DNA of 53,315 nt, taken from a virus. Lineage: Duplodnaviria; Caudoviricetes. Below the pieces are notes generated by a model. The model was not told the origin of the DNA and made no database searches. It saw only the letters and a list, made by a program, of their open reading frames with translations. Shown here piece by piece: positions 1 to 53,315 of the stretch (positions are counted from its first letter, which is position 1; each line of letters starts with the position of its first letter). Location of the stretch: positions 1-53,315 of IMG/VR virus record IMGVR_UViG_3300023278_000762. One strand, given 5' to 3'. The position numbers and the translations under genes were made by a program.

Positions 1-3000
1 ATTAAGTCTTGTTTCAGAATATGGCGACATTAGAATGATGACTGGTACAGGAGGTGCTGAAGTTGAAAAAATGCGTATCACATCCACAGGTAACGTCGGG
101 ATCGGGACGACTAGTCCTGCGACTAAGTTGCATATTCAAAATGGAAGTTCAGGGCAAGCATATACACTTCTTTCAGGCGCTTTAATAGATGTTAACGGAA
201 CTAGTAATTCTTATTCAGCGTTAAGAGTAGGTAGTAGTACTGGTAGCAACCACTTAGTAGTTACAAACGCAGGTAACGTAGGTATCGGGACGACTATTCC
301 TGGAGCTAAGTTAGAGGTAAATTCAGGTAACACTAACACTGTAGCTAAGTTTGAAAGTACCGACAGTACAGCCCGTATAGTGTTAAAAGATAACGCTGGT
401 GAAGTGCATTTAAATGCCATTGGTGATGATATGGTTTTTGCTACTAGTTCGTCTGTCTCGGAAAAAATGCGTATTACCTCCACGGGTAACGTCGGGATCG
501 GGACGACTAGTCCTAGTACTAAATTAGATATTGACGGGGTAACAACTAGCCTTGGTTTTAGAACAGACACAGCAAACACTGGTTATAGCTTAATATCAAG
601 AGACAGTGCAGGTAACGCACCTTTATACGTGCAATCAGCTAATGATAGCGCAAATCAATGGATAGCAAGGTTTAATTATGGGAGCGCTACAGCTAATGGT
701 GGTGATAACGTATTAACGGTTGCAAAAGATAATTCTTATTTCTTAAACACCAACGTCGGTATCGGAACGACTAGTCCTGATGCTTTGTTACACGTAAGAG
801 CTGCAACTAATGTTACAGGTACTATCGAGGTGCAAGGAGGAAAAGCTACGGTTACCTCTGTAGGTGAGGTAAACTCAGAATTAAATTTTGGGTCAAACGA
901 TTCATCCGCAACAGGAGGGATTGGCGGTAGCATAAAAAGCGTTACGGAAGCCACTAATGGAGCATACGTAGGTATGTCTTTTTACACTTGTAAACAAGGA
1001 AGATCTCCAGTTTTAGAAGAAGCAATGCGTATTTCAAACGCAGGCAACGTTGGTATCGGTACTACTAGTCCTAGTCAGAAGTTAGAAGTAAGCGGAAATA
1101 TTCAAGCAACAGGTACAAGGTTTATTAGTACTTCATTCGATGCTAATCACTACATGCGTATTGAATCAAACTCATCAGGAGGAATTTTAAAAGGAACAGA
1201 TGGTGGTGTAGTTACAACATTGGTGAGAACATATGGTGATTCATATTTTAATGGCGGCAACGTAGGTATCGGCACGACTAGTCCTTTAGAGCCCTTGTCT
1301 ATAAGTTCAGGTACTAATGAAAGTGTTTATGATGTTTTAGGACTTTATAATAATGTAACTGGAACAAGTGCTGTTGGTAAAGGAGCTGCTATAAGAATAG
1401 GATACCTTTCAGATGGTAGATATTCAACAAAAATAGCTACTATATACGAGGGTAGTAATCCATCCTTTTTACAACCTGCGTTAGCGTTTTTTACAATGAA
1501 CAACAGTTACCTTAAAGGTTCCGAAACAGAAAAAATGCGTATATCTTCAAACGGTAACGTCGGGATCGGAACGACTAGTCCACAATCACCATTACATATA
1601 TACAGGTCATTAAATGGAGGTATAGGCGGTGAGTTAAGATTAGATAATAATAATGGTGCTGTAGCAAATAAAACAAGAATATTATTTAGCGATGGAGGTG
1701 GCGCTAGTAACTCTTTTGATAGAGGAGCAATAGTTTGCGAAACAGAAGCTAGTCCTTATATGGGACAACTTCAATTTCAAACAGGTAACGGAACTATTTC
1801 TACTAAAATGACAATATCCGGTAACGGTAACGTAGGTATTGGAACGACTAGCCCTAGCGAGAAGTTAGAGATAAATGGAAAGATAAAAGTAACATCGTCT
1901 AACGATGCATCCCTTATTCTTCAAGAAACAGGTCAAGAAGAATATGAAATTAGAGCAGCTGGAAGCGGGTTATTTTTCAAAAATGACGGTTCAAATCAAT
2001 TCTATTTAGACCAAACGGGAGATATAGGAATGTATAAAGATGATGGAACTGTTGGTTTTAAATTTGAAAGCTCTAACGGCAACGTTGGTATCGGTACGAC
2101 TAGTCCTGGGGCTAAGTTAGAAGTATCGGAGGGGGACATAAGACTGTCAACGAACGCAACGTATTTAAGAGTAAGAGACACGGCTTCAGCTCAGCCTAGA
2201 GTTTTAGGCATGAACGCTTCTAACAACTTTTATATTGGACCTATCGACAGTTACGGTGGAGGGTCTATACTCTATGGAGTTTCATCGAACGTTGATTCTC
2301 AAGGTTTTTATACCAGCGGCAGCGAAAGGGTTAGAATTAACTCAAGTGGTAACGTCGGTATCGGGACTACTAGTCCTGGTTACACCCTAGATGTAAACGG
2401 TACCTTACACTCATCAAACATAACTTTAGCTGATGGTATATACCACGAAGGGGACACAAATACTTATATAAATTTCCTTACTGACACCATACAATTAGCT
2501 ACATCGGGTTCCGTCAGGGCTTATATAAATTCAGTAGGTAACGTCGGGATCGGGACGACTAGTCCTAATGCTACTTTAACTGTAAAGAAACTAGCAGCTT
2601 CTTTTGAAGTTACAACAACAAATGACGAAAGCAACTTGCTTTCATATGACAGAACTAATAGTCTGTATAAGTCAATTGTAATGAGAGGCTCTAATTTAAG
2701 TGTGAATCCAAACGACGCGGGAGAAAGGCTTAGTGTTACTACGTCTGGCTTAACGAGTACAAATATAGCTGGGTGGAAAGGTACTTTTACACATCAAAAC
2801 GCTGCAACAAATATACCTTGTATTGAAACATTTACATCAAATTCTTACCCTAATTGGGCTATTGGTTGGCAACATCAAAGAACATCTACTTCAACGTACG
2901 GTAATATAGCTAAATTTCTTAGTAACACAGGTTCTCAAATAGGTATTATAGGTTACAACGGTGCTAGTGGAGTTACATATGGAACAACTTCTGACTATAG

Positions 3001-3286
3001 ATTAAAAGAAAATATAGTTGCTATCGATAATGCAATAGAAAGAGTTAACAATTTAAAACCATGTAGGTTTAATTTTATTGAAGAAAAAGAATACACGCAA
3101 GATGGGTTTATTGCTCACGAACTGGCGGAGGTTGTACCAGAAGCCGTTACTGGAGAAAAAGATGGCGAGCAAATGCAATCAGTAGATAAATCTAAAGTAA
3201 TACCGTTACTTACTAAAGCCTTGCAAGACGCGATAAATAAAATACAAGAATTAGAAATAAGAATACAAACATTAGAAAACAATTAA
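1..3286 (+). CDS. Long tail fibre protein (5' end probably outside the window) with 11 GNVGIGTTSP repeats and a C-terminal peptidase S74 intramolecular chaperone
   Basis: Frame open from base 2 through the ORF-track ATG at 35; 11 (G)NVGIGTTxP repeats; C-terminal SDYRLKENI...GFIAHELAEVVPEAV plus coiled coil typical of S74 autocleaving chaperones. Confidence 0.9.
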   Translation, partial: LSLVSEYGDIRMMTGTGGAEVEKMRITSTGNVGIGTTSPATKLHIQNGSSGQAYTLLSGALIDVNGTSNSYSALRVGSSTGSNHLVVTNAGNVGIGTTIPGAKLEVNSGNTNTVAKFESTDSTARIVLKDNAGEVHLNAIGDDMVFATSSSVSEKMRITSTGNVGIGTTSPSTKLDIDGVTTSLGFRTDTANTGYSLISRDSAGNAPLYVQSANDSANQWIARFNYGSATANGGDNVLTVAKDNSYFLNTNVGIGTTSPDALLHVRAATNVTGTIEVQGGKATVTSVGEVNSELNFGSNDSSATGGIGGSIKSVTEATNGAYVGMSFYTCKQGRSPVLEEAMRISNAGNVGIGTTSPSQKLEVSGNIQATGTRFISTSFDANHYMRIESNSSGGILKGTDGGVVTTLVRTYGDSYFNGGNVGIGTTSPLEPLSISSGTNESVYDVLGLYNNVTGTSAVGKGAAIRIGYLSDGRYSTKIATIYEGSNPSFLQPALAFFTMNNSYLKGSETEKMRISSNGNVGIGTTSPQSPLHIYRSLNGGIGGELRLDNNNGAVANKTRILFSDGGGASNSFDRGAIVCETEASPYMGQLQFQTGNGTISTKMTISGNGNVGIGTTSPSEKLEINGKIKVTSSNDASLILQETGQEEYEIRAAGSGLFFKNDGSNQFYLDQTGDIGMYKDDGTVGFKFESSNGNVGIGTTSPGAKLEVSEGDIRLSTNATYLRVRDTASAQPRVLGMNASNNFYIGPIDSYGGGSILYGVSSNVDSQGFYTSGSERVRINSSGNVGIGTTSPGYTLDVNGTLHSSNITLADGIYHEGDTNTYINFLTDTIQLATSGSVRAYINSVGNVGIGTTSPNATLTVKKLAASFEVTTTNDESNLLSYDRTNSLYKSIVMRGSNLSVNPNDAGERLSVTTSGLTSTNIAGWKGTFTHQNAATNIPCIETFTSNSYPNWAIGWQHQRTSTSTYGNIAKFLSNTGSQIGIIGYNGASGVTYGTTSDYRLKENIVAIDNAIERVNNLKPCRFNFIEEKEYTQDGFIAHELAEVVPEAVTGEKDGEQMQSVDKSKVIPLLTKALQDAINKIQELEIRIQTLENN
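89..2566 (+). repeat. Eleven dispersed ~30-bp repeats encoding the GNVGIGTTSP motif
   Basis: ggtaacgtcgggatcgggacgactagtcct is identical at 89-118, 485-514 and 2537-2566; eight variants lie between them. Confidence 0.9.
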
Positions 3287-3297
3287 ACAATTAAACA

Positions 3298-3654
3298 ATG
3301 GCAATTACTTACAAATGGGACATTCCCACAATGAACGCTCACATTCAAGCGGATGGGCAAGACAACGTAATCTACACGGTACACTATAGGTATACTGGTA
3401 CAGAAGAATCAGGAGGAACTACTTACGCTGATACAGTAATAGGCACTCAAAGTTATACGTATACAGAGGGAGATCCTTTTACGCCGTACGCAGACACTGA
3501 AGAGTTTGAAGCTATTGTTATTGGATGGTTAGAAGGATCTTTAGACGTAGATCAAATGCAAGCAAGTATTGCTGCGAGCATACAGTCTCAAATTACACCA
3601 GTAAATGAAGACTTGTTTTTTACATGGCAAAACCAAACACCATCAGCTGAGTAG
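3298..3654 (+). CDS. Small acidic tail-fibre-associated protein
   Basis: 118 aa, directly after the fibre gene; function inferred from position only. Confidence 0.55.
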   Translation: MAITYKWDIPTMNAHIQADGQDNVIYTVHYRYTGTEESGGTTYADTVIGTQSYTYTEGDPFTPYADTEEFEAIVIGWLEGSLDVDQMQASIAASIQSQITPVNEDLFFTWQNQTPSAE

Positions 3655-3677
3655 GTAATTAATTAAATATTTTGTGC

Positions 3678-3686
3678 GTAATTATA
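3678..3686 (+). promoter_or_regulatory. Putative late promoter core GTAAT(T/A)ATA
   Basis: Same 9-mer in intergenic gaps before groEL (3678), scaffold (13144), ejection genes (24908) and on - before ERF (46717-46725); AT-rich and also found inside CDS. Confidence 0.4.
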
Positions 3687-3724
3687 TATCTATACAAATT
3701 AAATAAAATTAAATTATTAGCAAA

Positions 3725-5293
3725 ATGGAATTTAACTTACCAAGTCAAATAGTAAAAAATCTAGACTTCGGAGACGAAGCTAGAAACAAGATATTGTCAG
3801 GTGTCTATAAATTATCCGACGCAGTGAAGTCCACATTAGGAGCTTCTGGAAAATGCGTTATATATGAAGACGCAATGGGCAGACCGGTGATAACAAAAGA
3901 CGGAGTAACCGTTGCAGAAAGCGTAGTCTTAATAGACCCGGTTGAGAATATAGGTGCTACTTTAATAAAAGAATCAGCTAATAACACAGTGCGTGAAGCA
4001 GGAGACGGTACTACTACAGCTACCGTCCTTGCCACCGCTATACTTTCTGGTTTAAGTAATCATAAAGGCAAAGAAAAAATTAGAGATGTTAAAGAAGGTG
4101 TTAACAACGCAGCCAAAGAAGTTGCTGAATACTTAGAGAAATCAAGTACACCTGTAGAAGGAGAAATGTTAAAGCAAGTTGCATACATTAGTTGCAACAA
4201 CGATTCGATTCTTGGAGACAAAATTGGTGAAGCTTTTCAAAAAGTTGGTAAAAACGGAGTGGTCTTAATGGAGGATTCCGAAACAAGTGAAACTTATGTA
4301 GACTTTGTTGAGGGAACGCAATTTCCATCAGGTATAAAATCACAGCATTTACTAACAGACAAAGACAAAGGCACAGCGGTTTTAGATAACCCATACGTTT
4401 TAATTGTTGGATCCTCAATACCTAACATCAGAAGAATACAAAGTATATTGGAGCATGTAGTAAAGACGAAAAGATCATTACTAATCATTGCAGACATGGA
4501 CCAACAGCCGTACGCTACATTATTAGCTAATAAGGTTAAAGGTAACATTAAAGTAAATATTGTTGATTTACCCGGGTTTGGACCAACAAAGAGCGATACA
4601 ATAGAAGACTTAGCTATATTAACTGGCGCTACGGTCATTAACGAGGAGTTAGGGGACGATTTAGATCTAATAGACCCTAATGTACTAGGGGCAGTTATAA
4701 AGTCCGTTACAGACAGTAAAAACACAACCTTGCAAATTGGAGAAGTTAATAAAGATTTAACTAAAAGAATTGCTGAAGTAGAAAAAAAGATTGACAAAGA
4801 ATCAAACGCTTACATAAAGAAAAGAATCGAGCAAAGATTATCAATGCTAACTGGTAAAGTTGGTGTTGTTTATGTAGGAGCTAATTCAGCTGTCGAATTA
4901 AAAGAAAAAAAAGATAGAGTAGAAGACGCTATCCACGCTACAAAAGCAGCTTTGCAAGAAGGTATTGTAGCAGGAGGTGGTATTGCTTTGTTAAATGCTT
5001 CTCAAAGCATTAAAGCTAAGAATGAAGGTTATAACATTTTACTAGAGGCTATTAAAGCACCTTATAAAACTATCTTAGAAAACGCGGGTTATTCGAATAA
5101 ACAAGAACCTCAAGGTGGAATCGGATTCGGGTACGATGTTACCTGTGGATGCGAAAGACAAATGGTTAGCAGCGGTATTATAGATCCAGTACTAGTAACA
5201 AAGTCAGCGCTTAAAAACGCGGTGAGTGTTGCTACTACTATAATTTCAGCTGATTGTATAATTTCAAATGTAAGATCTCTTGAGGGCAATTAA
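3725..5293 (+). CDS. groEL: Phage chaperonin GroEL (Cpn60)
   Basis: ITKDGVTVA, AGDGTTTATVLA, ELKEKKDRVEDA, GIVAGGG and IIDPVLV motifs; no GGM tail. Confidence 0.97.
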   Translation: MEFNLPSQIVKNLDFGDEARNKILSGVYKLSDAVKSTLGASGKCVIYEDAMGRPVITKDGVTVAESVVLIDPVENIGATLIKESANNTVREAGDGTTTATVLATAILSGLSNHKGKEKIRDVKEGVNNAAKEVAEYLEKSSTPVEGEMLKQVAYISCNNDSILGDKIGEAFQKVGKNGVVLMEDSETSETYVDFVEGTQFPSGIKSQHLLTDKDKGTAVLDNPYVLIVGSSIPNIRRIQSILEHVVKTKRSLLIIADMDQQPYATLLANKVKGNIKVNIVDLPGFGPTKSDTIEDLAILTGATVINEELGDDLDLIDPNVLGAVIKSVTDSKNTTLQIGEVNKDLTKRIAEVEKKIDKESNAYIKKRIEQRLSMLTGKVGVVYVGANSAVELKEKKDRVEDAIHATKAALQEGIVAGGGIALLNASQSIKAKNEGYNILLEAIKAPYKTILENAGYSNKQEPQGGIGFGYDVTCGCERQMVSSGIIDPVLVTKSALKNAVSVATTIISADCIISNVRSLEGN

Positions 5294-5540
5294 CTATTAT
5301 ATAGTAATCGACAAAATTAAGGAAGCACCTAAGAAGGTTGCTGGCTTAGAATTAACAGAAACACAAAACACGGATATTAGGTATTTAAAAGCTAATGTTA
5401 TAAGTGTAGGAGATAAAGTTAAAGAACTTGTAAAAGAAGGGGATATTGTTAGATACGACAAGCATGCTGGTCACGGAATTGAATGGGATGATCATATGTA
5501 CTATGTTATAACAATCAACGATATAGTACTAGTAGAGTGA
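5280..5540 (+). CDS. groES: Co-chaperonin GroES (Cpn10)
   Basis: 86 aa overlapping the groEL end; VISVG...VKEGDIVRYDKHAG...INDIVLV pattern. Confidence 0.9.
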   Translation: MRAINYYIVIDKIKEAPKKVAGLELTETQNTDIRYLKANVISVGDKVKELVKEGDIVRYDKHAGHGIEWDDHMYYVITINDIVLVE

Positions 5541-5977
5541 GGATAGATGCACAGGATCTGCGCGATATAAAATTATTTAAGTATTACAGGCTTACTAGAA
5601 GGTGGGCTTGTAAGACTTATAATTTAAGGGACGCTGATTTAGAGTTGTTAATTTATTTGGATTGTAAAAATCATTTTACACGTAATGATTTCCTTAACGG
5701 TGTATATACATATACCTGGGATAAAGCTAGATGGGAAAGATTAAGAAAAGGTGGGTGGATCGATATATTTAGCAAAAGAAACGGAACTACAAGAAAATAT
5801 AATACATATAAAACATCTTTTAAGTGTAAGCAGTTAATAACTAGAATTTATAGAATTCTTTTAGCTGAAGAGGATTTACCTACATCGGAAAGAAGTGTAT
5901 TTTATAAAAACAAAACATACACAGATAAGGTCTTTAATAAAGCTATTGATGACATGATAAAAGACAAAACCAGATAA
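5537..5977 (+). CDS. Hypothetical protein, possible winged-helix DNA-binding protein
   Basis: GTG start coupled to the groES stop; LRDADLELLIYL...RLRKGGWI resembles a MarR-type wHTH. Confidence 0.5.
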   Translation: MRIDAQDLRDIKLFKYYRLTRRWACKTYNLRDADLELLIYLDCKNHFTRNDFLNGVYTYTWDKARWERLRKGGWIDIFSKRNGTTRKYNTYKTSFKCKQLITRIYRILLAEEDLPTSERSVFYKNKTYTDKVFNKAIDDMIKDKTR

Positions 5978-5987
5978 AACAAAAATT

Positions 5988-6383
5988 ATGGCATTCAAAA
6001 TGGCACCTAAGTCTTCTACGCTAATAGCTACGGGAAAATTTACATCACAACTTAAGCAAGTTGCTACCACTAGAAAGATCACTCCAGAAATGGCAAAGGT
6101 AGCTAACAAAGAAAGAAATAAAGGAAAAACAAAAGAAGTAAAATCAGTGGCTAAGCAAGCTAAGGTTAATAGAGAAGATGGCGTGCAGGTAAAAGAAGTA
6201 CCAGCCGTTGTAGGGGAAGAGGTTAAAAAAGCAGGTAAGTTTGTTGGGAAAGAAGCAAAAAAAGTAGGTAAGTTTTTTAAAAAATTGGCTAAAAAAGTTG
6301 GTAACACTACTTTAACAAAAACCAAAAAACAAAAAATTAAAAAGAAAGAAGAACAGCTTAAAAAATTAAAATCTAAAAAATAG
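5988..6383 (+). CDS. Lysine-rich hypothetical protein (MAFKM start)
   Basis: Very basic, 131 aa, in the operon. Confidence 0.7.
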   Translation: MAFKMAPKSSTLIATGKFTSQLKQVATTRKITPEMAKVANKERNKGKTKEVKSVAKQAKVNREDGVQVKEVPAVVGEEVKKAGKFVGKEAKKVGKFFKKLAKKVGNTTLTKTKKQKIKKKEEQLKKLKSKK

Positions 6384-6734
6384 ATGGCATTTAAGTTGAA
6401 AAGTAATGCAGAAGTATTCGGTATCCATGAACGGTTATCAGAGTTTGGAAAACCTGTTATTATCAAAGATGACCTAGAAAAAGGTGTTGAAGCCGAAGCT
6501 AACAGAGATGGTACTATATTTGTAGGTTCAGATGTTCCTGATAAAAAGCTTGATGAAGCTGTGCGACATGAAAAAGTTCATTTAGATCAGATAGCTACAG
6601 GTAGATTACAATATAGTGAAGATTCTGTAACTTGGAAAAAAGATACAAAATCACCAGCCAGAAAATACAGTAGAGCTTCAATGAACGAGGGGGATCATGA
6701 CTTTGAATGGGAAGCTGAAGCATATAAAAAATAA
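6384..6734 (+). CDS. Small HExxH zincin-like metallopeptidase domain protein
   Basis: AVRHEKVH motif with downstream WEAEAY; MAFKL start. Confidence 0.6.
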   Translation: MAFKLKSNAEVFGIHERLSEFGKPVIIKDDLEKGVEAEANRDGTIFVGSDVPDKKLDEAVRHEKVHLDQIATGRLQYSEDSVTWKKDTKSPARKYSRASMNEGDHDFEWEAEAYKK

Positions 6735-6739
6735 AAGTT

Positions 6740-7105
6740 ATGGGATTTAATTTTAGAGGAGGTAAAAAAGCTAATTTTAGCACAAAAAATCAACACGGTT
6801 TTCAAGAGAAATCTGCGCCAGGACCAAGAAGAGGTGTCGGGGGAGATCAATCTTACAATGCTGCTGCAGAAAAAAGGTTTTCAAAGCCATTATCAATTAA
6901 AGTTTCCACAAATCCTGTAACTCAGAGAGCTAAGCCTTCTCCTTTAAAAATAAACAACGCTTTAGTACAAGGAGCTGCTCTTACTGGAAAAAAGTTTAAT
7001 GACATAAGCGATGCAATTGGGGATGCTTTTAAGCCGCTTGTAGAGCCAAAAGTTGTAGACTTACGAGCAACTAAAGAAACAGAAACCAAAGATGGCTCTA
7101 AGTAA
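6740..7105 (+). CDS. Basic hypothetical protein
   Basis: 121 aa, contains SPLK, tight operon spacing. Confidence 0.65.
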   Translation: MGFNFRGGKKANFSTKNQHGFQEKSAPGPRRGVGGDQSYNAAAEKRFSKPLSIKVSTNPVTQRAKPSPLKINNALVQGAALTGKKFNDISDAIGDAFKPLVEPKVVDLRATKETETKDGSK

Positions 7106-7106
7106 A

Positions 7107-7166
7107 ATGAAAAGTAATGGTTTCTTTAAAGGAAAAAACCCTTTGAAAAAAGTATATTTTAAATAA
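7107..7166 (+). CDS. Possible 19-aa basic peptide MKSNGFFKGKNPLKKVYFK
   Basis: ATG 1 nt after the previous stop; translated by hand. Confidence 0.35.
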   Translation: MKSNGFFKGKNPLKKVYFK

Positions 7167-7207
7167 ATAGTAAATAGTAATAATTAATTATCAAATCAAG
7201 TAAAATT

Positions 7208-7480
7208 ATGAGTACAGTAAAAACGTTAGATGTAGAAGCTAAAGAGGTAAAAGCAATTAGTAAAGAAGAATTAAAAGTAATTCAAGAAGCTGTTCAAAAA
7301 CAGAATCAAATACAGATGCAAATCGGAGGGATTGAAGGGCAAAAAGCTTTACTGCTTGATGCTTTAAAAGAAGCTTCTAGTGAATTAAGTAAATGCCAGA
7401 AAGATTTAGAAGAAAAGTATGGCAACATTACTATTAACTTAGCAACCGGAGAAATTACAGATGTCCCAGAAGCTAATTAG
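7208..7480 (+). CDS. Coiled-coil hypothetical protein
   Basis: Heptad pattern ending LEEKYGNITINLATGEI. Confidence 0.7.
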   Translation: MSTVKTLDVEAKEVKAISKEELKVIQEAVQKQNQIQMQIGGIEGQKALLLDALKEASSELSKCQKDLEEKYGNITINLATGEITDVPEAN

Positions 7481-7685
7481 AAAGATAAGTATTGGTAAAG
7501 ACTATAAGAATGACGCTATGCACTACGCTGTTGGACAGGAAGTGTATGGCGGTCATACTATAGCTCATATCATTGAGGAAGAAGATAAGTTTTCCGTGTA
7601 CATTACAAAAGGCGATATGGTTATGCCTTGGAAAGACTTTAACAAAAACATGTCCATCTCCGTAGAATACAACTTATCCTGGTAA
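7461..7685 (+). CDS. Hypothetical protein
   Basis: 74 aa, overlaps the upstream gene. Confidence 0.7.
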   Translation: MSQKLIRKISIGKDYKNDAMHYAVGQEVYGGHTIAHIIEEEDKFSVYITKGDMVMPWKDFNKNMSISVEYNLSW

Positions 7686-7686
7686 T

Positions 7687-8280
7687 ATGCAAAGTGTTTT
7701 TAATTATCTCGTAGAGCCTAAAGGCGATAGAGTAACAGGAAAAACAGAGATTGAAGGAAATGAATTATTGCTAAACACAGATTTACAAAATCACGAATAC
7801 GTAAATAGAGTAGGAGTTATTGTAGGTTTGCCAAGAGCTAATAAATACAAAGAACTAAAAGAAGGAGACGAGGTTATTATTCACCATAATGTATTTAGAA
7901 GATTTAGAGATATTAGAGGTAAAGAAAAAAACAGTAAAAACTTCTTAAGTGAAAATACATATATAGTCCAACCAGATCAGATATATGCTTACAAAAGGAA
8001 TGGGGAATGGAAAGCTTTAGAAGGCTTTTGTTTCGTTATGCCTATAAAAGAAACAAAAATGTTTTCAATAGATTTTGAAAAACCATTAAAAGGTTTGGTT
8101 AAATATGGAAACGAAAATATAGCAATCGATTCTTTAATTGGATTTAAACCAAATTCAGAGTATGAGTTTGTTATAGAAGGACAGAGGTTATACCGAGTAT
8201 CCGAAAATTCAATTACAATCAACTATGGACATAAAGAAAACGAAGAAGAGTATAATCCAGGCTGGGCACAAAGCAGTTGA
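7687..8280 (+). CDS. Tandem GroES-like fold protein
   Basis: Two halves with GroES-like patterns: YLVEP...GVIVGLP...LKEGDEVII and CFVMP...GLVKY...IEGQRLYRV. Confidence 0.6.
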   Translation: MQSVFNYLVEPKGDRVTGKTEIEGNELLLNTDLQNHEYVNRVGVIVGLPRANKYKELKEGDEVIIHHNVFRRFRDIRGKEKNSKNFLSENTYIVQPDQIYAYKRNGEWKALEGFCFVMPIKETKMFSIDFEKPLKGLVKYGNENIAIDSLIGFKPNSEYEFVIEGQRLYRVSENSITINYGHKENEEEYNPGWAQSS

Positions 8281-8500
8281 GGAATTAATTCAAGTAGCTA
8301 AAGAAAAGATAGTAGACTCAGGAGATGATATAACAGCAGATAGACTTAAAAATGCTGCCGCTACTAAAAAGTTAGCAATATTTGATGCTTTTGAAATTTT
8401 AAGCCGTATTGATGAAGAGCAAAGGTTACTGGATGACAAGCCGAGAGTAGAGGCGGTAGCTGATGAATTTAAGGGCTTCGCTGAAAAAAGATCTAAATAA
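8225..8500 (+). CDS. Putative terminase small subunit
   Basis: Small helical protein coupled (TAATG) to terL; positional inference. Confidence 0.5.
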   Translation: MDIKKTKKSIIQAGHKAVEELIQVAKEKIVDSGDDITADRLKNAAATKKLAIFDAFEILSRIDEEQRLLDDKPRVEAVADEFKGFAEKRSK

Positions 8501-10713
8501 TGTATGAGCAGTCACTATGTAATATCATAGAGCCTATTAAACGTACAACTATATCTAGGTTAAACAAAGGCAAGAAGTGGGAATACGGTTACAACAAAGA
8601 ACACGACGTTGTTGTTATTAGTAAATCAGGAAAGATTGGTGAAATATACCAAATACAAAATCTTAAGATAGCACTACCATTAGCTCCCAAGAACATAGAT
8701 AAGAAAAACGATAAATGGACCCCTGAGGAATATCCTAAAGAATTGAAAAGTATTAAAAGCATTTTTGATTGGAGGGATTACCCTGACGGGTTTAAAAACA
8801 AATGGGGAGAATATATAGATGAGCAATTTAAAAGAAGAGAAGAAGGGCACTGGTTTAATAACAAAGACGTTGATACTTATATCACTGGTACTCATTTTAT
8901 GTACTTGCAGTGGTCCAAAATTGATGTTGGGAAGCCAGACTTTAGGGAATCAAATAGATTATTCTATATATTCTGGGAAGCTTGCAAAGCAGACAAGAGA
9001 TGTTACGGTATGTCATATCTCAAGAATAGACGTAGCGGCTTTTCATTCATGGCGTCTGGGGAGACGGTTAATATGGCCACAATATCAAGCGATGCACGTT
9101 TCGGGATATTGTCCAAATCTGGCGCCGATGCAAAGAAAATGTTCACAGATAAGGTTGTACCCATTTCTGTTAACTTCCCCTTTTTTTTCAAGCCCATCCA
9201 GGATGGAATGGACAGGCCCAAAACCGAGCTGGCTTATAGAGTACCAGCGTCGAAACTTACAAGGCGTAGACTCGATTCGAATACGAAGACGGAGACGCTT
9301 GCCGGTCTTGATACCACGATCGACTGGAAGAACACGGGTGATAACGCCTATGATGGAGAAAAACTTAAACTCCTCGTCCACGACGAAAGCGGTAAATGGG
9401 AAAGGCCGAACAATATCCTCAACAATTGGAGGGTTACGAAAACGACATTAAGATTAGGTTCAAGAATTATTGGAAAGTGTATGATGGGATCAACATCAAA
9501 TGCACTTGACAAAGGAGGAGAAAACTTTAAGAAACTATACAACAGTTCAGACGTTACTAAAAGAAACGCAAACGGACAAACGAGATCAGGCTTATATTCT
9601 TTATTCATTCCCATGGAGTGGAATTACGAAGGATTTATTGATGCACATGGAATGCCAGTGTTTAATAAGCCACCAGAAGGCACCACGGGTCCACACGGAG
9701 AAGATATAGAAGTCGGAGTCATTGAGCATTGGAATAATGAGGTTGAAGGATTAAAAGGCGATCAGGATGCTTTAAATGAGTTCTACAGACAATTTCCAAG
9801 AACAGAGGAACATGCTTTCCGTGATGAAACAAAAAATAGTATATTTAACTTAGCAAAAATATACGAACAAATAGATTACAATGAAGACTTAGCTAATAGC
9901 AATGTTGTTACAAGAGGAAGTTTTCAGTGGCAAAATGGCGTAAAAGACACAAAAGTTGTTTTTATGCCAAATCAGCAGGGTAGATTTCTAATTACTTGGA
10001 CACCTTCTATTGATATTCAGAATAAACAAGTAATAAAGAATGGGGTAAGGCATCCTGGTAATGAGCATATGGGCGCTTTTGGATGCGACAGTTACGACAT
10101 ATCAGGTACGGTTGATGGTAGAGGTTCTAAAGGAGCTTTGCACGGCTTAACAAAATTTAGTATGGGTGATGCACCTCCAAGTGCTTTCTTTTTAGAATAT
10201 GTAGCAAGACCGCAAACAGCGGAAATGTTTTTTGAGGATGTTTTAATGGCGTGTGTATTTTACGGTATGCCGATATTAGCGGAAAACAATAAACCTAGAT
10301 TGCTGTATTACTTTAAAAGAAGAGGTTATAGAGGATACTCAATGAACAGGCCGGATAAATTTTGGACTAAACTATCTGTAACAGAAAAAGAAATTGGTGG
10401 AATACCAAATTCAAGTGAAGATATAAAGCAAGCGCACGCAGCTGCTATTGAAATGTATATTGAAAGTCACGTAGGGTTAAACAGTGAAACTGGTGATTAC
10501 GGGAGCATGTACTTTAACGAGACATTAAATGATTGGTCAAAGTTTGACATAAACAATAGAACAAAGTTTGACGCTGCTATTAGTTCAGGGTTAGCTATTA
10601 TGGCTTGTCACAAAGAGCTTTACAGGCCAAGTAACAAAATGCAAAGAGAACCAGTGAAATTAAGTTTCGCTAGATATACTCACGACGGTAATACATCAAA
10701 AATAATAAAATAA
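8500..10713 (+). CDS. terL: Terminase large subunit
   Basis: Deviant Walker A KNRRSGFS, Walker B LLVHDESGK, coupling motif GST, nuclease acidic motifs GCDSYD and FDAAIS; precedes the portal gene. Confidence 0.9.
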   Translation: MYEQSLCNIIEPIKRTTISRLNKGKKWEYGYNKEHDVVVISKSGKIGEIYQIQNLKIALPLAPKNIDKKNDKWTPEEYPKELKSIKSIFDWRDYPDGFKNKWGEYIDEQFKRREEGHWFNNKDVDTYITGTHFMYLQWSKIDVGKPDFRESNRLFYIFWEACKADKRCYGMSYLKNRRSGFSFMASGETVNMATISSDARFGILSKSGADAKKMFTDKVVPISVNFPFFFKPIQDGMDRPKTELAYRVPASKLTRRRLDSNTKTETLAGLDTTIDWKNTGDNAYDGEKLKLLVHDESGKWERPNNILNNWRVTKTTLRLGSRIIGKCMMGSTSNALDKGGENFKKLYNSSDVTKRNANGQTRSGLYSLFIPMEWNYEGFIDAHGMPVFNKPPEGTTGPHGEDIEVGVIEHWNNEVEGLKGDQDALNEFYRQFPRTEEHAFRDETKNSIFNLAKIYEQIDYNEDLANSNVVTRGSFQWQNGVKDTKVVFMPNQQGRFLITWTPSIDIQNKQVIKNGVRHPGNEHMGAFGCDSYDISGTVDGRGSKGALHGLTKFSMGDAPPSAFFLEYVARPQTAEMFFEDVLMACVFYGMPILAENNKPRLLYYFKRRGYRGYSMNRPDKFWTKLSVTEKEIGGIPNSSEDIKQAHAAAIEMYIESHVGLNSETGDYGSMYFNETLNDWSKFDINNRTKFDAAISSGLAIMACHKELYRPSNKMQREPVKLSFARYTHDGNTSKIIK

Positions 10714-10717
10714 AAAT

Positions 10718-13147
10718 ATGGCGCAAAACGCAGTAAATAGTTTTTTTCCTAGCCAAGTGGTACCTGACCAAGAGAAAATGTCAGAAGCTTACGGTCTCAA
10801 AGTAGGTAGAGCTATTCAAAACGAATGGTGGTCTAGCAATTCTGGAACATCACGCTACAAAAGTAATCAAACTACTTTTCATAATTTGAGGCTATATGCT
10901 AGAGGCGAACAGTCTGTGCAAAAATATAAAGACGAACTTTCTATAAACGGAGATTTATCATATTTAAACCTTGACTGGAAACCTGTACCTATTTTATCTA
11001 AGTTTGTTGATATCGTAGTAAATGGTATTGCGGATAGATCATTTGATATATCAGCTTATTCTCAAGATCCTTATGGTATCAGTAAGAGAACAGCTTATAT
11101 GGAATCTATTATACGTGATTTACAAACAGCTGAACTAAACAATTTTGCTAAAGAACAATTTGGTATAAACTTATTTGAAAACAATCCAGATAAATTACCT
11201 GACTCTGAAGAAGAGCTAGATATACACATGCAGTTAAGCTATAAGCAAGGTATCGAGATTGCTGAAGAGGAAGCTCTCAATACTATGTTTGAAGAAAACA
11301 GGTATGACTTAACTAAAAAAAGAACCTACTACGATTTGACCACCCTAGGGATTGGAGCTGTTAAAAACAACTTTACAGAATCTTCGGGAGTGACAGTGGA
11401 ATACGTAGATCCTGCTTATCTGGTTTACTCCTATACGGAAGATCCATATTTTCAGGATATTTATTATGCAGGAGAAGTAAAGTTTGTTCCAGTGAACGAG
11501 CTTAAAAAACAATTTCCAAACTTATCGGAAGATGAGCTAAAGAAAATTCAATCGCAAGGATCACAAAGTTATGGTTCTTTTGATAACAATTTATCAAACA
11601 ATAGAGACAATAGGGATTCAAACGTTATACAGGTTTTGTATTTTAACTACAAGACTTATATGAATGAGGTTTACAAGGTTAAAGAAACCGCTACAGGAGC
11701 TAGCAAAATAATTGTTAGAGACGATCAATTTGATCCACCTGTTGAAATGCTTGAGGAGGTGTTCGGTAAGATGTCAAGATCTTTAGAGGTTTTATATGAA
11801 GGTGTTTTAGTTTTAGGTACAGATATACTACTTAAATGGGAAATGGCTAAAAACATGATGCGCCCAAAAAGCGATGCATCAAAAGTTAAAATGAATTACG
11901 CTATAACTGCACCAAGAATGTATCAAGGTAAAATTGATTCATTAGTTAGTAAGTGTACTGGTTTTGCTGATATGGTTCAATTAACTCATTTAAAACTACA
12001 GCAAGTTTTACAAAGAATGATACCTGATGGTGTTTATTTAGATGCAGATGGAATTAATGAAGTTGATTTAGGTAATGGTACGAACTATAATCCGCAAGAA
12101 GCACTTAACATGTTCTTCCAAACGGGCTCTATAATAGGTAGATCATTTACTCAGGATGGCGATATGAATCCTGGTAAAGTACCTATTCAAGAGGTACCAA
12201 CAGGTAGTGGTGGACAAAAATTACAAACACTTATATCTACATACAACTATTATCTACAAATGATAAGAGATGTAACAGGATTAAACGAAGCAAGAGACGG
12301 ATCAACACCTGATTCAAGAGCTTTAGTTGGCGTTCAGAAAATGGCTGCAGCGAATTCAAATACAGCTACAAGACATATATTAGATTCAGGTTTATACTTA
12401 ACAAGAGAAACCGCAGAATGTTTATCATTGAGAATATCTGATATAATAGAATTTCACCCAGCTAAGCAAAGTTTTATTCAAAAAATAGGTGGCTTTAATG
12501 TTGCTGTATTGGAGGAACTATCAGATTTACACTTGCATGACTTCGGTATATCTTTAAAATTACAACCTGATGACGAACAAAAAGCTGTTTTGGAAAACAA
12601 TCTACAAGTCGCTTTAAGTGGAGGGTTGATTGATTTGTCTGACGCAATAGATATACGAGAGGTTACAAACTTAAAACTTGCTAATCAACTTTTAAAAGTT
12701 AAGCAAAAGAAACGTCAAGAACGCCTGCAAGCAGAAAAACAAGCGAATATACAAGCTCAAGCTCAAGCAAATGCGCAAGCTCAACAAGTAGCTGCTCAAG
12801 CTGAAATACAAAAAGATCAAGCTTTATTTTCTACTAAGTCGCAGTTAGAGCAATTAAAAGGGCAAATAGAGAATCAAAGAATAGCGGTAGAGGTGCAAGC
12901 TAAAAAAGAATTAATGGAAATAGAGTTTCAGTACAACATGAAGCTTAAAGGTATTGAAGTTGATAACGCTAAGCAAAAAGAAAAAGAGTTAGAGGATCGA
13001 AAGGACCAAAGAACTAAAATGCAAGGAACACAACAAAGCGAGATGATTGAGCAAAGAAAAAATGGCTCACCCGCTAAAAACTTCGAATCGTCTGGAAATG
13101 ACGTTATGGGAGGAGGATTTAACTTAGGTGGGTTTGAACCTAGGTAA
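10718..13147 (+). CDS. Portal protein
   Basis: 809 aa after terL; TGLNEARDG segment and C-terminal Q/A-rich coiled barrel. Confidence 0.85.
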   Translation: MAQNAVNSFFPSQVVPDQEKMSEAYGLKVGRAIQNEWWSSNSGTSRYKSNQTTFHNLRLYARGEQSVQKYKDELSINGDLSYLNLDWKPVPILSKFVDIVVNGIADRSFDISAYSQDPYGISKRTAYMESIIRDLQTAELNNFAKEQFGINLFENNPDKLPDSEEELDIHMQLSYKQGIEIAEEEALNTMFEENRYDLTKKRTYYDLTTLGIGAVKNNFTESSGVTVEYVDPAYLVYSYTEDPYFQDIYYAGEVKFVPVNELKKQFPNLSEDELKKIQSQGSQSYGSFDNNLSNNRDNRDSNVIQVLYFNYKTYMNEVYKVKETATGASKIIVRDDQFDPPVEMLEEVFGKMSRSLEVLYEGVLVLGTDILLKWEMAKNMMRPKSDASKVKMNYAITAPRMYQGKIDSLVSKCTGFADMVQLTHLKLQQVLQRMIPDGVYLDADGINEVDLGNGTNYNPQEALNMFFQTGSIIGRSFTQDGDMNPGKVPIQEVPTGSGGQKLQTLISTYNYYLQMIRDVTGLNEARDGSTPDSRALVGVQKMAAANSNTATRHILDSGLYLTRETAECLSLRISDIIEFHPAKQSFIQKIGGFNVAVLEELSDLHLHDFGISLKLQPDDEQKAVLENNLQVALSGGLIDLSDAIDIREVTNLKLANQLLKVKQKKRQERLQAEKQANIQAQAQANAQAQQVAAQAEIQKDQALFSTKSQLEQLKGQIENQRIAVEVQAKKELMEIEFQYNMKLKGIEVDNAKQKEKELEDRKDQRTKMQGTQQSEMIEQRKNGSPAKNFESSGNDVMGGGFNLGGFEPR

Positions 13148-13183
13148 TAATAAGAAGTAATACTAATTTTATAATATTTTATC

Positions 13184-14347
13184 ATGTCAGAAATCACAGA
13201 AGATGTGCCTGTAGAAAACACAGCGGAAGCTAATTCAGGTGTATCGTTATCAGAAGAAGGAAATATCAAGCTAGATATGTCTGTTATTAACCAACCCACA
13301 CCAGAGCAAGAGCATGAAGCGGTGGTGGAAATTGAACAAACAACACCCGAACCTGTAAAAAACATTACAGAAGAAGTAATTGAAAATGTAGAAGAGCTTG
13401 TAAATGAGTCTTTTATAGAAGAAATTACAGAAGAGGAAGTTGTAGAACAAGTTGAGGAACTTGAAGAGCAAATAGAGCAAGCGGTTGTAGATCAATCCGA
13501 AGGCGTTGTGCTTCCTGAAAATATCCAAAAAGTAGTGGATTTCATGGAAGAAACAAATGGGACGTTAGAAGACTATGTAATGCTTAACCAAGATTACAGT
13601 AAGTTAAATGAAACTCAATTGCTAAAAGAATATTACGAACGTACAAAACCTCATTTAGACAAAGAGGATATTGAATTCTTAATGGAAGACAATTTTTCTT
13701 ACGACGAAGATATTGATGATGACCGAGATATTCGTAGAAAAAAACTGGCTCACAGAGAAGAGTTGGCTAAAGCAAAATCACATTTAGACGGAATGAAGTC
13801 TAAATATTATGAAAAAATAAAAGGGGGTTCAAAATTAGCTCCCGAACAAAAGAAAGCGGTAGATTTTTTCAATCGCTATACAAAAGAAAACGAGGAAGCA
13901 ACTCAGGTAGCTAAAAGACAAGCAGATTTATTTAATAATAAAACAAACAATGTTTTTAATGAAGACTTTAAAGGTTTTGATTATAAAGTTGGGGAGAAAA
14001 AATTCCGTTTTAAAGTTAAAGATTCTGTATCTGTTAAGGAAACTCAAAGCGACATTAATAATTTCATTAAGAAGTTCTTAAATGATAAAAACGAAATGTC
14101 AGATGCTAGGGGTTACCACAAAGGATTGTTTACAGCTATGAATTCAGACGCTATCGCAGAGCATTTCTACGAACAAGGAAAAGCAGACGCAATGAAAGCT
14201 AGCATTTCGAAATCTAAAAACATTAATATGGGTGCGAGAGGCGTTCACGAAGATGTTAAGATACCGGGAGGTTGGCAAGTTAGGTCAGTCGATTCGGGAG
14301 GAGCAGATTCAAAATTAAGAATAAAAAGTTTTAAAAACATTAAATAA
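13184..14347 (+). CDS. Putative capsid scaffolding protein
   Basis: Very acidic N-terminal half; between portal and capsid genes. Confidence 0.65.
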   Translation: MSEITEDVPVENTAEANSGVSLSEEGNIKLDMSVINQPTPEQEHEAVVEIEQTTPEPVKNITEEVIENVEELVNESFIEEITEEEVVEQVEELEEQIEQAVVDQSEGVVLPENIQKVVDFMEETNGTLEDYVMLNQDYSKLNETQLLKEYYERTKPHLDKEDIEFLMEDNFSYDEDIDDDRDIRRKKLAHREELAKAKSHLDGMKSKYYEKIKGGSKLAPEQKKAVDFFNRYTKENEEATQVAKRQADLFNNKTNNVFNEDFKGFDYKVGEKKFRFKVKDSVSVKETQSDINNFIKKFLNDKNEMSDARGYHKGLFTAMNSDAIAEHFYEQGKADAMKASISKSKNINMGARGVHEDVKIPGGWQVRSVDSGGADSKLRIKSFKNIK

Positions 14348-14355
14348 CAAAAATT

Positions 14356-15801
14356 ATGGCATTTGCAACCGCGCCCGCAACATTAGCGAATTTGGCACAC
14401 TTAACACCGAGACCTATTAAAGGTTTATTCGGAGACAATTACCTATCTGTAGCAGATATGGATTTCACACAACAATTTTTACCAGAAGTATACGAAAAAG
14501 AAATTGAGCGTTATGGAAACAGAACAATCACTGGATTTTTACGTATGGTTGGTGCAGAGATGCCAATGGCTTCTGATCAAGTAGTTTGGTCTGAACAAGG
14601 AAGATTACATATTGCGTATGACAACTTGACGACTCAAGCAGTAGCTCTTAAAACAATATCTTTACCAGATGCAGCTACGGCTCCTGATGGAAAAGCTCCT
14701 TTATTAGGTGCTGGAATGACTGTAGTTATTTCTAAAGGTAATGTAACTAATAAAGCTTTTATAAAAGGTATATCATCTACTGTAATTGCTAATAGTGTTG
14801 TTTACGATATTGAAGTTTATGATACTTCTAATGGTCAATTAGACGCAGCTCTTGGAGGAGAAACTGCTGTAAACATATTCGTATTTGGATCTGAATATGC
14901 AAAAGGTTCTTCTTTAGCAGGGAACTCTATCGATGCTTCTTTTACTACATTCAGTAACAAACCAATTATCTTGAGAGATAAGTATAGTGTTAATGGATCT
15001 GATGTAGCACAAATCGGATGGGTTGAAGTAACAACTGAAGTTGGGACTGGAGGATACTTGTGGTATTTGAAATCAGAGCATGAATCAAGAATCCGTTTTG
15101 AAGACTACTTAGAAATGAGTATGGTTGAATCTACTTCTGCACAAAGCGCTTTTACAAACGCAGCCAATGCTCCTATTACAGGAACACAAGGTTTATTTGC
15201 AGCTTTAGAAGAAAGAGGATTAGTTTATAATGATCCTGATTTCGGAGCAGCATCTGGAGCTGGTTTAGCTGAATTTGATTCTATCTTAGCCGAATTAGAC
15301 AAGCAAGGTGCAATTGAAGAAAACATGATGTTCTTAGACAGAAATACGTCTTTAGATATTGACAACATGTTAGCTGCGCAGAATTCTTATGGAGCTGGAG
15401 GTACATCTTACGGTGTATTTGAAAATTCAGAAGAAATGGCTTTAAACTTAGGTTTCTCAGGATTCAGAAGAGGTTCTTATGACTTCTACAAGACTGACTG
15501 GAAATACTTAAATGATTCTACAACTCGTGGATTAATTAATGATATCAAAGGAGTAATTGTTCCTGCTGGAACTTCTACTGTTTATGACCAACAATTAGGA
15601 CAAAACATTTCAAGACCATTCTTACATATCCGTTATAGAGCTTCAGAAGCTGATGACAGACGTTTGAAATCTTGGGTTACTGGTTCTGTTGGAGGTAATT
15701 ACACTAGTGATGCGGATGAAATGAATGTTCACTTCTTATCAGAAAGAACACTTTGTACTCAAGCTGCAAACAACTTTGTATTATTGAAAGCTACAGTATA
15801 G
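14356..15801 (+). CDS. Major capsid protein
   Basis: 481 aa after the scaffold gene; codon usage suggests high expression; followed by a strong stem-loop. Confidence 0.85.
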   Translation: MAFATAPATLANLAHLTPRPIKGLFGDNYLSVADMDFTQQFLPEVYEKEIERYGNRTITGFLRMVGAEMPMASDQVVWSEQGRLHIAYDNLTTQAVALKTISLPDAATAPDGKAPLLGAGMTVVISKGNVTNKAFIKGISSTVIANSVVYDIEVYDTSNGQLDAALGGETAVNIFVFGSEYAKGSSLAGNSIDASFTTFSNKPIILRDKYSVNGSDVAQIGWVEVTTEVGTGGYLWYLKSEHESRIRFEDYLEMSMVESTSAQSAFTNAANAPITGTQGLFAALEERGLVYNDPDFGAASGAGLAEFDSILAELDKQGAIEENMMFLDRNTSLDIDNMLAAQNSYGAGGTSYGVFENSEEMALNLGFSGFRRGSYDFYKTDWKYLNDSTTRGLINDIKGVIVPAGTSTVYDQQLGQNISRPFLHIRYRASEADDRRLKSWVTGSVGGNYTSDADEMNVHFLSERTLCTQAANNFVLLKATV

Positions 15802-15816
15802 TAGTATTAAATTAAA

Positions 15817-15859
15817 GGTAACACTTACCCTCGTTTATATCACGGGGGTAATGTTTACC
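15817..15859 (+). terminator. Long stem-loop after the capsid gene (terminator, processing or stability element)
   Basis: TTACCCTCGT/ACGGGGGTAA core (one G.U) extended by GGTAA/TTACC; no clear U-tract. Confidence 0.6.
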
Positions 15860-15866
15860 CTTATAC

Positions 15867-15908
15867 GACAATAGCTTATATATATTAATAGTAGTAGGCT
15901 ACTGTCAC
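15867..15908 (+). repeat. 42-bp dyad element, copy 1
   Basis: GACAATAGCTTATATATATTAATAGTAGTAGGCTACTGTCAC; 35/42 identical to the reverse complement of 48225-48266. Confidence 0.8.
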
Positions 15909-15939
15909 ATTATTAATAATTTTTATATCATATTATATC

Positions 15940-16758
15940 ATGGCAGCTAAAAAAGCACCAGCAAAAAGCATTGAGGTTGCACCTCAGCAAGTACAAGCAA
16001 AAACATCTGAACCTGTAAAAGATCAATGGGTTTTTAAAGAAAGGCTTTACGAATTAAAAAGGATTAAACCGGTAATTTTTACATTACCAACTTCTCACAG
16101 TAACAGAAAAACTTTATTATATTTTGATGAAGAACTAGGTTACCAAAGAGAAATAAGATATGCGACCAACCAAAGATCTTGTTTTGTAGACGAACAAGTC
16201 GGACAGGCGGTTATGGGAAGGATAGTTTTTAGAAACGGGGTATTAAGAGTACCTAAAGAAAACGTTACATTACAAAAGCTATTATCAATATACCATCCAG
16301 CTTTAAAGTCTGGTATATACGAAGAGTACAAGCCACAAGAACAAGCAAGCAATGAAGTAGATTGGATTGAATTTGAACTAGCTGCTTTAAACACGGCTAA
16401 AAACTTATCAATTGAAGAAGCTGAAGCAATTCTTAGAGTGGAAATTGGATCTAAAGTAAATGATTTGTCATCATCGGAACTAAAAAGAGATGTACTTATA
16501 TTTGCTAAAAGAAATCCAAACCTATTTTTACAGCTAGCAAATGATGAAGATACGCAGTTGAGAAGCTTCGGAACCAAAGCAGTAGAAGAAGGAATATTAG
16601 CATTATCACAAGATCAAAGAACTTTTACTTATGGTAAAGGGGGAAGAAAAGTAATGACCGTACCTTTTGATGAACACCCTTATTCAGCGTTATCATCATT
16701 CTTTAAAACAGATGAAGGAATGGAAATTTACAAAGCAATAGAAAAGCGACTTAAATAG
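15940..16758 (+). CDS. Hypothetical protein downstream of the capsid gene
   Basis: 272-aa ORF in the head module. Confidence 0.75.
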   Translation: MAAKKAPAKSIEVAPQQVQAKTSEPVKDQWVFKERLYELKRIKPVIFTLPTSHSNRKTLLYFDEELGYQREIRYATNQRSCFVDEQVGQAVMGRIVFRNGVLRVPKENVTLQKLLSIYHPALKSGIYEEYKPQEQASNEVDWIEFELAALNTAKNLSIEEAEAILRVEIGSKVNDLSSSELKRDVLIFAKRNPNLFLQLANDEDTQLRSFGTKAVEEGILALSQDQRTFTYGKGGRKVMTVPFDEHPYSALSSFFKTDEGMEIYKAIEKRLK

Positions 16759-16772
16759 TCACCTTTATGGTA

Positions 16773-16796
16773 ATAGGCTACCGAGAGGTGGCCTAT
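16773..16796 (+). terminator. GNRA-capped stem-loop
   Basis: ATAGGCTACC-GAGA-GGTGGCCTAT, 10 bp with one G.U; followed by an A-tract. Confidence 0.6.
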
Positions 16797-16821
16797 AACT
16801 ATATAAAAAAAATAATAAATT

Positions 16822-17511
16822 ATGGCTGTAAGTATTGATACTGTTTATCAAAGAGTGTTAGCAATATTAAACAAAGAACAAAGAGGGTACGTTACTCCTC
16901 AAGAATTTAATTTGTTTGCTAACCAAGCGCAATTGGATATATTCGAGCAATATTTCTATGACATTAATCAATTTGGTAGACTACCTGGAAACGATACGGA
17001 GTTTTCAGACATGCTCAACATCCTTAATGAAAAAATTAATATCTTTGAAAAGAACGAAGATATGACTTTTACAAACCCTTACTGGACTACACCTGCCGAT
17101 ACTTATAGGCTTGGTACAATAGTCTTTAACGGAGTAACTGAGGTTGAAAGAATAAACTACAATGAGTTTTTATACATTAACCAATCACCTTATGCTAGGC
17201 CTAAAGATTCTAGACCTGTATTCGTAGCAAACGAGTCAGGATATAAAGTTTACGGAGATAACCCTATAGTAACTAATGTTTCGTGTAATTATATAAAAAC
17301 ACCAGCTAAAGTATCATGGGGCTACCAAATGGTATTTGGAGAAGCTTTATACAATTCAACTACATCAACAGATTTTGAATTGCATGAATCAGAAGAAACT
17401 GAACTTGTTATAAAAATACTTTCTTTTGCAGGTTTATCGGTACAAGACATAAATATGTATCAAGTAGCTAACCAAATCGAAGCACAAACTAATCAACAAG
17501 AAAAAGCATAA
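16822..17511 (+). CDS. Putative head-tail connector (ring) protein
   Basis: LAILNKEQRGYVTPQEFNLFANQAQ start resembles podovirus/crAss-like adaptor proteins; position. Confidence 0.6.
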   Translation: MAVSIDTVYQRVLAILNKEQRGYVTPQEFNLFANQAQLDIFEQYFYDINQFGRLPGNDTEFSDMLNILNEKINIFEKNEDMTFTNPYWTTPADTYRLGTIVFNGVTEVERINYNEFLYINQSPYARPKDSRPVFVANESGYKVYGDNPIVTNVSCNYIKTPAKVSWGYQMVFGEALYNSTTSTDFELHESEETELVIKILSFAGLSVQDINMYQVANQIEAQTNQQEKA

Positions 17512-17514
17512 CAC

Positions 17515-18423
17515 ATGGGATTGATAAATCAAACACCTGAACTATATTACTTAGGAGCAGATGACGTATGGAATAGTGGGGATGAAAACTACGGAGACTA
17601 CCAGTTCATTAGTATAAAAGATATAATAAACAACTTTATGGTTGCTTACGTAGGGCAAGACAAGCTTATAACAAAAGTTAAAAGAACAGATGTTGCTTAC
17701 TGGGCTCAAAGAGCAGTACAAGAATTTAGTTTCGATTTACTGCCGCAAACCAAGTCAATAGAGATAGAGGTTCCTCCTGGATTGTATATGGTTATGCCAC
17801 AAGACTTCGTGAGCTATATTAAGCTAGCCTGGTCAGACGAAAAAGGAATTGAAAGGATAATATATAGAACAGATAAAACAAGCAACCCAGAAGCTATATT
17901 ACAAGACTCTGATTTTGCATACACTTTTTCTGAAGCAGGTGAGTTATTGAAAGCTCAAAGCTCCGAAACTTTAAAAAGATTTAAAACCGAATCATCTGCT
18001 AATAGTGGTTATTGGGATATAAATAGTAATCCAGATTTAATGGCACTTTACGCTTATGGCGGCAGATACGGTATTTCGCCGCAAGAGGCTCAAGGAAATG
18101 GTGTTTTTTATTTAGATAATGAAGATGGAGTTATAAGATTCAGCTCAGATCTAAGAGGTAGAATCATTACTTTAATATATGTAAGTGATGGACTTGGTAC
18201 AGAGGAAGACATGAATGTACATAAATACGCTATGGACGCTGTTGAAAAGTACATAGCCTATTCTGTTTTATCTACAAGATCAAATGTTCAAGAGTACCTT
18301 GTAGCTAGATTTAAAAAGGAATCATCAGCTGCAAGAAGAAACGCAAAAATTAGATTGTCTAAGCTTAACTTGGAGCAACTAAGTCAAGTGTTCAGAAATC
18401 AAACCAAATGGATTAAACACTAA
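17515..18423 (+). CDS. Putative head-tail/tail ring structural protein
   Basis: Between the adaptor and the stabilisation protein. Confidence 0.55.
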   Translation: MGLINQTPELYYLGADDVWNSGDENYGDYQFISIKDIINNFMVAYVGQDKLITKVKRTDVAYWAQRAVQEFSFDLLPQTKSIEIEVPPGLYMVMPQDFVSYIKLAWSDEKGIERIIYRTDKTSNPEAILQDSDFAYTFSEAGELLKAQSSETLKRFKTESSANSGYWDINSNPDLMALYAYGGRYGISPQEAQGNGVFYLDNEDGVIRFSSDLRGRIITLIYVSDGLGTEEDMNVHKYAMDAVEKYIAYSVLSTRSNVQEYLVARFKKESSAARRNAKIRLSKLNLEQLSQVFRNQTKWIKH

Positions 18424-18428
18424 ATTAA

Positions 18429-21400
18429 ATGGCAGAACTTATACACACATTTACCGGAGGGAAAATGAACAAAGATCTTGATGAAAGACTTGTACCCAAC
18501 GGACAGTACAGAGATGCTCTTAACATAAGTATTTCCTCATCAGAAGGTTCTGACACTGGTGCTATAGAAAATATAAAAGGAAATTTAGAGTTAAAAAACA
18601 AAGAATTCAACGCTTCTACTAATACATATACTCAGTGGAGTAGTGATTATATAGATTCACTTTCAAATCCTGTGTGTATAGGATCGATTGCGGATAACAT
18701 TGACGAAAAAGTATATTGGTTTATTGCGTCTGACGCAGTAAGTGCTATAGTACAGTATGACAAAAACACAAGTATAATAAAACCTATAATTGTAGATACT
18801 CAAGATGTACTTAAGTTTTCAAAAGATTATTTAATAACAGGTATTAACATAATTGAGGACTTATTATTTTGGACAGATAACAAAGAAGAACCTAAAAGCA
18901 TAAATATAAAAGACTGGGAAAACTCAACAGTGGATTTTTCTACTCATTCTCAAATATATAACAGAAATTTTATAGAGAAAGATGTTGTGGTTATAAAGCC
19001 CGGTCCTCTTGCCGCACCTACTCTAACGCTTAGCGACAATTTAGGCACAGGTAGTACAACAACGTCTGCAGTATTTGATTTTACAGAAAGCGGAACTAGC
19101 GGCGCGATTAACAATGCAGTTGATATCGGCTCTGCTGTTGTTATAAGTTTAGGGTCTCCTATAAACACACAATCAGGTGACACTTTAGCTTTTACATGTA
19201 ACACCGACAGTTCTGAAGGGTATTCACCTGTGGACCCTGATGGTAATGCGGATACTTATTCCTTCGTTATAAGTGTAACATCTATGAGTAATGGAGGTAC
19301 TGTTTTAAACGGGGTATTGCAAAGCGGTACAGCTGAGCTTGTAAAAGGTAATTTTACATACGAAGTAAGCTTACAAGGCTCAAAGATTCTTTTTGAATTG
19401 AAGCTACCTAGGTTTGGCTATAGATATAAATATAAAAACAATCAATACTCTCCATTTTCCCCTTTCTCAGAAGTAGCTTTTTTACCAAGCACTTTTAAAT
19501 ACAATGCAAAAAAAGGATGGAATAAAGGTATGACTAACAATGTGAAAAGAATTATATTAGGTGGTTTTGATTCACCCTTACCCAAAGGCGTAGAAGAGTT
19601 AGATATACTGTACAAACAAGATGGAGTAAACGTTATTTACAAAGTGGAAAGCTTGTCTCCGGAGGATTTGGAGATAAACTATGTCGAACATGAAATAACA
19701 AACAATAGTACAAATTCTGTTAATTTTACTTTTTTAAATACAAAAAATGAAAGTCAAACAATAACTGTTTTTGCAACGCAAACAATAAATATAATAGCTA
19801 AAGAAAATTCATTAACACCTTCTTCGGTAACAGATGTTGTCATAATAAACACATCACTTGGAACAGTATTTGAAGTAATTAGTGAATTAATATATTCTTT
19901 ATTACCTTCTAATCAAATACTTAGGCCTTGGGATAATGTGCCTAGAAAAGCAAAATCTCAAGAAGCTATATCTAATAGAATAATTTATGGAAACTATTTA
20001 CAAAATTATAATGTATCTTCCAGTTTAAAATTTGATCCCGCAAACACTTTAATTTCGCAATCGCCTATATTAAATATAAATGAGCCGTCTAAATCTATAA
20101 AGTCTATTAGAACATATCAAGTAGGTGTTGTTTTTAAAGACAAGCACGGTAGAGAAACACCTGTATTTACTGACACCTCAGGTGTTTTAGATGTACCGAA
20201 TGAGCTTTCTAATACGTCTAATTCTATAAAGATAAAGTTATCTTCTGATAGCCCTAAAAATATAGATGGTTCTGAAATGTTTGACTCGTTTAAGTTTTTC
20301 ATTAAAGATCCGTCTGCACCATACTATAATGTAGTAGCTGATAGACTTTACGAATCCGAAGACGGTGAAAGCGTTTGGATATCAATGCCATCCGCTGAGA
20401 CTAATAAAGTTACAGAAGGTTCATTTTTAATACTTAAAAAACAAAACGATTCATTTACTGCCGTAAAAAATTATCCTCAAAATAAATTTAAGGTATTAAC
20501 TAAAAGTCCAGAGGCTCCTTTAGAATTAAGAAAAACTAAAAGAATTGAATCATCAAAAAACTATTCATTTGATAGGCAATTTGGTGATGGAAGTTCAGCT
20601 ACCTATAGGTTACCGGGAGCTACCCCAGTGCCAGGATACAGTGTTTTTTTAATAAACGATGAAGAAGGTACGTCAGGAGTACCAGATGCTACTTTTGAAA
20701 AATGGAAAGTTGGTAAATACGTAAGGTTTTCTGACCCTACTAACCAAACGCAGTTTTATGAGATAACTAACATAGAAACAGATACTACAGGTGATCATAG
20801 AGAGCTTAAAGTAAACGTGACACCTCCTTTTAATTCTGATGTTAACTTCATATACACCGATCCAACTGTAAGCAACTCGGCTTTGGTTAGCAATTACACT
20901 ACAATCGAGATTGCTGATGATTACGAAGTATTAGGCAAAGGACAATATCAAGGTAGATTTTTTATAAGGCTAGAAAAAACCAATGAGTTAATGTCTAACT
21001 TCACTGTAAACCAAGAATACATACCAGCTAGCACAACAATAGTTCGAAGAAACTATGACTCTGACAGGTATCAAATATTTTCTGGCGGTGGGGGTGCAAT
21101 GCAAAACTCTTCAGGTACTCAAATAGGTAGTGCAACTAGATTGTATACTGACGTTAGTAGAAGACTAGGAGGTATGGGCACCAGTAATTATAATGCTACA
21201 GGACAATTCGGAAGTCTTTATCAAATACCGTTTGATCCAGGAGAAGCATGGGACTTTGTTTTTGAAAGAATACTAACATCAAGAGGCTCTGGTGAATTCG
21301 GTAAAGCTTTTCAAGTGGGTTCAAAAATAAGATTTTCAACTCACCCAACTATTTACGAAATAAAGTTTATACACGAATTTACTCAAGTAAGCGGTAGCAG

Positions 21401-22994
21401 CTATCTTAGATCTTACACAAGATTAGATAAGCCTTTAGAAGCTTCTATTTCTCCTTGGCATATAAAAAAGGTTTCAGAGCTTAACGGGAATGGACCAGTT
21501 TTTGTAGATGGAGTAGAGATATTTAGCGGTAGTGGAGAACCTTCGGTTACTATAGATATACTAAAGCAAGCAGATTCTGGTGAGATTTCATCTAATGATC
21601 CTGCTATATTTGAAACTGAACCAGCTGAACAAGCTGAACTTGATATTTATTATGAAATTTCAGATGCTTTACCAATAGTGCAATACAATATCCAGCACAC
21701 AAGCCCTTGGTTCAACTGTTATTCTTTTGGTAACGGTGTAGAATCAAATAGGATTAGAGATGACTACAACGCCCCTTATATAAGCACAGGGACAAAAGCA
21801 AATGCTGTTTTAGATAATCCATACAAAGAGGAATATTTACAGAATAACCTTATATTTTCAGGTATTTTTAATTCAATTTCTGGACTAAATGAATTGAATC
21901 AATTTATACAAGCTGAAGCTATAACTAAAACATTAGATCCTCAAAGTGGGCCTATACAAAAATTATTTGCTAGAGAAACAGATTTGTTAGCGTTCTGCGA
22001 AGACAAAGTAGTTAAAATACTAGCAGATAAGGATGCAATATACAATGCAAATGGAAATTCTCAGTTAACTGCTGCTAATAGAGTTTTAGGCCAAGCTATA
22101 ATACCCTCAAGCTTCGGAATGTTTGGTATTGGTAAAAATCCGGAGTCCTTTGCAAACTACGGCTACAGAGTCTACTTTACGGACAATGCTAAAGGTAAAG
22201 TACTTAGGTTATCTATGGACGGAGTAACACCAATCAGCAATTATGGCTTAGATGATTTCTTCCAAGACAATCTTCCTTTAAATAATAAAATACTAGGTTG
22301 CTATAATAATGATAATGGCACGTATAATTTAACGCTAAACAGCTTAACTGACGAATGGTCTGATAAGTATGGCTTAAAAACTACGTTGTCTTTTTCTGAA
22401 AGCATAACCGGTTGGTCTAGTAGAAAATCGTATATTCCAGAAAACGGTGTATCTATAGATACGAAATTTTATACCTTTAAAGAAGGACTGGTTTATGAGC
22501 ATGGCAAAAATGATTTGTATAACAACTTCTATGGAGTCCAGTATCAAAGCACTTTAACTCTGTTATCTAATGAAAGTCCTCTTTCTGTAAAAGGATTCAA
22601 AGCAATAAACTATACAGGTACTGCTGCTAAAAGCAACGTGTATAGCATTTCCAGTGGTGTTTATAATGGCATAAACTACTCAATTAGCGAGATAGAAACT
22701 ATCAAATCTAACGGAGGACCAAATCCTACAAGTGTTATTTCAACACCTGGATGGTGGGTTAGTAATACAAAAACAAACCTACAAAGTGGAACCGTACTTG
22801 AATTTATAGACAAGGAAGGAAAATACTACAACAACATAAAAGGAGATGCTACTACAGTAGATAATATAGACACAACTGAATTTTCTGTTCAAGGAATAGG
22901 TAAGCCTACTACAATTACAGGAGATATTAACGTTACTCAGTTTAAAGTACGTATTTTTGCAGATCCTTCATGTTTTACTAATAATCAACCATAA
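18429..22994 (+). CDS. Tail stabilisation/nozzle protein
   Basis: GGKMNKDLDERLVPNGQYRDALN start and beta-propeller-like C-terminal region typical of crAss-like stabilisation proteins; 1521 aa. Confidence 0.75.
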   Translation: MAELIHTFTGGKMNKDLDERLVPNGQYRDALNISISSSEGSDTGAIENIKGNLELKNKEFNASTNTYTQWSSDYIDSLSNPVCIGSIADNIDEKVYWFIASDAVSAIVQYDKNTSIIKPIIVDTQDVLKFSKDYLITGINIIEDLLFWTDNKEEPKSINIKDWENSTVDFSTHSQIYNRNFIEKDVVVIKPGPLAAPTLTLSDNLGTGSTTTSAVFDFTESGTSGAINNAVDIGSAVVISLGSPINTQSGDTLAFTCNTDSSEGYSPVDPDGNADTYSFVISVTSMSNGGTVLNGVLQSGTAELVKGNFTYEVSLQGSKILFELKLPRFGYRYKYKNNQYSPFSPFSEVAFLPSTFKYNAKKGWNKGMTNNVKRIILGGFDSPLPKGVEELDILYKQDGVNVIYKVESLSPEDLEINYVEHEITNNSTNSVNFTFLNTKNESQTITVFATQTINIIAKENSLTPSSVTDVVIINTSLGTVFEVISELIYSLLPSNQILRPWDNVPRKAKSQEAISNRIIYGNYLQNYNVSSSLKFDPANTLISQSPILNINEPSKSIKSIRTYQVGVVFKDKHGRETPVFTDTSGVLDVPNELSNTSNSIKIKLSSDSPKNIDGSEMFDSFKFFIKDPSAPYYNVVADRLYESEDGESVWISMPSAETNKVTEGSFLILKKQNDSFTAVKNYPQNKFKVLTKSPEAPLELRKTKRIESSKNYSFDRQFGDGSSATYRLPGATPVPGYSVFLINDEEGTSGVPDATFEKWKVGKYVRFSDPTNQTQFYEITNIETDTTGDHRELKVNVTPPFNSDVNFIYTDPTVSNSALVSNYTTIEIADDYEVLGKGQYQGRFFIRLEKTNELMSNFTVNQEYIPASTTIVRRNYDSDRYQIFSGGGGAMQNSSGTQIGSATRLYTDVSRRLGGMGTSNYNATGQFGSLYQIPFDPGEAWDFVFERILTSRGSGEFGKAFQVGSKIRFSTHPTIYEIKFIHEFTQVSGSSYLRSYTRLDKPLEASISPWHIKKVSELNGNGPVFVDGVEIFSGSGEPSVTIDILKQADSGEISSNDPAIFETEPAEQAELDIYYEISDALPIVQYNIQHTSPWFNCYSFGNGVESNRIRDDYNAPYISTGTKANAVLDNPYKEEYLQNNLIFSGIFNSISGLNELNQFIQAEAITKTLDPQSGPIQKLFARETDLLAFCEDKVVKILADKDAIYNANGNSQLTAANRVLGQAIIPSSFGMFGIGKNPESFANYGYRVYFTDNAKGKVLRLSMDGVTPISNYGLDDFFQDNLPLNNKILGCYNNDNGTYNLTLNSLTDEWSDKYGLKTTLSFSESITGWSSRKSYIPENGVSIDTKFYTFKEGLVYEHGKNDLYNNFYGVQYQSTLTLLSNESPLSVKGFKAINYTGTAAKSNVYSISSGVYNGINYSISEIETIKSNGGPNPTSVISTPGWWVSNTKTNLQSGTVLEFIDKEGKYYNNIKGDATTVDNIDTTEFSVQGIGKPTTITGDINVTQFKVRIFADPSCFTNNQP

Positions 22995-22998
22995 TAAT

Positions 22999-24567
22999 AT
23001 GAGTACAGTAATAGATAATTTTACAGTAACAGAAACAAACTACGAAATACTTGATGGAGATGGGATACCTACTACGGTACTAACACTGTCTCCTGTACGT
23101 GGATTTGTTATAGCAGCTTCTGATTTTTCAGCTACAATAACCTCTCCAGTTGATACTATTAGTTTTACCCAAGATGGAGATGATGTTCTTATGACGATAA
23201 CTTTCGAAGCAGCATATCAAGTTACATCAAGCTTGTCAATACCAATATGTATGGCTGGATTCTCAACCACAGTTACTATAAGCTTAGCTGTAAATTACGC
23301 TGCGAATTTAACAAACGCTTCGTCTAGTACGACACCATCTTTAATAAATATAGCTGGCTTTTACGGAACAACATCTAATGTGTTTACCAGTACTATACAA
23401 GCTACAGCGGGTTATTATTTTCTGAATGAACCTACATGTGTTATTAGCACAGGAGTTTTGAGCGACTACTCTATTTCGAATGTGAAAACTTTAAATAGTA
23501 ATAATCAATTAACTTCAATTACATTTACAACTGACTATACCTTTCCGGCATCAAGCGTTACGGGTGATATTATAACTGTTAGTGGCTCTGCTATTGAATT
23601 AGCCTCTGTAGCTGCTGAAGAAGTTAGGTCTTATTCTATATCTAACAGAGCAATAAATCCTAATGGAGAAACAAGAAGATTTACAGCTTTAGGTATTTTA
23701 AACGCCGATTGGAACCTTACGGTTAACAACGGTATATCTGACATTTATGATTATAGTAGCGTTATTCCATCAAGCGGTGAAGATTTCTTTGATATTGTTT
23801 TTCCAGCCGGCAGTGGAGTTACGTATACGTTTACCTTAACAGGAGATTTATTAAGCCCGTTCCCGTTACCTACAACATGGACTATAGTTCAAACAGATAC
23901 TAATACTGCCCCTGTTGCTGATGCACAAACAGTAGCTGCGCTCCATAATCACGATACTTTAATTGAGTTATCTGGATCAGACGCCGAAGGCGATGCTTTA
24001 ACTTATATAATAACCTCACTACCTACAGAAGATTTAGAAAGTCCTCCTGGTACAGTTATAACAACAGTTCCTTTTACTTTACCTAGTAATGAAGTTACTT
24101 ATGACGCAGGCAGTATTGGTAGTGATAATTTTCAGTTTAAAGTTAACGATGGCACATTAGATAGCATACCTCAAATTGTTACAATCAATACAGCAGCAGC
24201 TGTTACAACTATACCTATTGGTGTAACATACAACGGAAACACCTTAGTCACAGGACCTTCCCCAACTACAGTCGACGTTGGCTCTAGTGGTCCGTTTGGA
24301 AGAAGTACTACTATAAACGTAACAAAAAATATAAATGGCCCTGGAGGCGGTACAGCTACGTCAGATTATGATGTTATAATAACAGAAGATACTAATAATG
24401 TTGGATTAACCCTAAAAGCTCACAACATACCTCCAACAACAGTTGTTGATCAAGGTGACGGTACAGTAGATATAACTTACTTATTTACTTTAAAAGTTGC
24501 AGACGGAGGTATTGTAGAATCTACAGATGCTATAAACATAACAGTAGAGGTATTTTACTATATATAA
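22999..24567 (+). CDS. Thr-rich virion surface protein with a cadherin/Ig-like domain
   Basis: NTAPVADAQTV...GSDAEGDALTY...FQFKVNDGTLDS; ATG at 22999 preferred to the TTG at 22957. Confidence 0.7.
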   Translation: MSTVIDNFTVTETNYEILDGDGIPTTVLTLSPVRGFVIAASDFSATITSPVDTISFTQDGDDVLMTITFEAAYQVTSSLSIPICMAGFSTTVTISLAVNYAANLTNASSSTTPSLINIAGFYGTTSNVFTSTIQATAGYYFLNEPTCVISTGVLSDYSISNVKTLNSNNQLTSITFTTDYTFPASSVTGDIITVSGSAIELASVAAEEVRSYSISNRAINPNGETRRFTALGILNADWNLTVNNGISDIYDYSSVIPSSGEDFFDIVFPAGSGVTYTFTLTGDLLSPFPLPTTWTIVQTDTNTAPVADAQTVAALHNHDTLIELSGSDAEGDALTYIITSLPTEDLESPPGTVITTVPFTLPSNEVTYDAGSIGSDNFQFKVNDGTLDSIPQIVTINTAAAVTTIPIGVTYNGNTLVTGPSPTTVDVGSSGPFGRSTTINVTKNINGPGGGTATSDYDVIITEDTNNVGLTLKAHNIPPTTVVDQGDGTVDITYLFTLKVADGGIVESTDAINITVEVFYYI

Positions 24568-24577
24568 AAAACAATAA

Positions 24578-24904
24578 ATGGGATCTATAACAATAAACTT
24601 TGCTAACAATATACAAGACTCTGTTCAAATAGGAGACACAGCTTATTACACTAATGATCCTAACGGGATTGATATTGTACAAATAGGTGAAATTACAGTG
24701 GTAGGTAGCACGTCGATTGATGTGACTATACCCAACAATGTGATAAGGCCCACTGCGGCTTCGTTTATTTTATTTAGCAAAACCAACAAAGCAAATACAA
24801 GTGCTTTAAAAGGATACTATATGGAAACAACTTTAAACAATGACTCTACGGGAAAAATAGAGCTGTTTTCTGTTGGTACAGAGATATTTGAGAGTAGCAA
24901 TTAA
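24578..24904 (+). CDS. Small tail structural protein
   Basis: 108 aa at the end of the tail module. Confidence 0.6.
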   Translation: MGSITINFANNIQDSVQIGDTAYYTNDPNGIDIVQIGEITVVGSTSIDVTIPNNVIRPTAASFILFSKTNKANTSALKGYYMETTLNNDSTGKIELFSVGTEIFESSN

Positions 24905-24937
24905 CACGTAATAATAACCACATAAAACAATAAAATC

Positions 24938-25591
24938 ATGGCTATACCAGTACTAGGAGCTATACAAGGTCTTGCGGGAATCGCTGGAGGAATTATAGGT
25001 AGCGGAGCAAGAAGAAGAGAACAGCAGGCAGCGCAAGCTGAGTTTGATAAAAATAAGGATAGAATGCAAAGTGCTGACACTTCTAATCTTATGGCTAATC
25101 AAGAAAATGTTTTTGAAGATTTAACCGTAAATACTCAGGAAGCTGATTTTATAAATCAACAACAGAAAGCAGGATTAGCTACTACTATGAATTCCTTACA
25201 AGGAGCCGCAGGTGGTTCTGGCCTTGCGGCATTAGCTCAAGTAATGGCTGGACAGGATTCTCAGAATGCTCAAGCAGCTGCTGCTAGTATAGGTAAACAA
25301 GAAGCCGGTAATCAGGCAGCTGAAAGACAAATGCAAGCTCAGTTAAATCAACAAGACATACAAGGTCAATATCAATCAAGAGCAGCTGAGAAAGATAAAA
25401 ACGACACACTATTAGGAATGTCTCAACAGAGATTAGGTGCAGCAAACAAAGCAAGAGCCTCAGCTACAAAATCTATTATAGGTGGAGTTGCTGGAGCAGC
25501 AGCTGGTGGGTTAGGTATGTTTGATAAAGATGGTTTTAACCCTTTTATTGGGACTGGGGTTGGTGAATATATTAAAGCACTTAAAAAATAA
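24938..25591 (+). CDS. Internal virion (ejection) protein
   Basis: Gly/Ala-rich hydrophobic ends with a Gln/Ala helical core. Confidence 0.65.
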   Translation: MAIPVLGAIQGLAGIAGGIIGSGARRREQQAAQAEFDKNKDRMQSADTSNLMANQENVFEDLTVNTQEADFINQQQKAGLATTMNSLQGAAGGSGLAALAQVMAGQDSQNAQAAAASIGKQEAGNQAAERQMQAQLNQQDIQGQYQSRAAEKDKNDTLLGMSQQRLGAANKARASATKSIIGGVAGAAAGGLGMFDKDGFNPFIGTGVGEYIKALKK

Positions 25592-25596
25592 ATAAT

Positions 25597-26793
25597 ATGG
25601 CAAACAACCAATTAATACAAGGAGCAGGCACAATGTCTAAAGAATTTTTAGACGTTGGTAAAGCTGTAGGAGAAGGTTTTGCACAATATGTTGATCCAAC
25701 CATTGCTAAGAACAAGTCTATAACAGCTAGGGTGAATAAAAGTATGAGTAAAATGAAAACCGATATGGATTTCACTAGCTTTAGTCCAGCAGAAACTAAG
25801 AGTATGCGTAATTTTTTAGTTGGCGAAAGAGCTAAATACGCTGAAGCAGCTAAATTAGCAGCTCAATACAGTGACACTACCGATCCTGGGTATATGGAAC
25901 AAGTTGACATTATGCAAGGCGTTAACAATAGTTTTATGAACCTAGCTAAGCAATTAGAGTCTTATAAAAAAGGTAAATTAGACTACGCAAAAAATCAGAA
26001 GGAGGGGATTTACTCTAACGGTACTAATAGTGAAGTTGCAACAGACAACGCTATAATGTATGGATTTTATGATGAAGATGGTGACGGTGTTTCAGACGGA
26101 CAGTATGATTCTCCGTTTATAATTCAGGAAGGTGGTAATATTGGTTTTAACATTAAAGGAAAAACAATTGATTATAACAATGCCCCCTCTCCTATTATAA
26201 AGGATTATAAGCTAGCTACATCGATTCTTAAAGGAAATGAGGAGGTTTATAGGGCTGGTATAAAAATATCACAAAACGATCCTTCTATGAAGTCCTACAG
26301 ACTACAGCTTGAGCAATCCTTAGCTGATGAGGATTCTTTAACATCAATTTTATACGACTACGAAGATGAACTTCCAACCGGTAGTATATTAAAAAGAATG
26401 AATTCTGGAGAATTAGATTTAGCTGGAGCAAGGACAGAGCTAGTAAATCTATTGTCAAACGCTAGAGTAGATGTATCTAATGAAGGGTTCAATGCTAAAG
26501 AACAAAGAGAATCAGCTAGAAAAGCTAAAGGTCGGAATGTTGTAAATAACAAAACTCCTGAATGGATTGCGTTAAAGCAAAAGCAATTGCGGGCTATTGA
26601 TAAGTACCAAACAGTAGACGGTCGGGGTTGGGTTGATATTGATAACTTTAAAGGATCCAACCAGTCACAAAAACAAAACTGGAGGGTGTCAAAATCACCA
26701 GATACCGGTTTCTTTTATTACAAGTTACCAGGAGGTGTAGACACAATAATTTCGAAAGAAGATTTAGAAAAAGAATTAGGTTTTAAAATATAA
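25597..26793 (+). CDS. Putative internal virion protein
   Basis: 398 aa helical protein between two ejection genes. Confidence 0.55.
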   Translation: MANNQLIQGAGTMSKEFLDVGKAVGEGFAQYVDPTIAKNKSITARVNKSMSKMKTDMDFTSFSPAETKSMRNFLVGERAKYAEAAKLAAQYSDTTDPGYMEQVDIMQGVNNSFMNLAKQLESYKKGKLDYAKNQKEGIYSNGTNSEVATDNAIMYGFYDEDGDGVSDGQYDSPFIIQEGGNIGFNIKGKTIDYNNAPSPIIKDYKLATSILKGNEEVYRAGIKISQNDPSMKSYRLQLEQSLADEDSLTSILYDYEDELPTGSILKRMNSGELDLAGARTELVNLLSNARVDVSNEGFNAKEQRESARKAKGRNVVNNKTPEWIALKQKQLRAIDKYQTVDGRGWVDIDNFKGSNQSQKQNWRVSKSPDTGFFYYKLPGGVDTIISKEDLEKELGFKI

Positions 26794-26803
26794 ATTAAAT
26801 ATA

Positions 26804-29800
26804 ATGGCAAATATAGATCCAATATACAAGTTAAACGGAAAAGAGTTTACTAAAGAGCAACTGGAAGCTTCGGCTAGTTACCATTCTTTAAGCTTCGATG
26901 ACTATGTGTCTTCAAGAAACTTTGAAATAATACAACCCGAGGATTTTCAAAACGGAGCTGCGGAAAACAATGCACCTGTGGTTCCAAAAAACAATCAAGC
27001 ATTAAACAATGGGGGTTCAGTTTCGGAAAATGGTTCTTCGGACTTACCAGGTAACCTAGAATTTGGAGAAGCTGTAGACTTTGACTTCAACAACCCATAT
27101 TCAGAACCGAAAAAAGAAAGAAGATACATTCAGTTTAAAAGCGGTAGAGTATATGAAGACACTTATTTAAGTGAACTTGAAGAAAACCCTACAGATGAAT
27201 ACAATAGAGAAAAACCAAAAACATTTGAAGAGTATGCAGAGCAAATGGGTGGAAGCTCTTCTAGTATACGAATATATAAGCCAGATACTTTTGTAAAAGA
27301 ACAAAAGTCTGTAGATGCTAGAGTTATTGAGGCTATAAACTCAAAGTTTGAACAAACTGAAGAGCAAAAGCTAGAGAAGAGAGCCAAAGCTGAGGAGATG
27401 TTTGTGCCTCAAGCAGATAGACCTACTCATATGGTATTTACAGGTGATTATAGCCCGCCTGAGTCAATTGTAACTAAGAACGAGGATTACGACAAGTATG
27501 TTGGAATAGCTAAAAATAAATTAGGTAACAACGCTTCGGAAGATGAAATATTATCTGTTGCTAAAAACTTATATGTAGACGCAAGTGTAAAACCTCAAAT
27601 AGCAAAAAACATCGAGCAAAGTTTAAAAGACGGAGCTTATGACCAAGGTAGTAAAGATTTTTTAAACGAAGCAGACAGTGATTTTATTAAAAAGGCTGCA
27701 GCAAGAGAATATAAAACTAAAAACAAAGCGCAACAAGCAAATGTAGCCAAGCTCGAAAGCATGGGTGTTTTAATGAAAGCAACCATAGCTGAAATGGAAG
27801 CTTTGCAAAAACAATCATATAGCCTAGATACATTTGATGCGGAGGCAGCGAGAGAAAGATACAAATATCTTCGATCAACGCTAGAAGTTGCATCAGAAAA
27901 CTACAATGAGTTTTACAACAACTCTTATCTTGTGGTAAATGAAGAGCTGGAAGGTTTGGCTGACATCGTTGATGTTACTAAAAGAGCATATGGTATTGGA
28001 AATGTTCTAGCTGCAAATGTAGTAGCTACAACAAGTGAGCTAATCGGAGGTGCTTTAAAAGCTCCAGAATGGCTAGGTACGATTATAGAATCTGCTATTA
28101 CAGGAGAAGAGTACAACAATACCTGGATGGCGCAAAACACCGGTATGTTATCTGAAGCTTTGTTGGATACAGAAATGATACGTGGAGCTGTTGCAAAACC
28201 GGTTGATGTTGCTGACATTGGATCTGACGGTACAAACCTTGGGTATTGGATGACTGACCTTATAGGTAATCAAATCCCAACAGCAGCAACAATGATAGCT
28301 TTTCCTGCATCATCACTGTATGTTATGGGAGCGAGTGCGGCTGGGCAAAAAGCTAACGATATGGCTGGATTAATGGAAAGTAGCGAAGCTGATTATAACA
28401 ATTGGCAAATGCTTTTAGCTCCAGCTATAGTAGGTACGCTTGAAACTGTTACTGAAAAAATAAGTCTTGGGCAATTAAAGCATGTTGGCAAAGTATTCCA
28501 AGGAAAGAATAGCGTATTAAAAGAAGCAACTGACTATATACAAAACAGAGTGCTTAACAAAAATTATTTTGTTGACGTTTTAGGAGAAGGTGCATCAGAG
28601 GGGCTTAATCAATTAGGTGGAAACATCACGGACAAGTACTTGCTTAAAGACAAAAACGTTCACATATGGGACGGTGTTGGTAATGCTGTTGCTTCTGGAG
28701 GTTTTATGAGTGGTGTTGTATACAAAGCACCATCTATAGGGGTAAAAATGCTAAATCCATTTGCATCTTCCGATTTAAAGCCAAATATCTATGCTAACAT
28801 TGTAATGCAAAATAAGTTAGCTAAAGAAATGCTTAATAAAGACATTTCCCCTAACATAAAAAGTAGTTTAAAACAAGCGTACGATAAACTTAATGAGGCT
28901 AATAACAAACTATTAAATGATCAGTTTAAGACAATTGATGCTTTAAATGACGACCAAAAAACAGAACTTATTGAAATTGACAAAGCCAAAGCTAAAGCTC
29001 TCCTCGAGCTTCAAGATATAAATGGGTTTGACAACATGAGCGACAGTGTTAAGCAAAACTTAATAGAAGGAAAAGAATCCGAAATAAATAGTCTCGCAGC
29101 AAACAAAGAAAAAATATTATCAACTGTAGGAGCTGATGCTGACGTAGCGTTAACAAAATCGTTGATTGAAGGAGCTAAAGATGGTAGTTCTGTTATGGTT
29201 TTTGAAGACGACACTAAAACAAAAGTTACAGCCGCTCAAAAACAATACGATTTCTTGATAAGTGTTGGGTTATCGGAAGCTCAAGCAGAAGCTAAAAAAA
29301 ATGACTACGGTTTGTTCGTACAAGACAAGGATGGTAATGATATATTAGTTATAAATAAAGCGTCCGCTTTAGAAGACAAAGTTGTTACTACAGGAAAACA
29401 CGAGTTTTTACACAAAGTGCTTAAGAGAGCTATTGCCAAAGACCCATCGTTAGCAGAAAATATGGGTAATATGCTTTTAACTGAAATCGCAAATAATCCT
29501 TCTATAATTACAGAAAGAGGTAAGCAAGCTATTAAACAATACAAAGAAAGAGCTGACGACGTTAATGATTCTACAACACAATCTGATTATTTTGAAGAAA
29601 TTATAACTGTTTTTGCAGAGTCAATGAATCCAGAAGCTGCTTCTCAAGCTGACACTTTTACATCTAAAATAGCAGATATAGTTAGAAGAGCTATGAACAG
29701 TTTAGGTATTAGAAATGTTAAGTTTAAAACAAGTAAAGACGTTGTTAATTTTATAAAGGATTATAATAGAGACTTCGCTTCAGGTAAATTATCAAGAACA

Positions 29801-32800
29801 CTACAAAAATTTGAAGCTGGAGAAGGGGAGGTTGTTTCAGCCGAAACAAAGTCTAGCGCTAAACAAAAACCAACAGTATTACAAACAATAAACCAATTAA
29901 TACCGGAAGGTGTTAAAACCAAAGCAGAATTACAAAAGCCTAGAGTGTTTAATCGTATATACGAAGCTACACTTGAAAACGGAGCTATAAGTAATTATGT
30001 AAAATCTCGAAGCGAGAATAAAGCTGTTTACGAAAAGGCAATAGAAAGCATTCAAGAAAGATTGATTAATTATGATCCAGCAGCTGTTCGAAAGAAAGCT
30101 AATGGACAACCAATTACTTTCGGTGAATTTATATTTGCTAACACTAACTTTGGTAAATTAGACGCTAAAAAGAAATTAGCAATTGAATCTAAAGAAGCAA
30201 AAGAAAAAACCAGTGTAGATAGTAAAGAAGCTAAACAAGTAGCGGACGTGTCAGAGGCTCCTGTTCGTGTTGCAGAAAAACCTAAGTATAAGAACTTAGT
30301 TCAAAGTAAAGTGGTCAGCACAGATGCCTTAAAAAGCATTTCAGGTAAGGTTGGGAAGATAGTTAGAACGCTTAAATCAAGAATGGATGCTAAAACATCT
30401 ATTAATAAAACTATTTCTCCGTTAATCGCTGAGATTAAGAAGGAAATGGGTAAGCAAGCTGATATCGATTTAAAGAAAGAGATTGGTGGTAAAAAAGACG
30501 ACCAGATAAAAAAGTATTTGTTAGCAAACAAGAAAGCAATTCTTGAGAACATGACAACTACATGGCTAATGCAAGCGATGCCTGGCGCAATCCAAAAGCA
30601 AGTTGATGGTAAGTTCACTTCAGATTGGAAAGGAAAGAAAATAGATAGAGAAAAAGTTAGCACAAATGCTGCTGGTAAAACATCTGGAGCAGAAATAGTT
30701 AGAAGATTACCAAATCCAAGTGTAAGTTTAGACGATGCTACCTATTTAGGGTATATTATAGACGACAAAGGCGCGCCAATTAGAGGACGTAAAGAATCTT
30801 TAGCTAAAGCAATGGCTGAAGAGATTTCTTTTGACATATTTTCTCAGCAAATAAAAGATCCCGAAAGCGATATAAGCAAAGCTTTTGAGACTAATCAAGA
30901 AAGGCTAGGTGTTGTAATAGCTGAAAACATTGTAGAGGATCTTACAAGACAAATAGATAGAGGTACAGTTAAGTTCTCTGCTAAAATAATTAATCACAAT
31001 AAAGAAAATCCAAATTTTATACCAGATTTTCTTGAAGATATGCGATCAGCTACGTTTCAGCAAATATTTAGTGAAAACTACAGGAATGGAGTTAATAGAC
31101 CTTGGTTTGATTCAGCGATAAAATACTTTGAACAAAAGTACCCTAAAGGATCAGAAGAGCGTAGCTTAACTATTAATGCTGTAAAAGATATAGCTAATGA
31201 TTTCGCAATGAAAAACAGTAATAAAAAACCTGTTGAAGTTGCTGTATTGAGAGCTGCGCAAGATCCAGAGCAATGGCAAGAGGCTTTAGATGCTGTTAAT
31301 GAAAAGGTTGAAGACGCTTTAACGCTTGGAACGGCTTACGATACTGTTGGAATGATTTACACCGGTAGAACTAATCAATTTGACGACGCTAGTCTTGATG
31401 GAATAAATGAAGCAAGATACGCTTTAAAAGCATTGATAGACTCCCTAGCCGAAAAAGGAATGACTAGGAACGAAATAAGAGCCGCTTTAAAAGATGCTTA
31501 CGTAGGTCCCGGAGGTATCGGTAAGTTTACAGTAGGCAGCAAAGACGCATTGCTAACCCTTACAGATGAAAACCTAGGAGAATTTAAAGGTGGCTCCAGA
31601 GGGGCTATTGTTTTGAATGCTACTGATTTTGACAATAACTTCCTGAAAGACGTGAAGAATGAAGGGCCTAAAGTGGTTAATGATTCTAATATTTTTAAGA
31701 AAGATTACTGGACAAAACCGACTAGTAAGTTCAATAAAATGGACTCTAAAGGACAGTGGGGTTTTCTTAATAACTTATTCAATCAAGGTATTAAAAATCA
31801 AGTAAAGCTAGAAAACACAATAGAGTCTATAAAAGATTTAGATGTTTCAGCTGCTAATAAAAGATGGTTAATAAGAGGTTTGTTCGCTGCAATGCCTGCA
31901 TTAGGTAAAGCAACATCAACAACTAGATACGTTCTTGTAAATAATGATGGTAGTTTAGTTTCTTTTGAAGAATTGAAAAGAAAAGGCTTAGCTGCTAAAG
32001 ACGATAAAGGTGTATTTGAACACACAAAACCTGCTAATAGAGTGTCAGTAGCTGCTTATGCTTATGCTATTGCACCTAGTAAGGCAACCAAAACCGCACT
32101 TGATAACGAGTTAAAGGATTTTGATTCAGCTTTGATATCTGAAAAGATGGATAAAGTTTTAGTAGGTCTAAAATTACAATCTAAAATGGGGCTTGGTTAT
32201 AAGGTAGGTACTGGGCCAATGCTTAGTAGATACAGGGAGCTTATTGCTGAACTGGATTCTAAAGGTGTTTATTTCTATGATATAAAGACAAACAAAAAGA
32301 TATTACCCGCCACAAAGTTTAATGATGCTTTTTTAGCTACAGCCAAAGCGGGATTAAAATCTTCTGCAAAAATTTCTGGCGTAACAGAAGGTGGGGCTTC
32401 TACTTTTGTACCAAACGTTAAAGGAGGGTTCAGTAAAAGTTCTACTGGACTGAAAGCTATATTTATGGTTGGTGGTCCTGGAGCTGGTAAAACTAATGTC
32501 GGTAAAGGATTACAGTTAGGTAGACGTGGTTATAAAGTAGTTAATCAAGATATTGCTTTAGAGGCTATGAAAACAGAAGTTGGATTACCAGCTAAAGAAT
32601 CTGACTATGATGCAGAGCAAAGATCTACAAGATCTAAAATTGGAGCTGCTGCTAGAAAAGCTGCTGTAGCAAAGTTTGACAAGTACGCCGACAATGGTAA
32701 CGGAATGGTTATCGACGGTACTGGAGCATCATACAATGCTACTACAAAAAAAATTAAAGCATTACAAGCTAAAGGTTTTGAGGTACATATGGTTGTAGCT

Positions 32801-35329
32801 AATACTCCTTTGTCAACAGCTATAGAAAGAAATAGAGCTAGAACAGAGAGATCATTACCAGACTTTGTAGTACAAAAAACGTACGATCAAGTTCAAGAAA
32901 GTTTAATGAAGTATAGAGAAGATTTTGGAGATCGCTTATACGAGATTAATACGGAGTCAATTAAATTCGGGGAAGCACTTCCTAGCGAATTCTTAAAGCA
33001 AGTTCACAATGGTATAAACAAAAACATTGTAACACTTAATTCGTCGGTTAAATCTAGCGTTAAGTTAAGCAAAGAGTTTAACAACATGATCGAGCGGGGT
33101 ACTGGTACTCTATCGGATGCTAAGTTTTCTAGTGTAGTAGCTAAAAGAAGAGGCGCAAGAAAAGGTAGATTTAAAGTATGGATGCCTACATCACTAGATG
33201 ACTTTAAAGGGCTAACGTCGTATGTTTTCGCAGGTAAAGGTAGACAAGGAGACGCTGATCAAAAGTGGTTTCAAGACAACTTAATAGACCCTTATTTTAA
33301 AGGTATTGCAGCTATTGAAGTTGCTAGACAGACAATGACAGATGATTTTAAAGCATTAAACAAAATGTTTAAACCTGTTGTAAAGTCTCTAGGCAAATTG
33401 ACGAAAGACGGTGATTATACTAATGATCAAGCAATAAGAATATATTTATGGGATAAAGCTGGGTACGAAATACCTGGTCTAAGTAAAAGGGATTTATCTA
33501 AGATGCTTAAGCATATAGAAAATAATCCAGATCTTAAAGCCTATGCAGATGCAGCACTAGTAATCTCAAAACAAGATAAATGGGTAAAACCAGGCTCTTT
33601 CTGGGATGCTCAAACTATATTATCTGATCTTGGTAACATGACTGAGAAGACCGGTAGAAAAGAATATATTGCTGAGTTTATTGAAAATTCAAAAGAGATA
33701 TTTAGTGTAGATAACTTGAACAAGATTGAAGCCGTATATGGCACAAGACAAGCGGATGCTTTAAAAGATATACTTTATAGAATGGAGAACGGTACAAACC
33801 GTCCTTCAGGAATGAATAAGAATGCAAATAGATTTAATAACTGGGTAAACAACTCGATTGGGTCTATCATGTTCTTCAACAGAAGATCTGCATTACTACA
33901 AACATTGTCTACTGTTAACTTTATTAATTGGTCTGATAATAATCCAGCTAAGGCTGCTTTAGCATTTGCTAATCAACCACAATTCTGGAAAGATTTTTCA
34001 ACGCTGTTTAACTCCCCTAAATTAAAGCAACGTAGATCAGGTTTAAAATCAGATATTAACGAAGCAGAGATTGCTAGTGCTGTTAAAGGCTCTAAAAATA
34101 AAGCTGTTGCTGCTTTAAGTTGGTTATTAAAGAAAGGATTTACACCAACACAAATGGCGGATAGTTTTGCTATTGCTTCAGGTGGAGCTACATTCTATAG
34201 AAATAGAGTAAATTCTTATTTAAAAGAGCAGGCACCAGACAAAGAGTTGACTAAGCAGAACAGAAAAATGACGTATGGCCCTAAGTATACTAGGGAACAA
34301 GCTGAACAAAAAGCGTTTGAGGACTTTAGTAAAATATCAGAAGAAACACAGCAATCAGGTGATCCAGCTTTAATATCATCGGATCAAGCAAGTACTGTAG
34401 GTAGAATGTTGTTGGCGTTTCAGAATACGCCAATACAGCTAAATAGATCTATAAAGAAATCTGCGCAAAACATATATAACAGACGTAGAGTTCCTGGATT
34501 AAACCAGTTTCAAAGCGATGTTACTCATTTGAGTCAGATCATTTATTACGGAGCTATTCAGAACATTATATTTTCAACGTTGCAAAACGCATTGTTTGCG
34601 CTGTTGCCAGGTTTTGATGATGAAGAGCCAACAGACGAAGAACTTGCTGCTAAGCTAGGTGAAAAATCTAATAGAATTTTAAACGGTATTATAAGTACTA
34701 CTTTAAAAGGAGGGTTTGGTATACCAGGAGCTGTTGTAGATACTATCAAAAACGTTATTCAAGAGTACAATAAGCAGGATGAAAAAGGGTTTACGGGAGA
34801 TCATACCTACACAATACTGCAAGCAGCTAACTTAGCCCCACCAATTGGTTCTAAGCTTAGTAAAATATATAAAGGAATTCAAGCTAAAAGATTCAATAAA
34901 GACGTGATTGAAAATAGAGGGTACGATGTGGTTTATGACGGTAGATTCAATATTTCACCAGCGTACTCTGTATTAGGTAACGTAGTAGAAGGTACTACTA
35001 ACTTTCCAATGGCTAGAGCTGTTGATGAATTAAACTCTATAACAGAAGCTTTTGACACAAGAAACACCGTGATGCAACGTATAGCATTAGGTTTAGGCTG
35101 GAAAGCTTGGAATGTAGGCGCAACAAACGAAGAGCATATACTTATTAAGACCAACGCTAAGTTAGATAAAAAGGAAAAGAAGAAGGAAGAAAGAGCTAAG
35201 GGAAAAAAGAAAAAAGCTAAGAAAGCAAAAGACTATAGCGATGTTCCTTTCCATAAATTACCGCCAAAAGAAAAAGCAAAGAGATTAGCTCGCAAGCGTG
35301 CAGAAATTGCTAAATCAAAAAACAAATAA
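26804..35329 (+). CDS. Giant internal virion/polyvalent protein with zincin (HExxH) and P-loop kinase (zeta-toxin/AAA_33-like) domains
   Basis: 2841 aa; HEFLH at 29399-29413 with downstream EE; GGPGAGKT at 32471-32494, VIDGT and AIERNRAR lid motif. Confidence 0.8.
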   Translation: MANIDPIYKLNGKEFTKEQLEASASYHSLSFDDYVSSRNFEIIQPEDFQNGAAENNAPVVPKNNQALNNGGSVSENGSSDLPGNLEFGEAVDFDFNNPYSEPKKERRYIQFKSGRVYEDTYLSELEENPTDEYNREKPKTFEEYAEQMGGSSSSIRIYKPDTFVKEQKSVDARVIEAINSKFEQTEEQKLEKRAKAEEMFVPQADRPTHMVFTGDYSPPESIVTKNEDYDKYVGIAKNKLGNNASEDEILSVAKNLYVDASVKPQIAKNIEQSLKDGAYDQGSKDFLNEADSDFIKKAAAREYKTKNKAQQANVAKLESMGVLMKATIAEMEALQKQSYSLDTFDAEAARERYKYLRSTLEVASENYNEFYNNSYLVVNEELEGLADIVDVTKRAYGIGNVLAANVVATTSELIGGALKAPEWLGTIIESAITGEEYNNTWMAQNTGMLSEALLDTEMIRGAVAKPVDVADIGSDGTNLGYWMTDLIGNQIPTAATMIAFPASSLYVMGASAAGQKANDMAGLMESSEADYNNWQMLLAPAIVGTLETVTEKISLGQLKHVGKVFQGKNSVLKEATDYIQNRVLNKNYFVDVLGEGASEGLNQLGGNITDKYLLKDKNVHIWDGVGNAVASGGFMSGVVYKAPSIGVKMLNPFASSDLKPNIYANIVMQNKLAKEMLNKDISPNIKSSLKQAYDKLNEANNKLLNDQFKTIDALNDDQKTELIEIDKAKAKALLELQDINGFDNMSDSVKQNLIEGKESEINSLAANKEKILSTVGADADVALTKSLIEGAKDGSSVMVFEDDTKTKVTAAQKQYDFLISVGLSEAQAEAKKNDYGLFVQDKDGNDILVINKASALEDKVVTTGKHEFLHKVLKRAIAKDPSLAENMGNMLLTEIANNPSIITERGKQAIKQYKERADDVNDSTTQSDYFEEIITVFAESMNPEAASQADTFTSKIADIVRRAMNSLGIRNVKFKTSKDVVNFIKDYNRDFASGKLSRTLQKFEAGEGEVVSAETKSSAKQKPTVLQTINQLIPEGVKTKAELQKPRVFNRIYEATLENGAISNYVKSRSENKAVYEKAIESIQERLINYDPAAVRKKANGQPITFGEFIFANTNFGKLDAKKKLAIESKEAKEKTSVDSKEAKQVADVSEAPVRVAEKPKYKNLVQSKVVSTDALKSISGKVGKIVRTLKSRMDAKTSINKTISPLIAEIKKEMGKQADIDLKKEIGGKKDDQIKKYLLANKKAILENMTTTWLMQAMPGAIQKQVDGKFTSDWKGKKIDREKVSTNAAGKTSGAEIVRRLPNPSVSLDDATYLGYIIDDKGAPIRGRKESLAKAMAEEISFDIFSQQIKDPESDISKAFETNQERLGVVIAENIVEDLTRQIDRGTVKFSAKIINHNKENPNFIPDFLEDMRSATFQQIFSENYRNGVNRPWFDSAIKYFEQKYPKGSEERSLTINAVKDIANDFAMKNSNKKPVEVAVLRAAQDPEQWQEALDAVNEKVEDALTLGTAYDTVGMIYTGRTNQFDDASLDGINEARYALKALIDSLAEKGMTRNEIRAALKDAYVGPGGIGKFTVGSKDALLTLTDENLGEFKGGSRGAIVLNATDFDNNFLKDVKNEGPKVVNDSNIFKKDYWTKPTSKFNKMDSKGQWGFLNNLFNQGIKNQVKLENTIESIKDLDVSAANKRWLIRGLFAAMPALGKATSTTRYVLVNNDGSLVSFEELKRKGLAAKDDKGVFEHTKPANRVSVAAYAYAIAPSKATKTALDNELKDFDSALISEKMDKVLVGLKLQSKMGLGYKVGTGPMLSRYRELIAELDSKGVYFYDIKTNKKILPATKFNDAFLATAKAGLKSSAKISGVTEGGASTFVPNVKGGFSKSSTGLKAIFMVGGPGAGKTNVGKGLQLGRRGYKVVNQDIALEAMKTEVGLPAKESDYDAEQRSTRSKIGAAARKAAVAKFDKYADNGNGMVIDGTGASYNATTKKIKALQAKGFEVHMVVANTPLSTAIERNRARTERSLPDFVVQKTYDQVQESLMKYREDFGDRLYEINTESIKFGEALPSEFLKQVHNGINKNIVTLNSSVKSSVKLSKEFNNMIERGTGTLSDAKFSSVVAKRRGARKGRFKVWMPTSLDDFKGLTSYVFAGKGRQGDADQKWFQDNLIDPYFKGIAAIEVARQTMTDDFKALNKMFKPVVKSLGKLTKDGDYTNDQAIRIYLWDKAGYEIPGLSKRDLSKMLKHIENNPDLKAYADAALVISKQDKWVKPGSFWDAQTILSDLGNMTEKTGRKEYIAEFIENSKEIFSVDNLNKIEAVYGTRQADALKDILYRMENGTNRPSGMNKNANRFNNWVNNSIGSIMFFNRRSALLQTLSTVNFINWSDNNPAKAALAFANQPQFWKDFSTLFNSPKLKQRRSGLKSDINEAEIASAVKGSKNKAVAALSWLLKKGFTPTQMADSFAIASGGATFYRNRVNSYLKEQAPDKELTKQNRKMTYGPKYTREQAEQKAFEDFSKISEETQQSGDPALISSDQASTVGRMLLAFQNTPIQLNRSIKKSAQNIYNRRRVPGLNQFQSDVTHLSQIIYYGAIQNIIFSTLQNALFALLPGFDDEEPTDEELAAKLGEKSNRILNGIISTTLKGGFGIPGAVVDTIKNVIQEYNKQDEKGFTGDHTYTILQAANLAPPIGSKLSKIYKGIQAKRFNKDVIENRGYDVVYDGRFNISPAYSVLGNVVEGTTNFPMARAVDELNSITEAFDTRNTVMQRIALGLGWKAWNVGATNEEHILIKTNAKLDKKEKKKEERAKGKKKKAKKAKDYSDVPFHKLPPKEKAKRLARKRAEIAKSKNK

Positions 35330-35332
35330 CTT

Positions 35333-35491
35333 ATGAGTATACCAATAACGTCAAGAGTACAAAGCGCAAGATCTAAAGTAAAATTTCCCAAAGGAATGGA
35401 AATATCTATAAGCGCAGACGGAACCGGACCAGCGGTGCCAGATACAAACCCATCACCCGCTAAAAAATATGGGTGTAACAGAAAAAAATAA
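35333..35491 (+). CDS. 52-aa basic protein with SPAKK (not in the ORF track)
   Basis: MSIPITSRV...PSPAKKYGCNRKK translated by hand; fills the gap. Confidence 0.65.
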   Translation: MSIPITSRVQSARSKVKFPKGMEISISADGTGPAVPDTNPSPAKKYGCNRKK

Positions 35492-35502
35492 AGTAAGATA
35501 AT

Positions 35503-35784
35503 ATGGCAAACAAAATTAGCGAAAGCACAGAAGTAACTCTTGACATTAAAACAATAGCTCTAGTAGTCGGAGGAGCTATATCATTTGCAGGGTTGTATTT
35601 TACTTTGAAAAAAGATATTGAGTTAGCTAAAGAACTACCTGAACCTACTATCACTAGGACAGAGTACGATCTTAAAGATCAGTTAGTTAGAGAAACCATA
35701 ATGACCACTCAAGATAAGGTTGAGGAGAATAGCAAGAAGTTAGATAAAATAGATGAGAAGTTGTATAAAATAATTCAAAGATAA
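35503..35784 (+). CDS. Single-TM coiled-coil protein, putative holin/lysis protein
   Basis: TM segment IALVVGGAISFAGLYF; two genes upstream of the endolysin. Confidence 0.5.
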   Translation: MANKISESTEVTLDIKTIALVVGGAISFAGLYFTLKKDIELAKELPEPTITRTEYDLKDQLVRETIMTTQDKVEENSKKLDKIDEKLYKIIQR

Positions 35785-35789
35785 GCAAG

Positions 35790-36104
35790 ATGAAAAATAC
35801 TTTAATTATATTAATTACAATGCTTTCTATCAGCTGCTACTCTCAAAAATATACTTTACTTGAGATCAACGCTAAATGGAATGGCAAAAACAATCTAAAG
35901 CAAACAAAGATTGGTGGCATAAGAATTAACTTTGGATGGTTAGAAGATCAGCCTAAGAAAATGCAAGCCAAAATAAGATCCGTGCCTATTTTAGTTTTAT
36001 TTAACAATGGTAAACCTGTTTATCAGTGGGTGGCAGGAATTAATTTTAAACTTGAAGTTACAGAAGAGCAATTTGAAAAAGTAATTAATAAACTTAAAAA
36101 TTAA
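35790..36104 (+). CDS. Exported thioredoxin-like protein lacking CxxC
   Basis: Signal peptide; EINAKWN replaces WCxxC; IRSVPILVLFNNGK cis-Pro motif. Confidence 0.55.
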   Translation: MKNTLIILITMLSISCYSQKYTLLEINAKWNGKNNLKQTKIGGIRINFGWLEDQPKKMQAKIRSVPILVLFNNGKPVYQWVAGINFKLEVTEEQFEKVINKLKN

Positions 36105-36487
36105 TGAAATTAACAGAAAATTTTAGCTTAGAAGAGTTTGAATGCAATTGCGGGTGTGTCATGCCTAAGTTTGTTGAGGAAAATGTAGTAAAATTGGCAG
36201 ATAATTTGCAGACGTTAAGAACAGTTATTCTTAAACCTATAAAAATAACAAATGCTTACCGTTGTAAATCTCACAATGCAAAAGTTGGCGGAGCTAAAGC
36301 TTCACAGCATTTATTAGGCAAGGCTGCTGATTTGCAGGTGGAAGGTGAATCTCCTGACAGTGTAGCTGATGCAATAGACGACTTAATGAAAGCGGAAGTT
36401 TTTGATCTAGGCGGACTTGGAAGATACAATACGTTTACACATGTTGACATCCGAGGTACTAAAGCGAGGTGGAATAATAAAAAATAA
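36104..36487 (+). CDS. Endolysin, peptidase M15A family
   Basis: AYRCKSHNAKVGGA..SQHLLGKAAD...FTHVDIRG. Confidence 0.88.
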   Translation: MKLTENFSLEEFECNCGCVMPKFVEENVVKLADNLQTLRTVILKPIKITNAYRCKSHNAKVGGAKASQHLLGKAADLQVEGESPDSVADAIDDLMKAEVFDLGGLGRYNTFTHVDIRGTKARWNNKK

Positions 36488-36493
36488 ACTAAT

Positions 36494-36646
36494 ATGAGAA
36501 CAAAAGGAATTGGTCCTCAAGGGCTAGGATTGCTGGGTAACAACGGATACCACATTGGATCTCCTGCTAAAAAAGCTTGTTGGAAAAATTATAAAAGAAA
36601 GCCTGGCACTGAAGTAGGTACTAAAGGAAGTTGCATTAAAAAATAA
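36494..36646 (+). CDS. 50-aa basic protein with KGIGPQGLG, SPAKK and CWKNY...GSC (not in the ORF track)
   Basis: Translated by hand; shares motifs with the next gene. Confidence 0.7.
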   Translation: MRTKGIGPQGLGLLGNNGYHIGSPAKKACWKNYKRKPGTEVGTKGSCIKK

Positions 36647-36651
36647 ATAAT

Positions 36652-37047
36652 ATGTATAAAGGATTTAAAGGTGTAGGACCTAATGGATTGGGTGGTGCTA
36701 AGAAACAATCAAGCTGCGGATGTAGTTCAGACTGCGGATGTAGTTCTCCGGCTAAAAAAACAAAAAGCAAATCGTATTCTCCTCCAAAAAATAAAAAATC
36801 TGGAAACTTTGCAGAAGTTAAAAAAGGTGGTGGCACAGGTAAAGATGCTGGCGGTGGAATGACAGCTAAAGGTGTTGCTAATTATAATAAGAAAACAGGG
36901 GGTAATCTAAAGACAGCTGTAACTAAAAAGCCGTCTGAAATGGATCCTGATAGTAAAGATGCTAAAAGAAGAAAATCATTCTGTGCTAGATCTAAAGGCT
37001 GGAGCTCTGAAAGAGGTAAAGCCGCTAGAAGAAAATGGAATTGTTAA
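36652..37047 (+). CDS. Basic hypothetical protein (DUF6321-like C-terminus)
   Basis: GGMTAKGV...KRRKSFCARS...RKWNC; KGVGPNGLG and SPAKK at the N-terminus. Confidence 0.7.
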   Translation: MYKGFKGVGPNGLGGAKKQSSCGCSSDCGCSSPAKKTKSKSYSPPKNKKSGNFAEVKKGGGTGKDAGGGMTAKGVANYNKKTGGNLKTAVTKKPSEMDPDSKDAKRRKSFCARSKGWSSERGKAARRKWNC

Positions 37048-37064
37048 AATAAAAACAAATAAAA

Positions 37065-37301
37065 ATGAGAAATTTAAACTTAAGACAACAATTAAAAGAG
37101 TTTAGCAAAAGAAAAAAAGTTTCTATATTAAATTCAAAACCTCCAGTAGATCCGGATGCTCCGGGAACACCAGGTAAACCAGGATACGAGCCTCCTGTAA
37201 ATAGAGAAGATTTAGACGATAAAGGCAAAAAACTTTTTGATGCTAATCAGAAAAAAATAAAAAATAAAGTAAAAAAAAATAAAGTAAAAAAGAAAAAGTA
37301 A
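37065..37301 (+). CDS. Lys/Pro-rich hypothetical protein
   Basis: Last + strand ORF before the terminator. Confidence 0.65.
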   Translation: MRNLNLRQQLKEFSKRKKVSILNSKPPVDPDAPGTPGKPGYEPPVNREDLDDKGKKLFDANQKKIKNKVKKNKVKKKK

Positions 37302-37303
37302 AA

Positions 37304-37336
37304 AATAATGCCGCTAATTAATTTAGCGGCATTATT
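37304..37336. terminator. Terminator hairpin between the convergent arms
   Basis: Perfect 14-bp inverted repeat AATAATGCCGCTAA/TTAGCGGCATTATT with A-tract on the left (U-tract for - transcripts). Confidence 0.85.
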
Positions 37337-37354
37337 AATTATATGTATAGCATA

Positions 37355-39076
37355 TTAGCCATCACACGCTAGACAATCTTCACTCATAGCTGAAGCCGCA
37401 ATATCTCCACGCAAGACGCTTTCAGTTCTAGTATAGTATAAAGTTTTTACACCTTTCTTCCAAGCTTCGAAATGAACTTTGTTCAACCATTTAGGAGTAG
37501 CTTCAGAAGGGAATGCAAGATTAAGACTTACGGATTGATCTACGTACTGTTGCCTGATCCCTGCTTGATTAACTAATTCCAACTGATTAATCTCCTTGAA
37601 TGTTCTAAAAACTTCCTTAGAAGGGATATTATGATCTCCTATCAATACATTATCAAGAGCATCGATATTTTGAACAGAACCTCCATCAGCTAATATCTTA
37701 TTCCATATATCACTAGTGTTTAATTCGTTGTCTTCAAGAACCTGTTCTAAGGTAGGATTCTTTCTTATAAAAGTCCCCTTGGCCGATTGCTCTGTGAATA
37801 CGTTCGCGGCCCACGGCTCAATACCCGGAGAAACATTACCGGAAAGCTTACTATTAGAGACAGTAGGAGCGATAGCACGAAGGTGAGTATTACGCCTACC
37901 AGTACCAACACACCAAAGAGGTTCCCCATATATTTCAGCAAGATTCCTTGATGCTCTTTCGCTTTCAATTTTGATTTGCGAAAATATCTTCCTAGTCTCA
38001 AACTGAGAAAGTAAACCTTCGAAAGGAATACCCTTTTCTTGGAGATACGTGTGCCATCCAAGGACTCCCAAGCCCAATGCTCGCCCTTTCTGTGCAGATC
38101 GAATAGCATTTTCGAACCCACGTAGTCCCTTTGCTCTTTGAATAAATTCTTCCATAACTCCATCAAGAAAGTAAATGGCGTCATGTATAAGATTAGTGTC
38201 TTTCCACTCTTCATATTTTGCTAAGTTTAATGATGATAAACAACATACAAAGCTATGTGTTTCATCCGTGTGTAATGCGATTTCAGAACATATATTAGTC
38301 ATATGCACCTTCAATCCGTTTTGTTTGTATGCTTCTGGATTTGCTTTATTAACGTTACCTTTAAACATTATATAAGGCTCACCAGTCGCTTTTCTTTTTC
38401 TTAATAATTTACTCCATTTAGCACGAGCTTCTTTGTCTCCTTGCTCTAGTCTACGCATAAACTTATCTCCAACAATAGCGCATTGATGCAAGTTAAGAGA
38501 TTGCCTATTAACATCTCCTTTGGGTTCCCTGATTTCAAGCCAGTCTTCGAAATCATTGTGTTCAATGTTAATATTAACAGAAGCAGCGCCTCTTCTTACA
38601 GAACCTTGATTGGTAGCAAGAATTGTAGAATCGTAAATTTTACAAAATGGTACTACTCCATCTGATGTTCCATTACCAGTTATCCTAGCTCCAGCGGGTC
38701 TGATTTGATTAATACCAATGCCAACACCGCCTCCATGCTTAGCTAACAGCATCATCTCTAGATTTTTCTGACCTATGTCCTGTATTGAATCTGCTACATC
38801 AACACCGAAACAACTAATAGGGAGACCACGGTCAGTACCAGTATTGCTAAGTACAGGAGATGCCAAACATAACCAACCATTCCAAATATAGTTGAAAAAT
38901 GTTTCAGCCATTTCAGGTTTATATAACCTACGAGCAACTGCTTTACTGACGCGATGGTATGCTTCTTTAGGCGTTTCTCCGTCAAATAAATATCCCCCGG
39001 ATATTGTCTTCTTGTATACGTCTGTATCACCCCACGCAGGGTAATCTTCTCCTTTAATCCAATTTTCATTCCACAT
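37355..39076 (-). CDS. nrdA: Ribonucleotide reductase class I alpha subunit (no ATP cone)
   Basis: ISCF, GGGVG, TNICSEI (NxCxE), IAPTVS, KTLYY and C-terminal CLAC. Confidence 0.95.
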   Translation of the reverse strand: MWNENWIKGEDYPAWGDTDVYKKTISGGYLFDGETPKEAYHRVSKAVARRLYKPEMAETFFNYIWNGWLCLASPVLSNTGTDRGLPISCFGVDVADSIQDIGQKNLEMMLLAKHGGGVGIGINQIRPAGARITGNGTSDGVVPFCKIYDSTILATNQGSVRRGAASVNINIEHNDFEDWLEIREPKGDVNRQSLNLHQCAIVGDKFMRRLEQGDKEARAKWSKLLRKRKATGEPYIMFKGNVNKANPEAYKQNGLKVHMTNICSEIALHTDETHSFVCCLSSLNLAKYEEWKDTNLIHDAIYFLDGVMEEFIQRAKGLRGFENAIRSAQKGRALGLGVLGWHTYLQEKGIPFEGLLSQFETRKIFSQIKIESERASRNLAEIYGEPLWCVGTGRRNTHLRAIAPTVSNSKLSGNVSPGIEPWAANVFTEQSAKGTFIRKNPTLEQVLEDNELNTSDIWNKILADGGSVQNIDALDNVLIGDHNIPSKEVFRTFKEINQLELVNQAGIRQQYVDQSVSLNLAFPSEATPKWLNKVHFEAWKKGVKTLYYTRTESVLRGDIAASAMSEDCLACDG

Positions 39077-39077
39077 A

Positions 39078-39347
39078 TTATATTAAGTGATTTAACCAGG
39101 CTATTAACCCATTAATGTTTAATGCTACAAGGTTCCATTGTTTTCTTGAGGCTGTTTGTACTACTACTAATATAAAACCTATAATATATAATTCAGGTTG
39201 TATAGTCCATTGGGCAGCGATTAAAAAACCACTACCCATGTAACCTAGCCTACTCGCTAGTTTTTCTGAAGGCGTTAACTTTCTGGATCTTACCAAAGCT
39301 TTTAGCCATTTCTTTTTAAAACTTTTTAATTTATGAATCATTACCAA
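39078..39347 (-). CDS. Small multi-TM membrane protein
   Basis: Basic N-terminus then about three short hydrophobic helices; between nrdB and nrdA. Confidence 0.65.
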   Translation of the reverse strand: MVMIHKLKSFKKKWLKALVRSRKLTPSEKLASRLGYMGSGFLIAAQWTIQPELYIIGFILVVVQTASRKQWNLVALNINGLIAWLNHLI

Positions 39348-40309
39348 ATGTCTTCGAAGTTCTCCCCTTCACCAGCCTTCGAATAATCTGTCGGCCTAGT
39401 TGCGAAAAAATCAGTATGAGTGACCCCGCCGGTAAGATGATAGAACCAATCAAGATTAGCTGCTGCTTTCTCGTCATACGCGAAATACGAACCAAGGTCA
39501 ACGTAGCCAAGTTCCACAAGTTTTTCATTTGTTCTCTTTTTTATAAAATGCTTAAGATCATTAGCAGATATACCTTCTATATCACCCATTTCAAACATTT
39601 TGTTAATATAATCTATTTCTAACTTAACCATAGTCTCTGCAGCATCGACAACATCTGATCTACAAAGATTTAGTAGTTGGTTGTCTTCAGAGCACATGTC
39701 TCTAAATAATTTACAACCCATCTTACTGTGTAAAGATTCATCTCTAACAGACCATTTCATTTGTTGACCTACGCCTTTAAGAAGATTACGCATCTGAAAA
39801 CTATATAACACAGCAAAAGCAGAGTAAAGAGATACTCCTTCAGCAAAAGCACTAAAAATAGCAAGAGACTTACCGATGCTAGCAGGAGTATTACCTGAGT
39901 ATGCAAGTAGGTTTTCAAATCTTTTAGCCGTTGCAGGCTCGTGTAAAAACGCTTCATAATCTTCTAGTCCTAAAGTTTCGTTTAAATAGCTGTAAGCTAC
40001 AGCATGTATCGTTTCTTGTGATCCAAACATCATAGCCATTTGCTGTATTTCGTGTTTTGGAAACCAACCAACAACCTTTTGTGTCCAGTAATCAGACACA
40101 GCGCATTCTGTTTGTGCAAAACCTAGTAGTATATTACCAACTAAGTTTTTTTCTTTTTTATCTAGCTTCTCGTTCCAGTCTTTAACATCGCTTTGCATTG
40201 ATATCTCAGTGTGAAGCCAGAAAGCTTGAGCTTGTTTTAGCCAACCTTCAGTGTAGTACTCTGGGTACTCAAATGGTTTGTAAGCTATTCTTTTGTCAAA
40301 TAATCCCAT
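39341..40309 (-). CDS. nrdB: Ribonucleotide reductase class I beta subunit
   Basis: QETIHAVAY, AEGVSLYSAF, RDESLH di-metal motifs; DFFATRPTDY. Confidence 0.95.
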   Translation of the reverse strand: MGLFDKRIAYKPFEYPEYYTEGWLKQAQAFWLHTEISMQSDVKDWNEKLDKKEKNLVGNILLGFAQTECAVSDYWTQKVVGWFPKHEIQQMAMMFGSQETIHAVAYSYLNETLGLEDYEAFLHEPATAKRFENLLAYSGNTPASIGKSLAIFSAFAEGVSLYSAFAVLYSFQMRNLLKGVGQQMKWSVRDESLHSKMGCKLFRDMCSEDNQLLNLCRSDVVDAAETMVKLEIDYINKMFEMGDIEGISANDLKHFIKKRTNEKLVELGYVDLGSYFAYDEKAAANLDWFYHLTGGVTHTDFFATRPTDYSKAGEGENFEDIW

Positions 40310-40310
40310 A

Positions 40311-40487
40311 TTAATTTTCTGTGTTTAATGATTTAATAGTCTCTAATGTATTTAGCCAGGCAGACATACTTGCAACTAAGTTTATTTTTGTTGGTGGTTT
40401 CTTTACAGCTGCTTTAAGCTGATAAATAACCTCGTCTAAAAAAAACACAGTAGCTTCTACTCTTTGACTTTCTTCTTCGTTATTCAA
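40311..40487 (-). CDS. Hypothetical protein, 58 aa (TTG start)
   Basis: Hand translation NNEEESQRVEATVFFLDEVIYQL...; fills the gap. Confidence 0.5.
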   Translation of the reverse strand: MNNEEESQRVEATVFFLDEVIYQLKAAVKKPPTKINLVASMSAWLNTLETIKSLNTEN

Positions 40488-40632
40488 TCTTGTAGTATAG
40501 TGTTAAAGCAATGTCTACAAACGGCACGTATAGCACGTAAGTAGTTTGGTTCTCTTCAGGGTAAGTTCTTAATCCAAACAATATTCCAGGATATAATCCT
40601 ATTTCTAATATATACGCTTCAAGTTTTTTCAT
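40480..40632 (-). CDS. Hypothetical protein, 50 aa
   Basis: MKKLEAYILEIGLYPGILFGLRTY...; ATGA coupling to the upstream ORF. Confidence 0.6.
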   Translation of the reverse strand: MKKLEAYILEIGLYPGILFGLRTYPEENQTTYVLYVPFVDIALTLYYKIE

Positions 40633-40799
40633 CCTATAAATATTTTGTATTTGTCTTGTAGTTTAACTATATCTCTATATCTTACCTTACCTCTCATAGC
40701 CCAGCTCCATTTCCAATACTTCTCAATTTGCCTTTCAGCATACTTAAGTCTAGCTATTCTTTTCGATTGGCCAGGATGTGTTGTATCGTTTCGTCGCAT
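40629..40799 (-). CDS. Basic hypothetical protein, 56 aa
   Basis: MRRNDTTHPGQSKRIARLKYAERQ...; stop overlaps the next start. Confidence 0.5.
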   Translation of the reverse strand: MRRNDTTHPGQSKRIARLKYAERQIEKYWKWSWAMRGKVRYRDIVKLQDKYKIFIG

Positions 40800-41203
40800 G
40801 TCTTTTGATTTGATGGTTTATAAATCGCTCTAGGATCTTTATTGTTAGTCAACCAAAGCTTAAACAACTTCCATCTCATAGGGAATGATTCGTTAGCTCT
40901 ACCTTTAGTTTCTATTATGTAATCCCAAGATGAAAAGTCAGGCGTGTACTTGATGCCTAATATCTTTTTATTACCGCGGTTAACATATTCTCCTTTGCCG
41001 TTAGACTGCTTCTCAATAGATGTGTTGGTAAATTGAAACCCATCAACTAATTGAAAAACTTCTCCTTCATATCTGTCAAACAACTTATTCTTTTTAAGTT
41101 GAATGTACATATATTTCTCAAGCCCTGAAGCAAAGTCGATACCATCATATGATACCTTCTTTGCTCTAACTGGACCTTTCTTTTTTGATCTACGCTTAAT
41201 CAT
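40754..41203 (-). CDS. T7 endonuclease I-like PD-(D/E)xK nuclease/resolvase
   Basis: FASGLE, YTPDF, IETKG motifs; start at MIKRRS preferred. Confidence 0.8.
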   Translation of the reverse strand: MIKRRSKKKGPVRAKKVSYDGIDFASGLEKYMYIQLKKNKLFDRYEGEVFQLVDGFQFTNTSIEKQSNGKGEYVNRGNKKILGIKYTPDFSSWDYIIETKGRANESFPMRWKLFKLWLTNNKDPRAIYKPSNQKTCDETIQHILANRKE

Positions 41204-41441
41204 GGAACTCTTGTAGCATTGATTCTTGCTCTTCTTCAGTGTATGCTTCTTTAGCTTTTTGTAAATACAATACAGCATCCATAAGCTCTTCTTGTAAGTG
41301 ATTAAGCCAATCAAACATTGCTGATGGATCTTGATCAAGAGTAACGCCGTACTTCTTAAAGCCTACATCAGATCTTTGTACAAATTTGTTAACAACACGT
41401 TTAACAACCGGGTCTCTAAATTCTATTTCTTGTTTTGTCAT
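41196..41441 (-). CDS. Small all-alpha NTP pyrophosphohydrolase-like protein
   Basis: GFKKYG...HLQEELMDAVLY (EExxD). Confidence 0.5.
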   Translation of the reverse strand: MTKQEIEFRDPVVKRVVNKFVQRSDVGFKKYGVTLDQDPSAMFDWLNHLQEELMDAVLYLQKAKEAYTEEEQESMLQEFHD

Positions 41442-42238
41442 TATAGCGTAGATTTTACATAGTCATTAATTAACTCGTCTGTAGATTTTTCTTTTACAAA
41501 TGTCCCGTTAGTCATTTTACCTTTTCTGTCTTTAATAACACCATAAGCGTCTTCAACACAGTTTTCAATCTTAAGACCTTCTAATACCGCTAAATTAGTA
41601 AGAACAACAACTATGTCGCCAATAGCATCTATAATTTCAGGTTTATCTTTCCTAAGTAAAGCTGAAGCTAATTCACCAGCTTCTTCCATTAACTTAACAT
41701 ATTGCGTGTGTGAGTTGCCTTTGTCATATATACCTTTTTCATCAGCCCATATTCTTATTTTGTCATATATATTAGCTTTGCTTTTCTTTTTCTTTTTTGA
41801 AACGTTATTAGCAAAAGCTTTATTATATATGTAGCATCTATTTGGATTAAACATAGATGTTCTAGCGTTTTTTAATATCCAATCTATATTTTTTTTGGTT
41901 AGGCTAAAATTGCCATGTTCCGTTTCCCAGCTTAAATCTAAATTGTCCATTAGTTGGCCTTTCAGCTTGTTTAATGGACACGGAAATGTACTTGTTTGTT
42001 CAGTAACGTTTATTTTCATTTTATTTGAATTTATTAATTGTTTATAAGTTTGTCTATCAACTTTGTAACCATAAGCTTTTTGTAATGCAATTTCCTGAGC
42101 AGATATAAAATCTACATCTTCACTAGTCATTATAATTTTGTACTCATCAGATGAATAGCCTTGTTGCTTTGTTATGCGTCTTGCTGGGTTTTGTGTTATA
42201 CCTACTTTTTTTCCAGGTATGTGATAAAGATAATACAT
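41441..42238 (-). CDS. MazG-like pyrophosphohydrolase fused to an N-terminal GIY-YIG-like segment
   Basis: KLMEEAGEL...DAIGDIVVVL...IKDRKG; N-terminal YYLYHIPGKKVGIT...RR. Confidence 0.75.
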   Translation of the reverse strand: MYYLYHIPGKKVGITQNPARRITKQQGYSSDEYKIIMTSEDVDFISAQEIALQKAYGYKVDRQTYKQLINSNKMKINVTEQTSTFPCPLNKLKGQLMDNLDLSWETEHGNFSLTKKNIDWILKNARTSMFNPNRCYIYNKAFANNVSKKKKKSKANIYDKIRIWADEKGIYDKGNSHTQYVKLMEEAGELASALLRKDKPEIIDAIGDIVVVLTNLAVLEGLKIENCVEDAYGVIKDRKGKMTNGTFVKEKSTDELINDYVKSTL

Positions 42239-42248
42239 AATTTTTAGT

Positions 42249-43076
42249 TTAGCCAACACTTAACGGAGCAGGAATTGCAGCGTAAGGATTGTAGTTATTA
42301 ATTTTAATTTGATCTTTCTCAGGAATGTAAACATGGTTAAGATTTATAAACATACCCTTGTCTAATTCTAAATCAGGTAACTTTCTGTTTGGACGCTTTA
42401 AATATTCTTTGGTTTGCTCTATATGATTGTTATATATGTGACAGTCACCAAGCTGAGCTGTTAAAGTACCTGGTATTAACCCAGCACCTTTAGCCAGCAT
42501 TTCTAGCATCAACCCATACATTACAATATCGTAAGGTAATCCTAAGAATAAATCAGCAGATCGTTGTTGCCACATTAAATTTAACTTACCATCAGCAATA
42601 TGTACTTGACAAGCATAATGACAAGGAGGCAGCGCCATGTCTTGCATCTCCTGTGGAGCCCATGCGGATATCATAAGGCGTCTTGAAGTTGGATTGTGTT
42701 TAATATCATTAACAAGATTATAAAGCTGATCTACGCCTTCGAAATCGCGCCATTGTTTTCCATACACAGGACCTAAAGTTTCATCAGTTCTACCTGAACG
42801 TTCATAATCAGGTCGCCAGTACTTAACACCGTTGTCTTCTAAATACTTTAGATCGGTTCGTCCTTGTAAAATCCATAGTAGCTCTGTTCTTGCAGCATTG
42901 AAAGATACTCTTTTTGATGTAAGAATTGGAAAGCCATGTGACATTTCATGCTTAAGTGTCCTGCCAAATAACGATCGTGTGCCTGTACCAGTTCTATCTG
43001 CTTTTTCAGAACCCGTGTTGAGAGTTTCTGATAGCAGTTGTTTATACTCGTTTTGTATGTCATTTGTTTTTTTCAT
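42249..43076 (-). CDS. thyA: Thymidylate synthase
   Basis: DRTGTGT, LGPVYGKQWR, ALPPCH, QRSADLFLGLPY, HIYNNH; start at MKKTND preferred. Confidence 0.96.
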   Translation of the reverse strand: MKKTNDIQNEYKQLLSETLNTGSEKADRTGTGTRSLFGRTLKHEMSHGFPILTSKRVSFNAARTELLWILQGRTDLKYLEDNGVKYWRPDYERSGRTDETLGPVYGKQWRDFEGVDQLYNLVNDIKHNPTSRRLMISAWAPQEMQDMALPPCHYACQVHIADGKLNLMWQQRSADLFLGLPYDIVMYGLMLEMLAKGAGLIPGTLTAQLGDCHIYNNHIEQTKEYLKRPNRKLPDLELDKGMFINLNHVYIPEKDQIKINNYNPYAAIPAPLSVG

Positions 43077-43305
43077 AGTAAAATTTTGCGTATTCAAATA
43101 TTTTAGTCCATATTTCAGTCTTGCCAAATGTTTCTGGACTTTGATTAGTTCTACCTTTGTTAGTTATGCTAACATACCAAGCTGTATCGTTTCTAGATAC
43201 TGGACCAATAAGTATGTCGTTTCTACAACACCACCTATAACTTTCCCATAAGTCCTCGTCGAATGGAGGTTTACCCATATTGCATTGCTTTTTCTTTACT
43301 CCCAT
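43060..43305 (-). CDS. Hypothetical protein
   Basis: 81 aa bridging the primase-helicase and thyA genes. Confidence 0.65.
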   Translation of the reverse strand: MGVKKKQCNMGKPPFDEDLWESYRWCCRNDILIGPVSRNDTAWYVSITNKGRTNQSPETFGKTEIWTKIFEYAKFYYEKNK

Positions 43306-45008
43306 GGCATCTTAACTCCGTCTAATGATACTTGCTCGTGAGGAATATATCCTCCTGAGTCAGGATTCCATTTGAAGTGTGCTTCTGCACCATTCTCTCC
43401 AAGATTTTGAAACTTTACTTTTAGAACTTTAACCATAACAGTTTTCTGTTCGTAGTTTCTATGCACTACTAATCCATGATAAGATGCATCATACCATTCA
43501 CCACCACCTTTAATATTGTACATTGTTGGCACTTCTATAACGCCTTTGTCGTTTTTGTACATCTTAGTTGGGTGAGCTACAATAATAACTAGTACATCAT
43601 ACTTCTTAGCAAACACTTCTATTTGCATTAAGTACTCCATAGTATACTTGTTTATATCATTGTCGTTTGCAGTATTCGCTCTTACTTTATTGAATGGATC
43701 AATAACTAAACACTTAATTCCTTTACGCTTTACTAGCTCAGCTCCTTTAGCAAGAACAGATTCTAAGTTATAACGCTCCATATCAACGTGATAGAAGTTG
43801 TCATTAACGTGATCTGCTACTGCATTCCAACGCTCGCCATAAACATCCGCTTTAGTAGGCATACCTCCCCAGACTTTACGCATTAATTTGTGGGCATGCA
43901 AAAAGTTCGGCTTGTTTTCAGGTGACGCAAATGCAGTCTTCCAACCGTAGTTAGCATTGTAACCTACACACATTTGATCAACAAAGTCAGACTTACCCGA
44001 ACTAGGTATGCCTGTCACTGTAATAAACTGTCCAGTATATGTTGAAAATATATCATCAAAGTTATCTAAACCAACTTGAAATCCTGGTTTAAATCCATTG
44101 TTGACAAAATCAATAACTTCAGCTTCGTGATCTTTAAATGTAGTTACATTTTCTAGAGGTACTGGCTTTGCGCCAGTTATTCTAGCTACTAGCTTATCTT
44201 TGCCATGTTTAATTAAGTATTCGTTCGCATCTTTACAATCTTCAAAAGTTGCAGTTAAGCACACTTCGGAACCTAATCTTCTAATTAATTCAGTTTGCAA
44301 CGCTAAACCTGCGTCGTCAGTGTCTGTAGCAATTATTATGTTATCCATGTGCTCGAAATAATCGATACAAGAATCTAAATAGTCAAGGTTGTTGGTTTTT
44401 AATGTAGCTCCGTTAGGAACAGATATTGCATTAGAAATACCTGCTTCATATAAAGCTAACACATCCATTTCACCTTCAACTATAACACAGTAATCGTGTC
44501 CTACAATACTATCTATGTTATAAAATACTTTTTCAGCTCCTTTAAAAAGCTTAAAGTTTTTTCTACCGTCACGATATTTGACATTTAATAGCTCGCCACC
44601 CATAAAGTAATTAAACTTTATAACGTTTTCAGACTTTTGTGTTTGGGGCATCCATTCAGGACCCTCACCGACTTTTAGATCAATGAGAGTCTGTTTGGAA
44701 ATACCTCTAGTTTTAAACCAATCTTCAACAGCAGTACTTGGTTCACGTATAGCATCCGTCTGTGGAGGTTTAACATAAACCTTTTCAGCTTCACCTTTAC
44801 GCTTGTAAGTATGCAATTGAAAACTAGTATCACAATTATGACAAGTACCGAGACCACGTTCCCAATCATAAGAAGCACACTTTGCTTTCTGATTCTTAGG
44901 TTTTCTATCAGGAGAACAAGTTGGGCATATACCCTGCTTCTTGCCTTCTTCAAGTTTGTGTTGATTGAATACATCAATCTCAAATCCATTGATCTCGTTT
45001 GTTTGCAT
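43296..45008 (-). CDS. T7 gp4/Twinkle-like primase-helicase
   Basis: Zn finger CPTC...CHNC, TOPRIM VEGEMD and DTDDAG, Walker A GIPSSGKS, VIDP, VAHPTK. Confidence 0.93.
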   Translation of the reverse strand: MQTNEINGFEIDVFNQHKLEEGKKQGICPTCSPDRKPKNQKAKCASYDWERGLGTCHNCDTSFQLHTYKRKGEAEKVYVKPPQTDAIREPSTAVEDWFKTRGISKQTLIDLKVGEGPEWMPQTQKSENVIKFNYFMGGELLNVKYRDGRKNFKLFKGAEKVFYNIDSIVGHDYCVIVEGEMDVLALYEAGISNAISVPNGATLKTNNLDYLDSCIDYFEHMDNIIIATDTDDAGLALQTELIRRLGSEVCLTATFEDCKDANEYLIKHGKDKLVARITGAKPVPLENVTTFKDHEAEVIDFVNNGFKPGFQVGLDNFDDIFSTYTGQFITVTGIPSSGKSDFVDQMCVGYNANYGWKTAFASPENKPNFLHAHKLMRKVWGGMPTKADVYGERWNAVADHVNDNFYHVDMERYNLESVLAKGAELVKRKGIKCLVIDPFNKVRANTANDNDINKYTMEYLMQIEVFAKKYDVLVIIVAHPTKMYKNDKGVIEVPTMYNIKGGGEWYDASYHGLVVHRNYEQKTVMVKVLKVKFQNLGENGAEAHFKWNPDSGGYIPHEQVSLDGVKMPWE

Positions 45009-45029
45009 TTAATTTAATTTAATTGTTAG

Positions 45030-45119
45030 TTACTCTCCGTCTAAGCACTCGGGACATATGTCGCAATAATCAAAGTCACACTTAGTCATGACTTCTTTGC
45101 ACATCTCACACTGATCCAC
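45030..45119 (-). CDS. 29-aa Cys-rich zinc-binding microprotein
   Basis: GTG start; DQCEMCKEVMTKCDFDYCDICPECLDGE. Confidence 0.55.
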   Translation of the reverse strand: MDQCEMCKEVMTKCDFDYCDICPECLDGE

Positions 45120-45433
45120 TAGAACGGTAGATCATCTGCTTCAGGAACTAAAGACGCTGGTTGCCCGCCTCCTTGTTGATCATCTCTAGGTGCTGTTGCA
45201 ACGTTATCTCCGTTAGTCCATACGACTTTTACATTTCCTAAATAGATTTTAGCTGTCTTAGCTTCTCTCTCTTCTTTAGTTTGTTCAATAACAACTGGAC
45301 CTTGATTTCCATAGTTGTCAACTTCATCGTTGATTGTAATTGTGATTGGTAGATACTTACCTTTCTTACCAACATAGATTTTAGATTTGTCAATCATGTC
45401 TAGGTTGATACTTGCTTTAATAATACTTGCCAT
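45119..45433 (-). CDS. Putative single-stranded DNA-binding protein
   Basis: Beta-rich core and acidic DDLPF tail; in the recombination cluster. Confidence 0.7.
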   Translation of the reverse strand: MASIIKASINLDMIDKSKIYVGKKGKYLPITITINDEVDNYGNQGPVVIEQTKEEREAKTAKIYLGNVKVVWTNGDNVATAPRDDQQGGGQPASLVPEADDLPF

Positions 45434-45446
45434 AATTTAATTGGTT

Positions 45447-46178
45447 TTAAAGGGTTTGGTTAATAAAATAGTTTTCCGGTTTAAATTCCGGATTGTTAAA
45501 AAATAAATCGTAAGTTGCAACCGCTTTCTGCACCTTATCTTCTCCTAAAGCTAAAAACTTTTCAGAGCAATCGTATACACCGATCTGTTGTGTTGACTTA
45601 TCTATGACTATAAAAATCATTTCATAACCAAACAACTTCTGGTATATATAAGCTTGACTGTTGTAATTGTACTTAGAGGCTGAATAACGAAACTTTGAAA
45701 TGTCGGCTGTGGTTTTTAAATCAATAACCAATTTCTCGTCATGATTAATGATATCCGCTTTACCTTTCCAAAGCTTTCCGTGGATTTCAGCAATGCCAGG
45801 AACTTCGTACTCTACATTGTCACCAAGAATCATAGACTTACAGAATTCATTAGACATCATTGTCTCTACTAGTGCATCTGTTTTGTCTGCCTCATGTTGT
45901 AACAAGCATAGTTCTCCGCCTGACATCTCTTTGTACGCTTTTGTGTTTCTGGTTGTTGCTTCCACAATCCTGAAATTCTTAAGTTTGTTAGGCTCAAGAA
46001 TTGCAGTGTGAAAATAACCTCCGATTAAAAAGTTAGGATTAGATCCTTGCTTTTGTCCAAGCGACAAAGGGTTAGATAATAACGTAGAGATATCTGAGTT
46101 ACTAAGGAATTGCTTTCCAAAGTCGCCATAGTAGTGCTCATCTTCTCTAAGTTTGTTTAACTGTTCTTCTCTTGTCAT
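45447..46178 (-). CDS. RecE-like (DUF3799-type) PD-(D/E)xK exonuclease
   Basis: GGYFHTAILEP, KGKADI, IDLKTT, YNSQAYIY. Confidence 0.82.
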   Translation of the reverse strand: MTREEQLNKLREDEHYYGDFGKQFLSNSDISTLLSNPLSLGQKQGSNPNFLIGGYFHTAILEPNKLKNFRIVEATTRNTKAYKEMSGGELCLLQHEADKTDALVETMMSNEFCKSMILGDNVEYEVPGIAEIHGKLWKGKADIINHDEKLVIDLKTTADISKFRYSASKYNYNSQAYIYQKLFGYEMIFIVIDKSTQQIGVYDCSEKFLALGEDKVQKAVATYDLFFNNPEFKPENYFINQTL

Positions 46179-46702
46179 TACAGGGTTTTTAATACATCAG
46201 CAGGTATATCGTATTTAGCTTTGATAGCTTCGATGCTACCTCCCGATTTAATAAAGCTTTTCGCTTTTGTTAATGCTGCTCCTTCTAACTTTGGTTTGGC
46301 AGCTTTACCAGAATGGGTGTTACTCGCGTCACTGTCTTGGGTATCGTCTATTAAGAATAGATTTCCTAAAGCGTACTTTTTACCATAACTTGAAGCACTA
46401 CCGAATTTTTGAGGCATTTGCATACCTTTCTGATTCAGATCAATCCCGACAATAGAAGTAGCACGTATAGCATCTTTGCCATCAGAGACAGTTGCGCACG
46501 ATTCTAAAATAGGAAAATCCTGATTAGATTCAATTAACCGTTCACTAATCGTAACGGACACTCCTAACTCTAATAGATAGGGCTTTGTTGCTTCTAGGAT
46601 GTCTTCGGCTGATCTGAAGTTGTACTTGCCGAATGAGTTAAATCTTGATTTTTTAGATTTAAACTTTGTCTGGATTGTAGCCAGTTTTTCATTTAATTGC
46701 AT
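46178..46702 (-). CDS. ERF-family single-strand annealing protein
   Basis: GKYNFRSAEDIL; GSASSYGKKYALGNLFLIDDTQDSD. Confidence 0.88.
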   Translation of the reverse strand: MQLNEKLATIQTKFKSKKSRFNSFGKYNFRSAEDILEATKPYLLELGVSVTISERLIESNQDFPILESCATVSDGKDAIRATSIVGIDLNQKGMQMPQKFGSASSYGKKYALGNLFLIDDTQDSDASNTHSGKAAKPKLEGAALTKAKSFIKSGGSIEAIKAKYDIPADVLKTL

Positions 46703-46741
46703 ATTGGTTACTTATTTATAATTACATATTTATTGGATAAC

Positions 46742-47494
46742 TTAAAGATAATCAATCACTTGATCTTCACTTACGTTAGCGATAAGATGATCTATAGCTT
46801 CTTTTTTAATCTGAGAAACTATTACAGTTGCAGTAGGAACGTTAATATTCACGTACTCCGCAATTTGTTTAGCTGATTGTTTTTCACAATCTAAACCGTA
46901 AAATAATCTTACAACATCATATTGCTTTTTAGTTAAATACTCCCGCATGATACCTAACAAATAGCTGTTCAATAGATCTATATTATATTCTTTAGAATTG
47001 TCAGGCAACTGGTATGCAAAGTTATCTTCATTCAACGGATTAATGTCGTAACTAGAAAACATACTGTTGAAAAACATTGCTACCATTTTACTATTCTCAG
47101 GATTTTTTCTGATAGTAGTTAGTACATGCTCAGGTATTTTAATGTCTCCGCGGTTAATGTCAATGGCTCTACGTATAGCACCTTTAATTCGCTTACTGAA
47201 GAACGACTTTAAGGTTTTTTCTATATCGTCAGAAGCGTCGAGCTGGTCCCAGTCTAATCTATCTACAGCTTTAACTAAGCCTGAACTACCTTCTTGAATT
47301 AAATCATTAATACTCAACACTCCAGATGCTTGCTGTGAGGTTGAAAACTTTCTAGCTAGACTTTCTACTAATGGTAAAAATTTAACTATAAGTTCGTTTC
47401 TTGAGTAATCTTTGTATTCGCTTTTCATAGGAGGCATAGATTCTTTTAAGTCTTCTTTATATCTTACATAGTTCTGTATGTTATATTTTTTCAT
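46742..47494 (-). CDS. Phage sigma70-family RNA polymerase sigma factor
   Basis: LPLVESLARK, DLIQEGSSGLVKAVDR, RIKGAIRRAI (region 2); LTKKQYDVVRLFYGL plus HTH (region 4). Confidence 0.9.
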   Translation of the reverse strand: MKKYNIQNYVRYKEDLKESMPPMKSEYKDYSRNELIVKFLPLVESLARKFSTSQQASGVLSINDLIQEGSSGLVKAVDRLDWDQLDASDDIEKTLKSFFSKRIKGAIRRAIDINRGDIKIPEHVLTTIRKNPENSKMVAMFFNSMFSSYDINPLNEDNFAYQLPDNSKEYNIDLLNSYLLGIMREYLTKKQYDVVRLFYGLDCEKQSAKQIAEYVNINVPTATVIVSQIKKEAIDHLIANVSEDQVIDYL

Positions 47495-47603
47495 TATCTT
47501 CTATTATTTGAAATGCTCTAGCCATCATATTATCGTTAGGGTAATGTATGTTACCTATAGAAGCCATCCATTCGTTAAACTCTTTTGCATAATTTTTAGT
47601 CAT
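47481..47603 (-). CDS. Hypothetical protein, 40 aa
   Basis: MTKNYAKEFNEWMASIGN...; overlaps both neighbours. Confidence 0.5.
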   Translation of the reverse strand: MTKNYAKEFNEWMASIGNIHYPNDNMMARAFQIIEDNEKI

Positions 47604-48231
47604 ATCTTTTTTTTAATTGCTGGTTAAGTAATTCTTTTTCTTTTTTTAATTCATTACCAATATTACGATGTATTGTTCTAGTAGAACATTCTAGATACTC
47701 AGCTAGTTTGTTAATAGTTATTTTTACGTTGTTATCATTTAACATTATCATTGCTTCGTATATTTCTGAGGATGACAATTTCTTTCTGCCAATCATTTGC
47801 CCTACTATAGATAGCTTTTGTCGCATATCTAAACCGCAATGGTCTTTAAATATAATTTTACGCAGCTTATTCGGCGGAGGTTTATCAAGATCCATAAGGG
47901 ATACATCATATACCATGCTCTGCAATAATTGACCTGAAACTTTAAAAGTAACAAATCCATTTATATTATCGCAAAGCATTCGTGTTAGGTCTGTAAATCC
48001 ATCAGGATCCATTTGAGGATTTAAGTACCACAACGTATATAGATGCCACTTTAAGGACTTGTAGGTATTTATTTTAGCTTTAGATGCAAACAAGTTGTAA
48101 CACTCGTGCGTACCCTCTTCATAATAAACACCCCAGTCGAATGATTTAGTAGGTACATCGCTAATCGGATCACGCCTATATATAACTTTTCGTTTTATAA
48201 GGTAGTTTGTGTTTCTTTCGTTTAGTGACAT
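47596..48231 (-). CDS. DNA-binding protein with a C-terminal HTH (possible replication initiator or regulator)
   Basis: ITINKLAEYLECSTRTIHRN HTH; start codon lies inside the 42-bp dyad. Confidence 0.75.
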   Translation of the reverse strand: MSLNERNTNYLIKRKVIYRRDPISDVPTKSFDWGVYYEEGTHECYNLFASKAKINTYKSLKWHLYTLWYLNPQMDPDGFTDLTRMLCDNINGFVTFKVSGQLLQSMVYDVSLMDLDKPPPNKLRKIIFKDHCGLDMRQKLSIVGQMIGRKKLSSSEIYEAMIMLNDNNVKITINKLAEYLECSTRTIHRNIGNELKKEKELLNQQLKKRYD

Positions 48232-48266
48232 TAGCCTATTACTATTAAATTATACTACCTATTGTC
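48225..48266 (-). repeat. 42-bp dyad element, copy 2
   Basis: GACAATAGGTAGTATAATTTAATAGTAATAGGCTAATGTCAC on -; 35/42 identical to copy 1. Confidence 0.8.
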
Positions 48267-48334
48267 ATGTTTTTGACTTTGGTCGTGTTATTGGTTTTTG
48301 AATTTGTTTTACTCTATTTGTTATACTCCTGTAA

Positions 48335-48811
48335 TTAACTGAGAGTAAGTGGTCTACTAATTTTTTGCTCATTTTTGTTTGCTACTTTACATTTTTCTTG
48401 TTCATAATAATTCCAATACGCCTTAACGGAGTCTCCCTCTACTTTATACTCATCTGGCATACATTGAGGAGGTTCTTCGAAAGTACCTGCTTGAAGCGAA
48501 CTTGGGGGTGAGGATAAAATTTCTTTGCATTTTGTGATTGTTAAGTGTGTTTTGTTATATCTTTTTGTGTATTCATTACCTAAAGCTAACATATGATTGT
48601 ATAACCACATATAGTTGCTTATGTTTCTCCGCACCCACACAGAACTTGGATGATTTAAATGTGATTGCTTGTATGGTACATCGTCATTGCCTAGTGCATG
48701 ATGCGCTGTACATAGCATTTGAGCACATTCTAAGATCATTTTAACTTTGTGCTTGTCGTAAAAGTAACTTGCTGCTACTTTTGGATCTTTGTCTAAATAA
48801 AATATATTCAT
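48335..48811 (-). CDS. Pyrimidine-dimer DNA glycosylase/endonuclease V-like protein
   Basis: MNIFYLD...DKHKVKMILECAQML...HLNHPSSVW...EYTKRY...PPQCMPDEYK. Confidence 0.75.
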   Translation of the reverse strand: MNIFYLDKDPKVAASYFYDKHKVKMILECAQMLCTAHHALGNDDVPYKQSHLNHPSSVWVRRNISNYMWLYNHMLALGNEYTKRYNKTHLTITKCKEILSSPPSSLQAGTFEEPPQCMPDEYKVEGDSVKAYWNYYEQEKCKVANKNEQKISRPLTLS

Positions 48812-48915
48812 TAGTAGTTTCTATGATTTCGGTTAAAGTGTTCATCTAGCAACACATTTGCTATTTCTTTTGATATTAGGTTGTCATTGTACAACTGCCA
48901 TATTAATTTACTCAT
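48811..48915 (-). CDS. Hypothetical protein, 34 aa
   Basis: MSKLIWQLYNDNLISKEIA...; coupled to both neighbours. Confidence 0.55.
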   Translation of the reverse strand: MSKLIWQLYNDNLISKEIANVLLDEHFNRNHRNY

Positions 48916-49106
48916 AATCCTGATTTTTTTAAGAAATAGTTATAAACATCTGGTATATGTTTCTTGTAATAAGGTTGCTCTTGTGCAACCCAGCGTTTAA
49001 GACTTTGTTTATCCATAAGCGGTGCACACATATCAAATATAGGCTCTATATCATCAATAAAGTCACCGACTGTCCAACCTTCCCATATATGTTTATCTCT
49101 ATTCAT
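48912..49106 (-). CDS. Hypothetical protein
   Basis: 64 aa, overlaps the ligase stop. Confidence 0.7.
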   Translation of the reverse strand: MNRDKHIWEGWTVGDFIDDIEPIFDMCAPLMDKQSLKRWVAQEQPYYKKHIPDVYNYFLKKSGL

Positions 49107-49938
49107 AGTTTCTTAATGTTTTATAAAGTGGATGTCTATAGCTATTTGCTTTAGTACGTTCAAAATAAGTAAACGTTGCACGCTTACCGATAAACTGGTC
49201 AATGTTAGTTAGCATATCAGCTAACATTTTATAGTTGTAACCTTTGCCGGGAGGACAACCGAATTCAATACCGTCGTCGTCACGCATTATAAACTTGCCG
49301 ATAGTACCGGTACGTTTACCCTTACCGGGTACGTAGCCGATAATAGTAGCTTCAGTATCGTGGAAGTCTTTAAACTTTTGCAAGTTATAAGATCGCTTTT
49401 GTTGATACGGAGCATTTAGGCGCAGTATAGAGCCTTCGTAGCCGCGTGCTAGATTAACATTATGTAACATTAATGCTTCATCGTGAGAGGCAACGAGAGC
49501 GTTGTCAGACAATTTGACATATTCGGAGAATGAAGGACCGTAATCCCAGAATTCTTCGCGAATAAAAGCGTAACGCACGTCGTAATTTGCATCGGATATG
49601 AAATCGTAGCAGTGAAATTGAACAATCTGCTCAGCTTCAGCGCGATCAGCGTCAGTTGGCTTGGTTTTACGAACTAATGATATGATTTTTTCGAAATTAT
49701 CGCGTAAGTCGTGGTTGTATAATTCACCGTCAAGTATTTTATTAGGATGACGTTGAAAGAACCGCTTAAGCGACTGCTCGATGTGATCAACATTTAGCCA
49801 TTGTTTACCGGTACGCGTATAGCATCCGTCTTTAGTGATTACGCAACGCACGCCGTCAAGTTTTGGTTGTAAGAAAACAGGGTCAGTGTAATCAATTTGT
49901 TTTTTGCCTACTTTATAGGCGAGCATTGGTTTAATCAT
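49099..49938 (-). CDS. ATP-dependent DNA ligase (minimal)
   Basis: QPKLDGVR (KxDG), LDGELY, YEGSILR, LQKFK and C-terminal OB fold. Confidence 0.93.
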   Translation of the reverse strand: MIKPMLAYKVGKKQIDYTDPVFLQPKLDGVRCVITKDGCYTRTGKQWLNVDHIEQSLKRFFQRHPNKILDGELYNHDLRDNFEKIISLVRKTKPTDADRAEAEQIVQFHCYDFISDANYDVRYAFIREEFWDYGPSFSEYVKLSDNALVASHDEALMLHNVNLARGYEGSILRLNAPYQQKRSYNLQKFKDFHDTEATIIGYVPGKGKRTGTIGKFIMRDDDGIEFGCPPGKGYNYKMLADMLTNIDQFIGKRATFTYFERTKANSYRHPLYKTLRNYE

Positions 49939-49963
49939 ATTTATTTATTTTATATTCAATTAT

Positions 49964-49985
49964 ATTATCGATTTGTAATCGTATT
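49964..49985 (-). promoter_or_regulatory. Phage promoter-like motif AAYACGA-N7-TCGATAAT, copy 1
   Basis: Intergenic, upstream of the ligase; four copies with identical spacing. Confidence 0.75.
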
Positions 49986-49996
49986 GTTTTTGTATG

Positions 49997-50275
49997 TTAT
50001 AAGTTATATTTTTTTTCAAGATCATTAATTTCGTCAGAAATTCTTTTTGCTTTCAAGAAATCTTGGTCATCAATGGATTTTGCTAACAAAGTTTTAAGTT
50101 CGCTAATTTTATTTTGTATAGCGTTTTTGCTATTGCTTAACTCAACTTTAATTTCTGTGCCTTCTTTTACAAGAACTTTTACGTCCTCGAGAAATTGTTT
50201 GTCATATTCTTCTTGCTTCGCCATCATCTTCAAGACAATGGCGTTAGCTAGCTTATCTATTTGATCGTCAGTCAT
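49997..50275 (-). CDS. UVR (UvrB/UvrC motif) domain protein
   Basis: ISELKTLLAKSIDDQDFLKAKRISDEINDL matches the UVR helical-hairpin pattern. Confidence 0.65.
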   Translation of the reverse strand: MTDDQIDKLANAIVLKMMAKQEEYDKQFLEDVKVLVKEGTEIKVELSNSKNAIQNKISELKTLLAKSIDDQDFLKAKRISDEINDLEKKYNL

Positions 50276-50278
50276 ATA

Positions 50279-50509
50279 TTATACTCTTGAATAAGAGTAA
50301 GATCTAAGAATGTAACGGTTAATAAATTTACCTTTAGAAGGTGATGATCTTAAGCCTTCAAATACGTGATTTGGTACGCTTTTGTACTCGTATCTGTCGC
50401 CGTTTACGAATTCTAATTCTAAGCTGTAGTTGTCATAAGCGTAATTAGCTGTTGAAATTGCTGTTGAATTTACTTCAACTGTTTGCATTGGTAAAATTTG
50501 TTTGTTCAT
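50279..50509 (-). CDS. KTSC domain protein
   Basis: STAISTANY...LELEFVNGDRYEYKSVP...SPSKGKFIN..I. Confidence 0.88.
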   Translation of the reverse strand: MNKQILPMQTVEVNSTAISTANYAYDNYSLELEFVNGDRYEYKSVPNHVFEGLRSSPSKGKFINRYILRSYSYSRV

Positions 50510-50534
50510 AATTTAATTGTTTTTAGTTATTATT

Positions 50535-50556
50535 ATTATCGATTTGTATTCGTGTT
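50535..50556 (-). promoter_or_regulatory. Phage promoter-like motif, copy 2
   Basis: AACACGA-atacaaa-TCGATAAT upstream of the KTSC gene. Confidence 0.75.
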
Positions 50557-50821
50557 AATCTAGCAAGGCATAATACGCTGCAGGGTTTTTAGTGCGGAAC
50601 CAAGTTAATCCGCGATGAAAGTCGTCAATCATTTTTTTACTGACAGTTTTAGGCATCATTTCGAACACCATTTGAGTACCCATGATAAAATCGTACATAG
50701 CTAGCTCAACGTTGTTTAATTCATATTCTTCGCCACTAAATTTGTTAGTAACTACATCACCGGTTTCGTAAATTACGCCCTTAAACCATTTTGGCATTGT
50801 TTGTGTTTTAGTTTTTGTCAT
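50555..50821 (-). CDS. Hypothetical protein
   Basis: 88-aa early-region ORF. Confidence 0.7.
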   Translation of the reverse strand: MTKTKTQTMPKWFKGVIYETGDVVTNKFSGEEYELNNVELAMYDFIMGTQMVFEMMPKTVSKKMIDDFHRGLTWFRTKNPAAYYALLD

Positions 50822-51125
50822 TATTATTGTTTATTAAGTTTTTTAAATATTCCCATACTTTTAGATCTTTACGTTCTATATCTGCCATTATTATTAATGT
50901 ATCAATATCGGTAAATGTTGTGTTGTTTTTTTCAATATCTGTTTCAGCAGCGGCAATTCTTATAGCTTGGTTAATTATTTTTGATTCAATTAAGTCAATT
51001 GCACGATCACGTATAGCATCCTCAACCGATACTGTATACTTTGTTTCAATCTTAGAAAGCATATGTTGCATCCAAACATTATCGCTAGTGTCAGCTAAGT
51101 CTTGTAGTAATTTTAATTCTTTCAT
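50808..51125 (-). CDS. Hypothetical protein
   Basis: 105-aa helical ORF. Confidence 0.7.
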   Translation of the reverse strand: MKELKLLQDLADTSDNVWMQHMLSKIETKYTVSVEDAIRDRAIDLIESKIINQAIRIAAAETDIEKNNTTFTDIDTLIIMADIERKDLKVWEYLKNLINNNNDKN

Positions 51126-51135
51126 ATTTTATTTT

Positions 51136-51594
51136 TTAATCTTGTTGCTCATAACCTTCGCCTATCAACTCGTCAATAACTTCTTCTTCGAATCTTTCAG
51201 CCAAATATACGAATAATTGCTCGATAGCGTCGTCAATAAATTGTTGGTAAAGATCGTCTACATATATAATTTCAGGATTATCTTCGTCGCCGTTAGAATA
51301 TTTGATATATTCTGCAAGGGCACCACTTAAATCACTATCATAATAGTATACGTTTTCGTTTACATTAACAGAACTTTGGTCATGCGTAGCTACATACACT
51401 GAATAGCCATCTGCTGTTGATTCTTCGTATACATAAAAATCTGCAGAACTAGAGTAGTCATCTATAAATTCTACGCCAAAGTGTTTTAATACTGCTTTTT
51501 TAGCTAGATCTTCGTCTTCGCTTTGCTTTTCACCAAAGCCTTTAGCTTCTAGTCTTTCGTTAATTAGTTCGTCTGTAATTAGTTTTTTACTCAT
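51136..51594 (-). CDS. Highly acidic hypothetical protein
   Basis: 152 aa rich in D, E and Y. Confidence 0.75.
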   Translation of the reverse strand: MSKKLITDELINERLEAKGFGEKQSEDEDLAKKAVLKHFGVEFIDDYSSSADFYVYEESTADGYSVYVATHDQSSVNVNENVYYYDSDLSGALAEYIKYSNGDEDNPEIIYVDDLYQQFIDDAIEQLFVYLAERFEEEVIDELIGEGYEQQD

Positions 51595-51605
51595 AATATA
51601 TAGTT

Positions 51606-51842
51606 TTAGTTGTTTTTTTCTATTAATTCAATGTTAGGATAAAAAGCGTCTCCAAAGAAGTCTAGATTACATGCTGACATTACGTCGAAAGCAGTACCGT
51701 AGGGAACAGCAGTAAAGAAAACTAGTTCGCTTAGTAATTTAATTAGTACGGCGTGAGAGTGAGGATAGTTACTAAACTTAGCGGCTATTGACTGTTTGTG
51801 TTCTGGTTTAAGTCGCTCCCAAAGTGTTAATCTTATTTTCAT
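51606..51842 (-). CDS. Hypothetical protein
   Basis: 78 aa, downstream of promoter motif copy 3. Confidence 0.7.
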   Translation of the reverse strand: MKIRLTLWERLKPEHKQSIAAKFSNYPHSHAVLIKLLSELVFFTAVPYGTAFDVMSACNLDFFGDAFYPNIELIEKNN

Positions 51843-51869
51843 AGTATTATATTTATTTGTTACATTTAT

Positions 51870-51891
51870 ATTATCGATTCTTGTTCGTATT
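51870..51891 (-). promoter_or_regulatory. Phage promoter-like motif, copy 3
   Basis: AATACGA-acaagaa-TCGATAAT. Confidence 0.75.
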
Positions 51892-52315
51892 AGATTTGTA
51901 AATGATTTAATACCGCTTTCCAGTCAGGAAATTTATCTGTACCAAACTGTATTAACTCACCGTCAAACTCACCTGCTCCGTTAGCCGTTCTATCGTCGAT
52001 CAATATGTCGCCACGTAGTAGGTTTTTATGGTTAGACAATATCAACCGCTTGTGCGCAAGAGGACCTAAGTATTTACTCACCCATTGTCGTTTATGAGTC
52101 CACGAGGCAGGCATATTCCACGGTGCAGTAGATAAGATATAGACGTCAAATTCATCTGTCATACATAATTCTGCAAATGCTTCAACCGCTCCGTCGATTG
52201 GTTTGGGATTCTTGAATATGTTAGGATGCCATTTACCGTTATTTTTATCAATTTCGGATTGGAGATCGACTAATACGCCGTCCATATCTACATATACTGT
52301 TTTATTCTTGTTCAT
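51890..52315 (-). CDS. 5'(3')-deoxyribonucleotidase (HAD, NT5C family)
   Basis: VYVDMDGVL, ILSTAPW, K..W, GDILIDDR. Confidence 0.88.
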   Translation of the reverse strand: MNKNKTVYVDMDGVLVDLQSEIDKNNGKWHPNIFKNPKPIDGAVEAFAELCMTDEFDVYILSTAPWNMPASWTHKRQWVSKYLGPLAHKRLILSNHKNLLRGDILIDDRTANGAGEFDGELIQFGTDKFPDWKAVLNHLQI

Positions 52316-52505
52316 AATATCTTCTTTTTATTGACATATACATTTTTTCAACCGCTAAAAACATTACATCTTCACGTATAGCATTGTACTCATCACCGTC
52401 TTGATTAAAGTCTTCTAATTGCCAATCAACACTATCATACATTAGTTCTTTTGTAACGTCAGCTATGCCTTGAGCGATGTCATTAAGTTCTTCTAATTTA
52501 TTCAT
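52302..52505 (-). CDS. Acidic hypothetical protein
   Basis: 67-aa ORF. Confidence 0.7.
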   Translation of the reverse strand: MNKLEELNDIAQGIADVTKELMYDSVDWQLEDFNQDGDEYNAIREDVMFLAVEKMYMSIKRRYYEQE

Positions 52506-52507
52506 AG

Positions 52508-52687
52508 TTATTTTCTTATATAGGTTAGTCCTTTGTAGTTAAACCATTGACTTATTCCGTCAGTATCGTTTTCTTCATCCCACTTGAAAGCGAATGATGG
52601 AGGTAAGTTACCTACAGTATAAGGCTTGTATAGTACTTTGCCTAGTTTGATATTGTTTGTTGTTCTTTGTACTTTAATTGATTCCAT
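52508..52687 (-). CDS. Hypothetical protein, 59 aa
   Basis: Start reassigned to ATG 52687 (MESIKV) because the longer frame runs through the RNA gene. Confidence 0.7.
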   Translation of the reverse strand: MESIKVQRTTNNIKLGKVLYKPYTVGNLPPSFAFKWDEENDTDGISQWFNYKGLTYIRK

Positions 52688-52707
52688 ATTGTTTATTTTT
52701 AAATTAG

Positions 52708-52785
52708 TGGAGGTGGAGAGAATCGAACTCTCTTCCGCAATAGTTCCATATAGGCTTTCTATCACGTCAAAACCAGGTCACCCCC
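52708..52785 (-). ncRNA. ssrA-like: Mini-tmRNA: tRNA-like domain only, no mRNA-like domain
   Basis: GGGGGUG-ACCUGGUUUUGAC-GUGAUAG-[15 nt]-CUAUUGC-GGAA-GAGAG-UUCGAUU-CUCUC-CACCUCC-A: 7-bp acceptor stem with G3.U70, A discriminator, stemless D-loop, helix 2a, T-arm. Confidence 0.85.
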
Positions 52786-52789
52786 GTGT

Positions 52790-53065
52790 GCTACAAGCTA
52801 GGGTAATAACTATTGAGTGTTTTTAGTGGAGGGCTAAGAACCTCATACACTTGCATTATCACTCGCATTACTACTCGATACTAACTTGTAGCTACTAGCA
52901 ATTCACTTATGTGATTTAGGTACCGCTCCTCGCGGTATCTTTACAGCATTCGCCCACCTAAACCCTAATTAAGCTACTCGTCTAGTTTATTATAGGAAGC
53001 GTGATCGGCGTCTAATACATTTTCGTCGTTAGATATACCGGCCGGTCCGCTAATGTTTGCTTCCT
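52790..53065 (-). ncRNA. Structured non-coding RNA region (three stem-loop domains)
   Basis: Stems 52790-52801/52881-52892, 52913-52921/52956-52964, 52921-52937 and 52994-53000/53059-53065; mismatches read as G.U on the - strand. Confidence 0.6.
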
Positions 53066-53077
53066 TATTACATATAT

Positions 53078-53099
53078 ATTATCGATCGGTGATCGTATT
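53078..53099 (-). promoter_or_regulatory. Phage promoter-like motif, copy 4, upstream of the ncRNA cluster
   Basis: AATACGA-tcaccga-TCGATAAT, 12 nt before the first stem. Confidence 0.75.
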
Positions 53100-53110
53100 A
53101 TGTTTGTGTA

Positions 53111-53218
53111 TTATTTGTACCATCCGTATGTAGGCAATTTCTTGCATCTTTTTCTTTTCACACTTCCACAACTAGCAAGCATGGATCCTAGTATTATTAG
53201 TAATATTATTTTCTTCAT
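53111..53218 (-). CDS. 35-aa lipoprotein
   Basis: MKKIILLIILGSMLASC-GSVKRKRCKKLPTYGWYK; lipobox LASC. Confidence 0.7.
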   Translation of the reverse strand: MKKIILLIILGSMLASCGSVKRKRCKKLPTYGWYK

Positions 53219-53315
53219 AATATTGTTTTTAAATGGTTTTTAATTAGTTGTACATCTTCATCTGGTATGTCGCCATACTCGTCTTCTTCTCTTTGCATAA
53301 TACAATCATAGATCG
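53215..53315 (-). CDS. 3' end of a hypothetical protein (truncated by the window)
   Basis: ...IYDCIMQREEDEYGDIPDEDVQLIKNHLKTIL*; ATGA overlap with the lipoprotein gene. Confidence 0.55.
   Translation of the reverse strand, partial: IYDCIMQREEDEYGDIPDEDVQLIKNHLKTIL

What the first reader, a model, noticed from the sequence alone, without database searches (positions are those of the whole stretch)
52708..52785. Phage mini-tmRNA reduced to the tRNA-like domain: candidate SmpB decoy or tag-less rescue RNA
Seen: the - strand reads GGGGGUGACCUGGUUUUGAC GUGAUAG AAAGCCUAUAUGGAA CUAUUGC GGAA GAGAGUUCGAUUCUCUC CACCUCCA. Both tmRNA-type ends are joined by a 7-bp helix and a 15-nt loop, replacing the pseudoknots and tag ORF. 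CCA is not encoded (ACUA). Known: G3.U70 with A73 is the alanyl-tRNA synthetase identity, and the stemless D-loop ending GAC plus the GGA connector form the SmpB-binding surface. TLD-only tmRNAs are known from jakobid/oomycete mitochondria and, from memory, a mycobacteriophage, so the idea has precedent; I know of none described for Bacteroidota phages. Inference: an early RNA that titrates SmpB (and possibly AlaRS/EF-Tu) to block trans-translation and ssrA-tag proteolysis, or that rescues ribosomes without tagging.
Basis: partly seen in the sequence, partly recalled or inferred. Interest (0 to 1): 0.92.

Follow-up and report, generated by a model that had tools for sequence, protein, structure and literature searches.

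The report
Phage mini-tmRNA without tag template
An 81-base phage gene encodes only the alanine-accepting, tRNA-like end of the bacterial ribosome-rescue RNA (tmRNA) and lacks its tag-coding part; one such phage RNA was already known, and it most likely interferes with, or stands in for, the host's rescue system.

Summary
Window 52705-52785 (-) is matched end to end by Rfam's tmRNA model at 69.4 bits (cut-off 47), with 304 internal model positions deleted. It has a 7-bp acceptor stem with G3.U70 and A73, a stemless D-loop ending GAC, a 7-8-bp helix 2 capped by a small hairpin, and a T arm. It has no tag ORF, no pseudoknots and no encoded CCA.

It is a selected RNA. The same form occurs in 60 other viral contigs (40 distinct sequences with the window). 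In these, 98.6% of pair cells are paired, 11 of 19 pairs show double compensatory changes, and G3.U70 is kept in 40 of 40. Only 4 matches were found in 185,579 prokaryote genomes.

The kind is already known. Mycobacteriophage DS6A carries a 'TLD only' tmRNA, and a similar molecule inhibits tmRNA in E. coli (PMC4131195, PMC11915505). DS6A's RNA has the same architecture. So this is a new member of a known kind, here in a Flavobacteriia-type podophage. Its function, decoy or tag-less rescue, remains inferred.

Seen in passing: the RNA lies in an 'RNA island' of hairpin scaffolds that exchange near-identical cassettes. A sister TLD form (78 stretches) carries those cassettes in a hypervariable arm.

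The parts
52705..52785 (-). TLD-only tmRNA gene (81 nt including the CUA trailer; the mature RNA probably ends at A 52708 plus an added CCA)
   Evidence: RF00023 69.4 bits, model 1-374; own model R1 90.8 bits; family alignment A3
52779..52785 (-). acceptor stem, 5' strand GGGGGUG (G3 at 52783)
   Evidence: pairs with 52709-52715; G3.U70 in 40 of 40, pair 5:68 covaries (GC23 CG9 AU6 UA1 UG1)
52767..52778 (-). stemless D-loop analogue ACCUGGUUUUGA; the C of the GAC motif (52766) opens helix 2
   Evidence: aligned to the tmRNA consensus GAucuGGaUUCGAC; same GGUUUUGAC in the full-length tmRNA of Cellulophaga phage Calle_1
52759..52766 (-). helix 2, 5' strand (CGUGAUAG)
   Evidence: MFE; 6 of 7 consensus pairs have double compensatory changes
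52744..52758 (-). apical element AAAG-CC-UAUAU-GG-AA (mini-hairpin with A-rich bulges) in place of pseudoknots and tag ORF
   Evidence: the analogous GAAAA-CCGC..GCGG-UA is in DS6A
52736..52743 (-). helix 2, 3' strand (CUAUUGCG)
52733..52735 (-). connector GAA (the GGA connector of tmRNA together with G 52736)
   Evidence: aligned to cGGAC of the tmRNA consensus; the A is invariant in A3
52716..52732 (-). T arm GAGAG-UUCGAUU-CUCUC
   Evidence: 4 of 5 pairs with double compensatory changes
52708..52715 (-). acceptor stem 3' strand CACCUCC (U70 at 52711) and discriminator A73 (52708)
52790..52892 (-). upstream structured module 'E': long hairpin closed by GCUACAAG/CUUGUAGC (not part of the TLD; same RNA island)
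   Evidence: fold of 52786-52990: -63.9 kcal/mol, z -3.8, 0 of 200 shuffles; its halves recur at 97-100% identity inside type-2 TLD arms of L236, L157, L172
52894..52986 (-). upstream structured module 'AB': conserved flanks CUAGACGAGUAGCUUAAUUAG / ACAUAAGUGAAUUGCUAG around a variable stem
   Evidence: 21 viral contigs hold the flanks; variable part closes into a stem of mean 5.96 pairs against 2.86 in mismatched controls; its 47-nt cassette is 98-100% identical inside type-2 TLD arms of L183/L191, L194, L188, L180

Best explanation
The gene encodes a tmRNA reduced to its tRNA-like domain (TLD). It belongs to a phage-borne family that includes the published 'TLD only' RNA of mycobacteriophage DS6A.

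Shown here:
- the tmRNA-type acceptor stem with G3.U70 and A73, the stemless D-loop with GG and GAC, helix 2, the GGA-type connector and the T arm;
- strong covariation in all variable helices;
- absence of any resume codon, tag frame or pseudoknot;
- absence of SmpB and of an integrase in the phage;
- near-exclusive occurrence in viral contigs.

Inferred:
- The RNA is transcribed on the - strand ahead of the nucleotide-metabolism and replication genes.
- RNase P cuts its 5' end, the CUA trailer is trimmed, and the host enzyme adds CCA.
- Host AlaRS charges it with alanine, and host SmpB and EF-Tu bind it.
- Because it cannot offer a resume codon, it competes with the host's full tmRNA for SmpB and for stalled ribosomes. 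This lowers ssrA tagging (and the proteolysis and mRNA decay coupled to it) of phage products during infection.
For: Identity: RF00023 69.4 bits against a cut-off of 47, both ends matched, 304 model positions deleted.

Family and structure:
- 60 other viral contigs hold the form, giving 40 distinct sequences with the window.
- 98.6% of 759 pair cells are paired against 71.1% in shuffles (0 of 500 reach it). The covariation score is 0.687 against 0.153 shuffled and 0.08-0.115 slid.
- 11 of 19 pairs have double compensatory changes.

Alanine identity under selection: U70 was a free position in the search pattern, yet it is U in 40 of 40, while the neighbouring pair 5:68 covaries. In the sister 'type 2' form, pairs 4:69 and 5:68 change (GGGAGUG/CACUUCC, GGGCAUG/CAUGUCC) with G3.U70 kept.

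Host-type TLD: the full-length tmRNAs of Cellulophaga phages Calle_1 and phi38:1 share GGUUUUGAC and the non-encoded CCA (...CCUCC-A-CUAA).

Dependence on host SmpB: PF01668 is absent from the window and from 0 of 50 carrier records searched, 8 of them at least 90% complete.

Phage-specific: 4 matches in 185,579 species genomes, all MAG contigs.

tRNA-like handling: in 8 of 60 loci a same-strand tRNA gene lies within 100 nt.

[quoted passage not shown] The same point is in PMC11915505 (passages). DS6A's RNA (28478-28560, 43.2 bits) has the same architecture.

Expression, weak: Logan contigs from two metatranscriptome libraries of two studies lie on 52696-52985 of relatives' versions.
Against: - No function was tested. 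Expression rests on contigs from RNA libraries, which cannot show ends or strand and may contain DNA.
- The cited experiment says inhibition does not need charging. Yet G3.U70 and A73 are strictly kept here, which suggests that aminoacylation matters and that plain SmpB titration is not the whole story.
- The connector is GGAA in the window's clade, against GGAC in the tmRNA consensus.
- The RNA is dispensable for the lineage: neither of the 2 closest GenBank genomes has it (MW202828, and one Elemovirus genome, NC_055852).
- Most type-2 relatives lack the GAC motif thought to contact SmpB.
- One RNA-library contig runs from the TLD on into the next gene, so a discrete small RNA is not shown.
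- Mao et al. 2009 itself could not be read. What it showed is taken from two citing papers.
Confidence: 0.5

Rival explanations
1. Tag-less rescue or alanine tailing. Ala-TLD with host SmpB and EF-Tu enters stalled ribosomes and accepts the nascent chain. The chain is then released without an ssrA tag (by drop-off and peptidyl-tRNA hydrolase, an ArfB-type factor, or repeated rounds that add a few alanines). Phage proteins from broken or non-stop mRNAs would thus escape tagging while the ribosomes are freed.
For: Strict retention of the charging identity (G3.U70 in 40 of 40; A73 was fixed by the search pattern) although neighbouring pairs vary. CDS-less tmRNAs are retained together with SmpB in jakobid and oomycete mitochondria and are thought to help with incomplete mRNAs (PMC11915505, passages). 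In another phage clade the stop codon of the upstream 390-aa ORF overlaps G1 of the TLD by one base (L121: ORF 2762-3934, TLD 2684-2762). Similar junctions are read from sequence in L084, L088, L093, L094, L128 and L129. Excision of the TLD there would leave a non-stop mRNA.
Against: There is no stop codon or release mechanism in the RNA. No ArfB, Pth or RF-like gene lies near it. The only experimental statement available reports inhibition, not rescue. In the window's own clade the TLD does not abut a CDS.
Confidence: 0.2
2. tRNA-like processing and stability scaffold. The TLD serves mainly as an RNase P / RNase Z / CCA-enzyme handle. It punctuates a polycistronic transcript and releases or stabilises the neighbouring structured RNA modules, or, in type 2, the cargo carried in its arm. 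Trans-translation is not the target.
For: The TLD is the constant element next to a variable set of structured modules. Module C ends exactly at the TLD's 5' end in L083, L155 and L157. Type-2 TLDs carry arms of about 20-135 nt made of the same cassettes. It also lies in tRNA arrays and abuts coding genes.
Against: Any tRNA would serve for punctuation. The tmRNA-specific D-loop, the GGA connector and alanine identity are conserved across phages of 27-64% G+C. L131/L134 and most other clades have the TLD with no modules at all.
Confidence: 0.15
3. One half of a split tmRNA: the conserved upstream region supplies the mRNA-like domain with a tag frame. ARAGORN at a relaxed threshold calls a permuted tmRNA with the tag ADHASYNKLDE.
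For: ARAGORN -ps80 call. The invariant block GCUAGACGAGUAGCUUAAUUAG contains short frames that end in stop codons.
Against: The call appears only below ARAGORN's default threshold. The frame is not conserved: L004 has a stop three codons before its end. The block is predicted to be base-paired. Modules are present, absent or reordered among close relatives, and L131/L134 have none. The TLD is closed on itself, so nothing tethers a second piece. Rfam's permuted model scores 14 bits, E 1.5.
Confidence: 0.03
4. An attP remnant or decaying pseudogene: a scrap of host ssrA picked up by imprecise excision.
For: tmRNA genes are common integration sites, and prophages carry ssrA fragments (PMC9004378, passages).
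Against: Both the 5' and 3' halves are present and joined by a helix that covaries. No tyrosine integrase or resolvase is in the window, and no tyrosine integrase in 5 near-complete clade relatives. The form is conserved in 60 contigs of 27-64% G+C.
Confidence: 0.02

Closest known systems
TLD-only tmRNA of Mycobacterium phage DS6A (tmRNA Website 'Standard, no CDS'; Mao et al. 2009 as cited in PMC4131195 and PMC11915505)
   Same: Phage-borne, about 80 nt, standard (unpermuted) order. It has an acceptor stem with G3.U70, a stemless D-loop ending GAC, a 6-7-bp helix 2 capped by a small hairpin with A-rich bulges, a T arm, and A73 followed by CUA rather than CCA.
   Different: No detectable sequence similarity beyond the tmRNA core: blastn of the window RNA against 50,697 GenBank phage records finds nothing. 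DS6A scores below Rfam's cut-off (43.2), whereas the window's RNA scores above it (69.4). The host phylum differs (Actinomycetota against, by inference, Bacteroidota), as does the genomic context (DS6A: between gp33 and a DNA pol III gene).
Full-length tmRNA of flavobacterial phages (Cellulophaga phages Calle_1 and phi38:1, 362 nt)
   Same: Nearly the same TLD halves: GGGGGCGACUGGUUUUGAC ... GGACGAGGGUUCGAUUCCCUCCGCCUCCACUAA, with CCA not encoded.
   Different: They keep about 280 nt of pseudoknots and a tag frame called by ARAGORN. The window RNA has 15 nt there.
CDS-less tmRNAs of jakobid/oomycete mitochondria and of Mallomonadaceae plastids (about 65 bp)
   Same: tmRNA reduced to the tRNA-like domain, without a tag reading frame (PMC11915505, passages).
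   Different: They are organellar and mostly circularly permuted, and they co-occur with a dedicated SmpB of the same cell. Here the gene is unpermuted and phage-borne, and SmpB would have to come from the host.
Permuted two-piece phage tmRNAs (OM43 phage Melnitz, pelagiphages; Maribacter phage Panino seen here)
   Same: Phage-encoded tmRNA genes, often beside tRNA genes (PMC9004378, passages; Panino).
   Different: They retain an mRNA-like piece and are permuted.

Membership tests
tmRNA (Rfam RF00023) | Score at or above the curated gathering threshold, with both ends of the model matched | tested here: met
   69.4 bits against 47, model 1-374
tmRNA (Rfam RF00023) | 7-bp acceptor stem with G3.U70 and discriminator A73 (alanine identity) | tested here: met
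   GGGGGUG/CACCUCC-A; G3.U70 in 40 of 40 family members with position 70 left free in the pattern
tmRNA (Rfam RF00023) | Stemless D-loop analogue (GG ... GAC), GGA-type connector and T arm with a UUCGAUU-type loop | tested here: met
   Alignment to the consensus. The connector is GGAA instead of GGAC; the A is invariant in A3
tmRNA (Rfam RF00023) | mRNA-like domain: resume codon, tag reading frame ending in a stop, pseudoknots | tested here: not met
   304 model positions deleted; 15 nt between the strands of helix 2; ARAGORN default finds no tmRNA. It is therefore not a complete tmRNA but the TLD-only subclass
tmRNA (Rfam RF00023) | SmpB partner encoded in the same genome | tested here: not met
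   PF01668 absent from the window (83% complete) and from 0 of 50 carrier records. It would have to use host SmpB
Phage TLD-only tmRNA (DS6A type; 'Standard, no CDS') | Both TLD halves in standard order, joined by a short closed helix, about 65-85 nt, no CDS | tested here: met
Phage TLD-only tmRNA (DS6A type; 'Standard, no CDS') | Inhibits trans-translation / binds SmpB | not testable with these tools
   Known only from citing papers for a similar molecule in E. coli
Phage TLD-only tmRNA (DS6A type; 'Standard, no CDS') | Common descent with DS6A's RNA rather than independent deletion | tested here: inconclusive
   Shared apical hairpin with A-rich bulges but no blastn similarity. The window's TLD halves resemble flavobacterial-phage tmRNA, which favours independent reduction
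tRNA-Ala | Cloverleaf with D stem and anticodon arm | tested here: not met
   ARAGORN finds 0 tRNAs. In cmscan the best family of the tRNA clan is tmRNA, not tRNA
Permuted (two-piece) tmRNA (RF04321) | 3' TLD half upstream of the 5' half; match to the permuted model | tested here: not met
   Standard order read from the sequence; RF04321 scores 14 bits, E 1.5

The most novel reading that the evidence does not exclude
In this lineage of marine Flavobacteriia-type podophages, the alanine-identity TLD is the constant core of a recombining 'RNA island'. Short structured cassettes move at 97-100% nucleotide identity between free-standing hairpin scaffolds (as upstream of the window's TLD) and the helix-2 arm of a sister TLD form, whose arm ranges from about 20 to 135 nt. 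The TLD would then be a natural tRNA-type scaffold. It would process, stabilise and perhaps deliver (to SmpB, EF-Tu or the ribosome) a fast-changing set of effector RNAs, for instance decoys or aptamers against host factors. Inhibition of trans-translation would be only the ancestral or minimal function.
Probability: 0.25. Interest if true: 0.85.

Novelty: new member of a known kind. Interest (0 to 1): 0.55.

Why it matters
A TLD-only phage tmRNA has so far been a database curiosity. The passages I read name one phage example (DS6A), and the database counts 9 'Standard, no CDS' sequences in all. This window shows that it is a recurrent, selected and almost exclusively viral RNA: 60 further contigs of 27-64% G+C for the canonical form, and 78 stretches for a sister form. 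Alanine identity is strictly kept. That makes phage interference with bacterial ribosome rescue a general hypothesis that can be tested. It also points to an open question: why must a mere SmpB decoy stay chargeable? The adjoining cassette-swapping RNA island, if functional, would be a new kind of phage non-coding RNA system.

Tried and rejected
- my first collection pattern had one N too many in the T-arm spacer and could not match even the window. A viral-contig scan was wasted; the corrected pattern was used.
- blastn of the 81-nt RNA and of 50000-53315 against GenBank phages gave nothing useful.
- ARAGORN at -ps80 called a 'permuted tmRNA' with the tag ADHASYNKLDE, and two intron-containing tRNAs. 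I rejected these: they fall below the default threshold, the frame is not conserved, and the modules are optional.
- ARAGORN's 'tmRNA' in L082 is spurious. Its 5' end lies in a coding gene and its tag comes from a 21-nt tandem repeat. ARAGORN's 'tmRNA*' in Panino overlaps two tRNAs.
- I considered hammerhead, pistol and other ribozymes and a group I intron for the upstream modules. No Rfam family other than tmRNA matches 52600-53315 at E up to 10, apart from the weak permuted-tmRNA hit. None but tRNA and tmRNA matches 20 type-2 loci at E up to 0.1.
- I considered a dispersed MITE. The modules have no second copy in the window.
- I thought of CRISPR-repeat mimicry by the cassettes but did not test it.
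- The sigma-70-type promoter scan is no better than shuffles (5 found against a mean of 4.2). The only terminator-like site is on the + strand.
- The two closest GenBank genomes and five cultured flavobacterial phages have no convincing TLD-only RNA. So I found no cultured carrier.
- RNA runs X19 and X20 show no cover on the flanking coding regions. The runs that I did not lay say nothing.
- A direct comparison with a host (Flavobacteriia) chromosomal tmRNA was not possible. Phage Calle's full-length tmRNA served instead.
- Supplementary tables are closed. Those of PMC11915505, which list the 9 'Standard, no CDS' and 79 phage sequences, may already contain members of this family.
- Literature searches for prior description: ('mini-tmRNA': 0 papers). 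Apart from DS6A, no phage TLD-only RNA turned up in the listings and passages I read.

Full report
WHAT IS THERE. The window is an IMG/VR viral contig of 53,315 bp, linear and about 83% complete. It encodes a tail fibre, a GroEL-like chaperonin, large terminase, portal, ribonucleotide reductase, primase/helicase and ligase. On the - strand it also encodes NT5C, Erf, a PDDEXK protein, a sigma-70-region-2 protein, thymidylate synthase and MazG. Its large terminase (TerL) matches 87 GenBank phage records. All 86 with a named host infect Flavobacteriia: Flavobacterium 68, Cellulophaga 15, Tenacibaculum 2, Maribacter 1. The best match is an uncultured podovirus at 63% identity. So a Bacteroidota host is a fair inference.

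THE OBSERVATION. Rfam's tmRNA model matches 52705-52785(-) from its first to its last position at 69.4 bits (cut-off 47; E 5e-25), with 304 internal positions deleted. The MFE fold is a 7-bp acceptor stem, an unpaired D-loop analogue, an 8-bp helix closed by a small hairpin, and the T arm. ARAGORN at default settings sees neither a tRNA nor a tmRNA. One refinement: the '15-nt loop' contains a conserved CC/GG mini-hairpin flanked by A-rich bulges.

IS IT A SELECTED RNA?
- A pattern that demands only the tmRNA-type ends, with 20-50 free bases between them, finds 60 further viral contigs. With the window they give 40 distinct sequences. The loci range from 27 to 64% G+C.
- On a MAFFT alignment made without reference to structure, RNAalifold predicts 19 pairs, 11 of which have double compensatory changes.
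- 98.6% of pair cells are paired against 71.1% in shuffles (0 of 500). The covariation score is 0.687 against 0.153 shuffled and 0.08-0.115 when the partners are slid.
- The pattern fixed much of the acceptor stem but left position 70 free. It is U in 40 of 40, while pair 5:68 next to it takes five forms.
- The same pattern finds only 4 places in one genome each of 185,579 prokaryote species. All four are MAG contigs, and one is a 1.66-kb contig that carries the window clade's upstream module. The form is therefore essentially viral.
- In 8 of 60 loci a same-strand tRNA gene lies within 100 nt.
- In another clade the stop codon of the upstream ORF overlaps the first G of the RNA (L121).

WHAT IS KNOWN. 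The tmRNA database papers list 'Mycobacterium phage DS6A (TLD only)'. [quoted passage not shown] The latter counts 9 'Standard, no CDS' sequences and 79 phage sequences. The primary paper (Mao et al. 2009) is not held.

I located DS6A's RNA at 28478-28560 of JN698994, in an unannotated gap, where it scores 43.2 bits. Aligned with the window's RNA, it has the same architecture, down to the apical hairpin with A-rich bulges and the A-CUA 3' end. By blastn there is no similarity.

Full-length tmRNAs of Cellulophaga phages Calle_1 and phi38:1 share the window RNA's GGUUUUGAC D-loop and non-encoded CCA. This fits an origin by internal deletion of a Flavobacteriia-type tmRNA. Searches for other descriptions found none.

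HOW IT PROBABLY WORKS.
- The phage encodes no SmpB, and neither do any of the 50 carrier records searched (of the 60 found).
- There is no tyrosine integrase or resolvase in the window, and no tyrosine integrase in 5 near-complete clade relatives.
- The conserved features are those that AlaRS reads in tmRNA (G3.U70, A73), those that SmpB reads (D-loop GAC, GGA connector) and those that EF-Tu reads (acceptor/T minihelix). This assignment rests on established knowledge of tmRNA, not on a test here.
- With no resume codon, the RNA cannot complete trans-translation. The best-supported mechanism is therefore competition with host tmRNA for SmpB and stalled ribosomes, as reported for the similar molecule. 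I give it 0.5.
- The strict retention of alanine identity, which the cited work says is not needed for inhibition, keeps tag-less rescue or alanine tailing alive (0.2).
- A role as a tRNA-like processing or carrier scaffold is suggested by the context (0.15).
- A split tmRNA with an upstream tag frame and an att remnant are disfavoured (see the rival explanations).
- Expression evidence is weak. Contigs from two metatranscriptome libraries of two studies lie on relatives' versions of 52696-52985, and one continues into the next gene.

THE SURROUNDINGS. The 205 nt upstream (52786-52990, - strand) fold into two long hairpins at -63.9 kcal/mol (z -3.8; 0 of 200 shuffles).
- Among clade relatives this region is a mosaic of optional modules between a small zinc-ribbon-like gene and the TLD. 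L131/L134 have none.
- Module AB has invariant flanks around a variable stem. It occurs in 21 contigs. The variable part closes with a mean of 5.96 consecutive pairs, against 2.86 for mismatched partners.
- A covariance model built from the family then found, in 14 of 16 new AB-bearing loci, a TLD-like RNA. In 13 of them it is a second, more divergent form (L166 carries the canonical one): GGGCGUG-AAAUGGUUAG-[arm]-AAC-GCAGG-UUCGAUU-CCUGC-CACGUCC-A-CUAA.
- Its 3' part occurs in 78 stretches of viral contigs. These give 69 distinct RNAs of 69-186 nt, and in 3 loci no 5' end was found.
- Rfam's best family for 18 of 20 such loci is tmRNA, at 31.5-42.6 bits, below the cut-off.
- The arms are built from the same cassettes as the free-standing modules. 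The window's 47-nt AB cassette is 98-100% identical inside the arms of L183/L191, L194, L188 and L180. The halves of its E module lie inside the arms of L236, L157 and L172, and its E tip lies inside the arm of L227.
- The modules have no other copy in the window and match no Rfam family. What they do is unknown.

VERDICT. The finding is real and correctly read as a TLD-only tmRNA. It is a new member of a known, little-studied kind, here in a Flavobacteriia-type podophage and part of a much larger viral family than the literature I could read describes. The decoy function is inferred from precedent. The most unusual thing in the locus is the cassette-exchanging RNA island around it, not the mini-tmRNA itself.

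Noticed in passing
window 52894-52986 (-): Module 'AB': a long irregular hairpin with invariant flanks (CUAGACGAGUAGCUUAAUUAG ... ACAUAAGUGAAUUGCUAG) around a variable stem. It occurs in 21 viral contigs and matches no Rfam family.
   Followed up: partly
window 52790-52892 (-): Module 'E': a long hairpin with conserved internal loops and a variable tip. The same element forms the arm of type-2 TLD RNAs in L157, L172 and L236.
   Followed up: partly
L165:1517-1600, L157:4118-4246, L169 (RNA ends near 4470) and 75 other stretches: 'Type 2' TLD-like RNA: core GGGCGUG...CACGUCC-A with G3.U70 and a hypervariable arm of about 20-135 nt built from nested cassettes. There are 69 distinct RNAs of 69-186 nt. 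tmRNA is the best Rfam family, but below the cut-off.
   Followed up: partly
L004:5290-5390 (and L083, L114, L127 and others): Module 'C': a third tRNA-like scaffold (AACUAGG ... GAGGG-UUCGAUU-CCCUC-GCUAGUU-A-CAAA) without G3.U70 and with a variable middle part. Its 3' end abuts the TLD's 5' end in L083, L155 and L157. It is absent from the window.
   Followed up: partly
L121:2684-3934 (-); also L084, L088, L093, L094, L128, L129 by reading: In another phage clade the stop codon (UAG) of a 390-aa ORF overlaps G1 of the TLD-only RNA by one base. The ORF carries a GHFHHLRV-type motif that looks like a metallophosphatase; I did not scan it. RNase P cleavage there would leave a non-stop mRNA.
   Followed up: partly
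L245:1540-1700 (Maribacter phage Panino, PP540027 about 27,600-27,760): The tmRNA of this cultured phage looks circularly permuted. A T arm plus 3' acceptor strand (ending A-CUAA) is followed about 38 nt later by a GGGGGUGAUUGGAUUUGAC 5' piece, inside a tRNA array. ARAGORN's 'tmRNA*' call there overlaps two tRNAs.
   Followed up: partly
L244:1501-1860 (Cellulophaga phage Calle_1): Full-length phage tmRNA whose ARAGORN-predicted tag (AQIEANMEAVNAILNLEVAVGV) is long and, as far as I recall, unlike usual tags, which end in Ala-Ala.
   Followed up: no
L082:7449-7520 (-): Three tandem copies of a 21-nt unit lie directly upstream of a 75-nt TLD-only RNA. They mislead ARAGORN into calling a 303-nt tmRNA.
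   Followed up: yes
L147-L150: The only 4 TLD-only matches in the prokaryote genome collection are MAG contigs labelled Saccharibacteria, Ilumatobacteraceae, archaeon and Alphaproteobacteria. They are probably mis-binned viral contigs. L150 carries the window clade's upstream module.
   Followed up: partly
window 3725-5293 (+): Phage-encoded GroEL-like chaperonin (PHROG 5725, E 9e-135). The related Elemovirus genome annotates a GroES next to its terminase.
   Followed up: no
window 46742-47494 (-): ORF with a sigma-70 region 2 domain, possibly a phage sigma factor.
   Followed up: no
window 26804-35329 (+): A single ORF of 2841 aa, not examined.
   Followed up: no
window 53111-53218 (-): A 35-aa ORF that looks, by eye, like a lipoprotein signal peptide (MKKIILLIILGSMLASCGS...), upstream of the RNA island. 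No Pfam match.
   Followed up: no

Follow-up and report, generated by a model that had tools for sequence, protein, structure and literature searches.

The window analysed here (the whole stretch of DNA, 53,315 bases) is an entire IMG/VR virus record, linear and with a completeness estimate of 83%. A PHROGs scan of 36 of its ORFs names a terminase, a portal protein, a GroEL-like chaperonin, a tail fibre, ribonucleotide reductase and thymidylate synthase, as well as a primase/helicase, a DNA ligase and a sigma factor. The nearest named phages by terminase infect Flavobacterium, Cellulophaga and Tenacibaculum, with 45% identity for the Flavobacterium phages listed, while the top identity (63%) is to one further phage record; on the strength of this kinship, the host of the uncultured phage is probably a member of the Flavobacteriia. 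The cassette described below is located at the upstream end of the minus-strand early-gene block, with 250 bases to the contig end. It occupies 276 bases (52790-53065) that are overlapped by no ORF longer than 26 amino acids, which bears out an initial annotation of this DNA that had remarked on about 280 nt without a convincing ORF. Read on the minus strand, a promoter-like motif is followed by three modules, i.e. a stem-loop (element i), a scaffold hairpin that carries element ii at its tip and a rod (rod iii), and then by a tag-less mini-tmRNA made up of a tRNA-like domain (TLD) only (Table 1). The neighbouring small ORFs have no family in PHROGs or Pfam.

Table 1. Features of the cassette and its immediate surroundings, in 5' to 3' order on the minus strand.
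Feature	Position	Strand	Description
Promoter-like motif GATAATATATAT	53072..53083	-	Motif match; one of five minus-strand copies
Element i	52994..53065	-	72-nt stem-loop; AGGAAGC 53065-53059 with GCUUCCU 53000-52994, encloses UCUAA/UUAGA
Scaffold hairpin (carries element ii)	52894..52986	-	~93 nt; 18-mer core, covariation, covariance model R1
Scaffold P1	52986-52982 with 52898-52894	-	
Scaffold internal loop 1, invariant	between P1 and P2	-	ACGAGUA opposite GAAUNG
Scaffold P2	52974-52970 with 52909-52905	-	GCUUA with UAAGU
Scaffold internal loop 2, invariant	above P2, below tip	-	AUUAG opposite ACA
Element ii	52913..52964	-	Three-way junction: 9-bp stem, hairpin GGC-GAAU-GCU, hairpin ACCGC-GAGGA-GCGGU
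Element ii 9-bp stem	52964-52956 with 52921-52913	-	GGUUUAGGU with ACCUAAAUC; encloses UACCGC-GAGGA-GCGGUA
Rod iii	52790..52892	-	~100 nt; 13 distinct copies
Rod iii closing helix	52892-52881 with 52801-52790	-	12 bp, GCUACAAGUUAG with CUAGCUUGUAGC
Rod iii, order of parts		-	Closing helix, 6-nt bulge UAUCGA, 8-bp helix, 2x4 loop, GAGUG/CACUC
Rod iii, order continued		-	8x5 A-rich loop, AGUG/CACU, variable apex (GAGG/CCUC hairpin)
Linker ACAC	52786..52789	-	4 nt, rod iii to TLD G1; putative RNase P site
Tag-less mini-tmRNA (TLD only)	52705..52785	-	Rfam RF00023, 69.4 bits (gathering 47), E 5e-25

The TLD unit, which is of the alanine type, has a 7-bp acceptor stem with a G3.U70 pair, a T-arm and a discriminator A, and no tag frame; its tail is CUA, so CCA is not encoded. 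The match covers RF00023 positions 1-374, of which 304 are replaced by an 11-nt connector, the message and the pseudoknots being gone. ARAGORN reported 0 genes in the window and did not call this unit either. The rod ends four letters before G1 of the unit, exactly as the initial annotation had it. In relatives, up to three tRNA-like units follow the scaffold, among them a tRNA-Met and TLDs that span 68-149 nt and have the G3.U70 pair; in none of these units is the tail CCA. A 'type A' tRNA-like unit of the relatives is absent from the window, and every candidate acceptor strand contains the palindrome CUAG.

Upstream, the motif GATAATATAWAT with at most one mismatch matches the window 6 times against an expectation of 2.2 +/- 1.45. 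Five of the six matches, on the minus strand, lie in that half of the contig which carries the early genes, ahead of groups of these genes, and relatives keep the motif 5' of the RNA locus. A sigma-70 consensus scan produced no signal (5 promoter-like sites versus 4.2 expected). What had been called a phage promoter stands at motif level only. No terminator-like site was found on the minus strand in 52300-53315, the sole such site being on the plus strand, and the next ORF begins 17 nt past the end of the TLD match. Together with the upstream motif, these observations suggest that the whole locus is read as a single transcript.

Catalogue searches did not place the cassette in any described family, and tmRNA is the one Rfam family that the window yields. 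With cmscan against Rfam 15 at E <= 10, the only match in 52400-53315 was the tmRNA at 52705-52785, and Rfam searches over 28 related loci returned tRNA and tmRNA matches only. The cassette itself contains no T-loop motif and matches no tRNA or tmRNA model. Blastn of 716 nt against GenBank phage records gave no match, and the minimal scaffold found merely a 19-nt chance match (E 1) in the GenBank phage collection. Among 185,579 bacterial and archaeal species genomes, the 18-mer of the scaffold core was matched twice, in both cases without the 3' half and in line with chance. Across the viral contigs, GenBank phages and species genomes searched, the scaffold was thus found in uncultured viral contigs only. 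Literature searches turned up no paper on the scaffold, rod iii or element i.

Relatives were gathered via the neighbouring nucleotidase gene and the first 21 nt of the TLD, and BLAST comparison brought out 22 nt immediately preceding element ii that are identical in several of them, with differing flanks. An 18-nt core, GACGAGUAGCUUAAUUAG (52982-52965), is present without change in 70 IMG/VR viral contigs, mostly of 25-70 kb, and in all 70 it leads into a hairpin of highly variable sequence and a length of 8-140 nt. Located 3' of the variable hairpin is a second conserved stretch, ACAUAAGUGAAU (52912-52901 in the window) or a 1-2-letter variant of it; in the 5 contigs without the strict pattern of this stretch a variant form is readable in the sequence. 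The collected contigs contain 62 distinct versions of the scaffold.

Helix P1 is formed by the four bases 5' of the core plus the core's first G, which pair with bases 3-7 after GAAU. Its innermost variable pair (-1/4) is paired in all 62 versions, as A-U in 53 and G-C in 9, and the next pair (-2/5) is U-A in 42, C-G in 6, G-C in 5, A-U in 4 and unpaired in 5. The third variable pair is C-G in 47, U.G in 3, U-A in 2 and unpaired in 10; the outermost is G-C in 42, A-U in 3, G.U in 3, U-A in 1 and unpaired in 13. In P2 the first pair is G.U in 57 of the 62 versions and G-C in the remaining 5. A degenerate scan of the viral contigs, in which the four inner P2 bases were left free on both sides, retrieved CUUA/UAAG in 48/57 contigs and GUUA/UAAC in 9/57, with no half-changed form (0/57). 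The scaffold is thus carried by at least 79 uncultured viral contigs, the exact core accounting for 70 of them and the compensated variant for the other 9.

Alignment A4 comprises 29 sequences, i.e. the window and every distinct version with a tip of at most 40 nt. Paired cells amount to 92.8% (21-40% with slid partners), 9/14 pairs are changed on both sides, and the covariation score of 0.382 was reached by none of 500 shuffles (0.126 +/- 0.016); each of the three scaffold helices covaries. It follows from the alignment that the scaffold is evidently kept by compensatory changes. The two internal loops are invariant. In the consensus for loop-E or sarcin-ricin motifs, AGUA lies opposite GAA with base pairs on both flanks, and the core of loop 1, G-AGUA-G opposite U-GAA-U, which we take to be a sequence signature of this type, occurs at the sequence level in 62/62 distinct scaffolds.

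A covariance model, R1, built from A4 has a single hit in the window, at 72.4 bits (E 1.6e-15); this site is part of the seed and so matches by construction. The next best site has 16.7 bits (E 0.07), making the scaffold single-copy in the window. Among 25 related loci fetched without the scaffold word, R1 detects the scaffold in 8, all of them non-seed, with 61.6-79.2 bits. The same scan found no scaffold in, for example, L007, L164 and L169, despite the presence there of a mini-tmRNA or rod, so the scaffold is not essential to the array. In most relatives the scaffold comes after a Cys-rich 62-aa ORF without a Pfam family. This ORF was rejected as an obligatory partner, having no match in the window, in the L159 record (100% complete and the closest relative) or in the L174 record, an empty result being weak evidence of absence for this search.

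Element ii was described in the initial annotation as a structure of its own, and its stems, like all those listed for i and iii, are present at the places given on the minus strand. That structural reading was correct but incomplete, as it missed both the larger scaffold around element ii and the modules lodged within the TLD genes of relatives. Comparison of the copies indicates that element ii is a swappable tip of the scaffold hairpin and is not free-standing. In alignment A1, which holds 11 distinct copies, 92.9% of cells are paired (slid controls, 30-42%), 4/17 pairs are changed on both sides and the covariation score is 0.248 versus 0.153 for shuffled alignments, a value that 0/500 shuffles reached. 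The 3-bp hairpin is GGC-GAAU-GCU in the window and GGU-GUAU-ACC in L084, and the apical hairpin closes with ACCGC/GCGGU here and ACCA/UGGU elsewhere, around a loop that is not conserved; the strand between the hairpins, GUAAAGAU, is almost invariant. Because tips diverge with compensatory changes, the fold of the tip appears to matter.

The scaffold is the holder for 8/11 copies of element ii. Element ii also occurs at the end of helix 2 of the TLD gene in L104, L164 and the duplicates L115 and L151, with 98% identity to the window over 47 nt in L104, L115 and L151, and in L120 it sits on a stem of its own. The tip is dispensable, L127 and L160 having just GGGAAACC at the tip position, and the same tip is borne by two compensated scaffold variants, L112 and L201. 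In L214, L219 and L220 the tips are acceptor/T-arm minihelices.

An 18-mer from the core of rod iii led to 13 further loci which, with the window and loci collected earlier, provide 13 distinct copies of the rod. Six of these are inside TLD genes of the GGGCGUG/CACGUCC type, four are stand-alone and three are on other stems. The stand-alone rods (window, L159, L164 and L169) share the same 12-bp closing helix and are followed after 4 nt by the TLD, the linker in the latter three being ACAC or AUAU. Alignment A3 has 98.3% paired cells, and the carrying or closing helix covaries in 5/6 pairs, so the stem that carries the rod is, on this comparison, maintained by compensatory changes. The 8-bp and 5-bp core helices, including two G.U pairs, do not vary among the A3 copies, an invariance that is uninformative because the copies were fetched by an exact 18-mer from the core; in one diverged copy, that of L133, GAGUG/CACUC is replaced by GAGUA/UACUC. 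Apart from a single position of the 8-nt strand, which is U or G, the UAUCGA bulge, the 2x4 loop and the 8x5 loop do not change. The apex does vary, and in L159, L169 and L173 an extra 20-nt loop motif is nested in it. Covariation among homologues, which the initial annotation had named as a check, is accordingly found in P1 and P2 of the scaffold, in tip ii and in the closing helix of the rod.

Element i, the first structure downstream of the promoter motif, is present in just two other contigs, where the motif is again directly 5' of it. Both relatives have one G-C pair of the closing stem changed to G.U and have lost the outermost pair. The inner pairing is ambiguous, since an alternative helix of AUYRGYG with CGCCGAU, absent from the stems in the initial annotation, is compatible with all three sequences. 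Element i is probably an RNA module too, on the slender footing of these 3 sequences.

Considered as a whole, the minus strand of the cassette has a minimum free energy of -83.3 kcal/mol, compared with -65.1 +/- 4.8 for 200 dinucleotide shuffles (z -3.80), none of which folds as well, so the cassette withstands the shuffled control proposed for it. The plus strand is its equal (-82.3, z -3.92); fold energy therefore reports non-random self-complementarity, and proves neither strand choice nor an RNA. This equality, the closeness of the contig end (250 bases away, in a linear record estimated as 83% complete) and the resemblance of module borders to recombination joints would all be expected if the element acted as DNA, i.e. 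as a replication origin, a packaging site or an inverted-repeat recombination hot spot near the contig end. What decides against such an element is the pattern of wobble pairs. G.U is conserved in the covarying helices, namely scaffold P2, two pairs of rod iii and two helices of element ii, and each would be a C.A mismatch on the plus strand or in a cruciform, hence the minus-strand RNA is evidently the molecule under selection. The initial annotation had drawn the same distinction within the window, and across relatives it holds in the supported helices. In addition, the locus is internal in the 50-70 kb contigs of relatives and is always co-oriented with the tRNA-like genes, leaving a DNA-level role very improbable.

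Decay of a former tRNA or tmRNA, or a functionless chance fold, was also considered given a neighbourhood rich in tRNA-like genes and an initial MAFFT alignment that set the rod apex opposite the T-arm of relatives. The T-arm alignment proved to be an artefact, the rod being a conserved module in its own right with the same apex in L133, and the covariation together with an 18-nt core that is exact in 70 contigs excludes drift, so that this explanation is scarcely credible. A derivation of the modules from tmRNA bodies was likewise rejected, as six full-length tmRNAs from viral contigs share only the first 21 nt of the TLD; BLAST of the modules against these six returned this 21-mer plus words of at most 13 nt, with no likeness in the body. 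For the host-RNA mimics suggested in the initial annotation, this comparison with tmRNA bodies is a negative result. The modules of the cassette are thus very probably genuine RNAs under selection that belong to a family specific to phages, and the comparative evidence identifies a conserved non-coding RNA locus that is absent from the catalogues. The scaffold hairpin (R1) is proposed as a new RNA family.

To judge from where their copies sit, modules ii and iii are exchanged among several holders, i.e. scaffold tips, helix 2 of TLD genes and stems of their own. Such nested and context-independent placement is what selfish or neutral inserts would produce, were small mobile palindromes to settle in loops that lie exposed in strongly expressed RNA genes and be tolerated there. 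The 20-nt motif inside the rod apex, tips that range from 8 to 140 nt or are missing from the scaffold altogether, the palindrome CUAG at module borders, the identical tip on L112 and L201 and the minihelix tips of L214, L219 and L220 are all in keeping with this idea. It would account for the tips, though the invariant core of the scaffold would be left unexplained, and it sits poorly with the single copy of each module in the 53-kb contig, with none in coding or other intergenic DNA. Target-site duplications were not seen, and the compensatory divergence that keeps RNA helices, including G.U pairs, points to selection on the fold. Insertion without benefit to the phage is consequently an improbable account of the locus.

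RNA-library data offer a hint of transcription. Small shares of 52650-53150 occur in 23 runs of 14 studies, and the evidence is drawn from four of these, marine RNA-library runs of four studies, all of which yielded contigs on parts of 52696-53048 with a likeness of at least 88%. None of their contigs fell on 52400-52695 or 53049-53315, an absence that carries no weight. Individual contigs cover 52752-52894 (190 nt), 52894-53048 (191 nt, depth 15.8), 52895-52985 (110 nt, one letter different) and 52696-52747 (165 nt); one of 100 nt lies on element i at a depth of 89, and in one of 833 nt the TLD and the scaffold core are linked by different sequence. These are assembled contigs from relatives with other module combinations, they may contain DNA, and strand, ends and processing are not readable from them. 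Loose contig ends at 52894/52895 coincide with the scaffold-rod border and reflect module boundaries between relatives, not RNA ends.

The explanation that best accommodates these results, to which we assign a probability of about one half, is that the cassette is the 5' part of a phage non-coding RNA array that is co-transcribed, processed and acts in trans. A single transcript started at the upstream promoter motif would run from element i through the scaffold, its tip ii and rod iii into the TLD and the small ORFs behind it. Cleavage by RNase P at G1 of the TLD (52786/52785) would set the cassette free in the form of stable small RNAs, one or several, and an enzyme that processes tRNA 3' ends would cleave behind the TLD discriminator, as in tRNA processing generally. 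An RNase P-cut polycistronic precursor, as put forward in the initial annotation, is therefore plausible. The helices and tRNA-like units would supply stability and cut marks, and the freed RNAs would bind a conserved protein or RNP in trans via their invariant internal loops. Invariant loops, a dispensable tip and a single copy point to a conserved partner that recognises the RNAs specifically, and binding of a protein or RNP in trans, although less likely than not, is tentatively favoured over a leader that acts in cis.

Such a leader could be an antiterminator of the put or nut type that acts on RNA polymerase, a 5' stabiliser or a set of processing marks for the early operon. In HK022, the put RNA is made of stem-loops located directly 3' of early promoters, and the cassette lies between the promoter motif and a long run of minus-strand early genes, with no minus-strand terminator-like site in 52300-53315; absolutely conserved internal loops would moreover suit a host target that is itself conserved, for instance RNA polymerase. 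In most relatives, however, the scaffold stands about 270 nt from the motif, after a small ORF and ahead of the tRNA-like genes, and this arrangement resembles an RNA gene cluster and not a leader. Modules of the same kind are also found inside TLD genes, which are themselves expected to be excised, and no downstream terminators that would need to be bypassed were identified. A cis-acting leader is thus rather unlikely, and the trans-acting array is retained as the preferred reading.

A bolder version of the trans-acting array, which we regard as speculative and unlikely as it stands, is a combinatorial RNA display in which the scaffold and alanine-type TLDs are holders for interchangeable aptamer-like tips. 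SmpB and EF-Tu could bring the TLD holders to stalled ribosomes, recombination at short CUAG palindromes could reshuffle the tips, and tips and invariant loops would be the effectors, serving as sponges or adaptors for host proteins of ribosome rescue, RNA decay or anti-phage defence. The window would then display one such combination, in which the scaffold bears tip ii, rod iii is free and the TLD is bare.

Several known RNAs resemble parts of the locus. Mycobacteriophage DS6A encodes a TLD-only (CDS-less) tmRNA, a kind of molecule reported to inhibit endogenous tmRNA in E. coli (PMC4131195, PMC11915505), and the unit 4 nt 3' of the cassette is similarly a phage tmRNA reduced to its tRNA-like domain. 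In relatives, modules ii and iii lie in the helix that takes the place of the message, whereas the cassette itself has no acceptor stem, T-arm or tmRNA model match. In the passages on DS6A consulted for this comparison, no scaffold hairpin or exchangeable tips are described (PMC4131195, PMC11915505). Plant mitochondrial t-elements are tRNA-like folds within longer transcripts that act as RNase P and RNase Z cut marks (PMC1920247), and a comparable punctuation may free the cassette. The t-elements are the marks, while the cassette is a structured RNA between a promoter motif and such a mark.

Bacterial Y RNAs and YrlA are modular, with a tRNA-like domain and a protein-binding stem, and occur in phages too (PMC4201824). 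Unlike these, the cassette has no Rfam match at E <= 10, and no Ro60-type gene is among the 36 window ORFs in the general PHROGs scan. The small stable RNAs of the phage T4 tRNA cluster (species 1 and 2) are a further parallel, being co-transcribed with tRNAs and freed by tRNA-processing enzymes; they have no assigned function and are not known to be built from exchangeable modules. A hallmark of 6S RNA is a large bubble at its centre, in imitation of an open promoter, and the initial annotation had loosely likened rod iii, a rod with internal bubbles, to this RNA. This likeness did not hold up: at E <= 10 no 6S family in Rfam, the form from Flavobacteria included, matches, and the rod is only about 100 nt long with a largest loop of 8x5 nt and is a swappable TLD insert in relatives. 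Engineered tRNA scaffolds stabilise foreign structured RNA in cells by means of a tRNA-like holder (PMC3753655). The placement of ii or iii inside the TLDs of relatives has the same design, and although the engineered system is man-made, a natural role in stability may be supposed.

Phage non-coding RNAs beyond tRNAs are poorly charted, and the locus adds a phage-specific structured RNA without an Rfam entry, in which the covariation of the scaffold is unusually clean and parts are exchanged with tag-less tmRNA-like genes. Should the modules be merely processing or stability elements, they would still account for several hundred gene-free bases in a packed early region. If they bind host factors, they would represent a new class of RNA-based tools for host takeover or counter-defence and a natural counterpart to the tRNA scaffolds of biotechnology.

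Full-length tmRNA genes of 373-378 nt with an encoded CCA are found in other viral contigs (L082, L083, L085, L086, L088 and L089), and over the first 21 nt these genes match the tag-less mini-tmRNA of the window exactly; at least L082 also carries a tRNA gene cluster. Relatives of the window have a second kind of tmRNA-like unit, here called type A, immediately 3' of the scaffold, the conserved hairpin of the RNA array (L003, L004, L005, L041, L087, L092, L093, L099, L104 and others). The type A unit has a perfect T-arm, a D-loop-like GUNNGG, the 3' strand CUAGUUA and a CAAA tail. Palindromic CUAG sequences leave the register of its acceptor stem ambiguous. A G3.U70 pair is not clear in these units, neither ARAGORN nor Rfam calls them, and the window itself contains none.

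Directly 5' of the scaffold in relatives lies a Cys-rich ORF (MYCKCG...), the stop codon of which abuts or overlaps scaffold helix P1; it matches no Pfam family, and neither the window nor the complete L159 record contains it. In the window, a 67-aa ORF lies on the downstream side of the RNA locus, and its homologues are located upstream of that locus in L133 and in the L159 flank, indicating that gene order around the array has been rearranged between relatives. Other genes of the window are listed with these ORFs.

Coordinates of protein-coding features in the window and in the related locus L133
Feature	Sequence	Position	Strand	Remark
GroEL-like chaperonin, phage-encoded	window	3725-5293	+	PHROG 5725, E 9e-135
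2841-aa ORF	window	26804-35329	+	structural block; sole recognised stretch polynucleotide-kinase-like (residues about 1884-2055)
67-aa ORF	window	52302-52505	-	
67-aa ORF homologue	L133	568-762		
62-aa Cys-rich ORF	L133	780-968		

In L007, L142 and L153 the first scaffold is followed by a scaffold-like paralogous hairpin, which starts with AUGAG(A/U)GGUYUAAUCAG at its 5' end, as against ACGAGUAGCUUAAUUAG in the main scaffold, and has a pairing partner of its own; the L007 copy is not detected by R1, the covariance model of the scaffold. In L214, L219 and L220 the scaffold tip is formed by a minihelix of acceptor stem and T-arm, so that a tRNA-like fold is nested in the scaffold, the reverse of the arrangement in which tips are nested inside tRNA-like domains.

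Furthermore, a 20-nt loop motif, GUGAGGGAUCGUUAUGAACU, recurs across several holders, namely the apex of the bubbled rod in L159, L169 and L173 and the scaffold tip in L117, with further occurrences in L174, L084/L090 and L153, and is absent from the window. The 3-bp stems that close it differ (CUG/CAG, CGG/CCG and GUG/CAU). The loop looks like an additional conserved mini-module that is nested within other modules.
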